DNA of 64,000 nt from Salinisphaera sp. (lineage in GTDB: Bacteria > Pseudomonadota > Gammaproteobacteria > Nevskiales > Salinisphaeraceae). Below, in pieces: positions 1 through 64,000 of the stretch. The notes under the pieces are model-generated. The model made no database searches, was not told the DNA's origin, and saw only the letters and a list, made by a program, of their open reading frames with translations. How positions within the stretch are numbered: position 1 is the first letter of the stretch; each line of letters begins with the position of its first letter. The position numbers were made by a program, and so were the translations under genes. The stretch covers positions 5,952 through 69,951 of the forward strand of contig NZ_DASSKM010000085.1 in assembly GCF_035690525.1 (NCBI RefSeq). The letters run 5' to 3'.

Positions 1-1
1 T

Positions 2-208
2 TTTTCAGCGACCTACAATACGTTGAATCGTGGCAGCGGCATCCTGACGGGCCGCTTCGACACCGACGCGCCGTCCGCGCCGGATGACGACACCGCCATT
101 CCGGAACCGCCGGGCTGGCTGCTGCTGAGTCTGGGGCTGCTGCTGATCGGCTGGGGTGTAAGGCAACGCGGTCTCACAGCGCCGCCGGCCCACATCGAGC
201 GAACATGA
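2..208 (+). CDS. C-terminal end of a PEP-CTERM sorting-domain protein (5' part outside window)
   Basis: Frame is open back to the window edge; ends with IPEP + hydrophobic TM (GWLLLSLGLLLIGWGV) + basic RQR. Confidence 0.7.
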   Translation, partial: FSATYNTLNRGSGILTGRFDTDAPSAPDDDTAIPEPPGWLLLSLGLLLIGWGVRQRGLTAPPAHIERT

Positions 209-263
209 CGGTCCGTCGCATGATACATCCGCCCGTTTTACCCCCCATGCTCGTGCGCACGCC

Positions 264-1055
264 ATGCCGCATCTGATCACCCACCGTCCGCGCGTCACCA
301 ATCTGCGTTCGCGCGATGAACGCAGCAACTCCCACAAGGTCTGGGAAACGATCAACGCCTTCAGCTACAAGATCGGCGGACTGACGTTCGTGGCCGGTAG
401 CGTGTTCTATTTTCCGGCGCTGTCGGAATATCTCGCTTACGGCGACTGGCTGTTCTTTATCGGCTCGCTGTTGTATCTGCTGGTAACCGGCCACGATCTG
501 CTCGAAGTGTTCAAGTATTGGCGCACGCACAATACCGATACGTTTGCCGATCATATCGAATTCGTCACCGCCGTGTCGTACGTGCTCGGCTCGGCGCTGT
601 TCACGATCGGCAGCATTTTTTTCCTGCCCGCGCTGGGTACGACGGCGATCGGCAGCTGGTGTTTCATCGTGGGTTCGGCGTTGTTCGTGATCGGCGGTTT
701 CGTCAACATCCTGCAGGTGGTCGAGGCGCCGTCCATGCTCTACATGCAGCTGTTCAACATCACCGTGGCCCAGTTCATCGTGGGCTCGGCGCTGTTCCTG
801 GTGGCCACGATCCCCTATCTCTGGCATCTCGGCGATCCGGCGGAAACACAGATCACGACCCTGGCCGCGGCGCAGTTCCTGTTTGCCAGCGTGCTGTTCT
901 TCACCGGCGGCATCGCGATCTACTACCGCAAGCTGGTGCGCGACAAGCTGGAAGCGTTCTGCCACGCCAGCGGATTCGGCACCATGTTCATCCGCGCGCT
1001 GCGCAGCGAGATCCACGACAAGGCCACGCTCGGCAAAAGCCCTGATCCGGGTTGA
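264..1055 (+). CDS. YrhK-like multi-pass membrane protein
   Basis: Repeated hydrophobic segments of type F.vGS.lF..; opens with WETINAFSYKIGGLTFVAGS, as in YrhK-like domains. Confidence 0.65.
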   Translation: MPHLITHRPRVTNLRSRDERSNSHKVWETINAFSYKIGGLTFVAGSVFYFPALSEYLAYGDWLFFIGSLLYLLVTGHDLLEVFKYWRTHNTDTFADHIEFVTAVSYVLGSALFTIGSIFFLPALGTTAIGSWCFIVGSALFVIGGFVNILQVVEAPSMLYMQLFNITVAQFIVGSALFLVATIPYLWHLGDPAETQITTLAAAQFLFASVLFFTGGIAIYYRKLVRDKLEAFCHASGFGTMFIRALRSEIHDKATLGKSPDPG

Positions 1056-1061
1056 GCGGCT

Positions 1062-3281
1062 TCAGCCGCGCGGTATCCAGATATCGGTTGCTTGCCCGGT
1101 CAGGCGCGCGCAGATGCGCCGCAGTTCGGGCAGTTCGTCTAGCAGTAGCTGCAACTGACCGGCGACCAGCCGCGTAGTGCCGTCATGCGCCGGGCGCAGC
1201 CGCGCCAGATGGTCGTAAATACGGGCCGCGGCCTCGCCGTCGAACGGCGCCGGTTCCGAGCGAATCAGGCCGTGGGCCACGTGATCCAGCGCTTCGGCGA
1301 TATGGCCGACCGCCTCGTCGAGCGCGGCCGCGTCGTTTTCGGCCAGCTTTTCGCGATGCGCGCCCAACGTCGACAGATGTCCAATCAATGTCTGGGCGCA
1401 GGCGAGCACCGCAAGCGCCTCGCGGCTGTCGCTGCGGGCGCCGCGTGGGTCGGCCAGCGCGGTGGCGACGTGCGTGCTGACCGCGGCGTCGGCGTTGTGG
1501 GCGTCGCGACGCGCGATACGATAGGCCAGATCGTCGGCACGCCCAACACGGTACTGGTCGAACAGCGCGCGTAGATACGCGGCGTGGGCGAGCAACGCAT
1601 CGGCCAGCCGATGATGCAGTTCGCGCTCGCGCCAGTCCGGCAGCACCAGCCGCATGACGACGGCCGCCAGCGCGCCGCCGATCACGGTATCGATGAAGCG
1701 CGGCCAGATCAGATCGAAGCCGTTGCCGATCTGGTTAAACGAAACCAGCACGAGCACGCTGATGCCGGTGGCGGCAACGAAATAACGACGAAACCGGGCC
1801 GCGAAGAAGACCACGCCGGAGGCCACGATCAGCAGCAGTTGAACCTCGGGCGATGGAAACAGCCGCAAAAGCGCCCAGCCGAGCACCAAACCAGCGACGG
1901 TGCCGCCGACGCGCTGGAGGAAGCGCGTGCGGGTGGCGCCGTAGTCCGGCTGGCAAACCAGCATGGTGGTCAGAAGAATCCAGTAGCCCTGGGCCGGATG
2001 CACGGCCAGCAGCACGAGATAGCCCGCCCACATCGCCAACGCCAGGCGCAGCGCATGACGAAAGCGCGCCGAGGCCGGGTTGAGCTGCACGCGGATACGC
2101 CGCCAGATCTCCATCGGCGACTGCGGCAGCGGATTCTGCAGCGCGGTATCGCTGTTCTCGCCGGGTTCGCCGGCGCCCGCCGCACGCCCGGCTAGATCGC
2201 GCAGGTTATCGGCGACATCGTCCATGGCGTATAGCAAGGCCGCGCCGGGTGCGTCGGTCATGGTTCGCCGATGCGCGATGGCGGCGTCCAGATCGGCCAC
2301 GGCGGCCGCGGCGCGGCCGTCGTCCGTGAACGCCTCGTCGTAGCGCAGCGCCGCCGCCCGCGTACGGCAGGCCGCGCCGATAACCCGCAGCAACCGCTGG
2401 CAACGGAACATCAGGTCGCTATGGAAGAACGCCTCGGTCAGCGCCTGGTAGGGATAATGCGCGGAGCTGGTGCGCTCGTGAATATCCTGAGCCGCCATAT
2501 ACAGACGTAGATTCCCGGCCATGGCCGAGCGCGAGCGCCGGCCAGCAAGCCGGTCCACCAGCGCCAGACGGGTGTCGTTGAGCGCGCCGACCACCCGCGC
2601 ATTGGCGTGCGCCAAATCGCTGCGCCGCGCGGCGACATTCAAATCGCGCACCGGCTCGAACAGCCACGACTTGCAGACCAGATAATCGTCGAGCGCGGTG
2701 TACAGGCGGGCCAACGACTGACGCACCGGGCGGTGTACGAACACCGCGTTCCACGCCAGGGCGAGCACACCGTACCAGGCCGCGCCGATGACCAGCAGCA
2801 ACGGCTCAAGCCAGAAGGCCTTGGGCCCACCGGTGTGCTGGGTCACGCCGATCATGGTGTAGACCGACAACAACAACGTGGCATTGCCGATAGTCGCGAA
2901 ACGCCCGCTCGCCGCGCCCAGCATGATCAGCACGAAGGTGCCCGCCGGCAGCGCCAGCGCGAACGCCCAGGGCATGTCGAGCAGCGCCTCGACCGTGAGC
3001 GCGGCCCCGGAAAAACAGATCAGGGTGAGCAGCAACGCCCGGGCCCGGCGACGCCAGCCGTCGTCGGTTTCGGCAATGGCGCTGGCGATCACGCCGAGCA
3101 TCAGCGGGATCAGCTGATGCGCATCCTCGCGCAATCCGGAATAGACGATCACCCCGAGCAGCGCGACGAACACCCGGATGGCGTCGGCAAAACGATCGAA
3201 CGTGGTGACGCGTTGCAGACGAAACCAGCGCATGCCGGCCAGTGTAGCGTGCGCCTGATCGCGGGCCATAAACTGCATCAT
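1062..3281 (-). CDS. yccS: YccS/YhfK family (FUSC-like) inner-membrane transporter
   Basis: 739 aa with two TM blocks; FRHALRLA, GYWILLT, CQP.YGATR and RFIDTVIGG motifs. Confidence 0.85.
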   Translation of the reverse strand: MMQFMARDQAHATLAGMRWFRLQRVTTFDRFADAIRVFVALLGVIVYSGLREDAHQLIPLMLGVIASAIAETDDGWRRRARALLLTLICFSGAALTVEALLDMPWAFALALPAGTFVLIMLGAASGRFATIGNATLLLSVYTMIGVTQHTGGPKAFWLEPLLLVIGAAWYGVLALAWNAVFVHRPVRQSLARLYTALDDYLVCKSWLFEPVRDLNVAARRSDLAHANARVVGALNDTRLALVDRLAGRRSRSAMAGNLRLYMAAQDIHERTSSAHYPYQALTEAFFHSDLMFRCQRLLRVIGAACRTRAAALRYDEAFTDDGRAAAAVADLDAAIAHRRTMTDAPGAALLYAMDDVADNLRDLAGRAAGAGEPGENSDTALQNPLPQSPMEIWRRIRVQLNPASARFRHALRLALAMWAGYLVLLAVHPAQGYWILLTTMLVCQPDYGATRTRFLQRVGGTVAGLVLGWALLRLFPSPEVQLLLIVASGVVFFAARFRRYFVAATGISVLVLVSFNQIGNGFDLIWPRFIDTVIGGALAAVVMRLVLPDWRERELHHRLADALLAHAAYLRALFDQYRVGRADDLAYRIARRDAHNADAAVSTHVATALADPRGARSDSREALAVLACAQTLIGHLSTLGAHREKLAENDAAALDEAVGHIAEALDHVAHGLIRSEPAPFDGEAAARIYDHLARLRPAHDGTTRLVAGQLQLLLDELPELRRICARLTGQATDIWIPRG

Positions 3282-3302
3282 GGGCCGGGCCCTTGAAGGC
3301 CT

Positions 3303-5453
3303 CTAGCCGTATCCGGGCGCCGTTGTCCGCCCCGTCGGCGCCGTGGCTTCCGAGCGCTTGACGCCGCGCTCGCCGAAACGCCCGCCGGTCAACAGCGCGG
3401 CGAAGTCTTCGGCCGGCACGGCGCGGCTGAACAAATAGCCCTGCATCTGGTCGCAGCCGAGTTCGGTGACATAGCGCAACTGCTCCTCGGTCTCCACGCC
3501 CTCGGCCACGACGCTGAGCCCCAGATTGTGCGCGAGCGTGACGATCGAGCGCACGATAGCGGCCTGTTGCGGCATCGACGCCCCCAATTCGCGGATGAAC
3601 GAACGGTCGATCTTGAGCTGCTGGATGGGCAGCTTTTCCAGATACGACAGACTCGAGTGGCCGGTGCCGAAATCGTCCAACGCCACATCCACGCCCATGC
3701 GCGCGAAGCGCTTGAGAGTGTTGACCGCTTCCAACATGCCCTTGATCGCCACCGACTCGGTGACCTCGAACATCAGCGACTGCGCCTCGATTTGGTAATG
3801 ATCGAGGTAACGCTGCACCGCGCCCGGCAAGCGCGGATCGCTGACCCGCGCCGCCGACAGATTGACCGAGATCCGCGGCACGCTGAGCCCGTTGTCGCGC
3901 CAGCGCCGAATCTGGGCGCACACCATATCGAGCACGGCGCGTTCCAAATCGTCGATCAACCCGCACCGCTCGGCCAGCGGGATAAAGCGGTCCGGCGTGA
4001 TCAGCCCGCGTTCGGGATCACGCCAGCGCACCAGCGCCTCGGCGCCGCACAACGTGCCGTCGACCGGCCGGTACATGGGCTGGTAATAAACCACGATCGC
4101 ACCCGAGGCGATCGCCGCGCCCAGTTCGCGCTGGAGGTTGAATTCGTCCTCCGCCCGGCGCGCCATCTCCGGCCGGTAGCCGACATAGTTGTTCTTGCCG
4201 TTGCTCTTGGCGTGGTACATCGCGCGATCGGCCGCGGTGATCAGCGCCTGCCCGGTCTCGCCGTGCACGGGGAAGCGAGCCCAACCGATGCTCGCCGACA
4301 ACCCGGGCGCGGTGCCGCCGGCCTCGCGGATCGCCAGCAGCAGGCGGCGGCCCAACGCGTCGATATCCGCCGCGCCGTCGGCGCCGGCCGCCAGAATAAC
4401 GAACTCGTCACCGCCCATGCGCGCGACCGTATCGTTATCGCGCATGGTCTCGCACATCGCGCCCGCCACCCGTTCGAGCATCTCGTCGCCGACGCGGTGG
4501 CCGAGATTGTCGTTGAGCAGCTTGAACCCGTCGAGATCGATATAGAACAAGGCAAAGCCACTGCCCCGCCGCCGCGCGTACTCGATCTCGCGCGCCAGTC
4601 GTTCGTCGAGCAGCTTGCGGTTGGCCAGATCGGTCAGCGCATCATGATGGCTGCTATGGCGCAATTGGTCGTTGGCTTGGCGCAGCGAGGCGACCAGATC
4701 CGCGGTCTGGGTCTCGAGCCGGCGATCCAGGGCCGCCACCAGCAGGGCCGCCGCGAGCAGCACCACCGACAGCGAACTGATCAGCAACGCCAGCCAGGTC
4801 TTGTCGACCCCGCCCCCGCCCAACCCCTGACTGACGGCCGGGAAATTCGCCGCGGCCATGGCGGCGTAGTGCATGCCCGCGATCGCCACCCCCATGAAGG
4901 CCGCGGCGCTCGCCTTCTTGAGCGTGCGTAGCCGACTGCGGATATCGCGCAAGGCGAACGACAGGCCGAGCGCAGCAGCCGAACCGGCCAGCGCGATCAG
5001 GGCCGAAAACGCCACCCATAGCGGGTCGTAAACGATACCCGGCTCGATCTCCAGCGCGTACATGCCGGTGTAGTTCATGCTCACGATCGCCAGCGCCATG
5101 AAGGCGGCCCCGGCCAGCCAGGTCTTATGATCCAGCCGCGTCTGGCAGGCCAATCGCAGCGCCGCCGCCGACGCCATGACGGCCATCAGCCACGACAACG
5201 CCGTGAGCACGGGATCGTAGCTCATACGAATCGGCAGCATCAGCGCGAGCATGCCGATGAAGTGCATCGACCAAATCCCGGAGCCCAGAGCCAGCGCGCC
5301 CGCGGCCAGCCAAATCCAAGCATAACGGCGCTGCGCGGCATACACGCGATCGGCGAGATCGAGCGCGGCGTAGCCGGCCAGGATCGCGACGGCGATCGAC
5401 AACAGGACCAGACCCGGTTGATAGTTTTTAACTAGATAAGCAGCGGCATCCAT
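3303..5453 (-). CDS. MHYT-GGDEF-EAL c-di-GMP signalling protein
   Basis: GIWSMHFIGM and GMHYAAM (MHYT repeats), RMGGDEF, EALVRW, DDFGTG; start moved to ATG 5453. Confidence 0.92.
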   Translation of the reverse strand: MDAAAYLVKNYQPGLVLLSIAVAILAGYAALDLADRVYAAQRRYAWIWLAAGALALGSGIWSMHFIGMLALMLPIRMSYDPVLTALSWLMAVMASAAALRLACQTRLDHKTWLAGAAFMALAIVSMNYTGMYALEIEPGIVYDPLWVAFSALIALAGSAAALGLSFALRDIRSRLRTLKKASAAAFMGVAIAGMHYAAMAAANFPAVSQGLGGGGVDKTWLALLISSLSVVLLAAALLVAALDRRLETQTADLVASLRQANDQLRHSSHHDALTDLANRKLLDERLAREIEYARRRGSGFALFYIDLDGFKLLNDNLGHRVGDEMLERVAGAMCETMRDNDTVARMGGDEFVILAAGADGAADIDALGRRLLLAIREAGGTAPGLSASIGWARFPVHGETGQALITAADRAMYHAKSNGKNNYVGYRPEMARRAEDEFNLQRELGAAIASGAIVVYYQPMYRPVDGTLCGAEALVRWRDPERGLITPDRFIPLAERCGLIDDLERAVLDMVCAQIRRWRDNGLSVPRISVNLSAARVSDPRLPGAVQRYLDHYQIEAQSLMFEVTESVAIKGMLEAVNTLKRFARMGVDVALDDFGTGHSSLSYLEKLPIQQLKIDRSFIRELGASMPQQAAIVRSIVTLAHNLGLSVVAEGVETEEQLRYVTELGCDQMQGYLFSRAVPAEDFAALLTGGRFGERGVKRSEATAPTGRTTAPGYG

Positions 5454-6131
5454 AGAACGACAGCTCCGGCATCGAAGCGATACACGGCTCATGGCCGCGT
5501 GCCGTTTATAATGCAACGCGCGCCCCCTCTCACGCGCTCGATCACAAGATAAGCCGGCGGTCCGTTATCCGAACACTACGTGGTCTTGTCGGCCGCCGAT
5601 GCCCGCGCACGAAACCTTTAATCATCGGTTTCGCGGCGGCAGTTCTCGAATGCGCGCGAATTCATTGTATACAAATCGACCGAAGCGAGCAGCGCTTTAG
5701 ATCCGGCGCCGCCGCGCGCCAGCCCGCGAACCAGGCTTTCAGTGTCTTGTAACATGAATTTATTAGCATTTTTCCCGGTCGCCCATTATCGATCCCGGCG
5801 TTTTTGATGTCCCGCGAACCCCTCGCTACTGCCGATAACGTACGACGCCGTGCATCCGGCCGCCGCGGCGTATGGCGCTGCGCCGATGAACGATTGGCGT
5901 ATCGCGCCGTCGCCGTCGTCGATACCGCCGGCGTGCCGGCATTCACGCGTGGCGCGTCCGGGCCGGCGGCCCCGGGCGCGTGCGTATTCCTGCACAAGGC
6001 ATCGTTCATGTATTGTTGTCGATCGTGCCGATAATTTCGACGATTTTCAGGCGGCGCCGGCACGCCGCTCCAGCCTTCCACGATCCCGTGGCCGCGTTAC
6101 CGCGGTCGATTCGATAGGACACTTGATTTTC

Positions 6132-8273
6132 ATGCGCAATTTAGCCCTGTTCTTTGTGCTTCTGGCGATGCTGTGCGTCCAGACCGGCTGTGCCGCTTCG
6201 GAAAATCAACCGACGCCAATACCGGTGCCGGATGCCGGCGCCGGCCCGGCCAAGGGCTATACCCCGCTGGTGCCGGACAACAATCAGAGCCAAATCGATC
6301 AGGAAATCGTGCGCGAGCTGCAAAACAACCACTACAACAAAATCAAGCTCGACAACGCGTTCTCGGAGCAGTTCTTCAAGGCGTACCTCAACGACCTGGA
6401 CAGCACACACAGCGTGTTTCTGGCCTCGGACGTCGCCCGTCTGAAGAAAAAATACGCCGACGAACTCGACGACCAGCTCAAGAACGGCAACCTGACCGCC
6501 GCCTACGACATCTTCAACACCTATCAAAAGCGGCGCATCCAGATCGATCAGTGGGCACTCGATCGGATCGAGCAGGGGCTGGGTTCGCTCGATCTCGACG
6601 ATCAGGAAATATTCAAGGTCGACCGCGAGAACGCGCCGTGGCCGGCCGGCGCCGAGGCCCGCGAGAGACTCTGGACCAAGCAGCTCGAGAACCAGGTGAT
6701 CGAACTGCGGCTCAACGATATCGATCCGGCCGAGATCCAGAAGCGGCTGACCCAGCGTTATACCAACGAACTCAAGCAGTTGCGCCAAGCCGAGCCGACC
6801 GATGCGTTCTCGGTCTACATGGACGCCTATACCCATAGCTACGACCCGCACACCGACTACTTCTCGCCCCGGCGCTACGAAGACTTCAGCATCAACATGA
6901 ACCTACAGCTGCAAGGCATCGGCGCCGAGCTGCGCTCGAAGAACGGCTATGCCGAACTGGTGCGTCTGATTCCCGGCGGCCCGGCCGCCAAATCCGGCAA
7001 ACTCAAGCCGACCGACCGCATCATCGCCGTCGGCCAGGGCAAGAAAGGCGATTTCGTCGACGTGATCGGCATGCGTCTGGATGAAACCGTGCAGTTGATC
7101 CGCGGCAAGGCCGGCACGTACGTGCGGCTGCAGATCTCGCCCCAAGACAACGGCCAGACCAAGACGATCACGCTCCAGCGCGCCAAGATCGAGCTCAAGG
7201 ATCAGGCCGCCAGTTCGCGCGTCATCCATGTCAAGCGAAACGGCACCGACCACAAGATCGGGCTGATCACGCTGCCGTCGTTCTACAACGGCACCTCCGA
7301 CGACGTAAAGAAACAGCTGATCAAGCTGAAAAAGGACAACGTCGACGGCATCATCCTCGATCTGCGCAACAACGGCGGCGGCGCGCTCGGCGAAGCCATG
7401 CATCTGATCGGATTGTTCATGGGGTCCGCTCCGGGCGTGCAAATCAAGGACGCCAGCGGCAATATTCAGGTGCTGGGCGACCGCAACCAGGGCGCGGTCT
7501 ATTCCGGGCCGCTGGCGGTGATGACCAATCGTTTGTCGGCCTCGGCCTCGGAGATTGTGGCCGGCGCTCTGCAAGATTACGGCCGCGCGCTCATCCTGGG
7601 CAGCCGGACCTTCGGCAAGGGCACGGTCCAGACCCTGCTGCCGCTGTCCGCCGGCCAGCTCAAGCTGACCGAGGCCAAGTTCTATCGCGTCACGGGCAAG
7701 AGCACACAGGATCGCGGCGTGGTGCCGGACATCACCTATCCGTCGGCGATCGATCCGGATAAGATCGGCGAGTCTTCGCTGCCCAACGCCCTGCCCTACG
7801 ACACCATTCCGCCGACCGCCTATCCGGAATCGGACGCGATCGGGCACATGCTGCCCACGCTGAAGAAGAACCATCGTCAGCGCGTGGCCGACGATCCGGA
7901 CTTCCAGTATCTGGTCAACCGGATCAAGCTGGCGCGCCAGGAGAGCAGCCAGGACACGGTATCGCTGGATATCGACAAGCGGCGCCAGGAGCAGCAGCAA
8001 CTCGATCACCGGATACTGGCTCTGGCCAACGCGCACCGCAAGGCCACGGGCAAGGAGCCGTACAAGGATTACGAGGCGTTCGAAAACGCACAGGACGAGG
8101 ACGCCGAGGCGGCCAACGGCGACGAAGCCGACCCGGTCGATACCCTGCCCGAGCAGACCCCCGGCGCGACCGGCAGCGACGAAATCGATGCCTACCAGAC
8201 CGAAAGCGCCAACATCCTGCTCGATCTGATCCATATCTATACGCAGCGGCACGGACAGAAACAAGCCGCCTGA
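6132..8273 (+). CDS. prc: Carboxy-terminal (tail-specific) processing protease, S41 family, probable lipoprotein
   Basis: DPHTDYFSP, GIGAEL PDZ, DLRNNGGG, SASASEIVAGALQD, FGKGTVQ; signal peptide with lipobox-like QTGC; start moved to ATG 6132. Confidence 0.92.
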   Translation: MRNLALFFVLLAMLCVQTGCAASENQPTPIPVPDAGAGPAKGYTPLVPDNNQSQIDQEIVRELQNNHYNKIKLDNAFSEQFFKAYLNDLDSTHSVFLASDVARLKKKYADELDDQLKNGNLTAAYDIFNTYQKRRIQIDQWALDRIEQGLGSLDLDDQEIFKVDRENAPWPAGAEARERLWTKQLENQVIELRLNDIDPAEIQKRLTQRYTNELKQLRQAEPTDAFSVYMDAYTHSYDPHTDYFSPRRYEDFSINMNLQLQGIGAELRSKNGYAELVRLIPGGPAAKSGKLKPTDRIIAVGQGKKGDFVDVIGMRLDETVQLIRGKAGTYVRLQISPQDNGQTKTITLQRAKIELKDQAASSRVIHVKRNGTDHKIGLITLPSFYNGTSDDVKKQLIKLKKDNVDGIILDLRNNGGGALGEAMHLIGLFMGSAPGVQIKDASGNIQVLGDRNQGAVYSGPLAVMTNRLSASASEIVAGALQDYGRALILGSRTFGKGTVQTLLPLSAGQLKLTEAKFYRVTGKSTQDRGVVPDITYPSAIDPDKIGESSLPNALPYDTIPPTAYPESDAIGHMLPTLKKNHRQRVADDPDFQYLVNRIKLARQESSQDTVSLDIDKRRQEQQQLDHRILALANAHRKATGKEPYKDYEAFENAQDEDAEAANGDEADPVDTLPEQTPGATGSDEIDAYQTESANILLDLIHIYTQRHGQKQAA

Positions 8274-8279
8274 CGTGCG

Positions 8280-8313
8280 CGCCCGGCCCGCGCGTCGCAC
8301 GCGTGGGCCGGGC
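8280..8313. terminator. GC-rich hairpin between convergent genes
   Basis: cgcccggcccgcgcgt-cgc-acgcgtgggccgggcg directly after the prc stop; no clear U-tract. Confidence 0.5.
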
Positions 8314-8354
8314 GGCGCATCGGATTCAACCGGACAGAGATACCGTTCTTTGCT

Positions 8355-8777
8355 TCAGCGCTGACCGGTCATCGAGCCATAGCTCGCGCCGAGCACGGCG
8401 CCGTAGACCAAGTGAATGGCCAAAGTGAACCCCACCACCGGCCAGCCGATCGCCACACCGAAGAAGCCGATGCCGCCGACCGGCAGGAACAACAGCATCA
8501 TCGCCAGCCACGCGTATACGCCGAAAACCAAACCGCGTACAACGGCATACCCGCCCGGCAGTCGGCGATAAAACACGGCGAACAACACGCCCCAGATCAG
8601 CGAGCCGATCACGAAGTGCCCGATCCAGCCGGTGACCAGTGGGCCACCGAGCAGCCGATGGATGATCTCGATCGTGTTGAAAGCCGACAACCGGTGCGAG
8701 AACGCCTTGACGATCATCAGCACCGAAATCGCCACCGTGGCGATGAAGCCGGCCACGATACCCTTGCCTGGATTCAT
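8355..8777 (-). CDS. Small 4-TM membrane protein (DUF2938/DUF6789-like)
   Basis: 140 aa hydrophobic; GWIGHFVIG and HLVYGAVLG motifs. Confidence 0.65.
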   Translation of the reverse strand: MNPGKGIVAGFIATVAISVLMIVKAFSHRLSAFNTIEIIHRLLGGPLVTGWIGHFVIGSLIWGVLFAVFYRRLPGGYAVVRGLVFGVYAWLAMMLLFLPVGGIGFFGVAIGWPVVGFTLAIHLVYGAVLGASYGSMTGQR

Positions 8778-8810
8778 GAGTCTCCCTGCCTGCGCGGCAA
8801 AACGCCCAGC

Positions 8811-10133
8811 TTAAAACGCGTTGCCGAAGGAGAGATAGACGAGCCCCTTACTCTCGCCGGAGAAGCCCACGTCCAATCGGGTCGACAGCGCCTCGCCGAG
8901 GGCGATGTGCAGGCCGGCGCCGTAGCTGAATCGGATGTCGTCGGAAAGCCCCGGCGCGACTTCCGGCGTTTCGGCCAGCAGATCGTCGGGCAGTCGCGAA
9001 CGATCCAGAAAGACCCGCCCGGCGCCGCCGAACAAGGTGCCGTCGAGCCGAACGCGCCAAATATTGTAGAAGTCAAAATCCGCGAGCAACTGCTGATAAC
9101 CGACGCGCGCGAACACCCGGCTCTGGCCCAGAAAACGATCGGGATAGAAGCCCTCGAGACTGTCGAAACCGCCCAGCGAGGCGAATTCATAGAACGGCAG
9201 ATCGTCGCCGCTGCCGGTGACATACTGGGCATTGACGCGCACGCCGATCAGATGGGCGGACGATCCGATCGGATGCACATAACTGGCGTCGCCGGTGAAA
9301 CGCGTATAGTTGAAATCGTTGCCGAGTTCCGGGCCGACGTGGGTGATTTTGCCGATCACGTTCCAGCCCTGCTCCGGCCGGGTCAGATCGCGCTGGGTGT
9401 TGTAGATGATCGCCAACGACAGCGGATTGTTGTAACCGCCCTCGATACCGGGCAGATGGCCAAAGGCATCGGTGGTCGAGCGCTTGCCGGGCTCGGGATC
9501 GCCGGGGCCGATCGTGATGCGGTCGTAGCCGATGGTGCCGGCCGCCACCCAGTGCGGCGCCAGCCGGCGCGCGAGCGTGAACAACAGCGACGTACCGTGA
9601 TACTCGTGCTGGCTGAGCGGATCGTCGCCGACGCTGTTGTTACCCAGGCCATAAAAATCGTGCGTCGGGCGCAACTCGTAGTGTAGCCGCACGATACCGA
9701 TGAAATCGCTGCCGAACACATGCGGCGCGCCCCAAGTCGCGACGAAACTGGTCTCGCCACCGGTCGATTGCGTGGCGCCGATGTCGAGATTCATGTGCGA
9801 CTCGCCGAAATTGATGTCGCTGAACTTGCCGCCGACGATGAAGCCGACTTCCGGGTCGTAGCCGATCTGCGGCAAGATAGCCACGTTGTGCGACGCGTCG
9901 AGTTCCTCGGGCGCTTCCGGATCGCCCGGCCGGGCCGGACCGTCATGCGGCATTGGCGGCGCTTGATTCTCGGCGATCGCCCGGCGCTCGTTGTCGATAA
10001 CCACGAACTGCGCCACGCTGCGCTCCAGATCGAGAGCCCCGCCGGCATGGGCCGGACCGGCCGCCGCCCACGACAAACCAAGCCCCAGCGCAGCGCATGC
10101 GATACGGCTTGTCGCTGTACAACGCTCCATCAT
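8811..10133 (-). CDS. Omp85/BamA-TamA family outer-membrane beta-barrel protein
   Basis: Signal peptide, LPQIGYDPEVGFIVG, LGG..sLeGF..dRF.G (Omp85 loop-6-like), C-terminal YLSFGNAF. Confidence 0.8.
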   Translation of the reverse strand: MMERCTATSRIACAALGLGLSWAAAGPAHAGGALDLERSVAQFVVIDNERRAIAENQAPPMPHDGPARPGDPEAPEELDASHNVAILPQIGYDPEVGFIVGGKFSDINFGESHMNLDIGATQSTGGETSFVATWGAPHVFGSDFIGIVRLHYELRPTHDFYGLGNNSVGDDPLSQHEYHGTSLLFTLARRLAPHWVAAGTIGYDRITIGPGDPEPGKRSTTDAFGHLPGIEGGYNNPLSLAIIYNTQRDLTRPEQGWNVIGKITHVGPELGNDFNYTRFTGDASYVHPIGSSAHLIGVRVNAQYVTGSGDDLPFYEFASLGGFDSLEGFYPDRFLGQSRVFARVGYQQLLADFDFYNIWRVRLDGTLFGGAGRVFLDRSRLPDDLLAETPEVAPGLSDDIRFSYGAGLHIALGEALSTRLDVGFSGESKGLVYLSFGNAF

Positions 10134-10382
10134 CGCCGTATACCCCTCCCTTGCGGCGTGCCGACCGGTACGGCGCGTGCCGTCGGCACAGGCGCTATTT
10201 ACGTTAGCTTAACAACGGCGAAGCGGATATGGGGAACCTTACGTAGCCATGCCCGGTACGCCGATTCCGCGCACCGGCGAGGCATCGGTTGCGGCGCGCC
10301 ATTATCCCGTATGCCGGCATCTTGCTAAGCTAACGGGCTTTCATCATGCAGCGGCTCGGCACCGGCGCCGAGCGTCGGGGGA

Positions 10383-11864
10383 ATGTCGATGACCGCAAAG
10401 CGTATGTTCCTGGCCTGGGCGCCAGTCGTCGGCGGCTGGCTCCTGCCAATAACCGCCTGGGCGGCCGAGTCGGGCTCGGGCGCCGCCGGCCGCGGTCTCG
10501 ACTTGACCACGGCCTGGCCGGGGCTGCTGGCGCTGGCGCTGTTCGTGGTCGCCTATGTGCTGGTCGCGCTCGAGGAATATACCGATCTGCGCAAGTCCAA
10601 GCCGGTCATTCTGGCCGCCGGGCTGATCTGGATGCTGATCGCGGCCTACGTCCATTTCACCGGGGTTCCGGCCGCGGTGGAAGATGCCCTGACCGAGACC
10701 CTGGTCGAGTTCGCCGGGTTGTTTCTGTTTTTGCTGGTGGCGATGACCTACGTCAACGCCATGACCGATCGCCATATCTTCGAGGCGCTACGCACCTGGC
10801 TCGCGGCGCGCGGCTATTCCTACCGAAAGCTGTTCTGGATCGTCGGTTTCCTGGCCTTCATCATCTCGCCGGCGATCGACAACCTGACCACGGCTCTGGT
10901 GCTTTCGGCCGTGGCGCTGGCCGTGGGCGGCGGCAACAAGCGCTTCATCTCGCTGGCCTGTATCAACATCGTCGTGGGCGCGAACGCCGGCGGCGCCTTC
11001 AGCCCGTTCGGCGACATCACCACGCTGATGGTGTGGCAAACCGGGGTTTTGAACTTTTTCGAGTTCTTCCGTTTGTTCGTGCCGGCGCTGGTCAATTTCG
11101 TGGTGCCGGCGGCGATCATGCAGTTCGCCGTGCCGTCCGGCGCGCCCGAGGCCAGCGAGGACACGAGCTATGTACGCCGCGGCGGCTATGGCGTGCTGAT
11201 CGCTTTCGCGGCGACCATCGCCACCGCGGTCATCGGCCACAGCCTGTTCGATCTGCCGCCTTATCTCGGCATGATGCTGGGCCTGGCCTATCTGCAGCTG
11301 CTCATGTATTTCCTCATGAAGACGGCGCTGCGCAAGGATCAGGCGCTGGCGGCCTATCGCGAAGCCGACGAAATGACCCCGCCCGAACTGATCCGGCACG
11401 AGGAGCGCGGCGACTCCGCCGAGCGTTTCAACGTGTTCGGGCACGTGGCCGAGGCCGAATGGGACACGCTGCTGTTCTTCTACGGCGTGCTGCTGTGCGT
11501 CGGCGGGCTGGCGTTTCTCGGTTATCTGTCGGTGCTGGCCAATGCACTGTACGGTCAAATCGGCGCTACCTGGGCCAATACCGCGATCGGCGTGATGTCG
11601 GCGATCGTGGACAATATCCCGATCATGGCGGCGGTGATTCAGATGCATCCGTCGATGCCGGACGGTCAATGGCTGCTGGTCACGCTCACCGCCGGTGTCG
11701 GCGGCAGCCTGCTGTCGATCGGTTCGGCCGCCGGGGTGGCGCTGATGGGCCAGGCGCGCGGTTACTACACTTTCGTCTCGCACCTGAAATGGAGCTGGGC
11801 CGTGGCGCTCGGCTATGCGGCCTCGATCTGGGTCCATATGCTGGTCAACGCCGGTATGTTTTAG
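10383..11864 (+). CDS. nhaD: NhaD family Na+/H+ antiporter
   Basis: LRKSKPV, ISPAIDNLTT, ANAGGAFSPFGDITTLMVW, SAIVDNIP, GGSLLSIGSAAGVALMG. Confidence 0.92.
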   Translation: MSMTAKRMFLAWAPVVGGWLLPITAWAAESGSGAAGRGLDLTTAWPGLLALALFVVAYVLVALEEYTDLRKSKPVILAAGLIWMLIAAYVHFTGVPAAVEDALTETLVEFAGLFLFLLVAMTYVNAMTDRHIFEALRTWLAARGYSYRKLFWIVGFLAFIISPAIDNLTTALVLSAVALAVGGGNKRFISLACINIVVGANAGGAFSPFGDITTLMVWQTGVLNFFEFFRLFVPALVNFVVPAAIMQFAVPSGAPEASEDTSYVRRGGYGVLIAFAATIATAVIGHSLFDLPPYLGMMLGLAYLQLLMYFLMKTALRKDQALAAYREADEMTPPELIRHEERGDSAERFNVFGHVAEAEWDTLLFFYGVLLCVGGLAFLGYLSVLANALYGQIGATWANTAIGVMSAIVDNIPIMAAVIQMHPSMPDGQWLLVTLTAGVGGSLLSIGSAAGVALMGQARGYYTFVSHLKWSWAVALGYAASIWVHMLVNAGMF

Positions 11865-12541
11865 AACGGCTCGTCCTCGTCGCCGGGTTCGCCCGGCGGC
11901 GCCGGATCGTGCCCCCGGCCGGGCGGCGGATCGGCTTCGAAGCGGCCGGCGCGCAGCGCCATCGCGGTCTCCATCGAGCTCTTGCAGAACGCCAGCACTT
12001 GGTTGAACTCGGCTTCGGGCAACTGGCGCACCGCGTCGTTGCCGCGGTAGATGTTCATCCACTTGCGGTCGCGCTCGATCATGGTCGGCAGATGACCGAT
12101 GCCCCAATCCTCGGCCAGCGCCCATAAACGCGGGTTGAAACCGCGGATCAGGCTGATCAGGAACGGAATCGGGTCGTTGCGGGCCAGCAGCGAGGTCAGC
12201 CGCAGGATGAGTTCGAACGAAACGGTGGCGCTGCCCTGCTCCATCGCCTGGAGTACGGTCTTGTCTTCCAGATCGAGCGCTTCGGCCAAGCCGTCGAGCG
12301 ACAGCCCGGCGGTGGTGCGCGCGTCGTGGATCGCCGCGCCCGCGCGCGTCATCCACGCGCGCTGCTCGGCCGACAGGCGCTTGCGCTGGCTCCGGTCGAG
12401 AATGAGAGTGGAGCCGATACGCAGCGTCAGCCCGCCGACACGGCCGGCCAGCGCGCCGACCGCCTGGCGTGACAGATTGAAAGTCAGGCTGGACACCTGA
12501 TCAAACAGTCGGGCCCGTGTCGAATCCTCTGCTCGGCCCAT
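11861..12541 (-). CDS. XRE/Cro-type helix-turn-helix domain protein
   Basis: IHDARTTAGLSLDGLAEALDL...AMEQG HTH-like core with flanking regions I cannot assign. Confidence 0.6.
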   Translation of the reverse strand: MGRAEDSTRARLFDQVSSLTFNLSRQAVGALAGRVGGLTLRIGSTLILDRSQRKRLSAEQRAWMTRAGAAIHDARTTAGLSLDGLAEALDLEDKTVLQAMEQGSATVSFELILRLTSLLARNDPIPFLISLIRGFNPRLWALAEDWGIGHLPTMIERDRKWMNIYRGNDAVRQLPEAEFNQVLAFCKSSMETAMALRAGRFEADPPPGRGHDPAPPGEPGDEDEPF

Positions 12542-12714
12542 GTTCGCCTCCTGCGATCCCTATCCGTCAAGGTAGTTGTCGCCGGCCGCCTCGTGGTCGA
12601 GACGGCCGCTCTCCGAGCATACCGCGATTCGGCGGCCGGCCTCGATCGCCGGAACAAACCTGCCGGATCAAATCAGTCGCGGTTCAGCCGTCGAAGGGCG
12701 GTTTGCGGACCCTA

Positions 12715-14187
12715 TCAATGGTTGGTATCGCGCCCGCCCGCGACGGCGGCCAGATCGGATACGAACCGCCGATATTCGAGCGTGCGGCGTTCGGCCGCGC
12801 GCAGAACAAACGCCGGGTGCACGGTCATGCCCAGGCATCGACCGCGCCAATCGATACGCCGGCCGCGATAACGCGTTACCGACACCGGACGCTCGAGCAG
12901 CGACATCGCGGCCGTGGCGCCGAGCGCGACCACGATCTCGGGGCGCACACGCGCGATCTCGGCCTCCAGCCAGGGGCGGCAGGCGCGCACTTGGTCGTCA
13001 TCGGGCTTGGCGTGCACACGCGTTTTGCCCAGCGGCGTGAACTTGAAGTGCTTGACCGCGTTGGTGACATACAGCGACCGCCGGTCCAGCCCGGCGTCGG
13101 CCAGGGCGGCGTCGAGCAGGCGTCCGGCCGGGCCGACGAACGGCCGCCCGGCCAGATCTTCGGCGTCGCCCGGCTGTTCTCCGACCAGCATGATACGGGC
13201 GTGTTCCGGTCCTTCGCCGAACACGGTCTGGGTGGCCGGGCCGCATAGCCCGCAACGGCGACAGCCGGCCGCGCGCAGCGCCAGCTGTTCGAGCGAGCCG
13301 GGCGCCGCCGCTTCGGTTTGTCGGGCGAGCCTGGCCCCGGGTGACGCCGGGGTCGGTCCGCAGCGTAGATCGTCGCGTTCGCGCCGCGCCGCCGTCATCG
13401 CGGCGACATCGCGATCCGCGCCGGCGATCAGGCCCGGAATCAGCGCGGCTTCGGGTAGGTTCTTCCAGTATTTCGCCGGCATTTCGGACATCATCGCTCG
13501 AATCTTGACCCGCGCCGGGTTGAAGATGCTGCGGTAGTAGACCCGCCAGGCATCCTCGGTGACATCGCCGTCCGGCGCCGCTGTCCGGTCGGCGCCCGGC
13601 GAAAACCATATATCGCCGCCGCCCTCCCAGTGCGCACAGCGATCGGGCGTGAGGATCGACCACCGCATGTTCGCGAAACGGCGCTGGAAGAATCCGGCCG
13701 CGTATTCAACCACCTCGTGCTCCGGCTCGAACCAGGCGACGTAACGCGGTTCCTCGAAACCGGGCTCCGCCAGAATACGAAATCGCACAAACGCCTTCAT
13801 CTTGTGCACATCGCGCTTGACCGCCTTGGCGTAGCGATCCACCCGCGCCACGTCGGGATCGCCCACCAGCCTAAGCAGATGCCGCTCGCCGTGGGTAAGC
13901 CGCCATAGCAGCCGATACAGCAGCGTCCAACGATCGGCGCTGCGATAACAGGCCGCGGCTCGGGCCAGCGTCATAAACTGCCGGGGCACCCGCGGTTCCA
14001 CGCCGCCGGCCGATACCGGCGGCGGGCTCGCGTGGCGATCGGGCTGCCACCAGAGCGCATCCGGCGCCATGCCCGCCTGCCACTGCGCCCGGGCCGCCGC
14101 CTGCCAGCCGGCGAAATCGGGCGTGAACACGACCGCGGCGTGGCCGTTTGCCGTGGCGCGTGTACCGAACAGCGACGCCTGTTCCAT
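12715..14187 (-). CDS. Fusion of DUF4130 (TIGR03915-type) domain and UdgX-like family-4 uracil-DNA glycosylase
   Basis: HKMKAFVRF, WFEP.H, YY.SIFNPARVK, YWKNLPEA (DUF4130); C..C.LC Fe-S motif, VFGEGP, GEQPGD.ED..G.PFVGPAG, TNAVKHFKF (UdgX-like). Confidence 0.9.
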   Translation of the reverse strand: MEQASLFGTRATANGHAAVVFTPDFAGWQAAARAQWQAGMAPDALWWQPDRHASPPPVSAGGVEPRVPRQFMTLARAAACYRSADRWTLLYRLLWRLTHGERHLLRLVGDPDVARVDRYAKAVKRDVHKMKAFVRFRILAEPGFEEPRYVAWFEPEHEVVEYAAGFFQRRFANMRWSILTPDRCAHWEGGGDIWFSPGADRTAAPDGDVTEDAWRVYYRSIFNPARVKIRAMMSEMPAKYWKNLPEAALIPGLIAGADRDVAAMTAARRERDDLRCGPTPASPGARLARQTEAAAPGSLEQLALRAAGCRRCGLCGPATQTVFGEGPEHARIMLVGEQPGDAEDLAGRPFVGPAGRLLDAALADAGLDRRSLYVTNAVKHFKFTPLGKTRVHAKPDDDQVRACRPWLEAEIARVRPEIVVALGATAAMSLLERPVSVTRYRGRRIDWRGRCLGMTVHPAFVLRAAERRTLEYRRFVSDLAAVAGGRDTNH

Positions 14188-14189
14188 GC

Positions 14190-14996
14190 TCAGACACCGA
14201 AGCCGACGAGCGCAGCATGCACGAGTAGCGCGACGATGATCGCCCAGCCGAAGCTGGCCAATGTGCCGATAATCACAATCTCGCTGACCCGGGGCTCACG
14301 TGTGTAGCGAAACCGCAGAATCGATTTTGCCGCGATCACGAAACCGATCGCGTTGAACTGGCCAAGCAGTACGAACAGAAACACCAGCGTACGTTCGAGC
14401 CAGCCGATCCAGGCGCCGGCCCCGGGCAGCTGCGGGCTGCCGGTCTTATCCTCGCTGGTGGCCCGGTCCTCGCCGGCGACCCGGTCCTCGCCGGCGGCCC
14501 GCGCGGAATGAAAACCGAGCATAAGTTGGGCCAGCATTAAATCGCCGGCCCGGGTCGCCAACCAGAAACCGCCGGCGAGCGCGAAGCCGATCGACAGAAA
14601 CTGCGCGCTCGAACCGCCCAGCAGAATCGGCCAGAGCCCGGCCGAAAAAGCATGCGGCCAAAGCACGGCTGCGATGGCGACGAACGTCAGATGCGCGACC
14701 TGATCGATCGCGAACAGCCGCAGCGAACCGAACGGCGTCATCGCCGCCCAGGCCGCGACGCGCGGATGAATTTTGCACGCATCGATGATGCCGTGGGAAC
14801 CGGCAACAAGCGCCACCGCGGCCCAGGCGCCGAGCGACGCCGCGCCGAGCGCGAGCGCTGCCGTGATCGCGACGCAGCCGATATGCAGCGCGAAAATCGT
14901 CGGCCGGTGCTTGGCCACGACCAGACCACGGGTTTGGAACAGGAAGTCGGCGAGGACATGCGCGAACACAAGCGCGACGAGGCTTTTTAGCATCAT
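14190..14996 (-). CDS. DUF3307 family membrane protein
   Basis: AHVLADFLFQT, SH..ID, DQVAHL, G.WIG.LER, GFVIAAKSILRF motifs. Confidence 0.85.
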   Translation of the reverse strand: MMLKSLVALVFAHVLADFLFQTRGLVVAKHRPTIFALHIGCVAITAALALGAASLGAWAAVALVAGSHGIIDACKIHPRVAAWAAMTPFGSLRLFAIDQVAHLTFVAIAAVLWPHAFSAGLWPILLGGSSAQFLSIGFALAGGFWLATRAGDLMLAQLMLGFHSARAAGEDRVAGEDRATSEDKTGSPQLPGAGAWIGWLERTLVFLFVLLGQFNAIGFVIAAKSILRFRYTREPRVSEIVIIGTLASFGWAIIVALLVHAALVGFGV

Positions 14997-15035
14997 GGCG
15001 CGCTCATTCGCCCGGCCACGCCTGGGCGTATCCAG

Positions 15036-15081
15036 ACAGCCATTTTCGGCTGTTTATTTAAAAACAGTCGAAAATGGCTGT
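15036..15081. repeat. 46-bp near-perfect inverted repeat (20-bp arms)
   Basis: acagccattttcggctgttt-atttaa-aaacagtcgaaaatggctgt; one arm mismatch. Confidence 0.85.
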
Positions 15082-15108
15082 TATGGGCGCCGCCGGCCCG
15101 GCATAACC

Positions 15109-15747
15109 TCATGCCCATGCCGATTCGAAAGCCTCGATCGCTTCAAACAATGCATGGCCGCCGGCGCGCGTGAAATGCGTCTGAATCGTCTGCGGCTGGA
15201 CCGACAGCGCGTCGGCCACATCGTTCATCGGCGGCGGCGCCGGGCCGGCCAGGCGCATGAAAATATCCGCCTGGCGCGCGGTCCAGTGCCGGGAACGTTC
15301 GTCGCAAACCGCGAATAGGCCGAGCGCGAGCGCCCGGGCGGCCGACGTATCGAAACCGCCTTCGATACGCCAGAGCCGATGTACGCCCAAGGCTTCCAAA
15401 CCGCGCCCCGAGCGCTCGAACGCCAAGCCGGAGGAGGCGGCCAAACTCGCCCCGGCCTCGGCGGCGCCGATGCCCACGCCGATACGCGTTTCGCCCCGAT
15501 CGCAGGCGAGGCGAACCGCCGCCCGGGCGAACAGACAGGCGCGCAGCGCGTGCGCCGGCGCGTGCAGCCGCATTTGCCAGCCATCGCCGCGAAACCGCTC
15601 ATAGCGCACGTCGGTCTCGCCCGGCCAGGTGCCCATGCGCGCCGCCATATCGGACAGCGCCTGCATGACGGTATCTAGCGCGCGCTCGGATAACGCGGAC
15701 GATTTCACGATATCGCCGGTCAACACACAGAAAATCGGGTCGGCCAT
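15109..15747 (-). CDS. SatD family protein
   Basis: VLTGDIVKSS, RFRGDGWQ, RIGVGIG, SG.AFERSGR.LE, C-terminal HTH-like WTARQ..; RBS GGAG before ATG 15747. Confidence 0.8.
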   Translation of the reverse strand: MADPIFCVLTGDIVKSSALSERALDTVMQALSDMAARMGTWPGETDVRYERFRGDGWQMRLHAPAHALRACLFARAAVRLACDRGETRIGVGIGAAEAGASLAASSGLAFERSGRGLEALGVHRLWRIEGGFDTSAARALALGLFAVCDERSRHWTARQADIFMRLAGPAPPPMNDVADALSVQPQTIQTHFTRAGGHALFEAIEAFESAWA

Positions 15748-15775
15748 AGCTGCTCGTTCTCCCTGATCGCACGGG

Positions 15776-17047
15776 CTAGAAGTCAAAACTGTGCTGCGCG
15801 GCCGCGGGCGGCGCAAATCGCGCGGCGAGCCGTGCGCTGCTCGCCTCGCCGATGCCCGGGTGATGGTTGGCGCAGACTATGAACGGCATGGCCTTCTTGA
15901 CCCCGGCCTTGAGCGCGACCAGGTCTTCGAGCCGCACTTTCTGCCAGCGCCGCAGGGCGAGAATACGGTCGACCGATTTCACGCCGAGCCCCGGTACGCG
16001 CAGCAACCGCTCGCGATCGTCACGATTGAGATTCACCGGAAAATAAGCGCGGTTGCGCAGCGCCCAGCCCAATTTGGGATCGACCTCCAAATCGAGCATA
16101 CCGGCCGCCGCGTCGTCGCCGGCGGTGATCTCGTCGTGGCGATAGCCATAGAAACGAATCAGCCAGTCGGACTGGTACAGCCGGTGCTCGCGGACCAGTG
16201 ACGTGCGCCGCGCCGGCAGCTTCGCCGAGGCGTCCGGAATCGGCGAGAAGGCGGAAAAATAGACGCGCTTCAGCCGATACGACGAATACAAATCGGCCGT
16301 GGTCGCCAGAATCTCGGCGTCGGTCGACGGCTCGGCGCCGATAATCATCTGCGTGGACTGGCCGGCCGGCGCGAAGCGCTCGATCGCCGCGGGTTTGGGC
16401 CGTGCGCTGGTAATACGCCGGGCGGCGCGGCGCGCCTCGGCCTGCTCTTCCCGACGGGCGCGAATACGCGCCATCGAGAGTTTGATGGTGCGATGATCCT
16501 TCTCCGGCGCGAGCTCGCGCAGTGCGACCCGCGTCGGCAGCTCCACGTTGATCGACAGACGATCGGCGTATCGCCCCGCTTCGGCCAATAATTCGCCGTC
16601 GGCGTCGGGAATGGTCTTGAGATGGATATAGCCACGAAAATCGTGCTCGATGCGCAGGCAGCGCGCGACCTCGACCAACCGGGCCATGGTGTAGTCGGCG
16701 GTCTGGATCACGCCCGAGGACAGAAACAGCCCCTCGATATAGTTGCGTTTATAGAAATCCAGGGTCAGATCGACCACTTCCTTGGGCGTGAATCGCGCCC
16801 GGCGCACGTTCGACGAGTTGCGGTTGATGCAGTAGCTGCATTCGTAGATACAGAAATTGGTCAACAGAATTTTGAGCAGCGAGATACAGCGGCCGTCCGG
16901 GGCGTACGCATGGCAGATACCCGAGCCCCCGGCCGAACCGACCCCGCGCCCGCCGAGCGACGAACGCGATGCGGTACCGCTCGAGGCACAGGACGCGTCG
17001 TATTTGGCGGCGTCCGCGAGAATCGCCAGTTTTTCGATCGTCTCCAT
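15776..17047 (-). CDS. Putative DNA modification/repair radical SAM protein (TIGR03916 type)
   Basis: KL.ILADAAKYDASC, C..+DGRCISLLK, CIYECSYC (CxxxCxxC), REHRLYQ.DWL.RFYG, C-terminal HhH LLRVPGLG. Confidence 0.93.
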   Translation of the reverse strand: METIEKLAILADAAKYDASCASSGTASRSSLGGRGVGSAGGSGICHAYAPDGRCISLLKILLTNFCIYECSYCINRNSSNVRRARFTPKEVVDLTLDFYKRNYIEGLFLSSGVIQTADYTMARLVEVARCLRIEHDFRGYIHLKTIPDADGELLAEAGRYADRLSINVELPTRVALRELAPEKDHRTIKLSMARIRARREEQAEARRAARRITSARPKPAAIERFAPAGQSTQMIIGAEPSTDAEILATTADLYSSYRLKRVYFSAFSPIPDASAKLPARRTSLVREHRLYQSDWLIRFYGYRHDEITAGDDAAAGMLDLEVDPKLGWALRNRAYFPVNLNRDDRERLLRVPGLGVKSVDRILALRRWQKVRLEDLVALKAGVKKAMPFIVCANHHPGIGEASSARLAARFAPPAAAQHSFDF

Positions 17048-17066
17048 ACTGTCTATTTATACAGCT
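17047..17066. promoter_or_regulatory. LexA (SOS) box
   Basis: TACTGTCTATTTATACAGCT = CTGT-N8-ACAG with an AT-rich spacer, abutting the radical SAM start codon. Confidence 0.85.
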
Positions 17067-17158
17067 TTTTAGCGATCGGATGCACCCCTTCGTCCCGGGC
17101 TTGCCGCAATCGCCCACCTGTACCAGCATGAAGCCATTCATCCGCGCCGATCGTCGCG

Positions 17159-17584
17159 ATGCTGCGTATTTCCAATACCGTCGTTCTGGGGGAACACGAG
17201 ATCGAATGGTGGGCCGTGCGCGCGCAAGGCGCGGGCGGACAAAAGGTCAACAAGACCAATTCGGCCGTACACCTGCGTTTCGCGATCCAGACATCGTCGC
17301 TGCCCGAGGTTTACAAGACCCGGCTGATGGGGCGTGCGGGCGCCGATCAGCGTTTTACGCGCGACGGCACAATCGTGATCAAGGCCCAGCAGTATCGAAG
17401 CCGGGAAGCCAATTTGGAGGATGCGCGCCGACGGCTGGCCGCGATCGTGGCCGCCGCCGGCCGGACACCGAAAAAACGCCGGCCGACCCGGCCGTCGAAG
17501 GCGGCCCGCCGCAAACGCACCGACGACAAAAAGCGCCGCGGCCGGCTCAAGGTGCTGCGCGGCCGGGGAAGATCTTCGGACTAG
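17159..17584 (+). CDS. arfB: Alternative ribosome rescue peptidyl-tRNA hydrolase
   Basis: RAQGAGGQKVNKTNSAVHLRF (GGQ), basic tail RRPTRPSK..R.R...KK.RG. Confidence 0.93.
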   Translation: MLRISNTVVLGEHEIEWWAVRAQGAGGQKVNKTNSAVHLRFAIQTSSLPEVYKTRLMGRAGADQRFTRDGTIVIKAQQYRSREANLEDARRRLAAIVAAAGRTPKKRRPTRPSKAARRKRTDDKKRRGRLKVLRGRGRSSD

Positions 17585-18531
17585 GAGGCGATCGACTCGT
17601 CGACCGCGTCGGCCCCGAACCCGTGATCGTGGGTCGGCGCGACGCCGAAATAGCGTTTGTACTCGCGCGAAAACTGGGACGCGCTCTGGTAGCCGACCGC
17701 GCTGGCCGCGCCGCTGACGTTGGCCGCGTTCCGAATCAGCAGATCGCGCGCCCGCAACAGGCGGATACGCTTCTGGTATTGCAGCGGCGAGATCCGCGTG
17801 AGTTGCTTGAAGTGGGCATGGAAGCTCGACACGCTCATATGCGCGCGCGCCGCGAGCGCGGGCACCGACAGCGGTAACGCATAATCGGCGCGCAACGTCT
17901 CGATCGCTCCGCCGATCCGCGCGTAGGCGCCCTGGGATTGGAGCAACTGGCGCAGCAGATGCCCCTGCGGCCCGCGCAGGGCCTCGAAGATCACTTCGCG
18001 AATTCGGGCATGGCCGAGCGCCCGCACAGCCGCCGGATCATCCAGGCAATCAAGCAACCGCTCCAACGCCTCGCCGATGGCGCCGTCGAGCGTCACCGCG
18101 GCCATGGGCAAGGTGTCCGCGGCGTGCGCAATGTCCCGGCCGGCCTCGACCGGACCCACGGCGCCCGCGAGTTCGGCCAGCAGTTCGGGCGCGATACGCA
18201 GCGCGGCGCCCAGCAACGGCTCGTCGGCCGAGCCGCCGGTTTCGCACTCGAACGGCAAGGGCATCGCCTGCACCAGGTAATGACCGGCGCCGTAGCGAAT
18301 CACGCGGTCGTCGATAAACCCGGTTTTTTCGCCCTGAACGATGAAGATGAGCCCCGGTTCGTACACGATCGGCTCGCGTGCGCGCCGGCAGTGCGACGCC
18401 ACCAGCGACAGTGCATGCAGCGCCGTGTCGTTGAAGCCGTCATGGCGTATATGGCGTTCGATCGTTCGGACCATGCGGCCGTGTAACGCCGAATCGGACC
18501 TTCTTGTCTGCCGGATCGTCTGCTCGGTCAT
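17581..18531 (-). CDS. AraC family transcriptional regulator (YqhC-like)
   Basis: YEPGL.FI.QG.K N-domain; MS.SSFH.HFK..T..SPLQYQK.+RL, VGY.SASQFSREYKR.FG. Confidence 0.9.
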   Translation of the reverse strand: MTEQTIRQTRRSDSALHGRMVRTIERHIRHDGFNDTALHALSLVASHCRRAREPIVYEPGLIFIVQGEKTGFIDDRVIRYGAGHYLVQAMPLPFECETGGSADEPLLGAALRIAPELLAELAGAVGPVEAGRDIAHAADTLPMAAVTLDGAIGEALERLLDCLDDPAAVRALGHARIREVIFEALRGPQGHLLRQLLQSQGAYARIGGAIETLRADYALPLSVPALAARAHMSVSSFHAHFKQLTRISPLQYQKRIRLLRARDLLIRNAANVSGAASAVGYQSASQFSREYKRYFGVAPTHDHGFGADAVDESIAS

Positions 18532-18724
18532 CACGAAGCCGTACTGCTGAACAGGCATACAATTGTGCACGAACTCGCCCCGGTTACCGCGCCTACGCCG
18601 CCGTCTTTCATAGTTTCGGGCATAAACAAGCCAGAAACGCCTATGGTTTCAACCGGCCGGCGAACCCATCCTGAATATCGACGGCAGGCCGGCGCCTGCA
18701 CTCATCCGATGCAAAGGAGACCCC

Positions 18725-19789
18725 ATGCCTACCGAGACCCAAGCCTACGCCGCGCACGCGGCCGACCAGCCGCTCGAGCACTGGCATTTCGAGCGTCGCG
18801 ATCCGCGGCCGGACGATGTTTCGATCGAGATCCTCTACTGTGGCGTCTGCCACTCGGATTTACACTTTGCCAAGAACGACTGGGGCTTCACCGAATTTCC
18901 GGTCGTGCCGGGCCACGAGATCGTCGGCCGGGTCACGCAGGTCGGCCCCGAGGTCCGCAATTACAAGGAAGGCGATCTGGTCGGCGTCGGCTGCATGGTC
19001 GATTCCTGCCGCGAATGCCAAGCCTGCAACGACGGGCTGGAACAGTACTGCCTGAACGGTTTCACCATGACCTACGGCAGCGAAGATCGCCACGACGGCA
19101 CGATGACCCAGGGCGGCTATTCCAATTTCGTGGTCGTTGCCGAGCGCTTCGTGCTCAGGATGCCCGACGGCATCGACCTGAAATCCGCCGCGCCGCTGAT
19201 GTGTGCCGGCATCACCACCTATTCGCCGCTCAAGCACTACGGCGTCAAACCCGGCCACAAGATCGGCGTGATCGGTATGGGCGGTCTGGGCCATATGGGC
19301 GTCAAGCTCGCCCGGGCGCTGGGCGCAGAAGTCACGGTGTTCACCCGCTCCGAGTCCAAGGTCGCCGAGGCCAAGTCCAACGGCGCCGATCATGTCGTGG
19401 TCTCGACCGACGACGATCAGATGAACGCCGTGGCGGAAACCTTCGACTTCATGCTCGACACGGTGCCGGTCCAGCATCCGATCGATCCGTATCTGGGCGC
19501 GCTGAAGTACGACGGCACTCATATTCTGGTCGGCCTGTTGGACCCGATCGAGCCGGCCATCACCGGCATGAACCTGATCTTCAAGCGCCGCGTGATCGGC
19601 GGTTCGCTGATCGGCGGCATGCCGGAGACCCAGGAAGTGCTCGATTTCTGCGCCGAGCGCGGCATCACCTGCGATGTCGAGATGATCGACATCAACGACA
19701 TCAACCAGGCCTTCGAACGCATGAAAGCGGGCGATGTCCGGTATCGCTTCGTGATCGACATGGCTTCGATGAAACACAAAGCCGCCTAA
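18725..19789 (+). CDS. Zn-dependent NAD(P)H alcohol/aldehyde dehydrogenase (cinnamyl-ADH/YahK type)
   Basis: CGVCHSD, GHEIVG, CRECQAC..G.EQYC, APLMCAGIT, GMGGLGH. Confidence 0.92.
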   Translation: MPTETQAYAAHAADQPLEHWHFERRDPRPDDVSIEILYCGVCHSDLHFAKNDWGFTEFPVVPGHEIVGRVTQVGPEVRNYKEGDLVGVGCMVDSCRECQACNDGLEQYCLNGFTMTYGSEDRHDGTMTQGGYSNFVVVAERFVLRMPDGIDLKSAAPLMCAGITTYSPLKHYGVKPGHKIGVIGMGGLGHMGVKLARALGAEVTVFTRSESKVAEAKSNGADHVVVSTDDDQMNAVAETFDFMLDTVPVQHPIDPYLGALKYDGTHILVGLLDPIEPAITGMNLIFKRRVIGGSLIGGMPETQEVLDFCAERGITCDVEMIDINDINQAFERMKAGDVRYRFVIDMASMKHKAA

Positions 19790-19792
19790 TAT

Positions 19793-19814
19793 TTTTGCAG
19801 GCTGGCCTGCAAAA
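19793..19814. terminator. Probable bidirectional intrinsic terminator
   Basis: ttttgcagg-ctgg-cctgcaaaa right after the ADH stop. Confidence 0.65.
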
Positions 19815-19840
19815 CAAGGATACAAAAGGAAGAAGAAAAC

Positions 19841-19945
19841 AGTCCGCAAATGAACGCGAAAAACGCAAATAAAAATAAATTTTTCTTTATTTGCATACAT
19901 CGGCGTTTATTTGCGGACTTGCTCTTTTTCTTATCGGCTATCGTT
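19841..19945. repeat. AT-rich dispersed repeat, copy 1, with internal inverted repeat
   Basis: agtccgcaaatgaacgc (19841-57) pairs with gcgtttatttgcggact (19903-19); 19898-19945 is the exact reverse complement of 63925-63972. Confidence 0.85.
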
Positions 19946-19966
19946 ACATCATGGTAGCGGTTGGTA

Positions 19967-20800
19967 TTAGTCCAGAAACTCGATCAACGCGCGATTGAAT
20001 TCATCGACATGCGTGGCGTTGACGGCGTGTGGCGCGCCCTGGATCACCACCAGCGAGGCATCCGTTATGCTTTCGGCGGTGCGCTGGCCGGAAACCTCCA
20101 ACGGCACGATGCCATCGGCATCGCCGTGGATGACCAGCGTGGGCACATCGATGCGCGCCAGGTCGGCGCGAAAATCGGTCCGGCCGAAGGCTGCGATGCA
20201 GTCCAGCGTGCCTTTAGGCGACGCGCCCCACGCCAGATTGCGGTGATAGATGCGCGCCGCCTCGCTGACCCACAGGCCATCTTCCTCGGTCGAGAAGAAT
20301 TTGAACGAGAAATCGTCCATGAAGGCCAGCCGGTCGCCGGTCACGCCGGCCTCGAACTGCTCGATGGTGGCGTCGTCCAGACCGCCCTCGGGATTGTCGT
20401 CGGTCTGGTACAGATACGGCGGCACGGCCGCGGCGAACACCGCGCCCGCAATACGCGAACCGCCGTAGGTGCCGAGATAGCGCGCCACTTCGCCGCCGCC
20501 CATGGAAAAGCCGACCAGGGTGGCATCGTGCAGATCCAGCCGTTCCATTAGCGCGTTGAGATCGGCGGCCAGGGTATCGTAGTCGTAGCCGTTCCACGGC
20601 TGGGACGAATGGCCGAAGCCGCGCCGATCGTAGGTGATCACGCGATAGCCGGCCTCGACCAGCGGGCGGACCTGGTTCTCCCAGGAGCGGCCGGACAGCG
20701 GCCAGCCGTGAATCAACACGACCGGGCGCCCGGCGCCGACATCCTCGTAATAAAGCTCGACCGGAGCCGAGTTTTCCGTGGCGACCTGAATATAAGCCAT
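19967..20800 (-). CDS. Alpha/beta hydrolase, non-haem chloroperoxidase/arylesterase type
   Basis: LIHGWPLS, YDRRGFG.S, VGFSMGGGE nucleophile elbow, HGDAD, GAPH. Confidence 0.9.
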   Translation of the reverse strand: MAYIQVATENSAPVELYYEDVGAGRPVVLIHGWPLSGRSWENQVRPLVEAGYRVITYDRRGFGHSSQPWNGYDYDTLAADLNALMERLDLHDATLVGFSMGGGEVARYLGTYGGSRIAGAVFAAAVPPYLYQTDDNPEGGLDDATIEQFEAGVTGDRLAFMDDFSFKFFSTEEDGLWVSEAARIYHRNLAWGASPKGTLDCIAAFGRTDFRADLARIDVPTLVIHGDADGIVPLEVSGQRTAESITDASLVVIQGAPHAVNATHVDEFNRALIEFLD

Positions 20801-20883
20801 TCCTAATCTCCGCTAAAAGCGAGTAATCAACCCGCCCAATATGCGCCGGTGCGTCGCGCTACGAAAGAGCGGGATGGCGAGCG

Positions 20884-22677
20884 TCAGGATGCCCGCGAGG
20901 GATTCAGATCGAGCGAATCGGCGACATCGGCCGCGCCCGCCCCGCCGGTCAGGCGCGGCTTGATCACGGCGTAAACCAGCCCGGTTACCAGCGAACCGGC
21001 GGCAATCGCGCCCAAATAAAGGCCGATGTGGTTGATCGCGTTGGGAATGAGCAGCACGAACAAACCGCCGTGCGGCGCCATCAGCTTGCAACTGAAGTAC
21101 ATGCTCAAGCCGCCGGCCACCGCGCCACCCGCGATGCAGCAAGGGATCACCCGTAACGGGTCGCGGGCGGCGAACGGAATCGCGCCCTCGGTGATGAAGC
21201 ACAGCCCGAGCACCAGCGCGGCCAGGCCGCCTTCGCGCTCGGCGGCATCGAACTTCGGCCGGGCGACCAGGCTGGCCACGCCCAGCCCGATCGGCGGCAC
21301 CATGCCGCCGGCCATGATCGCGGCCATCGGCAGATAGGTATGCGTGGACAACAAGCCCACGCCGAACGCATAGGCGGCCTTGTTGATCGGCCCGCCCATG
21401 TCGAGGCACATCATGCCGCCCAGCAGCAGACCCAGCATCACGGCATCGGTCGAACCCATCGAATTCAGGAAGCTCGTGAGCGTGCTGAGGGTCGCCGCCG
21501 CCGGCGCGCCGATGACATAGATCATGACTAGCCCGGTCGCCAGACTCGACAGCAGCGGGATAATCAGAACCGGGTTGAGCGACTGGATGCTCGCCGGCAG
21601 CGGTACGAGACGCTTGACCGCGAGCGCGGTATAGCCGCCGAGAAAGCCGGCGACAATACCGCCGATGAAGCCGGTACCGATACCGGTGGCCAACCAGCCG
21701 CCGATCAGCCCCGGCGTCAAGCCCGGCCGGCCGGCGATGGAATAGGCGATATAACCGGCCAGCACCGGCACCATCAGCTTGAACGCCGAGCCGGCGCCGA
21801 TCTGCATCAGCGCGGCCGCGAAGCTGCCCTGTTCGTCCGCGGCATGAATGCCGAACGCGAACGACAACGCGATGCACAAACCGCCGGCCACCACCATCGG
21901 CAGCATGAACGACGCGCCAGCCGACAAATGTTTATAGACGCCGCGGTCCTTGATGCCGTCTTTCACGGCGTCCTGGGGCTCCGGCTCCGGCGCCGGTGCG
22001 CCGCCTTCGGCCGGGCCTTCGGGCTCGACCGCGGCCTCCGCCAACGCGGCCTCGATCGTCGCCCGCGCGCGCTGCAACGCCGCGCCGGTCGAGGCGCGAT
22101 AGACCCGCTTACCGGCAAAGCGAGAGTCGTCCACTTCGATATCGCAGGCCAGCAGCACGATATCCGCCGCCGCGATCTCCTCGTCGGTGAGCGCGTCCCG
22201 GGCTCCGACCGAGCCCTGGGTTTCGATCCGCACCTCGTGGCCCATCGAACGTCCGGCATCGGTCAATGCCTCGGCGACCATGAAGGTATGCGCCACGCCG
22301 GACGGGCAGGCCGCGATGCCGACGATGCGGGCGCCGTCGCCGCCGGCCCGACTCACCGGCTCGGCCGCCGGCTCCGGTTCGAGCTCGGCATCCTCGGCCG
22401 GATCGTAGGGCGTCGCCGCCCCTCGCGCGGTTTCGATCACGCGTCCGGGATCGGCCAGCGCATCGGCCGGCGTCGCGCGATACAGCGGCCGGCCTGCGTA
22501 GCGCGACAGATCGACCGGCGCGCTGGCGGCAACGATGACCAGATCGGCCGCGCCCGGATTCTCGCCGTGAACGGCCGGCGTATGCCCGGCCCGCTCGGCC
22601 GCCCGCGCCAGCCGCTGCGCCGCCAGCCACGACGTGGCATTTCCGCCGGGACAGGCCGTGACTATGGTGATATTCAT
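20884..22677 (-). CDS. fruA: PTS fructose transporter EIIB'BC
   Basis: Duplicated IIB domains (TACPGG degenerate; AACPSGVAHTFM active), ETQG, DMGGPINKAAY, FITEGAIPFA. Confidence 0.92.
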   Translation of the reverse strand: MNITIVTACPGGNATSWLAAQRLARAAERAGHTPAVHGENPGAADLVIVAASAPVDLSRYAGRPLYRATPADALADPGRVIETARGAATPYDPAEDAELEPEPAAEPVSRAGGDGARIVGIAACPSGVAHTFMVAEALTDAGRSMGHEVRIETQGSVGARDALTDEEIAAADIVLLACDIEVDDSRFAGKRVYRASTGAALQRARATIEAALAEAAVEPEGPAEGGAPAPEPEPQDAVKDGIKDRGVYKHLSAGASFMLPMVVAGGLCIALSFAFGIHAADEQGSFAAALMQIGAGSAFKLMVPVLAGYIAYSIAGRPGLTPGLIGGWLATGIGTGFIGGIVAGFLGGYTALAVKRLVPLPASIQSLNPVLIIPLLSSLATGLVMIYVIGAPAAATLSTLTSFLNSMGSTDAVMLGLLLGGMMCLDMGGPINKAAYAFGVGLLSTHTYLPMAAIMAGGMVPPIGLGVASLVARPKFDAAEREGGLAALVLGLCFITEGAIPFAARDPLRVIPCCIAGGAVAGGLSMYFSCKLMAPHGGLFVLLIPNAINHIGLYLGAIAAGSLVTGLVYAVIKPRLTGGAGAADVADSLDLNPSRAS

Positions 22678-22701
22678 TCTTCGACTCCAGGGTCTGTTTT
22701 T

Positions 22702-25605
22702 TCAATCCGCCGGCGCCCGGAAATCGGCGGTCTCGAGCTGTTCGCGCACCTCGGCGGCGGTGGCCAACGCCAACAGCGTTTCAACACGGGTGGAGGATTC
22801 GGCCTGCGACAGCCGGCGAACGCGCGCCTTGACCAGTGGCACTTGACGCGCGTTGACCGAAAGTTCGTTGACGCCGAGCCCGACCAGTACGTCGACCGCT
22901 TGGGCATCGCTGGCCAGCTCGCCGCAGACGCCGACCCAGCAATCATGCGCTTCGGCCGCCGCCACGGTCATCAGGATCAAGCGCAGCACGGCCGGATGCA
23001 GGCCGTCGGCCTGGCCCGACAACTGCGGATGGCCGCGGTCGATCGCCAGCGTGTACTGAGTCAGATCGTTGGTGCCGATGGAGAAGAAGTCGACGTGCGG
23101 CGCCAGCGTGTCGGCCAGCAACGCACAAGATGGCACCTCGACCATCACGCCGAGCTGGACATCGACGCGCTCGAACTCGCCGAGCACGCGCTCGTAGATG
23201 GCCTTGGCCGCATGGAACTCGGCCGCGTCCTTGACCATCGGGAACATGATGCGCAACGGACGGCCTTCGGCCGCGGTAATCAACGCGCGTATCTGGGTTT
23301 CCAGGATCTGCGGCCGATTGAGCGCCAGCCGAATACCGCGCAGCCCGAGAAACGGATTGCCCTCCGGCGGCACCGGCCAATAGTCGAGCGGTTTGTCGCC
23401 GCCGACATCCAGCGTGCGCGCCACCAGCGGCCGATCCGGGCCGAGCGCGTCGAAAGCCCGTCTGTACTCGGCGACCTGGGTGTCCAGATCAGGCGCGGCG
23501 GGATGGGCCATGAAGATGAATTCGGTCCGCAGCAAGCCCACGCCCTCGGCGCCGCGTTCGACCGCGTCGGCGGCGTGCGCGGTATTGCCGAGGTTGGCCG
23601 CGACCTCGATGCGCACATCATCGGTGGTAATCGCCGGTTCGAAGCGGGTGGCGAACGCCTCGGCCTCGAGTTCGGCGCGTTCGGCGATCGCCCGCTCGGC
23701 GCGCTCGCGGCGCTCGGCGGCGGGCGAGGGCACCACGCGACCGCGCTCGCCGTCGATGATCATCTCGATACCGTCGGCGAGCGACAGCACGCCCTCGCCA
23801 GCGCCGACCACCGCGGCGATGCCGAGCGAGCGCGCCAGGATCGCGCTGTGCGAGGTGGCCCCGCCCTTGGCCGTGAGCAGGCCGCGCACGCGCTCGGTAT
23901 CGAGCTGGGCCACGTCCGCCGGCCCGATGTCCTCGGCCACCAGAATATAGGGATGGTCCGGCGGCTGAGGCATGGCCACGCCGCAAAGCAGCCCCAGCAC
24001 ACGCCGGCCGACGTCGCGCAGATCGGCGGCGCGCTCGGCGAGAATCCGGTCGGGCAGCGCGGCCTGGGCCCGGGCCGAGGTCTCGACGGCCGACCACCAA
24101 CCGGCCTCGGCGGACGCGCCTTCGTTGATCGCCTCGATCGCGGCCTCGCGCAGCTCGGGATCGCGCAGCATCTCTTCGTGCATGGACAGGATCTCGGCCA
24201 TGTCGCCGCCGTCGGCCGCCCGGGTCAGCACGGCAAGCTGGCCGTAGGCGGCCCGAATGGCGGCATCGAGCCGCTTGCGCTCGCCGATCGAGTCGTCCGA
24301 GGTTTCGGCGTAATCGAATTCCGGCAACCGCAGCACGAACACCGGCGCGATCGCCATGCCGGGCGAGGCCGGCACCGCGTCGAGCGCGGTATCGGCGGCC
24401 GGCGCCGGCGCATAGACACGCGGCTCGGCCTTGTTGCGCGACGGCCGGGCCGCGCCGGTGTCCTCCAGCGGCAACACGTCTTCTCCGAGGCCGGAACGCA
24501 CGGCGTTGCCGATCGCCTCGAGCGCGGCGGTCGCGCCCTCGTTCCCGCCTTGGCCTTCGGCCGAGAACACCAGCATCTGGCCGCGTCGCGCGCCGAGCCC
24601 GAGCACCCGGGTCAGACTCGCCGCGGATACCGGATCAGCGCCGCCCGACTCCAGCCTTACCTTGATCGGCAGGCGCTGCTCGCGCGCGACCTGTACCAGA
24701 TTCTTGGCCGGGCGCGCATGCAGGCCGTGGGCGTTGCGCACGCGCACGCGCAGCACCTCGGTGGCGGCCGATTCGCCGGCCAGACGGCCGATAAGCTCGG
24801 CGGCGTCGAGCTGCGCCAGACCGGCCGCTTCGCCGGATTCGAGCACCGCCAGAATACGTTCGAGCAGGCTTCGCGTCGCGTCGGCGGCGGCGCGGCCGGC
24901 GTGCGCCGCGCGTGCCAACACGAACACCGCGGCGGCATCGGCCACCTCGGCCGGCGTGGCCACGCCGAGCGCCGGCTGCGTGACCTCGGCGCTGCCCTCG
25001 ACAAGCCAGAGCTTGTCGCCGAGCGATACCGGGGTCTGACCCACGATCTCGCCGATGAAGGCCGGCCCGGCCACGCCGGCTTCCAGCAGCCGTGCGGCGG
25101 CCACCATAGCCAGACTCTCACGCGAGGACACCGGCACCCGCGCCGCCACCGTCGCGCGATCCAGCCGCGGCTCGACCGGCGTCCGCGACAACAGCGCGAT
25201 GACATCGGCGGCTTTTTCGGCCCTCGCCAGCCCTTCGGCCACGCCGGGCGCATCCAGCACATGGGTGAGCCGGCGCAGGATATCCAGATGTTCGTCGTTG
25301 ACCGCGGCGATGGTAATGATCAGCGATACCCGGTTGCCGTCGTGCCAATCCAGCCCGTCGGGATATTGCAGCAGGCGCAGACCGGTGGTCTTGACGTAAT
25401 CGCGCGATGCCGGCGTGCCGTGTGGAATGGCGATGCCGTTGCCGACATAGGTCGAAGACTCGCCCTCGCGCTGAAACAACGCCTGACCGTAGGCGGGATC
25501 GACCAAACCGGCCCGGGAGAGCGCCGCACCGGCCTGGATCAGGGCGTCGCGCCAGTCGTCGGCGGTCTGATCGAGCAGAACGGCATCGGGAGTAAGTTCG
25601 AGCAT
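22702..25605 (-). CDS. fruB: Multiphosphoryl transfer protein (EIIA-HPr-EI)
   Basis: GIAIPHG (IIA), GLHARPA (HPr), GGATSHSAILAR and DFFSIGTNDLTQY (EI). Confidence 0.92.
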   Translation of the reverse strand: MLELTPDAVLLDQTADDWRDALIQAGAALSRAGLVDPAYGQALFQREGESSTYVGNGIAIPHGTPASRDYVKTTGLRLLQYPDGLDWHDGNRVSLIITIAAVNDEHLDILRRLTHVLDAPGVAEGLARAEKAADVIALLSRTPVEPRLDRATVAARVPVSSRESLAMVAAARLLEAGVAGPAFIGEIVGQTPVSLGDKLWLVEGSAEVTQPALGVATPAEVADAAAVFVLARAAHAGRAAADATRSLLERILAVLESGEAAGLAQLDAAELIGRLAGESAATEVLRVRVRNAHGLHARPAKNLVQVAREQRLPIKVRLESGGADPVSAASLTRVLGLGARRGQMLVFSAEGQGGNEGATAALEAIGNAVRSGLGEDVLPLEDTGAARPSRNKAEPRVYAPAPAADTALDAVPASPGMAIAPVFVLRLPEFDYAETSDDSIGERKRLDAAIRAAYGQLAVLTRAADGGDMAEILSMHEEMLRDPELREAAIEAINEGASAEAGWWSAVETSARAQAALPDRILAERAADLRDVGRRVLGLLCGVAMPQPPDHPYILVAEDIGPADVAQLDTERVRGLLTAKGGATSHSAILARSLGIAAVVGAGEGVLSLADGIEMIIDGERGRVVPSPAAERRERAERAIAERAELEAEAFATRFEPAITTDDVRIEVAANLGNTAHAADAVERGAEGVGLLRTEFIFMAHPAAPDLDTQVAEYRRAFDALGPDRPLVARTLDVGGDKPLDYWPVPPEGNPFLGLRGIRLALNRPQILETQIRALITAAEGRPLRIMFPMVKDAAEFHAAKAIYERVLGEFERVDVQLGVMVEVPSCALLADTLAPHVDFFSIGTNDLTQYTLAIDRGHPQLSGQADGLHPAVLRLILMTVAAAEAHDCWVGVCGELASDAQAVDVLVGLGVNELSVNARQVPLVKARVRRLSQAESSTRVETLLALATAAEVREQLETADFRAPAD

Positions 25606-25740
25606 GGCAACTCCGGGAACGGGCGATCCGCGACAACGGCGGCTACATCTTTCGGCGTATAGCTGAAACCATGCCGACGCAAAATCAAGTAAAAATCAGC
25701 GCTCCAGACAAAAGTCTTACACAAGAAGAACCGATTCGCG

Positions 25741-25958
25741 ATGAACGCCCGTACGCTTGCCGATATAGCCCACCTGGCAGGCCCACCTGGCGGGGTGTCG
25801 CGGACCACGCCGCGGCCGGCTACGTGATCAACAGCGAGGCCGAGGCGGCGCTCGAGCGCATGTGGGCCGCGCTGCGCGGGATCGCTCGCCCGGACGGAGT
25901 CGTATTCATCGCCTGCTCATCCGCCGTATGCCAAAAAGTTCCAACAAGCGGAACATAA
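25741..25958 (+). pseudogene. cra: Decayed LacI-type FruR/Cra regulator (N-terminal HTH relic)
   Basis: MNARTLADIAHLAG..GVSRTT then, in another frame, AGYVINSEAE; compare Cra IARLAGVSRTTASYVING; interrupted by short duplications. Confidence 0.7.
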
Positions 25959-26077
25959 GTTCCAGCTATCTGAGACATTAGTCTTATGCCTAGCCTTCGG
26001 CGATGGGCAGGGCCTGCCATCGCGGATATTTTAGACGTAGCTTTTTCTATTTCCCCCTGTATTCAAGGAGATTCGAT

Positions 26078-27511
26078 ATGGCCGGTGCTACTGGTGCTGC
26101 AACATCGACATCGAAATCGACGCCCGAAAGCGTCACGCACGCCGAAATCGTGCCCATGGTCTGGCTGTCCTGCGGCTTGGCCGCCTTGGCCGGCCTGCTG
26201 TTCGGCATGGACATCGGCGTCATATCGGGCGCGCTACCCTTCATCAAGCAGGACTTCAACCTGTCCTCGGCGATGGAAGGCTGGATCGTGTCCTCCATGA
26301 TGGTGGGCGCCGCCATCGGCGCCCTGTCCGCCGGCTCGATCTCCAAGAGCATGGGCCGCAAACGCGCACTGCTGGTCTCGTCGCTGCTGTTCATCGTCGG
26401 CGCGATAATCTGCGTGGTCACGCCCGGGCCGACGCTGCTGTGGATCGGCCGTATCGTGCTCGGGCTGGCGGTGGGCGTGGCCTCGTTCACCGCGCCGCTG
26501 TATCTGTCGGAAGTCACGCCCGAGCGCATCCGCGGCACGACGATCTCGTTTTATCAACTGATGGTGACCATCGGTATTTTGGCCGCCTTCGTCTCCAACC
26601 TGCTGTTCTCTTATATCGAGAGCTGGCGCTGGATGTTCGGCGTGCTGGTGATCCCGGCCGTGCTGCTGTTCTTCGGCGCCCTGGCGGTGCCCAACAGCCC
26701 GCGTTGGCTTGCCGCAAAGGACCGGATCGACGAGGCCCGCAACGTATTGTCCCGGCTGCGTGGCACCTCCGAGGAGGTCGAATACGAGATGGGCGAGATC
26801 CAGGAAGCGATCGAACAGGAGTCCGAGTCGCAGGGTTACGCGCTGTTCAAGCACAACCCGAACTTCCGCCGGTCCGTTTTTCTGGGCATCGCGCTGCAAC
26901 TCGTGCAGCAGTTCACCGGCATGAACGTCATCATGTATTACGCCCCGGAAATCTTTAAGATGTCGGGCTTCGACGGCACGTCGGCCAGTCTTTGGGCGAC
27001 CGTGATCACCGGTCTGACCAACGTGCTGGCCACCTTCATCGCCATCGCCTTCATCGATCGTTGGGGCCGTAAACCGATTCTCTACGCCGGCTTTGCCATC
27101 ATGGCTGTGACCATGGCGTTGCTGAGCTTCATCCTGACGTTCGGCGCCAGCACGGCCTTGCTGCAATACGGCGCGCTGGCGATGGTACTGCTGTTCGTGG
27201 TCGGCTTCGCCATGTCCGCGGGCCCGCTGATCTGGACGCTGTGCGCCGAAATCCAGCCGATTCGGGGCCGGGATTTCGGGATCGGGGCCTCGACCGGCGC
27301 CAACTGGATCGGCAACTTCTGCATCGGCTTCTTCTTCCCGGTCATGATTGCCGGCATCGGCGGGCCGTGGACCTTCGGTATCCTGGCCGCGGTCAACGCC
27401 TTGTTCATCGTGTTCACGCTGTGCCTCGTACCCGAAACCAAAGGCATCTCGCTGGAGAAGATCGAAAAGAACCTGCTGTCCGGCAAGGCGCTGAACAAGA
27501 TCGGCGTATAA
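26078..27511 (+). CDS. Sugar porter family MFS transporter (GalP-like)
   Basis: GLLFGMDIGVISGA, GRKRAL, PLYLSE..P..IRG, QQFTGMNVIMYYAP, VPETKG; RBS AAGGAG before ATG 26078. Confidence 0.92.
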   Translation: MAGATGAATSTSKSTPESVTHAEIVPMVWLSCGLAALAGLLFGMDIGVISGALPFIKQDFNLSSAMEGWIVSSMMVGAAIGALSAGSISKSMGRKRALLVSSLLFIVGAIICVVTPGPTLLWIGRIVLGLAVGVASFTAPLYLSEVTPERIRGTTISFYQLMVTIGILAAFVSNLLFSYIESWRWMFGVLVIPAVLLFFGALAVPNSPRWLAAKDRIDEARNVLSRLRGTSEEVEYEMGEIQEAIEQESESQGYALFKHNPNFRRSVFLGIALQLVQQFTGMNVIMYYAPEIFKMSGFDGTSASLWATVITGLTNVLATFIAIAFIDRWGRKPILYAGFAIMAVTMALLSFILTFGASTALLQYGALAMVLLFVVGFAMSAGPLIWTLCAEIQPIRGRDFGIGASTGANWIGNFCIGFFFPVMIAGIGGPWTFGILAAVNALFIVFTLCLVPETKGISLEKIEKNLLSGKALNKIGV

Positions 27512-27677
27512 CGACCAAGGACCGGCGGCGACGCGGCGGTTTCGTCGCGCCGTCGCCTGCCTGCTGCTAGAGGCTCGAACACGAGCAACGTCTGGGATCG
27601 CGCCCGCGACAACCGGGCCGCCGAATATTGCGACCACGCCCTGCCGATTTTCGTACCAACCTTCGGCTTCTTCGGAA

Positions 27678-27719
27678 TCAGCTACCGCCCTGGTTTCGAC
27701 ACACGTCGAAACGCGCCAT
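27678..27719 (-). pseudogene. ccdB: ccdB toxin stub (13 codons then stop)
   Basis: MARFDVCRNQGGS*; ATG overlaps the ccdA stop (TGATG). Confidence 0.6.
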
Positions 27720-27943
27720 CAGAACTGGCGATGCTGGGATAGCGGAAGGCTGTTGGAGTCGACATACTCGTTAGAACTCTTCAAGGCAGCTTCATTATCC
27801 TAAAGCCACTGCTCCCGTTTTGAATGTCTCACGGCTTCAGCAATACCTGCCTCAACGGACCTTGATGCGTTGGCCCCAAGTGCCTTCGCTTCCTGGAACG
27901 AGGCATTATCAAGAGACAGGTTTGTTGGCCTTCTCGTGGGCAT
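27719..27943 (-). pseudogene. ccdA: CcdA antitoxin with in-frame amber stop
   Basis: Manual translation MPTRRPTNLSLDNASFQEAKALGANASRSVEAGIAEAVRHSKREQWL*DNEAALKSSNEYVDSNSLPLSQHRQF*; TAG at 27800-27802. Confidence 0.82.
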
Positions 27944-28302
27944 TACCGTCGAGTTCCTTCCTTACGTCCGAGACTCTCGGCCAGAAATGAGGAAACAAGA
28001 GCATTCATGCTAACGCCTTCCTGCCGCGCGCGAGCAGTAAGGCGCGCATGCAAACTACGCGGAACTCTGGCAATAAATTTTCCACTGGGAAGCTCACCGG
28101 GATTAGGCACTTCGCGCCCGGCCTCTCTTGCTGCCTGGAGCCACGCCGCGTAGGCATCTTTACCGTTTGCAATAGCTTCCTCCGGTGTTTCACCATCGGA
28201 AATGCACCCTGGCAAATCCGGAAAGGAAATTAGCCAGCCGCCACCTTCTTCGTTGGCCAGAGGCCGTAACTCGAACGGGTAATCAAATTCCTGCTGCATC
28301 AC
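27943..28302 (-). CDS. hicB: HicB family antitoxin
   Basis: EEGGGWLISFPDLPGCISDGET.EEA, C-terminal SGKF..R+P.SLH..L...A..EGVSMN. Confidence 0.9.
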   Translation of the reverse strand: MMQQEFDYPFELRPLANEEGGGWLISFPDLPGCISDGETPEEAIANGKDAYAAWLQAAREAGREVPNPGELPSGKFIARVPRSLHARLTARARQEGVSMNALVSSFLAESLGRKEGTRR

Positions 28303-28538
28303 TGAACTCCGATATCTTCCAGTAGAGCAAGAAACTGGGTAATGTAAACCGGCTTAATAGGACGTTTGAACGGCACGGTAACTGCTAATTCCGAATCCGG
28401 GTGCAGAAAAACAAAGTGGCTGCCACCCGTTTTTCGAACATCAACGCCATGTCTCTGGGCAACCGTCTCTAAGGACTCCATACGCCAATCCTTCGGATTA
28501 CGACGCATCTTCTCCAGAATTTTGTCGGCCTTACTCAT
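28299..28538 (-). CDS. hicA: HicA family toxin
   Basis: 79 aa; GGSH motif, +TVP..+PIKPVY+; overlaps the hicB start. Confidence 0.85.
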   Translation of the reverse strand: MSKADKILEKMRRNPKDWRMESLETVAQRHGVDVRKTGGSHFVFLHPDSELAVTVPFKRPIKPVYITQFLALLEDIGVQ

Positions 28539-28585
28539 GGGTTATGATATTCCCATTAGTATCAAGTAACAAGATTCTCTTTGAT

Positions 28586-28680
28586 GCCTAATGCCCAATG
28601 CCCAAGCTCACTTGCCGCCAGAGCAGCCGAAGGCTGCGGAGGGACCAAACCGCGAAGCGGTTTGGCAGTCAACTGCAGAG
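28586..28680 (-). mobile_element. Degenerate integron attC site
   Basis: L''-like GCTCTGCAGTTG, two internal hairpins, L'-like CAAGTGAGC, then ATTGGGC ATTAGGC in place of GTTRRRY; R'' absent. Confidence 0.6.
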
Positions 28681-29033
28681 CCTAGTGGAAAACGTGTCTG
28701 GAAACGTGTCTGACCCCTTTCCGTGCACAGAAAACGTGTCTGGAAAACGTGTCTGACCCCTTTCCGAGACCCTTTCCGGGAAAACGTGTCTGACCCCTTT
28801 CCGCCTTTCCGGGAAAACGTGTCTGACCCCTTTCCGAATGCAATTTCTGGAATGGTTTGGTCGTCTGGCGGGTATGGCAGCCAGACGAACGCGGCATCTT
28901 CCTTGTTAGGCTGGTCTGTCTGAACGACTACCCCCAGCGAAGTAGCAATATCAAAAGCTGTAACCTTGACGGTTGTTCGGCTTGGTTTTCCGAATTCAGA
29001 CGTCAGGCGATCAATAACCTGTAACTTGAACAT
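28608..29033 (-). pseudogene. Cassette-borne hypothetical gene whose 3' half is replaced by the tandem repeat
   Basis: RBS GAGG and ATG directly after an attC core; about 65 ordinary residues, then KGSDTFSRK repeat translation running into the attC. Confidence 0.65.
28687..28836. repeat. Irregular tandem direct repeat, unit GGAAAACGTGTCTGACCCCTTTCCG
   Basis: Six copies of core AAACGTGTCT, four near-full 24-25-nt units and two partial CCTTTCCG pieces, with no unique spacers. Confidence 0.92.
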
Positions 29034-29065
29034 TTAACCTCACAACAATAAAGAGATATCGCGCC

Positions 29066-29137
29066 GCCTAACGCTTGAGCTCAGCCGCCGGCAGCCCGCG
29101 TAGCGGGATGACGGTCGGCTGCAGCGATTTGTTAGCG
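29066..29137 (-). mobile_element. Intact integron attC site (72 bp)
   Basis: Minus strand CGCTAAC-AAATC-GCTGCAGCCG...CGGCTGAGC-TCAAGC-GTTAGGC: R'', L'' with extrahelical G, L', R'; the upstream gene's TAA lies in R''. Confidence 0.88.
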
Positions 29138-29794
29138 CCTGCTGTTATCCTCGGTGACCGGGTGCTCGCCAATCGAGCATGGTAACTCTTCAAGCAATTC
29201 GCTAGTGTGATATTCAAGTGCTATTTCCCCTTTTGTCAGGCGCTCTGTCCAGTATCGGCCAACTAACTTTCGCTTTGGCTTTTCAATAATCCTAAACACC
29301 ACCGAACCGTCGTGTGGAGTACTTCTTTCACTTAAGCTAACAAGCGGTTTACTTGTGTACGAATACGCGAATTCCTTTAACTGGCGATCAGGATCTATCA
29401 GAAACCCCTCCGAAAAGGAGCGGCTTTCCATTTCTCCAGTTCTCATGACACAACTTAGATGGAAGAATGACTGTGATACGTTCAGCATTACGGGTATTGG
29501 TGGTGGTTTCTCGCCGGTTTGTGGATTCTTCCAGTCAGAATAAATGCACCCCATCCATGTTCCGCTTAGGTTGGGGAACGGAACCAGCCACCCACGAAAT
29601 AATTTGAACTCCCACCCCCATTTGACGAACACCGCTATCAACAAAAGATCAATGCTTACGACTTTCGGAATCAACCTGAAGAAGTCCTTGGCTTTTGATA
29701 GATCTAGCCCATTAAGATATGCAAGAGAAAACCACACGATAGCGGACGCGCCAATCAATAAGTACATTGAGCTCCGTAACGTCACGTTGCGCAT
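29132..29794 (-). CDS. cap15: CBASS 2TM beta-strand-rich membrane effector (Cap15 / S-2TM-beta type)
   Basis: Two N-terminal TM helices, W...PNLSGTW.G, +.Q.+..+S..M.T.E..S.S, Y.Y.S.P, H.G, L.GRYWT.R.T.G. Confidence 0.82.
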   Translation of the reverse strand: MRNVTLRSSMYLLIGASAIVWFSLAYLNGLDLSKAKDFFRLIPKVVSIDLLLIAVFVKWGWEFKLFRGWLVPFPNLSGTWMGCIYSDWKNPQTGEKPPPIPVMLNVSQSFFHLSCVMRTGEMESRSFSEGFLIDPDRQLKEFAYSYTSKPLVSLSERSTPHDGSVVFRIIEKPKRKLVGRYWTERLTKGEIALEYHTSELLEELPCSIGEHPVTEDNSRR

Positions 29795-30669
29795 TATTTA
29801 AACCCAAAATGATTCCAAGCCGCTTTGGCGAAGTCACGTCCATCTTCGCGTGACCAGTCTTGAGACGGATAAAATAGATAGAAACACTCGTTCGCTTCGA
29901 CCCACCGCCCATTAGTCGGCTCTTCACCCTGAAGCTGCTCCCAAATGTGTACAAGCATCCCTCGAAGGCGATCCGTCCAAGTCGACCGTGCGAATATTGT
30001 ATCCAGACAGTTATATGCTAGGCATTCAACGAAGAATGACGGCAATTCTCGAAACTCGTCACCCTCAGCCATAACGTTCTCGATACGTTTTAGCAACCGC
30101 GCGCCCCTTTTATAGGAGTAGCCTGTGCGCTTATTTTTAGCGATCCCATAATCCAACTGTTGAACTGGATAGTTGACCAAGCTACTTCCGTCAGTTTTGA
30201 AAATTTTGGTCCCCGGGCGAACTTCATTTTGTAGATAATATTTATAGCTAAAGCACGGAACTACATCAGCATCGACTCGGGAAGATCCAGAATTTATCTG
30301 TATTGCGGTCGATCCGCTACTATCCACGTTTTCACCAAACTTTGCTTTCAGGGAAGCAAGCAGTTCAGATCTGAGTTTTGTGGGAGTCCAAACGCCCTCA
30401 TATTTGTTGCCAGGCGGATGGAGCCCTTGTTCTGCTTCCTCCCAGTAGAGAACCTCCGTGCACTCGACAGCAATATCCACGTCGCTATCAGCCCGAACGT
30501 TGGTGTTGTTGGCATAGGACCCTTTCGCATAGATTTTCAGGTCACAATTATTGAACGTGGTGTGTGCATCCACGGCTTGGCGAATCATCCGCTCAGTACG
30601 TTCTTGCTTATCCTGCTCAGTATCACTCGAAGGTGATGTCCATCTAGTAAGTTGCTCTTCCAAACTCAT
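29794..30669 (-). CDS. CD-NTase (cGAS/DncV-like nucleotidyltransferase, CdnE-like)
   Basis: GSYANNTNVRADSDVDI (GS..DxD), RVDADVVP third Asp, NYP.Q..+.G..KN..T, PSF.+ECL.YN; TAATG-coupled to the effector. Confidence 0.9.
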   Translation of the reverse strand: MSLEEQLTRWTSPSSDTEQDKQERTERMIRQAVDAHTTFNNCDLKIYAKGSYANNTNVRADSDVDIAVECTEVLYWEEAEQGLHPPGNKYEGVWTPTKLRSELLASLKAKFGENVDSSGSTAIQINSGSSRVDADVVPCFSYKYYLQNEVRPGTKIFKTDGSSLVNYPVQQLDYGIAKNKRTGYSYKRGARLLKRIENVMAEGDEFRELPSFFVECLAYNCLDTIFARSTWTDRLRGMLVHIWEQLQGEEPTNGRWVEANECFYLFYPSQDWSREDGRDFAKAAWNHFGFK

Positions 30670-30685
30670 TGATCCCCCTTTTAAG

Positions 30686-30750
30686 CGCTAACGCCAAGTA
30701 GACGACATATATCTAGTCCTATATATATCCCATCCATATCTATATATCTC
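30686..30750 (-). mobile_element. attI-like primary recombination site
   Basis: Core GTTAGCG (exact complement of the cassette's R'' CGCTAAC), preceded by an AT-rich tract with three GATATAT direct repeats and no attC-type L' arm. Confidence 0.6.
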
Positions 30751-31050
30751 CAACGATGCGAGCGGTCAGTTCGAACTCGGCCGCTATACCATAAGGCAGC
30801 ACCCAGGCGCGTTCCGCCGGCTGCCAGCGTCCACCCGCTTGTCGGACCCGTTCTCGAAGGTCTCGTTCTTCGTAAGCGATTCGGACGAGCACGGGCTCAT
30901 CTGTCGGCCGCTGCATCAAATGCTACTCCCGGCTATTCGCCCGGTATCGCTGTCGTAGCGATAGCGGACGCAAACCAGCCTGTCGCCATACTTCCGAACC
31001 AATTGTTTGGTCCCATTCTGGCCCGGCTTGAGATGCAATCGGGTCTCCAC
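30740..31050 (-). pseudogene. Frameshifted small hypothetical protein (LKPGQ.GTK..YGDRLVCVRYRYD type)
   Basis: GTG start with RBS; METRLHLKPGQNGTKQLVRKYGDRLVCVRYRYD.. then in a second frame PVLVRIAYEERDLRERVRQAGGRWQPAERAWVLPY..IVGDI*. Confidence 0.7.
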
Positions 31051-31329
31051 GGCGTCCCCTCGCCTCGATCTTGATTCGACCGTACCCCGAACGCGCGGCT
31101 TATTGAAGCCGTTAAAGCGCGGTCAGTGCACTATACAATAATAACGTGTTGCAATAATTGAATTTTCAAGAATTGGAAATATGCACGCCGGTACCGCCGC
31201 CTCGCACCAATGCGCGACAAATGCTGAAGAAGTGGATCGACCGACACTACGTTGTCGCGGATGAGCCAGTCGCTCGGCGGCCACGCCTGGGCGGCGTTAT
31301 GCCCCGCGCCATCGCGACACGCTGGAAGA

Positions 31330-33057
31330 CTACCGCCCCCACCAATTAGTCCGGCCCAAATCCACGACTTCATCGCCCCGCCCGTTCATGACCGCGCGCA
31401 GCATGTAGAGCGAGAAGCCGCGGGCCTGTTTGGCCTCGATCTTGGGCGGCATCGACAGTTCCTGTTTGGCGGTACGCACATCGACTACGACCGGGCCGTC
31501 GTGTTCGAAGGCGCGCTTGAGCGCTTCGTCGAGATCGGCCGAGGCGGTGACCTGGATACCGCGAATGCCGAGCGATTCGGCCAGTTTGGCGAAGTCGACC
31601 CGCGGAATGTCGGTGGTGGAATCGACATAACCGGCCGCTTTCATTTCCATGGCGACGAAGCCGAGCGATTCGTTGTTGTAGACGACGACCTTCACCGGCA
31701 GCTTCTCGACGGCCAGCGTGATCAGATCGCCCATGAGCATGGTCACACCGCCGTCGCCGGCCAGCGCCACCACCTGGCGTTCCGGATAGGCGACCTGCCA
31801 ACCGAGCGCGGCCGGCACGGCCACCGCCATCGAACCGTGCATGAACGAGCCGGTCAACCTGCGTTCGCGGGTCATGTGAATATAGCGCGCGGCCCAGACG
31901 GTCGGCGTGCCCACATCGGTGGTGAACACGGCGTCGTCGTGCGCCAGCGCCGAGACGCGGGCGGTCAGATACTGGGGGTGCAACGGCTGGTCGTCGGCGC
32001 GCGGCGTGGCCAGATCGTCGAGATTTTCGCGCGCTTTCTTGTAGTGCGACTGGCAGGCGTCAAGAAACTTGGTGCTCGCGTTTTGTTCGAGTTTGGGAAC
32101 GAGCGCCGCCAGCGTGGGCCCGATATCGCCGACCAGCCCCATCGTTAGCGGGCTGCGTCGGCCGAGGTGCGAGCCGCGGATATCGATTTGCACGATATGG
32201 CCGTGCGCGGGGAAGAATTCCCGGTACGGGAAGTTCGTGCCCAGCATGATCAGCAGATCGCATTCGCGCATGGCGTGATAGCCCGACGAGTAGCCGATCA
32301 GGCCGGTCATGCCGACATCGTAGGGGTTGTCGTATTCCAGCGATTGCTTGCCGCGCAGCGCATGCACGATCGGCGCCTTGATGCGCTCGGCAAGGGCCAG
32401 CACTTCGTCGTGATAGCCCTCGCAGCCGTAACCGCCGAGAATGGTGATCTTCGACGCCGCGTTGAGATGCCCGGCCAACACGTCGAGCGCGTCGTTCGGC
32501 GGCACCACGCTCGGGCGCACCGGCGGCTGCCAGCGCAGCGAATGCTCGGGGGCTTCGGACAACGCCACATCGCCGGGCAACACGATGACCGATACCGAGC
32601 GGTTGACGATCGCGCTGCTCATCGCGGCTTCCAGCACCTGCGGTATCTGGTCCGGGTTGGAAATCAACTCGCAGTAATCGCTGCATTCGATAAACAGATT
32701 CTGCGGGTGCGTTTCCTGAAAATAGCCGAGCCCGATCTCGGATGATGGAATCTGGGCGGCCACGGCCAGCATCGGCACATTGGCGCGCTGGGCCTCGAAC
32801 AGGCCGTTGATCAGATGCAAATTGCCCGGCCCGCAGGAGCCGGCACAAACCGCCAATCCGCCATGCGCATCGGCCTCGCCGGCGGCCGCGAGTGCCGCGA
32901 CCTCTTCGTGGCGCACGCCGATCCAGCGGATTTTCTCCCGCCTGCGCAGCGCTTCGGTAAAGCCGTTGAGCGAATCGCCCGGCAGACCCCAGACGTTCGC
33001 TACGCCGGCCTGGATGAGCAGATCGGCCAGCACATCGGCGATCGTGTTCTTGGCCAT
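31330..33057 (-). CDS. poxB: Pyruvate dehydrogenase (quinone) / pyruvate oxidase
   Basis: GDSLNG, RHEE, GSCGPGNLHLINGL, FQETHP, GDGG..M..G+L ThDP motif. Confidence 0.93.
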   Translation of the reverse strand: MAKNTIADVLADLLIQAGVANVWGLPGDSLNGFTEALRRREKIRWIGVRHEEVAALAAAGEADAHGGLAVCAGSCGPGNLHLINGLFEAQRANVPMLAVAAQIPSSEIGLGYFQETHPQNLFIECSDYCELISNPDQIPQVLEAAMSSAIVNRSVSVIVLPGDVALSEAPEHSLRWQPPVRPSVVPPNDALDVLAGHLNAASKITILGGYGCEGYHDEVLALAERIKAPIVHALRGKQSLEYDNPYDVGMTGLIGYSSGYHAMRECDLLIMLGTNFPYREFFPAHGHIVQIDIRGSHLGRRSPLTMGLVGDIGPTLAALVPKLEQNASTKFLDACQSHYKKARENLDDLATPRADDQPLHPQYLTARVSALAHDDAVFTTDVGTPTVWAARYIHMTRERRLTGSFMHGSMAVAVPAALGWQVAYPERQVVALAGDGGVTMLMGDLITLAVEKLPVKVVVYNNESLGFVAMEMKAAGYVDSTTDIPRVDFAKLAESLGIRGIQVTASADLDEALKRAFEHDGPVVVDVRTAKQELSMPPKIEAKQARGFSLYMLRAVMNGRGDEVVDLGRTNWWGR

Positions 33058-33187
33058 CGACGAAATCCTTGTCGCGGTGCCGGCGTCGCGCCGGCGCCTG
33101 AATGAATGACTTTATCCTACCCGGGCCGGCCGCCGTTGGGCGATCGTCGCGGCCGAAACATCGATCGGCCCGGTAATATCCAGTATT

Positions 33188-33205
33188 TGACTGAATATTC
33201 AGTCA
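33188..33205. promoter_or_regulatory. Perfect 18-bp palindrome, likely TetR operator
   Basis: TGACTGAATATTCAGTCA about 100 bp upstream of a TetR gene. Confidence 0.7.
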
Positions 33206-33303
33206 GTATGATAATCGATGCCAGAGCGGCGTTCGAATGGCGCATGAACGGCCCTCAAGCGCCCTGCAATTACCCTGACCATTATCTTGGGAATCGACTT
33301 GCC

Positions 33304-33912
33304 ATGACCCGCCGGCCCGATAGTGACGAAGCCCGGACGCGTATCGTGGCGGCGGCCGTACGCTGCCTGGCCCGGCACGGCGTGCGCGGTTTGCGCATGG
33401 CGGATATCGGGCGCGAGGCCGGCGTGTCCTCGGGCCTGCTGTATTACCATTTCGCCAATCGCGACGGCCTGCTCGCCGCGACCCTGGCCCACGTCAACGA
33501 TACGGCCGCAGCCGGCCGGGCGCGCGCGGCCGGCGATGGGCGCGATGCGCTGATCGATAACCTGGTAGACGAAATCTCGGATGACCCCGAGGTACGCGAT
33601 CACGCCGCCGCCTGGCACGAAATCAATGCATCGGCGGTCTTCGACAGCGCCCTGGCCGCGCATCTGCGCGCCACCACGGCCGACTGGCAGCGGCGCATCG
33701 CCGACGGCCTGATGCAGACCGCCGGCAAAACCGCGCCACCGAACCGGCAAGCCGCCGATGCCCAGGCGGCGATCGCCACGGCCTTGGTCGACGGCCTGTC
33801 GCAGCGCTGGCTCACCGGCCGCCTGTCCACGGACGAGGCGCGCGCCCTGCTACGCCGCGCCCTGATCCGGCAATTCGGCGGCGATGCCGCCGGGAGTACC
33901 CCATGCAACTGA
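33304..33912 (+). CDS. TetR family regulator (BetI-like C-terminus)
   Basis: IVAAA..+AR.GV.GLRMADI.REAGVS.GLLYYHF; start moved to ATG 33304. Confidence 0.88.
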   Translation: MTRRPDSDEARTRIVAAAVRCLARHGVRGLRMADIGREAGVSSGLLYYHFANRDGLLAATLAHVNDTAAAGRARAAGDGRDALIDNLVDEISDDPEVRDHAAAWHEINASAVFDSALAAHLRATTADWQRRIADGLMQTAGKTAPPNRQAADAQAAIATALVDGLSQRWLTGRLSTDEARALLRRALIRQFGGDAAGSTPCN

Positions 33913-34889
33913 TTCAGAACACGAACCCGCCCCTTTCACCGGCCCGCGCCAAGCCGTCGCCGCGCGCACCGCTGCGCGTAGCACTGGTGCAGCACGCCTG
34001 GCGCGCCGATCGCGACAAGCTCGTCGCCGCGCTGGACGCCGCCATCGGCCGCGCCGCCGAAGCCGGCGCCGCGGCGGTGTTTATGCCGGAAATCACGCTC
34101 ATGCGCTACCCGGCCGACCGGCGCGCGACGGGCACCGCGGCCGACGGCGCCGAGGATCTGGAAACCGGGCCGACGATGACCTTCGCCCGCGACGCCGCGC
34201 GGCGCCACGGTGTGGCGGTGCACGCATCGCTCTATCAGCGCGCCGAGGGCGCGGACGGGCTCGGGCTGAACACCGCCATCCTGGTCGCCCCCGACGGCAC
34301 GCTGATCGGCGCCACCCATAAACTGCATATCCCGGTCACCGAAGGCTATTTCGAGAACACTTATTTTCGCGAAGGTCCAGCCGACGACCCCTACCCGGTC
34401 TATCGCCACGGCGCGCTGGCCGATGCCGCGATCGGCTTGCCGACCTGCTGGGACGAATGGTTCCCCGAGGTCGCCCGTGCCTATTCGCTCGGCGGCGCGG
34501 AGATCCTGGTCTACCCGACCGCGATCGGTTCCGAACCGGATTTCCCCGATTTCGACACCCAACCGCTGTGGCGCCAGGTAATCGTGGCCAACGGCATCAC
34601 GGCAGGCACGTTCATGATCGTGCCCAACCGCATCGGCGACGAAGGTCGGCTGACCTTCTACGGCAGCTCGTTCATCTCCGATCCCTACGGCCGGGTGCTG
34701 GTCGCCGCGCCGCGCGATGCCGAAGCGATTCTGGTGGCCGATCTCGATCTGGATCAGCGGCGCGACTGGCTGACGCTGTTCCCGTTTCTGGCGACCCGGC
34801 GCCCGGACACCTACGGCGCGCTGACCGCGCCGGTCGCCGCCGACCGGCCGCTCGGCGGGCCGGCTGCCGAGGGCGATGGCGATGAGTGA
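33903..34889 (+). CDS. aguB: N-carbamoylputrescine amidase-like carbon-nitrogen hydrolase
   Basis: PE, K.HIP...GY.E..YF..G, TCWDEWFPE..R, YPTAIGSEP; adjacent to agmatine deiminase. Confidence 0.78.
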   Translation: MQLIQNTNPPLSPARAKPSPRAPLRVALVQHAWRADRDKLVAALDAAIGRAAEAGAAAVFMPEITLMRYPADRRATGTAADGAEDLETGPTMTFARDAARRHGVAVHASLYQRAEGADGLGLNTAILVAPDGTLIGATHKLHIPVTEGYFENTYFREGPADDPYPVYRHGALADAAIGLPTCWDEWFPEVARAYSLGGAEILVYPTAIGSEPDFPDFDTQPLWRQVIVANGITAGTFMIVPNRIGDEGRLTFYGSSFISDPYGRVLVAAPRDAEAILVADLDLDQRRDWLTLFPFLATRRPDTYGALTAPVAADRPLGGPAAEGDGDE

Positions 34890-36072
34890 GGTCGTCACCG
34901 GCTGGCGGATGCCGGCCGAAACCGTGGCGCAAGCCCGGGTCTGGATGGGTTTTCCGCCGGTCGGGCCGACCGCCGGCGAAAACGCCGACGACATAGCCGA
35001 GGCTCGACGCGCCTGGGCCGCCGTGGCCCACGCCATCGCCGAGTTCCAGCCGGTGACGATGCTGGTCGACCCGGCCGATGAGGACATCGCGCCGCGCTAT
35101 GTCTCGGCGGCGGTCGAACGCGTGACCGTGCCGCTCGACGATGCCTGGCTGCGCGATATTGGGCCGAGTTTCGTGCTCGATGACGACGGCGCGCTGGGTG
35201 CGGTGAACTGGCGCTTCAACGGTTGGGGCCGGCGCGAATGGGCGCGCTGGGAACGCGACGATCGCGTGGCGAGCACGATCGCGCGCCTCGCCGGCGCGGC
35301 GCGTATCGATTCCGATCTGGTCAACGAGGGCGGCGGCATCGCCGTCGACGGCGCCGGCACGGTGTTGCTCACCGACACGGTCCAACGCGATCCGCGCCGC
35401 AACCCCAGGCTTTCGCGGGCGGACGTGGAAGCCGAAATGGCCCGCACGCTCGGCGCCGATCACGCCATCTGGCTGGCCCGTGGGCTACACCGCGACGCCG
35501 AGCGCTTTGGCACCTTCGGCCATGTCGACATCGTGGCCGCGCTGGCCTCGCCGGAGTGCGTGGTCGTACACGACCAGCGCGATCCCGGCCACCCCGATCA
35601 CGCGATCAGCCGCGAAACTAAGCGCGTATTCGAATCGGCCGCCACGGCCGCCGGCGGTGCCTGGCGCATCGCGGCCTTGCCCGCGCCGCGGCGGCTGCGC
35701 GATGCCCACGGCTTCGTCGACTACAGCTATATCAATCATCTGCCGATCAACGGGGCGGTGATCGTGGGCACCTTCGACGACCCGGCCGACGCCGAAGCCC
35801 GCTCGATTCTGGCCGAGCTGTATCCGGGCCGGCGCATCGTCGGCGTGGACGCCCGCGCGATCTTCGCGCGCGGCGGCGGCGTCCACTGTATTACGCAGCA
35901 ACAGCCTCGGAGCACACAGGCGCAGGTTGGGGCCTGTTGCCGCTTCATACGACGCCGCGCCGGCGGCCGCCCGAATGTATTCGAGCTGTCGCAAGACAAG
36001 GCGCAGCGGGCGTACGGTAGTCATTCTACCGTAGCGCGCTGCAACGCTAGATTGCGGCCCATAAATAATTAA
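34876..36072 (+). CDS. aguA: Agmatine deiminase family protein
   Basis: RMPAE, DDAW.RD.GP, W.FNGWG, EGGGI.VDG.G, GHVD, YSYIN, GGGVHCITQQQP. Confidence 0.9.
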   Translation: MAMSEVVTGWRMPAETVAQARVWMGFPPVGPTAGENADDIAEARRAWAAVAHAIAEFQPVTMLVDPADEDIAPRYVSAAVERVTVPLDDAWLRDIGPSFVLDDDGALGAVNWRFNGWGRREWARWERDDRVASTIARLAGAARIDSDLVNEGGGIAVDGAGTVLLTDTVQRDPRRNPRLSRADVEAEMARTLGADHAIWLARGLHRDAERFGTFGHVDIVAALASPECVVVHDQRDPGHPDHAISRETKRVFESAATAAGGAWRIAALPAPRRLRDAHGFVDYSYINHLPINGAVIVGTFDDPADAEARSILAELYPGRRIVGVDARAIFARGGGVHCITQQQPRSTQAQVGACCRFIRRRAGGRPNVFELSQDKAQRAYGSHSTVARCNARLRPINN

Positions 36073-36094
36073 CATGGGGCCCCCGGCCCTTCGG

Positions 36095-36195
36095 GTTGCG
36101 GCCCCAAATCGCGCCATCCGGCGTTGCAGAGCTTGACCGCAGAATGACTGCGGTCGGCGCTCTGCGCCTTGGCTGACACGATTTGGGGTTGCAAC
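36095..36195. repeat. Nested long hairpin (about 100 bp), REP/MITE-like
   Basis: Outer arms gttgcggccccaaatcg / cgatttggggttgcaac; inner gcagagc..gaccgcag-aatg-actgcggtc..gctctgc. Confidence 0.7.
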
Positions 36196-36866
36196 GCGGT
36201 GCCGTATGAAACGGCAACAAGCCCTGGCTAGGGAACAATTGATTTTTATTCACCCAACGCATGCCCGAGGATCGAAGCCCCAAGACCCGGCTGTCCGCGC
36301 GGGCCTTCTACCCGAGCGCGCGCTATGGCGGCGGGCAGGAGATGAACCGGCCTGCTGATCTCGCTGTGGCGATCCGGCGCGGCCGCCGATATCGCGGTAC
36401 TGTGCTCGCTGTTTGCCTACGGCCAGGTCCGGCGGGAAATCCTGGCGTTCGAATCGGGATGGGCGGCGGGGGTATCCCCCGCCGCCCGATACCGAGCCGG
36501 ACCACCCGCCGCATGGGACCGCGACGACGGCAAGCCAGCCCGATACTCTGCGCCCCGGCCGACGCGCCGATACCCGGTCGGCGCGTCGTCTGGCAACGGC
36601 TTGGACAGCGACGTTATCAGCCGCTCGCGATCTCGCCAAACACGAATCGAAAGAGGATTACCGAGCCGACGCCCGCGTGCGGGCACGCCAAGGGCTTTGC
36701 GCTAAAAACAAGCCGGGTATCGTCCATTCAACCACGCGTATCAGCGCTTGGGCGAAACTCTGATATGGCTGTCGAAATACCCTCTTTTTGGTTATTCGGA
36801 TAACCACGAACCCCGGCGCAACGATAACAGGGCCCGCGAGGCGTCGATGGCCGTTGGAAACAGAGT

Positions 36867-37781
36867 ATGCATGAAGCAACGAACATTGGCGCAGACGACG
36901 ACGGCACGCACTGGCATCTGGTGGGCGCCGGCCGCGTCGGCACATTGGCCGCTTTCTACCTGCGCCGGGCGGGCATCGGGATCACCATCGTTCGCCCGGG
37001 CCCGGCGCATCGTCGCCAAATCAGGCTGGTTTTCGACCGCGCCGAGGGTGTGCGGCGTCACGAGTTCGACTTGCCCGTGCAGCCGCCCGCCGAATGCCCG
37101 CCGGTCTCGCGGCTCATCGTCGCCTGTAAAACGCCCTACTCCGCGGCGGCGCTCGGGCGCGTACGGCTGACCGACGACGCCACCGTGATTCGTCTGCAAA
37201 ACGGACTCGGCAGCCTGGACGGTCGGTTGGCCGCAGGCCAGCGCCTGATCGAGGGGGTAACGACAAGCGCCGTGATGAGCGCGGCCGACGGCGCCGTGCG
37301 GGTCGTGGCCGAGAACACGACGACGTTCGGCGGCGGGCCGCGCCCGCCCTGGTTCGACGCGCTGGCCGCCGGCTGGCCGGGCTTGGCGTGGGCCGAGGAC
37401 GTTCGGCCGGCGCAATGGCGCAAGCTGGTGGTCAACGCCGCGCTCAATCCGTTGACGGCGATCGACGACGTGGCCAACGGCGCTCTGCTCGAGCGCGCCG
37501 ATCTGTACGCCGAGATGACCGCGCTAATCGACGAGGCCGACGCGCTGCTCGCCCGGTTGGATCCGAACTGGCCGGGAAATTCACACGAGCGGGTCGCCGC
37601 CGTGGTTTCGGCCACGGCGGCCAACACGTCGTCGATGCGGGCCGATATTCATGCCGGCGCGGTCACCGAAATCGAATCCATCAACGGTTGGCTGCTGCGT
37701 CAGGGCACATCGCTGGGCATGGCGCTACCGGCCCATGCGCGCGTTGCCGAGCGCATTCGCGCAATGGCCGCCAACGCGTAA
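36867..37781 (+). CDS. panE: 2-dehydropantoate 2-reductase
   Basis: GAGRVG, LQNGLG, W.KL.VNA.+NPLTA, T..N.SSM..D, TEI.SING. Confidence 0.88.
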   Translation: MHEATNIGADDDGTHWHLVGAGRVGTLAAFYLRRAGIGITIVRPGPAHRRQIRLVFDRAEGVRRHEFDLPVQPPAECPPVSRLIVACKTPYSAAALGRVRLTDDATVIRLQNGLGSLDGRLAAGQRLIEGVTTSAVMSAADGAVRVVAENTTTFGGGPRPPWFDALAAGWPGLAWAEDVRPAQWRKLVVNAALNPLTAIDDVANGALLERADLYAEMTALIDEADALLARLDPNWPGNSHERVAAVVSATAANTSSMRADIHAGAVTEIESINGWLLRQGTSLGMALPAHARVAERIRAMAANA

Positions 37782-37837
37782 TCCCAATACGGGCTTACCG
37801 GGCGTCCGAAGCAGGCCGGGCCGCGACGGCGCCCAGG

Positions 37838-39106
37838 CTACGCGCCCAGCCCGAGACCCTGTCGTCCGCAACGATTGAGCGCATCGGCCGTAAAACGATT
37901 TTTCCAATCGGCCTCGTAGTGCTCGTCGGGAAAATCGCCGGGCGAATGGCCCCGCGCCAGGGCGTGGCGCACACGCTCGGCATAAGCGGCGTTGCGATCG
38001 CACCACGGCGCGGCCGGGATATACATGACATTGCTCCAGCCTTGCTGATTCTCGACCGGCGCCACCGCATGGATAACGTCGCAGTGCCACCACACCGAAT
38101 CGCCGGCCCGCAGCGTCGGGATACTGGTCAGGGCCCGCATCAGCAGCGGATGCCACGTCTGGCTGATCGGCAGCACGCGATGCGGGATCGCGCCGCACAG
38201 TGAATCCTCGGGCACGTCGGCCAGCAACGGGCGCAGCAGGACATAGATGATCGCGGCCGGAATCGGCACCGTATGCAGACACCCCTGGCCGGCCGGAATG
38301 TCGGACAGCGCCGTCCAGCCCTGGAACGTGCGAAACGCCGAACACATGGTCGAGCTTTCGTATTCGTCGATCTCGGCCCGCCAGGCCGCGTCCCATGGAT
38401 CATAGCGATCGAAACGGTGGTTGAGCACATGCCGGTAGACCGCCTGGTAGGCGGGGTGCAGCCAGCGCTCGATCGCGCCGGAATCGACGTGCGCGCCGAG
38501 GCCGTCCGAGTCGGTGCCCGGCGGCCGGCGTCGTACCCGGTCCGGGTACAGCAGGTTACGATCGGGATCGAACCATTGCCGACCGTCGGACTGGCAGGTC
38601 CAGAGCCGGTTCATGAACGACTGCACCGCGGCCATGCGCTCATCCTGGCGGGCTTCCATCTGCGGCTGCGACCAGTAGACCGGCAGAATCGGCGGCCGGG
38701 ACGCCGAGAGGCTGCCGAAGAAATCGTCGCCCGGCCCGCGATATATCCGGTCGAAATCGTTGTCGTCGAGATAGGCCACCAGGCGCTGATCCCACTCGCG
38801 GGCGCGCTGATGGGGGAAATGATTGCGGATCACGGCGCAACCACGGCGTCGAATCCGTTGTCTTTCGGCTTCGCCGACCCGGCCCGCGGCCAAGTCGTCG
38901 TAATCGATCTCGGGCCAGATATCGCGCCCTTCGGCCCGGGCCTGTTCGATATCCGCGATTTCCTGCGCAACAAACGTCTCGACGTCGGCGAACAACGACT
39001 CGACATCGCCGATCTTGTCGCGCGCGGCCTGTTTCAGCGCACGAATCTCACCGGGGACATCGGAAGGCAGACGTGCCGCCGCGACACGCAACTCGGGATT
39101 GGCCAT
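37838..39106 (-). CDS. DUF1479 (YbiU-like) protein
   Basis: RRGC.VIR..F, YWS.PQM.ARQ, Y.DR.RRRPPG, HVDSG..ERW, FR.FQGW.ALS, WWHCD+IHAV, VMYIPA.P. Confidence 0.85.
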   Translation of the reverse strand: MANPELRVAAARLPSDVPGEIRALKQAARDKIGDVESLFADVETFVAQEIADIEQARAEGRDIWPEIDYDDLAAGRVGEAERQRIRRRGCAVIRNHFPHQRAREWDQRLVAYLDDNDFDRIYRGPGDDFFGSLSASRPPILPVYWSQPQMEARQDERMAAVQSFMNRLWTCQSDGRQWFDPDRNLLYPDRVRRRPPGTDSDGLGAHVDSGAIERWLHPAYQAVYRHVLNHRFDRYDPWDAAWRAEIDEYESSTMCSAFRTFQGWTALSDIPAGQGCLHTVPIPAAIIYVLLRPLLADVPEDSLCGAIPHRVLPISQTWHPLLMRALTSIPTLRAGDSVWWHCDVIHAVAPVENQQGWSNVMYIPAAPWCDRNAAYAERVRHALARGHSPGDFPDEHYEADWKNRFTADALNRCGRQGLGLGA

Positions 39107-39213
39107 GCGGTTCCTCCTCTCTTTTTGTAAGCACTACTAACAACTAAAACGAAGCATAGCCGCCGCCGATGATTGCTGTCACGCTTTCGGCACCCGAGTA
39201 AGACAAAAGCACA

Positions 39214-40371
39214 ATGTCCGACAGGCAAGGGCCTGTTGCCGTTTCACACGGCACCGCGCCGGAAACCGTTATCACCGAGATCGACCGCGCCTTTTTCCGT
39301 CACCTGATCGAGCACGGCCCCGGCTCGCGCGCCGGCATATCGGCCGCGATCGGCATCGCGCGCCCGACGGCCTCGGAATCGGCGCGCCGGCTGCTGGGCG
39401 CCGGGCTCATCCGGCCCGCCGGACAACAGACCGGCCAGCGCGGACGCGCGCCGCTGCTGTATGCCGTCAACGCCGAACGCGGCTATACACTGAGCCTGGC
39501 CATGGATCGCGGCTGGGTCGGTCTTCGGGCCTGCGATCTGGCGCGCCGGGTCGTCTGGGAAAAGATCGTGCCGTTGGCGGTCGAAACGAGCGGGGAACAG
39601 CTCATCGCGACCAGCCGCGACCTACTGGCACAGGCGCGGGCAAAAGCCCACGGCGATTGCCTGGGCGCCACATGTTCGGTGGCCGATCCGGTCGACCCGG
39701 ACACCGGTGCGGTCGTCTCCCTGCCCGATTCGCCGTTTCCCGCCGGCCACATCGCGATCCGCGAGCGAATTTTCACGCCGGACGTGCCGATTCTGCGCGT
39801 CGACAACGACGTTAACTGGGCCGCGCTCGCCGAAAGTCGGCTCGGCGTCATGCGGTCGCAGCGCAATTTTCTCTACGTCTACATCGGCGCGGGCGTCGGC
39901 GCCGCGCTTTATGTCAACGGCGCGCTGTATCGCGGCGCGACCGGGCTGGCCGGCGAGATCGGATACGCCCGACTCGGGCCGGCCCAGACGCTGATGCAGC
40001 GCTTGCAGGAATTGGACGTCGCGCTACCCGATCGTACTTCGCTGGACAGCGCCCGGCTGCAAGCCCTGTTCGAGACGGAAGCCGACAGCCGCGGCGCAGG
40101 CGCGGTCGTCGAGGCTTTTGCCTGGGTCATCGCCAACACCGCGATCACCCTGAACCCCGGCGCGATCGTGCTGGCCGGTAGCCTCATGGACATGCCATCC
40201 TTCAATACACAATTGCAACGTGCCGTACAGTCGAACCTGCCGATGCCGGTCGAGATTCATGTCTCGCGCTTCGGCGCGCGCGCGCCGCTGGTCGGGGCGG
40301 GCATCGGCGCCCAAGAGGCGGCCGAGATCGGTCTTGGCCTGGCCGCCGGACCCGTCGACGCATCGGCATGA
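39214..40371 (+). CDS. ROK family transcriptional regulator
   Basis: N-terminal HTH (SRA.+S..+G+.RPT.S), +DNDVN.AALAE, G.G+GA.+..NG.+YRG..G.AGEIG. Confidence 0.88.
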   Translation: MSDRQGPVAVSHGTAPETVITEIDRAFFRHLIEHGPGSRAGISAAIGIARPTASESARRLLGAGLIRPAGQQTGQRGRAPLLYAVNAERGYTLSLAMDRGWVGLRACDLARRVVWEKIVPLAVETSGEQLIATSRDLLAQARAKAHGDCLGATCSVADPVDPDTGAVVSLPDSPFPAGHIAIRERIFTPDVPILRVDNDVNWAALAESRLGVMRSQRNFLYVYIGAGVGAALYVNGALYRGATGLAGEIGYARLGPAQTLMQRLQELDVALPDRTSLDSARLQALFETEADSRGAGAVVEAFAWVIANTAITLNPGAIVLAGSLMDMPSFNTQLQRAVQSNLPMPVEIHVSRFGARAPLVGAGIGAQEAAEIGLGLAAGPVDASA

Positions 40372-40406
40372 ACAGGCTCTAGACTCGCCGGCACGCGGAG
40401 AACGCT

Positions 40407-40829
40407 ATGTCGACAACTTCCGACAACGCCCTCGCCGGCCGGCCGTACGCCGAGCTGTTCACGGCACTGGCACGCTCGTCTTTCCGTTCGCGATTCGCGC
40501 TCGGACCGCGCGAACAACACGATCTGGATCGTCACGGACTGGAGGTTATTCGTCGGCATGCCGCGCGCTTTATCGGCGAGCGCCTGGCCCCGGCCGAGCC
40601 TGCAAACGACGGCAAACAGACCCCGATGCGCAATCATCCGGTGTTCGTCGCCCAGCACGCCACGGCCACCTGCTGCCGGAGCTGCCTGGCGAAATGGCAC
40701 GGCATCGGCGCAGAGCGCGCGCTAAGCGAAGACGAACAACGCTATGTCTGCGACGTGATCGTGGCCTGGCTCGAGCCGCGCCACGACCCGTCGCGAGTCG
40801 AGCCGCCCCGTCAGGCCGAGCTGTTTTGA
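40407..40829 (+). CDS. DUF4186 family protein
   Basis: L..S.FRSRF.L, NDGKQTPMR.HPVFVAQHATATCCR.CL.KWH. Confidence 0.88.
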   Translation: MSTTSDNALAGRPYAELFTALARSSFRSRFALGPREQHDLDRHGLEVIRRHAARFIGERLAPAEPANDGKQTPMRNHPVFVAQHATATCCRSCLAKWHGIGAERALSEDEQRYVCDVIVAWLEPRHDPSRVEPPRQAELF

Positions 40830-41629
40830 GTCTCGTTTGCGGTGCGGACCGCCGGTACGGCGCGCCGCAGGGCGAGATAGTCCGGGCGGACTTCGGTTTC
40901 CACCGCGAGCGCCACATCGGCGAGCACCAGCGCCTCGGCGTGCGGCGGGCAGCTCGCGCGTACCCGGCCCGCCGTATCCGCGTGACAACTGTCGCCGGTG
41001 AACAGGAAGGTCTCGCCCTGGCCGACCTGATTGACATAGACATGCGGCCGGCGGTTTTCGAGCGCGCGCGCTTGCACGCATAGCCGGTGATCGGGCCCGA
41101 ACGGGCGCATGTTCGCCGACACGCTGAGCAACAGCTCGGCGCCGCCGACCGCCAGCGCACGGGCGATCTCGGGGAACTCGATATCGAAGCAAATCATCAG
41201 CCCGACGCGCACGCCGGCCAGTTCGACGATTTCCAGATGGTCGCCCGGCGTGAACGCCCCGGCCTCGTCGCCGAACAGTTGGATCTTGCGATAGCAGCCG
41301 GCGATCCGGCCGTCGCGATCGATCGCCAGCACGCTGTTGGCGACCCGCCCGTCGTCGCGGCGCTCGGCGAAGCCGATCACGATCGCGGTTTCGTGTCGCT
41401 CGGCCGCCGCGCGCAAACGCCCTACCCGGTCACCGGCTAACGATTCGGCCAGCGTTTCGGCGCGCGCGGTGGTATAGCCGCACAGATAAAGCTCGGGCCA
41501 GACCATCAAATCGGCATCCGGACGGCCGGCCAGCGTGGTCTCGACGCACACGAGGTTGGCGTTCGTCTCTCCGACGACGGGCGCTTTCTGTGCCAGGGCG
41601 ATACGCAGATTGCCGGTTTGCTCAGTCAA
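40811..41629 (-). CDS. Nitrilase-family carbon-nitrogen hydrolase
   Basis: WPEL..CGY, YRK.QL, ICFD.EFPE catalytic E-K-C triad. Confidence 0.88.
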   Translation of the reverse strand: MTEQTGNLRIALAQKAPVVGETNANLVCVETTLAGRPDADLMVWPELYLCGYTTARAETLAESLAGDRVGRLRAAAERHETAIVIGFAERRDDGRVANSVLAIDRDGRIAGCYRKIQLFGDEAGAFTPGDHLEIVELAGVRVGLMICFDIEFPEIARALAVGGAELLLSVSANMRPFGPDHRLCVQARALENRRPHVYVNQVGQGETFLFTGDSCHADTAGRVRASCPPHAEALVLADVALAVETEVRPDYLALRRAVPAVRTANETQNSSA

Positions 41630-42995
41630 GCTCGGGTTTCTCCTCGAAAGTCAGCTTCGGCGGCGGCTGGCGGAACCCGCGGGTGATCCAGCCCAGCCAG
41701 GCGATGCCGAGCACCAGCCATATCAGACCGACGATCACCGCGTCGATATCCAGGTTGCACAATAGATAAAAATCGACGATCGCGCCCAGCGCCGGCAGGA
41801 CGACCCACCAGAATACCCCGGCCGCGCCGCGCTGCGGGCGATGCTTGAGCCAGTGCGCGATCACCGCGAGATTGACCAGCGTAAAGGCGGAAAACGCGCC
41901 GAAGTTGATGAACGAGGCCGAAGTCGTGACATCGACGAACAGGCCGATCAGCCCGGCCAGGCCGATCAACACGATGCTGATGACCGGTGTGCCGCGCGAG
42001 GACAGCCGCGCCAGCGGCGCCGGCAGCGCGCCGTCGCGCCCCATCGTGAACAGCAGTCTCGAGGCGCCCGCCTGGATGGTCAGGCCGCAGGCGAACTGAC
42101 CGACGACCAGCCCGGCCAGCACGAAGGCCGCGAACAGATTGCCGCCCACCGCGCGCGAGATACCCAGCGCGGCCGAGGCGGGGTGGGCGAACTGCGCGCC
42201 CGGATGCACGAGCTGGGTGACCCAGGCCACGGTGATGAACAGTACGCCGAAGAACAGCACCACGATGATCATCGCCCGCGGAATCGTGCGCTTGGGGTCC
42301 TTGGTTTCCTCGGTGAGCAGCGTCAGCCCGTCGAAGCCGATGAACGAGTACGCGGCGACCGCGGCCGCCGCGGCGATCGCCGAAAATGTGGTGCCGTCAT
42401 TGTAGAACGGTTCGAGCGCGCCCGGCCCGGCCGGCGCGCCGGCCCACTGGGCCAAACACAGCGCGACGAAGATCGCGATCACCAGCAACTGGAAGGCGAC
42501 CAGCAGATAGTCGGTACGGGTCGTCGTCTTGATGCCGATCAGGTTGAGCAACGTGGTCGGCAGGATGAAAGCCACGATCCAGGCCGCCATCGGGACCGCG
42601 GGGAACTGATTGGCGAGATAGGCCGCTCCGATCAGCCACACCACCAGCGGAATGAAGAAATAATCCAGCAGGATCATCCAGCCGGTGAGAAAACCGAGGT
42701 GCGAGGACATTTCCTCGCCGATATAGGTATAGGCCGAGCCGGATTTGGTGTGGTGCACCTGCGCCATGCGGCCGTAGCTGTAGGCGGTGAACACCATCGC
42801 CACGAGCGTCAGGATATAAGCGGTCGGCGCGCTGCCGCCCGACAAGTGCGCGATGATGCCGATGGTCGCCAGCACCACCAGCGGCGTCACCCAGGCGATA
42901 CCGATGATGCACACCGACGACAGGGTGAGCGTGCGCTCGAGCCCGGCGCCCGGCGCGCCGCCCGTAGCGGTGGTCGTATTCGTGGTCGTGCTCAT
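41622..42995 (-). CDS. APC family amino acid/polyamine permease
   Basis: SY.RM......GSAY.Y, GW..LLDY, YSF+GFD....L.EE.+.P, RLL+.MGRDG.LP, NFGA..AF..VNL. Confidence 0.88.
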   Translation of the reverse strand: MSTTTNTTTATGGAPGAGLERTLTLSSVCIIGIAWVTPLVVLATIGIIAHLSGGSAPTAYILTLVAMVFTAYSYGRMAQVHHTKSGSAYTYIGEEMSSHLGFLTGWMILLDYFFIPLVVWLIGAAYLANQFPAVPMAAWIVAFILPTTLLNLIGIKTTTRTDYLLVAFQLLVIAIFVALCLAQWAGAPAGPGALEPFYNDGTTFSAIAAAAAVAAYSFIGFDGLTLLTEETKDPKRTIPRAMIIVVLFFGVLFITVAWVTQLVHPGAQFAHPASAALGISRAVGGNLFAAFVLAGLVVGQFACGLTIQAGASRLLFTMGRDGALPAPLARLSSRGTPVISIVLIGLAGLIGLFVDVTTSASFINFGAFSAFTLVNLAVIAHWLKHRPQRGAAGVFWWVVLPALGAIVDFYLLCNLDIDAVIVGLIWLVLGIAWLGWITRGFRQPPPKLTFEEKPELD

Positions 42996-43043
42996 GCCTT
43001 CTACCCCTTTTTTTCGCGTACCGGCGTGGTGCCGCGGGTTTGA

Positions 43044-44384
43044 TCAGTTATAGGGCCGGTCGACGACATCCTCGAGCCGGCCCGAGGTGATGGCGTCGAT
43101 CTCGTTCGGATACAGCCGCAGTGCCGCGGCCCGCGCGTGGCCTTCCATGCGCTCGGTGCGCGACTGGCGGATCGTCGAGGGCGCCACCGCGGCCACGCCG
43201 TCGGATTCGATGCGTTGATGCGTGACCGTCTTGAGATAGGCGCCGACCCACAGCCCGCCGGTATAACGCGCGGCCTGACCGGTGGGCAGCGTATGGTTGG
43301 TGCCGCAGCACTTGTCGGAAAAGACCACGCTGGAGCGCTCGCCGAGAAACGCCGAGCCGTAATTCGAGATACGCGCGAGCAGCGCGTCCGGATCGCGCGT
43401 CTGGATCTGGAGATGCTCGGTCGCCATGTAATCGGCGAACGCGACCAGCGCGTCGTCGTCCTCGCAGACCACGACCTCGCCCTTGTTGCGCCACGCCGCG
43501 CCCGCGACTTCCGCCGACGAAAGAGAGGCCAATTGGCGCTCGACTTCATCGATCGCCTGTTGCGCCAGACGCTCCGAAGTGGTCGCCAAGCTGGGCCGCG
43601 CCATCGGGTCGTGCTCGGCCTGGGCGAGCATATCGGCGGCGAGCACGCGGGCATCGGCGGACTCGTCGGCCGCGGTGAAAATTTCGCTCGGCCCGGCCAG
43701 CGCATCGATCCCCACCACGCCGAAAACCTGGCGCTTGGCCTCGTTCACGAAGGCGTTGCCCGGGCCCATGATTTTGTCGACCGCCGGCACGCTTTCGGTG
43801 CCGTAGGCCATGGCCGCGATCGCCTGCGCGCCGCCAATGCGGAAGATGCGCGTCGCGCCGGCCAGATGACAAATGCCGACCATGGCTTCGGGAGCCGTGG
43901 GCGGCAGGCAGGCCACGATTTCCTCGCAGCCGGCCACCACGCCCGGCGCCAGCGACATGATCGGCGCCGAAAGCAGAGGATAGCGCCCGCCCGGCACATA
44001 GCAGCCGACGCGCGCGATCGGGACGATGCGATGGCCCAGATGCACGCCCGGCAGCGTCTCGATCTCGAGCGGCTGCATCGTCTCGCGCTGGGCGGCCGCG
44101 AAACGGCGCACCTGCTCGATGGCGAATTCCGTGTCCCGCCGGGTTTGGGGGTCGAGTTCGTCGACCGCGCGCCGGCGCGCGTCCCGCGCCACTTCGAAGC
44201 GATCGAGTTCGACCTTGTCGAAGCGCTCGGTGTATTCGGCGAGCCCGGCGTCACCGCGTTCGCGCACACCGGCGACAATTTCGCCCACCGTATCGGCGAG
44301 CTGAACACCCGCGCCCGGATCGGCTTGCTCCGCCGATTTCAGATAGCGGACACGGGCAGCGAGTTCGAAAGGCAGATCGCGCAT
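43044..44384 (-). CDS. Histidinol dehydrogenase-family paralogue (HpsN-like branch)
   Basis: GCYVPGGRYP, IGGAQAIAAMAYGTE, GPGNAFV.EAKRQ, AGPSE, QAEHD, EHL; but SDKCCGTNHTLPT instead of GDY.AGPNHVLPT. Confidence 0.85.
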   Translation of the reverse strand: MRDLPFELAARVRYLKSAEQADPGAGVQLADTVGEIVAGVRERGDAGLAEYTERFDKVELDRFEVARDARRRAVDELDPQTRRDTEFAIEQVRRFAAAQRETMQPLEIETLPGVHLGHRIVPIARVGCYVPGGRYPLLSAPIMSLAPGVVAGCEEIVACLPPTAPEAMVGICHLAGATRIFRIGGAQAIAAMAYGTESVPAVDKIMGPGNAFVNEAKRQVFGVVGIDALAGPSEIFTAADESADARVLAADMLAQAEHDPMARPSLATTSERLAQQAIDEVERQLASLSSAEVAGAAWRNKGEVVVCEDDDALVAFADYMATEHLQIQTRDPDALLARISNYGSAFLGERSSVVFSDKCCGTNHTLPTGQAARYTGGLWVGAYLKTVTHQRIESDGVAAVAPSTIRQSRTERMEGHARAAALRLYPNEIDAITSGRLEDVVDRPYN

Positions 44385-44582
44385 GGTTGAGAAAAATTCG
44401 GCTGATCGATGTGGAAAGATTATTTTCCAATCCTGATGAACGCAATCGCGAACGACAGGTATACGACGAAAGTTGCAGGCGCTGGTACCGCCGCTCCCGG
44501 CACGAGCCGAAAGGGCCGAAAGACATGCGATCGACACAAATCCGGTGCTTTTCGGCCGCCGGTTCTACGTTAGGGTTCGACG

Positions 44583-45161
44583 TTAGAACGTGGGCGGGGT
44601 GACGGCGCTGACCACGACGCAGAGTTCGTCGAAGGGGTTGCGCATCCGGTGCGGGCGGCGGCTGTCGAAATAATAGGCGTCGCCGGCTTCCAGAATGCTG
44701 ACTTCGCCGTCGACGGTCAGCTCGAGCCGCCCGGCCACGACCACGCCGCCCTCTTCCGCGGCGTGCTGGTAGGGCGGTTCGCCGGTATCCGCGCCGGGCG
44801 CATAGCGCTCGTGGAGAATCATCATCGCCGAGCCGCCGAGATTACGCCCGACCTGGCGATAGGACAGCGACACGCCGTTGGCGAGTTCGACCAGCTCGTC
44901 CGCGCGAAATACCACCGGCGAAGCATCCGGCAACGGGTCGGAAAAAAACGCGCTCATGGTGGTGTCGAGCGCCTCGAGCACGGCTTTGAGCGAGCTGACC
45001 GATGGGCTGTGCCGCCCGCGCTCGATCAGCGAGATGGATACGTGGCTGACCCCGCAGCGGCGTGCGAGCTCGCGGATCGACAATTCCTTGCTTTGGCGAA
45101 GCTGCTTAAGCCGTACTCCGGTCGCCGGCTGGGTGGATGTGTCCCCCAACACATACTCCAT
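44583..45161 (-). CDS. XRE-HTH + cupin regulator (PuuR-like)
   Basis: LS.RELA.R.GVS...IS.IE.G..SPSV.SL, H..EE.G.V..G.+E+.V, GD.YYF.S..PH..RN. Confidence 0.88.
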   Translation of the reverse strand: MEYVLGDTSTQPATGVRLKQLRQSKELSIRELARRCGVSHVSISLIERGRHSPSVSSLKAVLEALDTTMSAFFSDPLPDASPVVFRADELVELANGVSLSYRQVGRNLGGSAMMILHERYAPGADTGEPPYQHAAEEGGVVVAGRLELTVDGEVSILEAGDAYYFDSRRPHRMRNPFDELCVVVSAVTPPTF

Positions 45162-45226
45162 TTGCTATTCGATCAATAAGATATACCGGCTTGACGCACA
45201 AATGAAGCCCATGCAACGTTGCACGG

Positions 45227-45257
45227 AAATAAAAAGACGGGGCCCGAGGGCCCCGTC
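45227..45257 (-). terminator. Intrinsic terminator after aceA
   Basis: gacggggccc-ga-gggccccgtc stem followed on the minus strand by TTTTTATTT. Confidence 0.8.
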
Positions 45258-45303
45258 CAGCCGCGGCGGTCGAAGTCACCGCGGTCCCAACACCGTCGCC
45301 AGA

Positions 45304-46902
45304 CTAGCCAAACTGGTTCATGGTGTTGTGAACCCCTCCCGCCTTGAGCGCATGCTCGCGGGAGAAGAACGCCTTGTGATCGTCGCCGATGTTCGAGCCG
45401 GCCATATCCTGATGCTTGACCGTGGCAATCCCGTCGCGAAGCTCGGCCCGCTGGACATCGCGCACATAAGCCAGCATACCCTCATCGCCGAAATAATTGC
45501 GCGCGAGTCGATCGGTCGACAGCGCCGTCGTGTGATACGTCGGCAGCGTGATCAGATGATGAAACACGCCCGCCTCGCGCGCCGCCCGGGCCTGGAACGC
45601 CTGGGTCCAGCGATCGGCTTCGAGCGCCAATTCGCTGCCGTCGTACTCGGCGCTCATCAACCGGTCGCGCTCGTAAGCCGAAACCTCGCGCCCTTCGCGC
45701 GTCCAGGCGTCGAACACTTGTTGCCGGAAATTGAGCGTCCAGTTGAACGACGGGCTGTTGTTGTAGACCAGCTTGGCGTTCGGCACGGCCTCGCGAATAC
45801 GCCTGACCATGCCGCCGATGTGCTCGACGTTCGGGGTCGAAGTCTCGATCCACAGCAGATCGGCGCCGTTATTTAGGCTGGTGATGCAATCCAGCACCAC
45901 ACGGTCCTCGCCGGTGTTTTTCTTGAACTCGAACAGACCCGAGGCCAGCCGCTTGAGCCGCACCAGCTTGCCGTTCTGCTTGATCACGACATCGGAGGCG
46001 CCGATCTCGGACGGGTCGCCGATCTGCTCGCCGTCGAGATAACTGTTGTACCGATCGCCCAAATCGCCCGGCTCCTGCGAAACCGCGAGCTGCTGGGTCA
46101 GCCCGGCGCCCAGACTGTCGGTGCGGGCGACGATGACGCCGTCGTCCACCCCGAGTTCGAGAAAGGCATAGCGCACGGCATTGATCTTGGCCAGAAACGC
46201 GGCATGCGGCACGGTGACCTTGCCGTCCTGATGGCCGCACTGCTTGACGTCCGAGACTTGGTTCTCGATCTGGATCGCGCAAGCGCCGGCCTCGATCATC
46301 TTCTTCGCCAGCAGGTAGGTGGCTTCCTCGTTACCGAAACCGGCATCGATGTCGGCGATGATCGGGATGACATGGGTCTCGAAATTGTCGATTTTGCTCT
46401 GGGCCTTCTGCGCCGCGACTTGGTCGCCGGTGTCGCGGGCCGCCTCCAGCGCGCGGAAACAATGATTGAGCTCCCAGGCGTCGGCCTGCTTGAGAAAGGT
46501 ATAGAGCTCCTCGATCAGCGCCGGCACGGCGGTCTTTTCGTGCATCGACTGATCCGGCAGCGGGCCGAATTCGGATCTGAGCGCGGCGACCATCCAGCCC
46601 GACAGATACAGATATCGGCCCTTCAGACTGCCGAAATGCTTCTTGATCGAGATCGCTTTCTGTTGCCCGATGAAACCGTGCCAACAGCCCAGCGACTGGG
46701 TGTAGTTCGACGGGTCGGCGTCGTAGGCCGCCATGTCCTCGCGCATGATTTTCGCCGTATGGCGCGCAATATCCAGCCCGGTCTGAAAACGGTTCTGCGC
46801 GCGCAGACGCGCGGCATGCTCGGGGTCGATGGCGTTCCAGGCGTCGCCGAAGCGTTGCCGCAGCGAGCCGATATCGCTGATGTCGTTTCTGTAGTCGGAC
46901 AT
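45304..46902 (-). CDS. aceA: Isocitrate lyase (Pseudomonas-type long form)
   Basis: YLSGWMVAA, IIADIDAGFG, IENQ..D.KQCGHQDGK, ARTD, WIET, YNNSPSFNW; start moved to ATG 46902. Confidence 0.95.
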   Translation of the reverse strand: MSDYRNDISDIGSLRQRFGDAWNAIDPEHAARLRAQNRFQTGLDIARHTAKIMREDMAAYDADPSNYTQSLGCWHGFIGQQKAISIKKHFGSLKGRYLYLSGWMVAALRSEFGPLPDQSMHEKTAVPALIEELYTFLKQADAWELNHCFRALEAARDTGDQVAAQKAQSKIDNFETHVIPIIADIDAGFGNEEATYLLAKKMIEAGACAIQIENQVSDVKQCGHQDGKVTVPHAAFLAKINAVRYAFLELGVDDGVIVARTDSLGAGLTQQLAVSQEPGDLGDRYNSYLDGEQIGDPSEIGASDVVIKQNGKLVRLKRLASGLFEFKKNTGEDRVVLDCITSLNNGADLLWIETSTPNVEHIGGMVRRIREAVPNAKLVYNNSPSFNWTLNFRQQVFDAWTREGREVSAYERDRLMSAEYDGSELALEADRWTQAFQARAAREAGVFHHLITLPTYHTTALSTDRLARNYFGDEGMLAYVRDVQRAELRDGIATVKHQDMAGSNIGDDHKAFFSREHALKAGGVHNTMNQFG

Positions 46903-47357
46903 GATGGGCTCCCTCTTGCTAAGTAGCATTGCACAATGACTGATATTCCGGAAATGATGATTTTCCGAAAGCGTGGTTGTCATTCTAAGAGCATGCCTAG
47001 AATATAAATATGAAATGCCGCCTATTTCCGGCATTCATAAAATGAATACACCAAGATAATCGCCCTTAACGCGCTGATTTCAGAGACAGTTTGGTAACGA
47101 AACGCATCCCTGCTGTTTCCGGATGCTACCCCACATCAGGCTGTCGCTAATCAAGTGCAACCCAGCCTGGACGGCGTCCCGGCCCCGGGTCTCGTGACAA
47201 GGCCTGCCCGAGCGGCCGGCGATCGTAGCTTCCGCGCAATCCAAGCCACCCAGGCTATGCCGTAAGGAGCATGCCGTATAGGAGCATGCCGTATATCGGC
47301 ACTGCCCCTAGCGTTCTATGGTGAGTTGTGTACAGAGTACCCGTCTCGGGATTCGTC

Positions 47358-48455
47358 ATGCCTGCCATTATCGACGCTATTGAATATGCACTGCCGGCGC
47401 GCACTGAATCGATCGAAGACCTCGCTGCGCGTTTTCCCGACTGGCCGCTGGATCAGGTCATTGAAAAAACCGGCATTCGGACACGGCGTATCGCCGCCGA
47501 TGAGGAATGCGCCTCTGATCTCGGCTTGACCGCAGCGCAGTTATTACTCGAAAACAGCGATACCGCGGTCGACGACATCGATTTTCTGATCTTTTGTACG
47601 CAGACGCCCGATTACCTGGCGCCGACGACCGCTTGCCTTGTTCAGCAGCGGCTTGGGCTCGGCACGCACACCGGCGCTCTGGACATCAACCTCGGCTGCT
47701 CGGGCTATATCTACTCGCTCGGCGTGGCCAAAGCCCTGATCGAGTCGGGGCAAGCCCGTCGACTGTTGCTCATCACGGCCGACACCTATAGCAAATTTAT
47801 CGACCCCGACGATCGGGGTGTCCGCGCGCTGTTCGGCGACGCCGCCGCGGCCACGCTGCTTTCGTATCACGACGACGACGACGGCGGCGGCGACGCTCCG
47901 ACCATCGGACCGTTCATTTACGGCACCGACGGCAGTGGTGGTCCGGAGTTAATCGTACCCAGCAGCGGCATGCGATACCCGCGGCCGGCCGCTGCCACTC
48001 AGGAATACATCGACCACCGCGGCAATAAGCGCAGCGCGCATAAAATCGTCATGAACGGGCGTGCCGTGGTGGAATTCACGCTACGCGAAGTGCCCCGCGC
48101 CGTCTGGCAAGTCTGCGATAAGGGCGGGATCACCCTCGACGACGTGGATGCCGTAGTGCCCCATCAGGCGAGCGCGATCGTACTAAAGGGTGTCCGTGAA
48201 CGGCTCGGCCTGCCAGACGCGCGCTTCATAAGCTGCATGGAAGATATCGGCAACACTGTCTCCTGCAGCATACCGATCGCACTCAAGCGCGCGGTGCTCT
48301 CGGGCCAAATCAAGCCAGGCGCGCTTTTGCTGCTCGTCGGCTTCGGTGTCGGGTTGTCGTGGGGCGCCACGCTCGTGCGTCTGCCGCTGGATTTCGCACC
48401 CTTGGCAACAAACGAAGCGCGACATGATGAGCATCTAGCCAGCGAACCGGTTTGA
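47358..48455 (+). CDS. 3-oxoacyl-ACP synthase III (FabH-like) condensing enzyme
   Basis: DINLGCSGY (Cys), LFGD.AAA, PHQAS (His), GNT.S.SIP (Asn), GFGVGLSWG. Confidence 0.88.
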   Translation: MPAIIDAIEYALPARTESIEDLAARFPDWPLDQVIEKTGIRTRRIAADEECASDLGLTAAQLLLENSDTAVDDIDFLIFCTQTPDYLAPTTACLVQQRLGLGTHTGALDINLGCSGYIYSLGVAKALIESGQARRLLLITADTYSKFIDPDDRGVRALFGDAAAATLLSYHDDDDGGGDAPTIGPFIYGTDGSGGPELIVPSSGMRYPRPAAATQEYIDHRGNKRSAHKIVMNGRAVVEFTLREVPRAVWQVCDKGGITLDDVDAVVPHQASAIVLKGVRERLGLPDARFISCMEDIGNTVSCSIPIALKRAVLSGQIKPGALLLLVGFGVGLSWGATLVRLPLDFAPLATNEARHDEHLASEPV

Positions 48456-48569
48456 TTAACGTGAAACAAAGGCAGACACAACCCTGCCTCAAAGTTTTTT
48501 TTTCGGGCGCTCTGCCACGTTATGGCCGTTCCATACAGCTTATAGGTATGAAACGGCTGAGAGGGAAAA

Positions 48570-49313
48570 ATGCGAAGCATGAAAGGCAAAAGTGCAATCG
48601 TAACCGGCGGATCGCGCGGCATCGGCGAGTACATCGCACTGCAATTGGCACGCCGCGGCGCCAATGTCGCTATCGGCTATCGCTCGCGCAAGGCCGAGGC
48701 GGATAGCGTCGTCAACAAAATGAAAGCACAGAGCGTGAAAGCCATGGCAATTCAGGCCGATATGGCCCAGATGCAGGAAGCGCGCACTTTGATCAAGCAG
48801 GTGAATGAGCAATGGGGCCATATTGATATTCTGATCAACAATGCCGGCATCACGCGCGACAAAACCATGAAGAAGCTGACCGACGAAGATTGGAAAGCCG
48901 TATTGGATACCAATCTTGGCAGCGTGTACGCCACCTGCTCGGAAGTATGGCCGATCATGATCGAACAAAATTACGGGCGCATCATCAACATCACCTCGTT
49001 CGTCGGTCAGATCGGCAATTTCGGCCAAGCGAACTATGCGGCGAGCAAGGGCGGCATCATCGCGTTCACGAAGACGATGGCGCTGGAAATGGCCCGTTAC
49101 AATATCACCGTGAACGCGATCGCACCCGGCTTCGTCGAAACCGAGATGCTGGCCCAGGTCCCGGATAAAATCCGCGAAAAAATACTGGCGCGGGTGCCTA
49201 TGGGTCGCTTTGCGCACCCCGATGAAATCGCCCGCGCGGTGGCGTTCATCGCCGCGGAAGGCGACTACATCACCGGTCAGCAGATTAATGTCAACGGCGG
49301 CGTTTATATGTGA
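48570..49313 (+). CDS. phaB: Acetoacetyl-CoA reductase / beta-ketoacyl reductase (SDR)
   Basis: TGGSRGIG, NNAGITRD, GRIINI.S..GQ.GNFGQ.NYAASK; located in the PHA cluster. Confidence 0.78.
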   Translation: MRSMKGKSAIVTGGSRGIGEYIALQLARRGANVAIGYRSRKAEADSVVNKMKAQSVKAMAIQADMAQMQEARTLIKQVNEQWGHIDILINNAGITRDKTMKKLTDEDWKAVLDTNLGSVYATCSEVWPIMIEQNYGRIINITSFVGQIGNFGQANYAASKGGIIAFTKTMALEMARYNITVNAIAPGFVETEMLAQVPDKIREKILARVPMGRFAHPDEIARAVAFIAAEGDYITGQQINVNGGVYM

Positions 49314-49457
49314 TTTTAGGCACACTTGGGCGAAACTAACCGCTTTGCGACAGTTCATTTAATATGAATTCGGACGCGATAAAATAGAGCGACGTATTCT
49401 TATTTTCGTTTATTTCTCATTCAAAATATATGGTTAGCGCTGCTGTCGGGACTGGGA

Positions 49458-50240
49458 ATGAATGTTGAAGATAAAGTGATCGTAATTACTGGGGCTGGGC
49501 GGGGCCTTGGCCGGGCCATTGCGCAAACATTGGCAGCCAACGCAGCCCGTCTGGCGCTGGTGGATATAAACGAAGAAAGTCTGACGCAGGCCGGGGCGGC
49601 CTGCCAGGACGCCGGCGCGCAGACCCGAACATATCCTGTAGACGTCACCGATGAGCGGGCCGTAGAACAGCTTTTCAACGATGTAGCCGGCGATTTCGGC
49701 CAAATTGACGGTCTGGTCAACAACGCCGGCGTCACCCGGGATGCGCTGTTGGTCAAGGTCAAGGACGGGAATGTCACCGGCAAGATGTCGTCCGAGGACT
49801 GGGATACGGTCATGGCGGTCGACTTGCGCAGCGTTTTTCTATGCACGCGGGAGGCGGTGGTCAAGATGATCGAGCGAGGCTCTGCCGAGCGTGCGCCCGG
49901 AGGGAGCGGTCTCATCGTCAACATTTCCAGCATATCGCGCGCCGGAAATATCGGACAGACCAATTACGCCGCGGCCAAGGCCGGCGTGGTCGCGATGACG
50001 ACAACCTGGGCCGGGGAGCTCGCACGCCACGGTATTCGCGTGGCCGCTGTCGCGCCGGGCTTCTGCAACACCCGGTTAGTCGCCAACATGAAAGAGAATA
50101 TGCGCGAAAGGCTGAAAGAGAAGATTCCGCTGAAACGGTTGGGCGATCCCGACGAAATCGGCCAAACGGTCCTTTTCATTTTTCAAAACGAGTTTGTCCA
50201 TGGGCGGGTGATCGAAGTCGATGGCGGAATGCGGCTTTAG
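49458..50240 (+). CDS. SDR oxidoreductase (FabG-like)
   Basis: TGAGRGLG, NNAG+TRD.LL+K, NISSISRAGN.GQ.NYAAAK. Confidence 0.85.
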   Translation: MNVEDKVIVITGAGRGLGRAIAQTLAANAARLALVDINEESLTQAGAACQDAGAQTRTYPVDVTDERAVEQLFNDVAGDFGQIDGLVNNAGVTRDALLVKVKDGNVTGKMSSEDWDTVMAVDLRSVFLCTREAVVKMIERGSAERAPGGSGLIVNISSISRAGNIGQTNYAAAKAGVVAMTTTWAGELARHGIRVAAVAPGFCNTRLVANMKENMRERLKEKIPLKRLGDPDEIGQTVLFIFQNEFVHGRVIEVDGGMRL

Positions 50241-50378
50241 GGTGCGCTATCAACTTGGCATTAAAATAGATAACGTGCTGGGTTGATCAACAGCGCTGGG
50301 CCGATTTAGCTTTAAGATTTGCTCTTGTCTATTCGAACCGCGGCAACGCAGCGGCCAAACCGGCGAGTGCCCAGCGTG

Positions 50379-50825
50379 TCAGGATTTCGGGCCGCTACCG
50401 GGCGGATCATCCCCGCGCATTAGCTGTGTCCACCAGCTCAGACTGTCCTGGGTGTAGGTCTGCCATGCCTTGATTGGGCCAGTTTCCACGAGCTTGCCGA
50501 CCCGAGATTGCATCTGCTCGATCTGGTACATGAACAGCGCAACGCTACGCTCGAGATAGGGTGTCATGTAACCGTGCAGCGGATGATCGTGCAACCGGAT
50601 CAGATCAGTGAGCAGACGCTCACTCAGGATCGGCCCACCCTCGGCCTCCGCCTCGCTAACGACCTGCAACAACAGGCTACGCGTGATGTCTTCGCCGCTG
50701 TTCTTGTCTTCTACGCGAATATCGTCTCCGGACACAATCAGCGAGCGCAGATCGGAGAGTTTGATGAAACGCCCGGTCTCGGTGTCGTACAGACGACGGT
50801 TGGGATATTTTCGAATTGTGCGCAT
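50379..50825 (-). CDS. phaR: PHA synthesis repressor
   Basis: IRKYPNRRLYDT....+I.L.D+..L+, D..+GEDITRS+LLQ++.E.E; start at ATG 50825. Confidence 0.9.
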   Translation of the reverse strand: MRTIRKYPNRRLYDTETGRFIKLSDLRSLIVSGDDIRVEDKNSGEDITRSLLLQVVSEAEAEGGPILSERLLTDLIRLHDHPLHGYMTPYLERSVALFMYQIEQMQSRVGKLVETGPIKAWQTYTQDSLSWWTQLMRGDDPPGSGPKS

Positions 50826-50850
50826 GGGCGAATTATCCCGTTCTCGTCTT

Positions 50851-50859
50851 TGCAACGCA
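50851..50859. promoter_or_regulatory. Putative PhaR box upstream of phaR
   Basis: TGCAACGCA about 25 bp upstream of the phaR start; same TGC-N3-GCA pattern as the phasin boxes. Confidence 0.45.
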
Positions 50860-50940
50860 AAAAGTAGCGAAGCCGCTGTGGCACCACGCCGCCCACAGGC
50901 GGCACGGGCACACCCATGAAATAGGCCTATCAAAAGCCCA

Positions 50941-52698
50941 CTATTGTTGAAATACGTAGGTGCCGGGCGCATCGGACAGGGCCTCGCCTATCGCTGGCGG
51001 TTCTACCTTGTTTCCGGAGTACGATTTGAGCCAATTTTGCCAAGCCGGCCACCACGACCCCTTCACCGGCGCGGTCCGAGCGATCCATTCGTCGGCCGAA
51101 AGAAAATGCTCACGGCGTTGGCGCGTGAACATGCGATAATGACGGCGCGGATGACCGGGCGGAGTCACGATGCCGGCATTATGGCCCCCGCTGGTTAGCA
51201 GAAAGGTCAGCTCCCTGGGTTCGGCCAACAACTCGATTTTGTAAACCGAGCGCCAAGGGGCGATGTGATCCCGCTCGGTGCCGACCGAAAAAATAGGAAC
51301 CTCGATATCCCGCAGCGCGATTGGCCTGCCTTCGACCTCGTACTGACCATCAGCGAGCTGGTTATGCAGATAGAGCCGATTCAGGTATTCGGCATGCATC
51401 CGATAGGGCATGCGCGTGGCATCAGCGTTCCAGGCCATGAGGCCGATACCCGGTTGATCCTGGCCCAGCCAATAGTTGTTGATCAGCGGTTGCCATACCA
51501 AATCATTGGCGCGCAGCAATTTGAAGGCTCCGGCCATCTTGGTTTTGTCCAGATAGCCTTGCTTCCACATCAAGCCGTCCAGCCAGCTGAGTTGGGAGTC
51601 GTTAATGAACAGCCGAAGTTCGCCGGGCTCGGTAAAATCGGTTTGCGCTGCCAACAAGCTAAGCGTCGCCAAACGGTCGTCGCCATCACGAGCCATGGCA
51701 GCGGCCGTGATCGCCATTAGCGTGCCGCCGACGCAATAGCCCATTGCGTGTATCTTGCGTTCTGGCACACGAGTGTTGACCGCTTCCAGCGCCGCCAGCG
51801 GCCCCAGCCGACGGTAGTCATCCATATCCAGGTCACGATCCGTCCGATCCGGATTCTTCCAGGAAATGATAAACACCGTGTGGCCCTGATCCAGCAGATA
51901 GCGCACCATGGACTTGCCTTCCGACAGATCCAATATGTAGTACTTCATGATCCAGGCCGGCACAATCAACACCGGCTCCGGATGTACGCGGGCGGTCGTC
52001 GGTGTGTATTGGATCAGCTCGATAAGACGATTGCGATACACCACCTTGCCTTCAGTGGTGGCGAGATTGACGCCTACCTTGAAATCTTCCAGCGACTTAG
52101 GACGCCGACCTTTCCGGTAGCGATCGATGTCGCGTACCAAATGGCCCGCGCCACGCAGCAGATTGAAACCGTTGGCTTCCCATGTAGCGCGCCATACTTC
52201 CGGATTGGTCAGAGGAAAGTTATAGGGCGAAACGCTGTCGACGGCCAAGCGTGTATAAAAGCGTACCAAGTTCTCATTGCGATCGGACAAACCGCTGACA
52301 TTAGCCGTGGCCTGGGTCCACCAATATCGCCGCAGCAGGTAGTGCTGCTCGATGAGCGAAAACGGCAGTTGCCGCCAGCCGGCGTCCGTAAAACGCCGGT
52401 CGTCCGGGTCCGGCTCGATCGCACGCGCCGCTTCTGTGTGCAGCAGGCTGCGCATGGCAAAACCGCCGAGCTGTGCGTACTGCCGAAACCACAGTTCGGA
52501 GAGCTGAGCCACCTTGCCTGGCGCCATACCCATATGGGTCAACCAATGGACATACGCCAATGCAATACGGCGCACATCCAGTCCTCTGGCGATCTGTCCC
52601 CACCGGGCTGCGGTTTCCCGATCGAGTTGCTCGGCGACCGCATCGCTGATAAAGCCGCCGCTTGGCGCCGGAAGCCCGCTTTTATCTGCATCCGCCAT
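50941..52698 (-). CDS. phaC: Polyhydroxyalkanoate synthase
   Basis: DPDDRRF, P.NFP.TNP, G.N+ATT.GKVV, P.WI.KYYILDL, lipase box GYCVGG, DHIAPW, GGHNAG, GSWWP.W. Confidence 0.93.
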   Translation of the reverse strand: MADADKSGLPAPSGGFISDAVAEQLDRETAARWGQIARGLDVRRIALAYVHWLTHMGMAPGKVAQLSELWFRQYAQLGGFAMRSLLHTEAARAIEPDPDDRRFTDAGWRQLPFSLIEQHYLLRRYWWTQATANVSGLSDRNENLVRFYTRLAVDSVSPYNFPLTNPEVWRATWEANGFNLLRGAGHLVRDIDRYRKGRRPKSLEDFKVGVNLATTEGKVVYRNRLIELIQYTPTTARVHPEPVLIVPAWIMKYYILDLSEGKSMVRYLLDQGHTVFIISWKNPDRTDRDLDMDDYRRLGPLAALEAVNTRVPERKIHAMGYCVGGTLMAITAAAMARDGDDRLATLSLLAAQTDFTEPGELRLFINDSQLSWLDGLMWKQGYLDKTKMAGAFKLLRANDLVWQPLINNYWLGQDQPGIGLMAWNADATRMPYRMHAEYLNRLYLHNQLADGQYEVEGRPIALRDIEVPIFSVGTERDHIAPWRSVYKIELLAEPRELTFLLTSGGHNAGIVTPPGHPRRHYRMFTRQRREHFLSADEWIARTAPVKGSWWPAWQNWLKSYSGNKVEPPAIGEALSDAPGTYVFQQ

Positions 52699-52831
52699 TT
52701 TTAGACAGCCTTGTTTTGCCGTACTGTTATTGTGCGCGTAAAACCATTAAAAACAGATAGGGGGATGCCCGTTTTTAGAAAAAACCCGCCGGCACGGCCA
52801 TCGAGCCATGCCGACGGGCCGATTCACATAC

Positions 52832-53395
52832 TCAGACGCTTCCGCCAGCGGCTTTTTTGCTCTTCGACGAGGCGGTCTGTGCGTCGTCGGCTTTTTGGGC
52901 TTGCGCAGCGACGCCCTGGTCGGCTTTTTCAGCTTGCGCAGCGGCGCCCTGGTTGGCCCTTTCAGCTTGCGCCGTGGCGTCCTGGTTGGCTCTTTCGGCT
53001 TGCGCAGCGGCCTGCTGATAGGCTTGCGCGCTCGCACCAGCAGCCGTATCCGTCGCTTCTCGGCCGATAGCCATCATACGATCCCGCGTGTGCTCGGCGT
53101 TTTGGCGCAATGCTTCGCCATAGCGCAGGCTCGCATTATAGTAGTCGGACGAAGCGCCCGTCTCACGAAACAGCCCGGTCGCGTCGTTGCTCGTCTGCAG
53201 CGACTCCATCTGTCGCCGGCCGATCTCCAGGCAGGAACGATTAAACTCGTACTGGTCTTTGGCCAGCTGATTCAGGCTGTCGATAGCCACTTCGCTGCTG
53301 CGCACAGCGGATTCCATCATCTTCTGGTTGGCATCGAACATCGACTTGAATTCATTTTGAAACCGCTCGGGCTGCTGCTTTCTCTGCTCTTCCAT
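52832..53395 (-). CDS. phaP: Phasin-like granule protein with Ala/Gln repeat tail
   Basis: Helical amphipathic sequence directly upstream of phaC, preceded by PhaR-type boxes. Confidence 0.65.
   Translation of the reverse strand: MEEQRKQQPERFQNEFKSMFDANQKMMESAVRSSEVAIDSLNQLAKDQYEFNRSCLEIGRRQMESLQTSNDATGLFRETGASSDYYNASLRYGEALRQNAEHTRDRMMAIGREATDTAAGASAQAYQQAAAQAERANQDATAQAERANQGAAAQAEKADQGVAAQAQKADDAQTASSKSKKAAGGSV
52887..53018 (-). repeat. 4 x 33-nt in-frame tandem repeat (Q.AAAQAE.A.)
   Basis: Units start at 52887, 52920, 52953 and 52986. Confidence 0.88.
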
Positions 53396-53431
53396 GTCGC
53401 TCACCGTTGTTAAACTGGTTAATAAATGACT

Positions 53432-53524
53432 TATTTTGCAGTGCAAAATAAGCAACGATGTGATTATGCGATTCAGTATGGCGTCTTTCAAGGGACGAAT
53501 ACAGAATATTTTGCAGTGCGATTA
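53432..53524. promoter_or_regulatory. Two putative PhaR boxes upstream of the phasin
   Basis: Palindrome TATTTTGCA-G-TGCAAAATA (53432-50) and near copy TATTTTGCAGTGCGATT (about 53508-24). Confidence 0.65.
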
Positions 53525-53650
53525 GTCGTCTCTCTTTTCCTCCGGAGTCGGGATGCGAACGGCCTTATGGTTGTTCGCTTTCAAGAGTTTTTTGAGTCTT
53601 GTGCGCGACATACCACACGCGGCGGGCCGGCCTTACCGAGCCGAGCGGGA

Positions 53651-54421
53651 TCAGTTCATGTACCAGCCATGACTGGCGACGATCGATTGACCGGTAAGCG
53701 CGTTGGACGGGAAAGCGGCGAGAAAAACCGCCACCTCGGCGATATCCGAAGCCTGCGTGAACTCTTTATCGACGGTGCCGCCCAGCATGATCTGATTGCG
53801 AACTTCGTCTTCCGAAATGCCGAGATTCTCGGCCTGTTCGGGGATCTGTTTTTTCACCATCGGCGTCTCGACGAAGCCCGGACAGATGAGATTGGAACGC
53901 ACGCCGTAATCCGCGCCTTCGATTGCCATGACCCGTGTCAGACCCAGCAGGCCGTGCTTGGCCGTGACATAAGCGGACTTCAGCGCCGAAGCCTCCTTGG
54001 AGTGCACCGAGCCCATATAGATCAAGGAGCCCGACTTTTGCTTGTACATATGCCGGATACAAGCCTTGGTGGTCAGAAACGCACCGTCCAGATGGATCGA
54101 CGTGAGTTTTTTCCATTCATCAAACGGAAAATCCTCGAGCCGGTGCACGATCTGCACACCGGCGTTGGACAGCAGCCCGTCGATCCGGCCCCAGCGCTTG
54201 GCAACCTCGTCAACTCCGGCGTTGACCGAATCTTCGTCGGTCACGTCCATGGTCACGGCGATCGTCTGGTCGCCCAGTTCATTGGCTGCTTCTTCGGCTT
54301 TGTCCTTGTCAACGTCGGCGATGGCCACACGGCCGTCGGCCTCGACGAAACGTTTTGCGATCGCATAGCCGATGCCGCTGGCCGCGCCAGTGATCACGGT
54401 AACCTTGCCGTCTAGATTCAT
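53651..54421 (-). CDS. bdhA: D-3-hydroxybutyrate dehydrogenase
   Basis: TGAASGIG, SNAG+Q.V, MGSVHS.EAS.LKSAYV.AKHG, CPGFV.TP+V.KQIPEQA; start ATG 54421. Confidence 0.9.
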   Translation of the reverse strand: MNLDGKVTVITGAASGIGYAIAKRFVEADGRVAIADVDKDKAEEAANELGDQTIAVTMDVTDEDSVNAGVDEVAKRWGRIDGLLSNAGVQIVHRLEDFPFDEWKKLTSIHLDGAFLTTKACIRHMYKQKSGSLIYMGSVHSKEASALKSAYVTAKHGLLGLTRVMAIEGADYGVRSNLICPGFVETPMVKKQIPEQAENLGISEDEVRNQIMLGGTVDKEFTQASDIAEVAVFLAAFPSNALTGQSIVASHGWYMN

Positions 54422-54462
54422 GGGTTTTCTCCTTCGAGAATTGGTTCGGGCCCTTTGTGCGT

Positions 54463-55632
54463 TCAACTCATATCGAAAATCCGGATGCCCGCCTTGTGAT
54501 CCGTGCGGGGCGGCAGCCATTTCGGATTGGTCAGGGCATGGCCAGCATCAGCACGTCCGGCACGCCAGTGATCGATCATGGAGGCGCGCGAAAACTCATA
54601 GTCGCGAGCGTGGGTTTCGTTGCGCTTTTCCTTGTAGATCAAATGCACCAAGCTGACGCTGCGCCAGTGCCCGAGATCGATGTACTCGGTGAGCTCGGAA
54701 TCGTTGAGCGCCTCCTCCGGCAAGCGCTCGGTCAGTTTCGCAATGGCCTCGCGCAGTTGGAACTCGCGTTGGAAAAACTCGGTATTCAAGCGGGTACGGC
54801 TCGAATAGACGATATCCTTACGCCGGGCTTCGACCTCGAACAGATTACGTGGCGCCGCGCCGCGCGCGTCCCATAGATCCACCTGAAAGATCAGCACATG
54901 GTTGAGAACAGGCATCGCCTTGAGCACGTAGGACAGTTGTGTATTCGAGGTCAGGCCGCCGTCCCAGTACAGTCGACCGTCGACTTCCGTAGGCGGAAAA
55001 CCCGGCGGCAACGAGCCGCTGGCCAGCACATGCTCGGGGCCGATACGGCGCTTGGTGTTGTCGAAACATTCGAAATTGCCTTTCTCGACATCGACCGCGC
55101 CCAGCGTCAGCCGCAGGTCGCCGTGGTTGATGCGTTCGAAATCCACCAACTCTTCAAGCGTATCGAGCAGAGGGCTGGTGTCATAGAAACTCGTCGAGCC
55201 GTTCGCGCCGCGCGGGCGCAGCAGCGGCGAGGGGATTCGCGGCCGAAAGAAGCTGGGCAGACCGAATGTCATGACGCCGAGCGAATTCAAAGTGTTGAAT
55301 AGGCGCCGCGGCAAATCGCCATCCGGCGCGGGCCAGTTGAAAGTCCGAGTGATTCGTTGCCAAAAAGCGCGCAGCTTGGCCGCGCGTTCTTCCGGCGGAT
55401 TGCCGACGATGATGGCGGCGTTGATCGCGCCTATGGAAATACCGGCGACCCAGTCCGGCGCATAACCGCCTTCGGCCAGGGTCTCGTAAGCGCCAGCCTG
55501 ATAAGCGCCCAGCGCGCCACCGCCTTGGAGCAGCAAGACGGTTTTATCGTAGTGCTCCTGCTCCGCCGGTTTCTCGTGTAACGCTTTTCGTCGCGGCTTT
55601 GCCGAAGCCATAGATGAAGTCCGTTGGGCCAA
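54463..55632 (-). CDS. Patatin-like phospholipase family protein
   Basis: LQGGGALGAYQAG, G.SIG (GxSxG), ASGSLPPGFP, YWDGG, C-terminal +DYEFSR.SM..HW.AG. Confidence 0.9.
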   Translation of the reverse strand: MAQRTSSMASAKPRRKALHEKPAEQEHYDKTVLLLQGGGALGAYQAGAYETLAEGGYAPDWVAGISIGAINAAIIVGNPPEERAAKLRAFWQRITRTFNWPAPDGDLPRRLFNTLNSLGVMTFGLPSFFRPRIPSPLLRPRGANGSTSFYDTSPLLDTLEELVDFERINHGDLRLTLGAVDVEKGNFECFDNTKRRIGPEHVLASGSLPPGFPPTEVDGRLYWDGGLTSNTQLSYVLKAMPVLNHVLIFQVDLWDARGAAPRNLFEVEARRKDIVYSSRTRLNTEFFQREFQLREAIAKLTERLPEEALNDSELTEYIDLGHWRSVSLVHLIYKEKRNETHARDYEFSRASMIDHWRAGRADAGHALTNPKWLPPRTDHKAGIRIFDMS

Positions 55633-55686
55633 TAATATAAAGCGATCAGCGCGCTCGCGCGTCGCGCGTTTTTTAATCCAACGCCG

Positions 55687-56427
55687 CTACGCCAGATAAT
55701 CGTGCACGACTTCACCGTATGGCAGCGTCAAATCGGTAAGGATATGAGTGGTGGAAACGATTTCCCGGACCGGAAAATGCGCGACCGGCGCGAGCGCGTG
55801 CTCGCCTAGTTCCAACGCGCCGGGCCCCGACCATGCGCCCTTGACGGTCAGATCCTCTATGGCGTACTCGACAAGCTCGCAGATCCGCGGTCTGGTGCCG
55901 TCGACGTGCGGGATGATCTTGAGTAGAAAACTGGGGCTGATCATCGATCGGTGTATTTCGTCCGCGTCCAGGGTTTCATGCTTATAGCCCATGGTGGCCG
56001 TGGCCACCCGGACATCTTGATAATCAAGCTTGCCGACGAGCGTGTCCTTGCGCAGCGACAGCGAGGGATTGGCCAGCTTCTTGGGGAAGCCCCAGATCTC
56101 GCGGCCGCCGGCGGTCGGCGCCTCGTCGTTGAGATACATGGCGTAGGAAAAGCCGCCGCTGCGCCCATTGAAGGTCACCGGTATCGTCTGGCCGCATTCG
56201 CAATAATCGCCGAAGCCTGTGGAGTTGGGCATGCGCATGAACTCGAAGCTGACTTTCGGCTCGGCGAGTTTCAATGGCGCGGGAATCGCCTGCTCGAGAC
56301 GCTCCGGGTCGCTCCAGTAAGTAACGATCAAGTACTCACGGTCAATGAACCGATAAGGTCCTCGCGGGTACGAAGGGCTGGCCAGAGGCATGGCAAACGC
56401 ATTACGGATAACTTCACTTTCGGTCAT
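55687..56427 (-). CDS. adc: Acetoacetate decarboxylase
   Basis: [31 protein letters not shown] (catalytic Lys), LK.IPHVDG. Confidence 0.9.
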
Positions 56428-56736
56428 ACCATTAGCCCGTTTCTAGATCTGTGAGGCCACGCGCGTTCGCACGGCGCTACAAGTCAATACCAATAACTGA
56501 GCGGCGAGGGCGAGGCCCCTCCGCAGCTTGCTTGCGTAAGATTTGACCGTTTCAGTCGCGATCCGCTCGTCTATAATTTAGATTCTCGCGTCAGGATCGC
56601 GAATCAAATAAGTACTTATACGGTATGGGTATTCACGGGTCAGACACACGCGCAGTAATCGCCTCCAATCGCGAATCCGCATTCATCGGCGCGCGTGATA
56701 CGAGAGGAACCGATCGTCGGCGTTGACCGGTCCGAT

Positions 56737-56753
56737 ATTTGTGATCACAATTT
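56737..56753. promoter_or_regulatory. Palindromic operator upstream of puuD
   Basis: ATTTGTGATCACAATTT; second copy at 58926-58943. Confidence 0.7.
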
Positions 56754-56780
56754 ATTCGATTTTTGGTTTCAGGGTTACCC

Positions 56781-57569
56781 ATGTCTTCAAATCGCCCACG
56801 AATCGGCGTACCGGTCGACTGCAAGCTCATCGGCTCTGATCCGAGCCATGTGGTCGGCGAGAAATATCTCGCCGCGGTCGCGCATGCGGCCCGCACCGTG
56901 CCAATGGTGTTGCCCGCTCGCGCCGCCGGCGCGGAGCAGGCCTCGCTGGAGGCCCAGATCAGCGCCGACGACCAGCTCGCCGATCTCGACGGGCTGTTTT
57001 TGACCGGCAGCCCGTCGAATATGGAACCCTGGCGCTATGGCAGCGACGCCCCCGGCGTCGGCCCGTTCGATCCACAGCGCGACGGCAACAATCTCGCGCT
57101 GCTAGGGGCGGCGATGGCGCGCGATATGCCGATATTCACCGTCTGCCGCGGTTTTCAGGAACTCAACGTCGCCTGCGGCGGCACGCTGCACACGGCGGTC
57201 CAGGAGGTGCCCGGCCTGTCCGATCATCGCGACGATCACGACGCGCCGCGGGAACGCCGGTATGCGCCGGTGCATCCGGTGGCGCTGGCGGAAAACGGCT
57301 GGCTGGCCGAACTGCTCGACACGCACGAGATCACCGTCAATTCCCTGCACAGCCAGGGCATCGACCGGCTCGGTTCCGCCCTGATCGCCGAAGGGCAAGC
57401 GCCCGACGGCCTCATCGAAGCCGTACGACATCGCGATCACGGTTTCGTAGTCGGCGTGCAGTGGCACCCGGAGTGGCGCTACGGCGACAACCCGGTGTCG
57501 ATGGCGCTGTTCAACGCCTTCGGCGAAGCCTGCCGAGCCTTTCGTCAGCAACGGCTGAGCGGCGACTGA
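56781..57569 (+). CDS. puuD: Gamma-glutamyl-gamma-aminobutyrate hydrolase family (class I glutamine amidotransferase)
   Basis: DGLFLTGS.SN+.P..YG, +CRG.QE.NVA.GG.L, VNSLH.QG, VQWHPE. Confidence 0.87.
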   Translation: MSSNRPRIGVPVDCKLIGSDPSHVVGEKYLAAVAHAARTVPMVLPARAAGAEQASLEAQISADDQLADLDGLFLTGSPSNMEPWRYGSDAPGVGPFDPQRDGNNLALLGAAMARDMPIFTVCRGFQELNVACGGTLHTAVQEVPGLSDHRDDHDAPRERRYAPVHPVALAENGWLAELLDTHEITVNSLHSQGIDRLGSALIAEGQAPDGLIEAVRHRDHGFVVGVQWHPEWRYGDNPVSMALFNAFGEACRAFRQQRLSGD

Positions 57570-57616
57570 GCTAAGACCAAAGCGATGCGCAGCCGCCGCC
57601 GACCACACAAACAGCC

Positions 57617-57748
57617 GTAGGTCGATGAGCGGATCCATATACGGCTTAGGCCGAAGGCCGTAAGCCGACATCCACGAGCCGCACCGGCGACCCGCGAGGC
57701 ACAGGGCTTCGTTCCCATCGGATTACGCCTCCGGCTAATCCGACCTAC
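57617..57748. repeat. GTAG-type REP pair (BIME-like), partly degenerate
   Basis: gtaggtcg.. at 57617; cggcttaggccgaaggccgtaagccg hairpin; tcggattacgcctccggctaatccgacctac at 57718-48. Confidence 0.7.
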
Positions 57749-57753
57749 ATGAT

Positions 57754-58128
57754 CTAAAGACTATTGACGAGTTTCCGTACCGCGGGCGCAAAGCAGTCGA
57801 GCCGATCGAGCGGCCACCAGGCCACCTCGCTCACTTCCGCGGCGGGCGTGGGCTGCCCGCGCCAACTGCCGGAAAAACAGTTCAACTCGACCTGGCCGTC
57901 ACCGGCCAGATCCGGGCCGAGCACCCGCCCGGTGAGCGTGATATCGGCTGCATCGAGCTCGATACCGAGTTCCTCGCGCACCTCGCGGCAGGCGGCGTCG
58001 GCCGGCGCCTCGCCGGGTTCGATCTTGCCGCCCGGCAGATACCAGAGCATGTTATCGCGAACACGAACCAGCAGAATCCGCCCATTCTCGACCGCCAGCA
58101 GGCACGCACATCGGATCGGCGGGTTCAT
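57754..58128 (-). CDS. NUDIX hydrolase
   Basis: Nudix box PGGKIEPGE....AACREVREELG. Confidence 0.9.
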   Translation of the reverse strand: MNPPIRCACLLAVENGRILLVRVRDNMLWYLPGGKIEPGEAPADAACREVREELGIELDAADITLTGRVLGPDLAGDGQVELNCFSGSWRGQPTPAAEVSEVAWWPLDRLDCFAPAVRKLVNSL

Positions 58129-58129
58129 G

Positions 58130-58813
58130 TCAGCCGGCGGCCTCCAAATTGCGCCAATCGGCCTCGGTCAACGACCCCAGGCCTTCGCGCACATCGGCCT
58201 CGATGGCGAAACGCAGCGCCTGGGCGTCACGCGCGGCGATCGCCCGCAGCGCCTCGACGTGCCGGTCGACGATGTATTCGCTGCCGATGTGATGGATGGC
58301 CAGGCGTAGAAACGGCGAGAACTGCAGCCAGACGGACTCGATCAGCGGCATGATGGCCGAGGCGTCGCCCACGTCGTAGAGCGTGAAATGAAACGCCCGG
58401 TGGCGCTGCAGATAGGTTCGGATCTCACCGGCCTCGATCGCGGTGTCGACCTTGGCGTCGAGCTCCCAGAGCCGGTCGAGATGGGCATCGTCGATCAGCG
58501 GCATGGCGCGTTCGGCGGCAAACGCTTCGAGATTCGCGCGCACCGCGCACAAATCCGACAGCTTGGCCGGGGTCATGCGCGGCACGCTCACGCGCCGGTT
58601 GCCATGGGATTCCAGCGCGCGCTCGGCCACCAGCCGGCGCAGCGCCTCGCGCACCGGCGTCGGACTGGTGCCCAGCATCTGCGCGATGCCGCGCAGCGTC
58701 ACGCTGCGCCCGGGCACGAACTGCCCCGTCAGCACGGCCTCCTTGAGCTGGAGATAAACCCATTCCTGGCGCGTAATGCCGGCGCCATCAAGCTCGACCG
58801 GGGCGATCTCCAT
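58130..58813 (-). CDS. GntR family regulator with FCD domain
   Basis: VY.QL+.A+L.GQF.PG, +A..LGTS.TPVREAL.RL, H..FH..LY. Confidence 0.9.
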   Translation of the reverse strand: MEIAPVELDGAGITRQEWVYLQLKEAVLTGQFVPGRSVTLRGIAQMLGTSPTPVREALRRLVAERALESHGNRRVSVPRMTPAKLSDLCAVRANLEAFAAERAMPLIDDAHLDRLWELDAKVDTAIEAGEIRTYLQRHRAFHFTLYDVGDASAIMPLIESVWLQFSPFLRLAIHHIGSEYIVDRHVEALRAIAARDAQALRFAIEADVREGLGSLTEADWRNLEAAG

Positions 58814-58925
58814 GTCGTCGACGGATACGGTGGATGAAGCCAAACGGGTGTTCGTTAAGCGCCGTGGATGGCCCGACTTTAGCAGAGCACGCAGCCGGAC
58901 GTTGCAGCCGAGGCGGGCGATTGCT

Positions 58926-58943
58926 AATTTGTGATCACATTTT
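58926..58943. promoter_or_regulatory. Palindromic operator between gntR and puuA
   Basis: AATTTGTGATCACATTTT, ending 2 nt before ATG 58945. Confidence 0.7.
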
Positions 58944-58944
58944 C

Positions 58945-60321
58945 ATGCCACCTACGCCCATGTCGGATGCCGACCTGCCGGCCGACGCACGCGCGGTAAT
59001 CGACGCGCTGCCGGATCTGGAATTCATCGAAGCTTATATTGTCGATATCAACGGCATCGCGCGCGGCAAGCGGCTGCCGGCGGCCAGCCTCGGGCGAGTC
59101 TATCGCAAGGGCCTGAACCTGCCGCTGTCCACGCCGCTGCTGGATATCTGGGGGCACGAGGTCGAGGCGACGGGCCTGGCGATCGCCTCGGGCGATGCCG
59201 ACCGGCCCTGCCTGCCGGTCGCCGGCAGCCTGCGCCCGATGCCCTGGAGCAGGCGCGGCGCCGCGCAGATGCTGCTGATGATGCACGAGGCCGACGGTTC
59301 GCGTTTTGCCGGCGACCCGCGCGCGATACTCGCCGCCGCGCTCGATCGACTGGCCGCGCGCGGGTTGACGCCGGTGGTGGCGACCGAACTCGAGTTCCGC
59401 CTGTTCGAGGCCGAACCGGATGCTGCCGGCCGGCCGGTGCCGGCTCATCTGTCGACCCGGCCCGGCCGGCGCTCGCAGCTCTACGGCATTGAGGAACTGG
59501 ACAATCTGGACGATCTGTTCGGCGCGATCGAAGCGGCCTGCGTCGCCCAGGGCCTGCCGATGGACACGCTGATCGCCGAACAGGGCGAAGCCCAGTACGA
59601 AATCAATCTCGAGCACGTCGGCCACGCCCTGCTGGCCGCGGACCAGGCCGTCCTACTCAAGCGCACGATCAAGGCCTGCGCGCGCCGCCACGGCCTGGCC
59701 GCGAGTTTCATGGCCAAGCCGTTCGGCGACTCGGCCGGCAACGGCATGCACGTGCACGTCAGCCTGCTCGATAAAAACGGCGACAACGTGTTCGCCGACG
59801 ACCACGGCGAAACCGGGCCTCTGATGCAGTGCGTCGCCGGACTGCTTGAAACCATGGCGGAGTCGACCGCGATCTTCGCGCCGCACGACAACTCGTTCCG
59901 TCGTTTTCAGGCGGCCAGCCATGCGCCGCTCGCTCCGGCTTGGGGCGTGGACAATCGGACCACGGCGATCCGCCTACCGCTGGCCGAGCCGGTGGCCTCG
60001 CGTATCGAGCACCGGGTCGCCGGCGCCGATGCCAATCCCTATCTCGTGCTGGCCGCCGTGCTCGCCGGCATGGAATACGGCATGGCGCGCCAACTCGCGC
60101 CACCGCCCGAGACCGTGGGCGACGCCTATAGCCAACACCAGGCCTCGCTGCCGGATGCCTGGGGCACGGCGATCGACGCCTTCGAGGAATCGGGCTTCAT
60201 CGCCGACCATCTCGGCGCCGATTTCCGGCGCTGGTACGCCGCGGTCAAGCGTCAGGAACGCGAGCGCCTGCGCGCGATCGTGCCGGCCGCCGAGTACGAC
60301 GCCTACCTGCGCACCGTCTAG
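58945..60321 (+). CDS. puuA: Glutamine synthetase-like gamma-glutamyl-polyamine ligase
   Basis: D+NG+.RGK, ELEF.L, E.G..QYEIN, FMAKP+.+.AGNG.HVH.S, WG.DNRT.A+R, EHR..GADANPY. Confidence 0.82.
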   Translation: MPPTPMSDADLPADARAVIDALPDLEFIEAYIVDINGIARGKRLPAASLGRVYRKGLNLPLSTPLLDIWGHEVEATGLAIASGDADRPCLPVAGSLRPMPWSRRGAAQMLLMMHEADGSRFAGDPRAILAAALDRLAARGLTPVVATELEFRLFEAEPDAAGRPVPAHLSTRPGRRSQLYGIEELDNLDDLFGAIEAACVAQGLPMDTLIAEQGEAQYEINLEHVGHALLAADQAVLLKRTIKACARRHGLAASFMAKPFGDSAGNGMHVHVSLLDKNGDNVFADDHGETGPLMQCVAGLLETMAESTAIFAPHDNSFRRFQAASHAPLAPAWGVDNRTTAIRLPLAEPVASRIEHRVAGADANPYLVLAAVLAGMEYGMARQLAPPPETVGDAYSQHQASLPDAWGTAIDAFEESGFIADHLGADFRRWYAAVKRQERERLRAIVPAAEYDAYLRTV

Positions 60322-60363
60322 CCGAACCTACGGCCCGCACCTAACGCGATAGAGATCCGAGCC

Positions 60364-61671
60364 ATGAGCCGCAACCCGAACAAGCAGAGTTTTCCCGCGC
60401 CGCATGCGCCGTCCTACTATGCCGCGACCGCGCACCCCGCGCCGCAACGCCCCTCTTTGGCCGGCGCGGTGCGTACGCAGGTATGCATCGTCGGCGGCGG
60501 ATTCTCGGGCTTGGCGACCGCGCTGTCGCTGGCCGAGCGCGGCTATGAGGTCGCCGTGGTCGAGGCCAACCAAGTCGGCTGGGGCGCCTCGGGACGCAAC
60601 GGCGGCCAGTTGGTCAACGGCTATTCGCGCGATCTGGACGTGGTCGAACGCCGCTACGGCAGCGCGGCCGCCCGGGCGCTGGGCGCGATGGCGTTCGAGG
60701 GCGCGGCCGTCATCCGCGAGCGCGTGGCCCGCTACGGCATCGACTGCGATCTGCGCGACGGCGGCGTGTTCGCCGCGCTCAACGAGCGCCAACTCAACGA
60801 ACTGAAAACCCGCGTGACGAGCTGGCAATCCTATGGCCACGACGAACTGCAGATGCTCGACGAGAACAGCATCCGCGAGCACAGCAATACCGACTTGTAT
60901 GTCGGCGGCCTGCTCGACAAGCGGGGCGGCCATTTGCATCCGCTGAACCTCGCGTTGGGCGAGGCGGCCGCGATCGAATCGCTGAGCGGGGCGATCTACG
61001 AGCGCTCGCCGGTGATCCGGATCGAGTCCGGCGCCCAGCCGACGGTGCATACGGCCGGCGGCCAGGTTCGCGCCGATACGATCGTGGTCTGCGGCAACGC
61101 CTATCTCGGCAAGACCGTGCCGGCGCTGCGCGACCGCGTGATGCCGGTCGCCACGCAGGTTATGGCCACCGAGCGGCTGGCAGAGGCGACGGCCGCTCGG
61201 CTGATGCCGGCCGGCAGCTGCGTGGAAGACTGCAACTATATGCTCGACTACTACCGGATGAGCGCCGATCACCGGCTGCTGTTCGGCGGCGGCACGGTCT
61301 ACGGCGGCACCACGCCGGCCGATATCGAGGCCAAGCTGCGCCCGCACCTGGCGCGCACTTTTCCCGAACTCGCCGATGTACGCATCGACTACGCCTGGTC
61401 GGGCAACTTCGCGCTCACGCTCACCCGTATCCCGCATATGGGCGAACTCGAGAACAACGTGTTCTTCAGTCATGGCTATTCCGGCCACGGCGTAACCACC
61501 ACCCATTTGGCGGGCCGCTTGATCGCCGAGGCGATCAGCGGCGAGCGCGAACGCTTCGACGCCTTCGCCGCGCTGAAAAATTATGCGTTTCCGGGCGGCC
61601 GGCTGTTTCGAGTGCCCTTGTCGGTGCTGGGCTCCTGGTATTACCAGACGCGGGAGAAAATAGGTTTTTAA
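60364..61671 (+). CDS. puuB: Gamma-glutamylputrescine oxidase-like FAD oxidoreductase
   Basis: SYYAAT, VC+VGGG+SGL, GWGASGRNGGQ, GHLHPLNL, GYSGHGV. Confidence 0.87.
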   Translation: MSRNPNKQSFPAPHAPSYYAATAHPAPQRPSLAGAVRTQVCIVGGGFSGLATALSLAERGYEVAVVEANQVGWGASGRNGGQLVNGYSRDLDVVERRYGSAAARALGAMAFEGAAVIRERVARYGIDCDLRDGGVFAALNERQLNELKTRVTSWQSYGHDELQMLDENSIREHSNTDLYVGGLLDKRGGHLHPLNLALGEAAAIESLSGAIYERSPVIRIESGAQPTVHTAGGQVRADTIVVCGNAYLGKTVPALRDRVMPVATQVMATERLAEATAARLMPAGSCVEDCNYMLDYYRMSADHRLLFGGGTVYGGTTPADIEAKLRPHLARTFPELADVRIDYAWSGNFALTLTRIPHMGELENNVFFSHGYSGHGVTTTHLAGRLIAEAISGERERFDAFAALKNYAFPGGRLFRVPLSVLGSWYYQTREKIGF

Positions 61672-61721
61672 GGGTTTCTATAAAAGTGAAGCGCGGAAAG
61701 CTGTAAAAATAATATCTTCAT

Positions 61722-61818
61722 GTAGGTCGGATTAGCGCGCAGCGCGTAATCCGACGCCAAACGGGAATGTCCGCCGTCGTATTCTGTCGGATTACGGCTG
61801 ACGCCTAATCCGACCTAC
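61722..61818. repeat. GTAG-type REP inverted pair (BIME-like)
   Basis: gtaggtcggattagcgcgcagcgcgtaatccgac ... gtcggattacggctgacgcctaatccgacctac. Confidence 0.88.
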
Positions 61819-61832
61819 ACGAATTCATGCGT

Positions 61833-63152
61833 TTACCTCTTGACACCGTCGCGAGCGCGGGCGGCATCGGGGTCGAGCACGATTTCGATCCGCGTGCCCT
61901 CGCCCGGCTCGCTTTCGGCATGGATCGGCCAGCCCTGGCGGTCGCAGATGCGCGAGACCAGATAGAGCCCGATACCAAGCCCCGGGCTGTCGGCCATGCG
62001 GTACTGGCGTTCGAAGATATGGGTCAGCGCCTCGGGCGGCATACCGGAGCCGGTATCGGTCACGCTGATGCGCTCGGGCGTGACCTCGACCCACAGCCGG
62101 CCGTTCCCGGTATAACGCACGGCGTTGTCGATCAGGTTGTGCAGCACGCTGTAGATCACGCCCTCGGGCAGCGGTAGCGGCGTGGAGCGCGCCTCCACCG
62201 TCAGTTCGATCGCCTTGGCGATCATCGCGTCGCGTTGATACACCAGCACATCGTCGAGCACCACGGCGGCGTCGCTCAGGACTTCGTTCTCGCGCTCGGC
62301 ATCCCGCGCCAGATACAGCAGCGCGGTCACCAGGCGCTGCATGCGCTCGCAGGCATGGCGCACGCGCAGCACGCGGTCGCGGGCGCGCGCGTCGAGATCG
62401 GGCATATCGTCGAGCAGCTCGCTGGCGTTCAGCGCGACCGCCAACGGCGTGCGCAGTTCGTGGCTGGCGTCCTCGGTAAACGCTTTCTCGCGGGCGATCG
62501 CGGCGTCGAAGCGCCCGATCAGTGCGTCGAAGCTCTCCGCGATGTCGCGCATATCGCGATCGCCGTAGTCGGCGGCGATCGGCGGGTTCGACCGGCCCGG
62601 CCGATAGCTGGACAGGCGCTCGGCCAGCAACCGCACGGGCCGCAGGATGAGATAGGAAAAACCGATGCCGATCAGCAGCGCGAGCACGATCACCACCGCC
62701 AGCGTCGCCCAGCCGAGCGTGGCCAGCCGATCCTCGAACTCCTCCACATCCTCCACGTTGACCATCATATAAATGGCGGCGTCGCCCACGTCGCGCCGGC
62801 CCGAGTAGTATTCACGGCCGTGGTATTGGACCACCGCGTGGTCGTTGTCGGCGATCTTCTTGAGCACCGCGGGCAAGTTCGGATCGCGGCGCGGCGCATG
62901 GCTCACATAAACCCAACCGGTCCGCCCCCGCCGCCCCTCGATCGACACCCCCTGCCGGTAGTCGATTACAAGGCTGGCCAATTCCCGGTCCAGGGTGTCG
63001 AGCTGCAATTCGTCCTGCAAAATGCCGACCAGGGCATAAATCGCGAGCGCAAAGCCGATGCAGGCCGCGAACGCGATCGACAGCATGCCGATCGCAACGC
63101 GCGTGCGCAGCCCGACCGCGGCGGACAGCGCGCGGCGCAGCCGGCGGATCAC
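61833..63152 (-). CDS. Sensor histidine kinase (HAMP-HisKA-HATPase)
   Basis: Two TM segments, F...ASHELRTPLA, NL+.NA+RY, D.G.G, GLG+GL; GTG start overlapping the regulator stop (GTGA). Confidence 0.9.
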   Translation of the reverse strand: MIRRLRRALSAAVGLRTRVAIGMLSIAFAACIGFALAIYALVGILQDELQLDTLDRELASLVIDYRQGVSIEGRRGRTGWVYVSHAPRRDPNLPAVLKKIADNDHAVVQYHGREYYSGRRDVGDAAIYMMVNVEDVEEFEDRLATLGWATLAVVIVLALLIGIGFSYLILRPVRLLAERLSSYRPGRSNPPIAADYGDRDMRDIAESFDALIGRFDAAIAREKAFTEDASHELRTPLAVALNASELLDDMPDLDARARDRVLRVRHACERMQRLVTALLYLARDAERENEVLSDAAVVLDDVLVYQRDAMIAKAIELTVEARSTPLPLPEGVIYSVLHNLIDNAVRYTGNGRLWVEVTPERISVTDTGSGMPPEALTHIFERQYRMADSPGLGIGLYLVSRICDRQGWPIHAESEPGEGTRIEIVLDPDAARARDGVKR

Positions 63153-63826
63153 GTGGTTTCGAGCAGCCGATAGCCCACGCCGTGCACGGTATGGATGACC
63201 GGCTGACCAGCGGCGGCTTCGAGCAATTCGCGCAGACGATGCACATGCCCGCGCAGCGCGGCGTCGGACTCGGGCGGCTCGCCGTTCCAGATCTTGGCTT
63301 CGAAATCGGCGCGCGAAACCAGCCCGGGCGCGGCCCGCATGAGCATCTCGAGCATGGAAAAGCTGATCGGCGTCAGCTCGATCGACTGCTCGCGATAGCG
63401 CACCACATGGCTGTTCACATCCAAACTCAGGGCGCCGACCGTCAGCGCCCCCTGATCGGCCGGCTGATGACGGCGCACGATCGCGCGCAGGCGTAAATAC
63501 ATTTCGCGCAGCGAGAACGGTTTGACCAGATAATCGTCGGTGCCGGCCTCGAAGCCCTCGATGCGGTCCTCGACCGTGTCGCGCGCGGTGAGCATCAGGA
63601 TCGGCGTGCTCACGCCCTGCTCCTCGCGCAGCCGCCGGCACAGCGATATGCCATCCAAACGCGGCAGGCGCAGGTCCAGGATCAACGCGTCGTAAACCTC
63701 GGCCATGCAAAGCTGCAAGCCGATCCGGCCGTCGCTGGCAAAATCCGGCTCGTCGCCCTGCTCTTCCAGATATTCGCCGAGATTGGCGGCCAGCGTCGGG
63801 TCATCCTCGACGATCAATACGCGCAT
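63149..63826 (-). CDS. OmpR family response regulator
   Basis: L+VEDD, +LD+.LP..DG, LTARD, DDYLVKPF, +HTVHG+GY. Confidence 0.93.
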   Translation of the reverse strand: MRVLIVEDDPTLAANLGEYLEEQGDEPDFASDGRIGLQLCMAEVYDALILDLRLPRLDGISLCRRLREEQGVSTPILMLTARDTVEDRIEGFEAGTDDYLVKPFSLREMYLRLRAIVRRHQPADQGALTVGALSLDVNSHVVRYREQSIELTPISFSMLEMLMRAAPGLVSRADFEAKIWNGEPPESDAALRGHVHRLRELLEAAAGQPVIHTVHGVGYRLLETT

Positions 63827-63924
63827 CGGTTCTCATATCCTAGAGCCTGTTCGTGATCCTAAAGACGTCGCGCGCCGGGCGAACCCGCTCTCCCCGGCGC
63901 CTCATACCAGCCGTTATAATGAGG

Positions 63925-64000
63925 AACGATAGCCGATAAGAAAAAGAGCAAGTCCGCAAATAAACGCCGATGCACGCAAGATAAAGAAAATTTATTTCCA
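63925..64000. repeat. AT-rich dispersed repeat, copy 2 (runs to window edge)
   Basis: First 48 nt identical to the reverse complement of 19898-19945; the next 28 nt are similar. Confidence 0.85.

Follow-up and report, generated by a model that had tools for sequence, protein, structure and literature searches.

A complete type I CBASS in a gene cassette at the attI-type site of a probable sedentary integron without an integrase

We analyzed a 64-kb stretch of DNA (hereafter the window) and found a gene cassette with a complete type I CBASS that very probably lies nearest the attI of a sedentary integron downstream of poxB whose integrase gene is gone and whose other cassettes have decayed. 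The host of the integron is a Salinisphaera-like gammaproteobacterium. The cassette is a new example of the gcu135/brc135 family, which has already been published and tested.

Results

Boundaries of the cassette

The integron gene cassette spans 1,620 bp on the minus strand (29072..30691); its first bases, TTAGCG, come right after the crossover G (30692), and its last base is the G of R'. The sequence at its start reads G|TTAGCG (30692|30691–30686), and this GTTAGCG and the R'' CGCTAAC at the other end are exact reverse complements, the R'/R'' pairing expected of a cassette in its circular form. The boundaries enclose only two ORFs, both on the minus strand like the cassette itself, and the GC content of the cassette is 0.479 as compared with 0.636 for the window.

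For comparison, we used 47 non-redundant loci with the full gene pair, namely 46 metagenome loci and the locus L007. The results showed that a GTTAGCG-type start exactly complemented the R'' at the effector stop in 24 of the 47 related loci (25 with the window included), and that in L007 the start and R'' had covaried to GTTAGTG/CACTAAC. A model-detected attC began at the effector stop in 19 of 46 loci (41%), another attC ended just ahead of the cassette in 8 of 45, and all 49 of the 49 attC matches around the homologues were on the gene strand. When 26 loci were compared around the crossover, the identity was 0.29 over the 30 nt before the G vs 0.72 over the 20 nt after it, and the upstream partners of the related cassettes were various attCs or attI-type sites. 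Since the unit is found in differing flanks and its homology ends at the crossover, it qualifies as a cassette.

Two upstream partners of the cassette start were seen in the metagenome X2, namely the attI flank at a depth of 5.6 and the 3' end of another attC at a depth of 4. The branch point lies within 30690–30695, and the junction variants are carried by contigs of 33–54 nt. A joint from 28678 to 29098, seen in X1 and X2, was considered as a trace of cassette excision and rejected, as it is off the crossover points; we read it as another, mosaic attC of the community.

The attC site

The intact attC of the cassette (attC1) is 72 bp long (29066..29137, minus strand), with R'' CGCTAAC at 29137–29131 and R' GTTAGGC at 29072–29066, and the effector stop codon TAA (29134–29132) sits inside R''. 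Sites of this kind were detected by constrained folding and then by a covariance model. attC1 folds into one hairpin (plus-strand z=-2.7) with an unpaired central spacer of 5/4 nt, and its single-base bulges, T and C, are on the 3' arm of the plus strand, which is the recombining bottom strand. The pair of bulged bases usually described for attC sites is T and G.

attC1 shares 83–84% identity over 66–68 nt with the attC located after cmlA1/cmlA5 in class 1 integrons. Both follow the gene in the same orientation and their L''/L' arms are identical (AACAAATCGCTGCAGCCGACC ... CGGCTGAGCTCA.GCGTTAG), whereas the R'' of the cmlA site is GCCCAAC instead of CGCTAAC, the central loops are also unlike, and the cmlA cassettes have another cargo and another host. 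When both strands of the 64 kb were searched with the covariance model, attC1, itself a member of the training set, was the sole strong match (68.8 bits). RNAalifold returned no structure for a MAFFT alignment of 28 attC sites; a shared structure supplied by hand and then verified by pair counts had 85% of its cells paired vs 26–42% with the partners slid, and eight of nine stem pairs in the alignment covaried. In soil and cave metagenomes, the depth of attC1 was 230–640x while its flanks were at about 10x, and the contigs part ways exactly at both ends of the site. Such an attC depth implies that integrons are abundant in those metagenomes.

The first-pass annotation had proposed a single, precisely bounded two-gene cassette of about 1.6 kb that ends in a canonical 72-bp attC with the effector stop in an R'' complementary to the cassette start. 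The G|TT start, the attC end and the related loci bear out the former part of the proposal, and the exact length, the fold and the identity to the cmlA site bear out the latter.

The two genes of the cassette

The upstream gene (29794..30669, minus strand) encodes a 291-residue CD-NTase of clade E (CdnE-like), identified by PADLOC, PDB matches and motifs, and a ribosome-binding site, AAGGGGGA, precedes its ATG. It matches the PADLOC cyclase profile PDLC00794 (E=1e-135), and the nearest solved structures are those of EfCdnE, ClCdnE and a cyclic dipyrimidine synthase (E=3e-47 to 9e-46). The sequence has the motifs GS (50–51) and DxD (63, 65), a third acidic motif DAD (133–135), a lid-1 Asn in VNYP and QDW in lid 3 (270–272). 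GS 50–51, D63/D65 and D133/D135 were invariant across 26 homologues, as expected of a catalytic CD-NTase. An (R/Q)xW lid-3 rule has been described for CdnE enzymes (PMC10442399).

The downstream gene (29132..29794, minus strand) encodes a 220-residue Cap15-type 2TM effector, and its ATG overlaps the TAA stop of the CD-NTase gene (TAATG). In a metagenome copy the gene caller picked Met10, giving 211 residues; the 220-residue start is supported by the conservation of residues 1–9 in homologues, as the tblastn alignments begin at residue 1. Hydropathy analysis pointed to two N-terminal hydrophobic segments (residues ~8–30 and ~37–66), and residues 72–194 correspond to the C-terminal cyclic-dinucleotide receptor β-barrel domain, recognized by Pfam PF18153 (Cap15_CD_rec) with E=6e-17 and a score of 62.5 bits, the cut-off being 31.2. 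The PADLOC profile of 2TM effectors matched with E=4e-86. No solved structure matched the effector sequence at E≤0.01.

There were no Cap2/Cap3 or HORMA/TRIP13 genes within the cassette, and the neighbours, a toxin–antitoxin pair and ORFs without a family, gave no PADLOC matches. The gene pair had been annotated as a complete type I CBASS with a Cap15-type effector, and this holds: PADLOC recognized both cassette genes as cyclase and 2TM effector (1e-135 and 4e-86), and the Cap15 homology of the effector is present.

If the system works like its characterized relatives, phage infection would switch on the clade-E CD-NTase, which would then make a cyclic dinucleotide. A cyclic di-pyrimidine, e.g. 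c-di-UMP, is predicted because the enzyme has a QxW lid 3 and an Asn in lid 1, as in the pyrimidine-specific CdnE enzymes. The signal would bind the C-terminal β-barrel of the Cap15-type effector, and the effector would oligomerize via its two transmembrane helices and disrupt the inner membrane, so that the cell would die before phage release. The identity of the signal and the protection against phage are thus put forward by analogy with those relatives.

The attI-type site and the position of the cassette

The cassette start adjoins an attI-type site (30692..30745, minus strand), assigned by homology with a locus of Salinisphaera sp. SPP-AMP-43 (L093) and by a core common to Salinisphaera sp. 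Q1T1-3 (L098). The crossover G of this site is base 30692; next come the core GTCGTCTACTTGGC (30693–30706) and an AT-rich stretch with GATATAT repeats that reaches ~30745. The upstream flank of the cassette thus reads ...GTCGTCTACTTGGCG|TT. The stretch 30692–30745 folds unlike an attC. An 11-nt core, TACTTGGCGTT, was invariant in four loci, including the site adjoining intI in L098, and the core TACTTGGCG|TT is common to the window and that intI-adjacent site, which marks the flank in the window as a putative attI.

In L098 the order is poxB, intI, attI (...TATACTTGGCG|TTGGGT) and 13 attCs. Its IntI shares 52% identity with IntI1 across 315 aa (E=3e-103), and the attI core lies ~125 nt from intI at the same poxB locus. 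In L093 the flank matches that of the window until G|TT, and the homology stops at 30690. The first cassette there carries an OLD-nuclease gene and its attC R'', GCCCAAC, complements its start, TTGGGC. The cassettes at the shared flank in L093 and L098 thus differ, and each obeys the rule that start and R'' are complementary. A copy of the window cassette that is 89% identical (L006) lies directly after ilvD, at an attI resembling that of L098 and without intI.

The attI-type upstream flank, the different cassette at the same flank in L093 and the core near intI in L098 support the first array position that had been assigned to the cassette. We had also considered a plain CALIN, in which a first position would have no support, and dropped it on the evidence of the attI flank of the Salinisphaera relatives.

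The missing integrase, the rest of the array and the flanking genes

No IntI homologue was found in the 64-kb window (IntI1 tblastn, best E=0.33), which thus lacks the intI of a complete integron. A scan, which was crude, of both strands of 28900–31400 gave no match to a sigma-70 consensus promoter. The CD-NTase ATG is only 23 nt away from the crossover; expression of the cassette would rest on read-through, possibly from the small ORF upstream.

A decayed second cassette (28586..29071, minus strand) was delimited by the covariance model, a metagenome consensus and copies in L098. Its ORF (28608..29033) belongs to no family, and a 20-mer occurs in four exact copies within the cassette (28703–28835). 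Its attC (attC2, about 28586–28687, minus strand) is degenerate and scored 14.2 bits (E=0.6) in the covariance model: the R'' arm has been replaced, R' reads ATTAGGC for GTTAGGC, so that an A stands at the crossover G, and there is a 7-bp duplication. The family consensus for attC2 was drawn from the loose ends of metagenome contigs, and five copies of the type, 79–85% identical, are found in the L098 array. The window thus has one strong and one degenerate attC, 379 nt apart. With one intact attC in the window, a strict finder might call a single attC and not a cluster. A third candidate at 27654–27758, proposed by a folding heuristic, was dropped as the covariance model gave it no support.

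Further along the island are hicA (28299..28538) and hicB (27943..28302), which together occupy 27943..28538 on the minus strand and were identified by Pfam (HicA_toxin 2e-6, HicB_lk_antitox 1e-11, HicB 4e-10). A hicAB toxin–antitoxin pair is typical cassette cargo. Fused to the hicB stop (TAATG) is a truncated ccdA (27800..27943, minus strand; Pfam CcdA 5e-11) that covers 43 of 71 profile positions, and the covariance model detected no attC between hicB and ccdA. The GC profile places the edge of the low-GC island near 27.6–27.7 kb.

The core gene on one side of the island is poxB (31330..33057, minus strand), which encodes a ubiquinone-dependent pyruvate dehydrogenase 87% identical to PoxB of Salinisphaera sp. 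S4-8 and which, from the synteny with L093 and L098, marks a chromosomal locus common to Salinisphaera genomes. At the other edge is a core gene for an MFS sugar transporter (26003..27511, plus strand; Pfam Sugar_tr 5e-128). In a MAG locus (L096), the MFS transporter is syntenic with poxB and there is no integron between them.

The first-pass annotation had further called the cassette the most recently acquired, probably the best expressed, and mobile. Because intI is missing, the array is decayed and no promoter was found, these are properties that we can only infer.

General integron biology suggests the likely way in which the cassette would move. The plus strand of attC1 would fold into the recombining hairpin, and an integron integrase, which in this genome would need to come from another source, would cut between G and TT. 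The cassette could then travel among attI and attC sites as a 1.62-kb circle with the expected junction ...CTCAAGCG|TTAGCGCTT....

Related loci and metagenomes

Members of the CdnE–Cap15 cassette family (gcu135/brc135) occur widely across diverse metagenomes. None of 80 related metagenome loci had an IntI homologue within reach. Some copies have no attC and carry mutated relics of TTAGCG (e.g. L008, L016, L017, L034, and L062); these loci look like fossilized cassettes, and fossilization of the cassette does therefore occur. No close homologue was found on plasmids by tblastn (best 41%), and a single-protein search of genome contigs gave two distant loci only.

Discussion

Comparison with known systems

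The gcu135/brc135 cassette ('CBASS I' cassette, Kieffer et al., 10.1101/2024.07.02.601719) has the same two-gene content and the same TTAGCG start as the cassette of the window, and in both the effector stop lies within R'' CGCTAAC with the attC immediately after it. The two align end to end with a nucleotide identity of ~67%, as measured on OCR-degraded text, and gcu135 is 93% identical to the metagenome locus L058 when measured on the same kind of text. Strand-specific recombination of the attC and protection against phages, including HK544, have been reported for brc135 (10.1101/2024.07.02.601719). The attC of gcu135/brc135 is of the 78-bp L058/L044 type, whereas that of the window is the cmlA-like 72-bp site. 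The authors reported no mobile-integron context for brc135, whereas in the window the copy occupies the attI-type site of a chromosomal integron without an integrase, in a Salinisphaera-like genome.

The type I operons with CdnE and Cap15 (EfCdnE, ClCdnE, and LpCdnE; PMC10442399) share with the window the GS/DxD/D motifs, the Asn in lid 1, the (R/Q)xW in lid 3 and the partner, a Cap15 effector with 2TM and a β-barrel. The alignment between EfCdnE and the CD-NTase of the window (E=3e-47) is clearly divergent, and those operons are not described as integron cassettes (PMC10442399).

An array at an ancestral locus with intI absent is common to the window, the Xanthomonas ilvD integrons without an active intI (10.1101/2025.06.18.660453) and CALINs (PMC4889954). 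Unlike those, the window has kept an attI-type site and has a small conserved ORF in place of intI. The defence cassettes of Vibrio chromosomal integrons (Darracq et al., 10.1101/2024.07.02.601686) resemble that of the window in being compact, with at most two genes, and in having toxin–antitoxin cassettes alongside, and being first in the array matters for cassette expression. The host group is different, and in the available text of that paper CBASS is represented by a domain match only and not by a CBASS cassette.

Integrons have recently been found to stock anti-phage systems, and the window adds a well-bounded environmental case. It also shows that a cassette can stay intact at an attI-type site after the loss of the integrase. 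What it offers is a compact, portable 1.6-kb CBASS with a predicted cyclic di-pyrimidine signal.

Alternative interpretations

The hairpin at 29066–29137 directly follows the last gene, and a simple scan gives a small terminator-like site at 29074–29061, so that one could take it for a terminator or a palindrome of the usual kind, with the CBASS genes belonging to a generic genomic island and not to an integron cassette. This is already contradicted and extremely improbable, as the site is 83–84% identical to the cmlA attC, is a repeat of high copy number with copies that part exactly at R' and R'', has the exact start/R'' complement in 25 loci, one of them covarying, and there are strand-consistent attC arrays around the homologues. 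A non-canonical insertion site on the chromosome (attG or a secondary site), which would make 'first position' meaningless, is also very unlikely. No integrase adjoins the cassette, and its flank is unlike attI1; both points would fit such a site. Insertion of cassettes at genomic attG sites is moreover cited by Kieffer et al. (10.1101/2024.07.02.601719). The same 11–15-nt core ending in G|TT is found, however, ~125 nt from intI of L098 at the poxB locus, and in L093 and L098 this flank is followed by other cassettes, each of which obeys the complement rule.

The possibility also exists that the unit entered as an integron cassette and is now a fixed, possibly silent gene pair of a chromosomal island. 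We regard this as less probable than the reading given at the outset. In its favour are 64 kb without intI, degenerate neighbouring cassettes, a split small ORF upstream, no promoter-like site found upstream, and attC-less relic copies in other genomes. On the other hand, both ORFs are intact with every catalytic motif present, attC1 is undamaged, as is the G|TT core, X2 joins the same cassette start to two upstream partners, and the integrase needed could be encoded at another place in the genome or supplied by the community, where integrons are abundant.

A small conserved ORF upstream of the attI-type site

Upstream of the attI-type site is a split remnant of a small ORF (30740..31050, minus strand), identified by tblastn to its homologue in L093, after which we call the family ORF120. 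The two pieces, of 44 and 59 aa, are 86% and 74% identical to the L093 protein, and ~54 nt are missing in comparison with L093. The remnant takes the position held by intI in Salinisphaera sp. Q1T1-3 and runs in the same direction as the cassettes. ORF120 matched no Pfam family and has about 1,350 homologues.

ORF120 and the AT-rich GATATAT stretch precede an attI-type G|TT and attC-bounded cassettes in three arrays, those of the window, of Salinisphaera sp. SPP-AMP-43 and of a Betaproteobacteria MAG, none of which has intI within reach. We tentatively suggest, while considering it rather doubtful, that ORF120 and the GATATAT stretch together provide integron cassettes with a recurrent, integrase-less docking platform. 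If this were true, through an integrase in trans or a role of ORF120 in recombination or expression, it would represent a new integron organization with anti-phage cassettes first, and a platform that is possibly recurrent merits a systematic survey. The first cassettes in the two ORF120 loci that could be classified are defence cassettes, with CBASS in the window and an OLD-family nuclease in SPP-AMP-43; in the Betaproteobacteria MAG, the second cassette, which comes after an unassigned first one, carries DUF6602.

Organization of the low-GC island and identity of the CBASS genes

A low-GC island at approximately 27.6–30.75 kb (GC 0.48–0.52, compared with 0.64 for the window) is bordered by an MFS sugar transporter gene (26003..27511, plus strand) and poxB (31330..33057, minus strand), and all of its genes lie on the minus strand. 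Read on that strand, the cassette begins with TTAGCGCTTAAAAGGGGGATCA after a G at 30692. The start is followed by the ATG of a 291-aa CD-NTase ORF (29794..30669), whose TAA overlaps the ATG of a 220-aa effector ORF (29132..29794) as TAATG. The effector TAA stop sits within CGCTAAC (29137–29131), which opens a 72-bp imperfect palindrome, attC1, that closes with GTTAGGC (29072–29066); the length of the unit is 1,620 bp (29072–30691). When the sequence was re-read, the coordinates and sequence details of the first-pass annotation were all found to be correct. A wider stretch at 45000–57000 also has a moderately lower GC content (0.56–0.60), but it contains ordinary metabolic genes (isocitrate lyase family, FabH-like, SDR, PhaC, and patatin-like lipase) and is not a mobile island.

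The two genes had been proposed to form a complete type I CBASS with a CD-NTase and a 2TM-beta effector, and the profile searches bore this out. The CD-NTase matched the PADLOC CBASS cyclase profile over its full length (E=1e-135), and the effector matched the PADLOC 2TM effector profile (E=4e-86) and, above the curated cut-off, Pfam Cap15_CD_rec (E=6e-17), so that the Cap15 homology of the effector is present. Two hydrophobic segments precede its receptor domain. The system contains no accessory CBASS genes, and it was therefore assigned to type I. The closest solved structures of the cyclase were the clade-E CD-NTases EfCdnE, ClCdnE, and a ‘cyclic dipyrimidine nucleotide synthase’ (E=3e-47 to 9e-46), and its GS, DxD, and third-Asp motifs were invariant in 26 homologues. 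In the alignment, the lid-1 Asn of EfCdnE was conserved, and R279-x-W281 of EfCdnE lid-3 corresponded to Q270-D-W272. The (R/Q)xW motif limits the CdnE donor pocket to pyrimidines, pyrimidine CdnE enzymes are found in type I operons with Cap15, and Cap15, an effector in which a 2TM region is combined with a beta-barrel, disrupts the inner membrane (PMC10442399). From the lid motifs, the signal molecule is predicted to be a cyclic di-pyrimidine.

The gene pair is carried as an integron cassette

A site present in 1,206 plasmid records is 83–84% identical to attC1 over 66–68 nt. Two of these records were inspected, and in both the site lies, oriented as here, immediately behind a class 1 integron cassette gene, cmlA1 or cmlA5. 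attC1 folded into one hairpin with paired R boxes and an unpaired central spacer. The single-base bulges were confined to the 3' arm of the plus strand, which would mark this strand as the recombining bottom strand and fits the minus-strand genes. In the soil and cave metagenomes holding the locus, the depth of attC1 was 230–640x compared with about 10x in the flanks, and dozens of metagenome contigs matched attC1 and parted from it exactly at 29066–29072 and 29124–29136. Such a pattern would be expected of an attC family common to many cassettes.

We compared the unit with 80 loci from metagenomes and a small number retrieved by look-up (CD-NTase identity 59–89%), of which 47 non-redundant loci had the full gene pair. 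In 24 of the 47, as in the window, a GTTAGCG-type heptamer located 21–29 nt ahead of the CD-NTase ATG exactly complemented the heptamer at the effector stop, and one locus (L007) carried the compensating pair GTTAGTG/CACTAAC. Pairwise identity was 0.29 in the 30 nt before the crossover G versus 0.72 in the 20 nt after it. These results upheld the claim of a single, precisely bounded cassette.

A covariance model was trained on 28 such attC sites. Paired cells made up 85% of this structure versus 26–42% with slid partners, and eight of the nine stem pairs showed covariation. In the related loci the model found 49 sites at E<=0.01, every one on the gene strand; a model attC began at the effector stop in 19 of 46 loci, and a further attC ended just before the cassette in 8 of 45. 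Consecutive attCs followed the R'/R'' complement rule (in L015, GTTAGGG then CCCTAAC, and GTTAGGC then GCCTAAC). Taken together, attC similarity, attC structure, the metagenome repeat, the related loci, and the covariance model constitute five independent lines indicating that 29072–30691 is an integron cassette occurring in many arrays.

Several CdnE-Cap15 pairs (L008, L016, L017, L034, L062, and others) had no attC. They carried mutated start relics (ATTAGCG, GTGAGCG, and GTTATTA) and retained CGCTAAC at the effector stop, and one of them was located in an enterobacterial island beside an unrelated integrase. By sequence, these copies look like fossilised cassettes.

Relation to published cassettes

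Kieffer et al. screened integron cassettes of unknown function and reported that one of them, brc135 (formerly gcu135), has two ORFs resembling type I CBASS, recombines with attC-typical strand bias, and protects against phage; its supplementary sequence starts with TTAGCGTTTTAGGAGGGTAAAGCAATG and ends in an attC opening CGCTAAC (10.1101/2024.07.02.601719). Aligned end to end, the gcu135 text, which contains OCR errors, was 67% identical at the nucleotide level to the window cassette and 93% identical to a related locus (L058). Thus, gcu135/brc135 and the window cassette belong to the same family, the window copy being divergent and in a new host and context. Since this kind of cassette has already been published and tested, only the divergent member, its host, and its context are new here. 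Darracq et al. found 783 complete defence systems within cassettes, never with more than two components (10.1101/2024.07.02.601686). At Xanthomonas ilvD, intI was lost or inactivated and arrays were retained at the ancestral locus (10.1101/2025.06.18.660453).

The cassette adjoins an attI-type site

The claim that the cassette is in first position would lack support on the window evidence alone, with no IntI and one strong attC, but this reading was reversed by the Salinisphaera relatives. The window PoxB shows 87% identity to its counterpart in Salinisphaera sp. S4-8 and 78–84% to those of other Salinisphaera. In Salinisphaera sp. Q1T1-3 (L098), the gene after poxB encodes a divergent 324-aa tyrosine recombinase (52% identity to IntI1 over 315 aa, E=3e-103). 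Its attI region ends ...GCCGTATACTTGGCG|TTGGGT, and the attC of the first cassette opens ACCCAAC, the complement of GTTGGGT. The model detected 13 attCs on one strand, 5 of which were 79–85% identical to attC2, the second attC of the window array. L098:11353–19728 is thus a complete chromosomal integron directly after poxB, in which 7 kb hold at least 13 attCs and the array continues past the end of the locus.

The window and Salinisphaera sp. SPP-AMP-43 (L093) are homologous across poxB, a 120-aa ORF, and an AT-rich stretch up to ...GTCGTCTACTTGGCGTT; the homology stops at window position 30690. Beyond this point follow TTGGGC, an OLD-family nuclease gene, and an attC opening GCCCAAC (42 bits, outside the training set), and then a cassette with a VRR-NUC gene, the start TTAGAT, and a degenerate attC opening ATCTAAC. 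These are the first two cassettes at the attI-type site shared with the window (L093:11429–14264). The OLD-family product of the first, an ATPase/nuclease, matched PADLOC Old at 3e-26, and the second codes for the VRR-NUC protein; SPP-AMP-43 is therefore a second Salinisphaera with defence-like genes in leading positions.

Among relatives of the cassette, the nearest (89% aa identity; L006:2745–4600) lies right after ilvD; the sequence upstream of it is homologous to the attI region of L098, and the locus has no intI. Its 54-nt attC is quite unlike attC1, with an identical R''. A fragment of an IS91-family transposase was seen after this cassette.

An 11-nt core, TACTTGGCGTT, was invariant across the window, L093, L098, and L006. 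The shared flank and core indicate that 30692–30745 is an attI-type site with the CBASS cassette nearest to it, and the core interpretation, a CBASS cassette in first position, is right. In a Salinisphaera MAG (L096), no integron separates poxB from the same MFS and PTS genes.

The rest of the array is decayed

No IntI homologue was found in the 64-kb window by tblastn with IntI1 (best E=0.33). An unfiltered scan of both strands with the covariance model returned two sites only: attC1 at 68.8 bits, although attC1 is itself a training sequence, and attC2 (28593–28687), which was weak (14.2 bits, E=0.6). A 91-nt near-perfect palindrome (CTGCAACG...CGTTGCAG; 36039–36129) just past an agmatine deiminase-like gene was not scored as an attC by this model.

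The attC2 family consensus, derived from metagenome contigs, opens GCCTAAC, as the TTAGGC after attC1 demands. Compared with it, attC2 has lost the R'' arm, reads ATTAGGC for GTTAGGC, and contains a duplication of 7 bp. The sequence AACGTGTCTGACCCCTTTCC occurs in four exact copies, within a roughly 25-nt unit at irregular spacing, at 28703–28835 (plus strand), and neither the remainder of the window nor any of 99 retrieved loci has it; the repeats cross the 3' half of an ORF (28608..29033) and take the place of the attC2 R'' arm. Past attC2 are hicA and hicB (Pfam; minus strand). The start of a truncated ccdA overlaps the hicB stop (TAATG) with no attC between (27800–28302, minus strand), and the pair appears to represent two toxin-antitoxin cassettes fused by deletion. 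A 13-codon ORF (27678–27719), which we take to resemble the start of CcdB, may be a ccdB remnant. The window integron is thus integrase-less, and the neighbours of the cassette are decayed.

Because of this state of the integron, the recency, expression, and present mobility of the cassette, which the first-pass annotation had put forward, are kept here as inference. The crossover-to-ATG gap is 23 nt, and a simple scan upstream of the cassette gave no sigma-70 promoter. In one metagenome sample holding the locus (X1), attI and the cassette are covered by one contig. The graph of another (X2) branches within 30690–30695: the cassette start is linked to the attI flank in a 54-nt contig (depth 5.6) and to GCTCCGGCGGCAACTGAGCTTG|GCGTT, the 3' terminus of a different attC, in a 52-nt contig (depth 4), and in a 33-nt contig the attI flank is connected to some other sequence. 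The Logan contig from X2 (L002) begins at GGCGTTAGCG, and both Logan contigs terminate inside attC1. Cassette shuffling would produce such junctions, as would co-existing strains with different arrays, the contigs in question all being short.

A small ORF in place of intI

At the position of the Q1T1-3 intI, the window and SPP-AMP-43 have a small ORF instead. Copies of this family (115–120 aa, no Pfam domain) are located at window 30740–31050 (minus strand), L093:11016–11378, and, in a Betaproteobacteria MAG, L099:10001–10348; in the window the ORF is broken into pieces of 44 and 59 aa and lacks about 54 nt. Of the 1,349 homologues in the family, most lie on contigs shorter than 3 kb, and no intI was found within reach of the ORF in any of the three loci. 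The cassettes of L099 follow the complement rule, and one carries DUF6602. In all three genomes, an AT-rich stretch of GATATAT repeats comes immediately after the small ORF, and both share their orientation with an attI-type G|TT crossover and with cassettes bounded by attCs. The association of the small ORF and AT-rich repeat with attI-type sites, seen in three cases, was the least expected observation.
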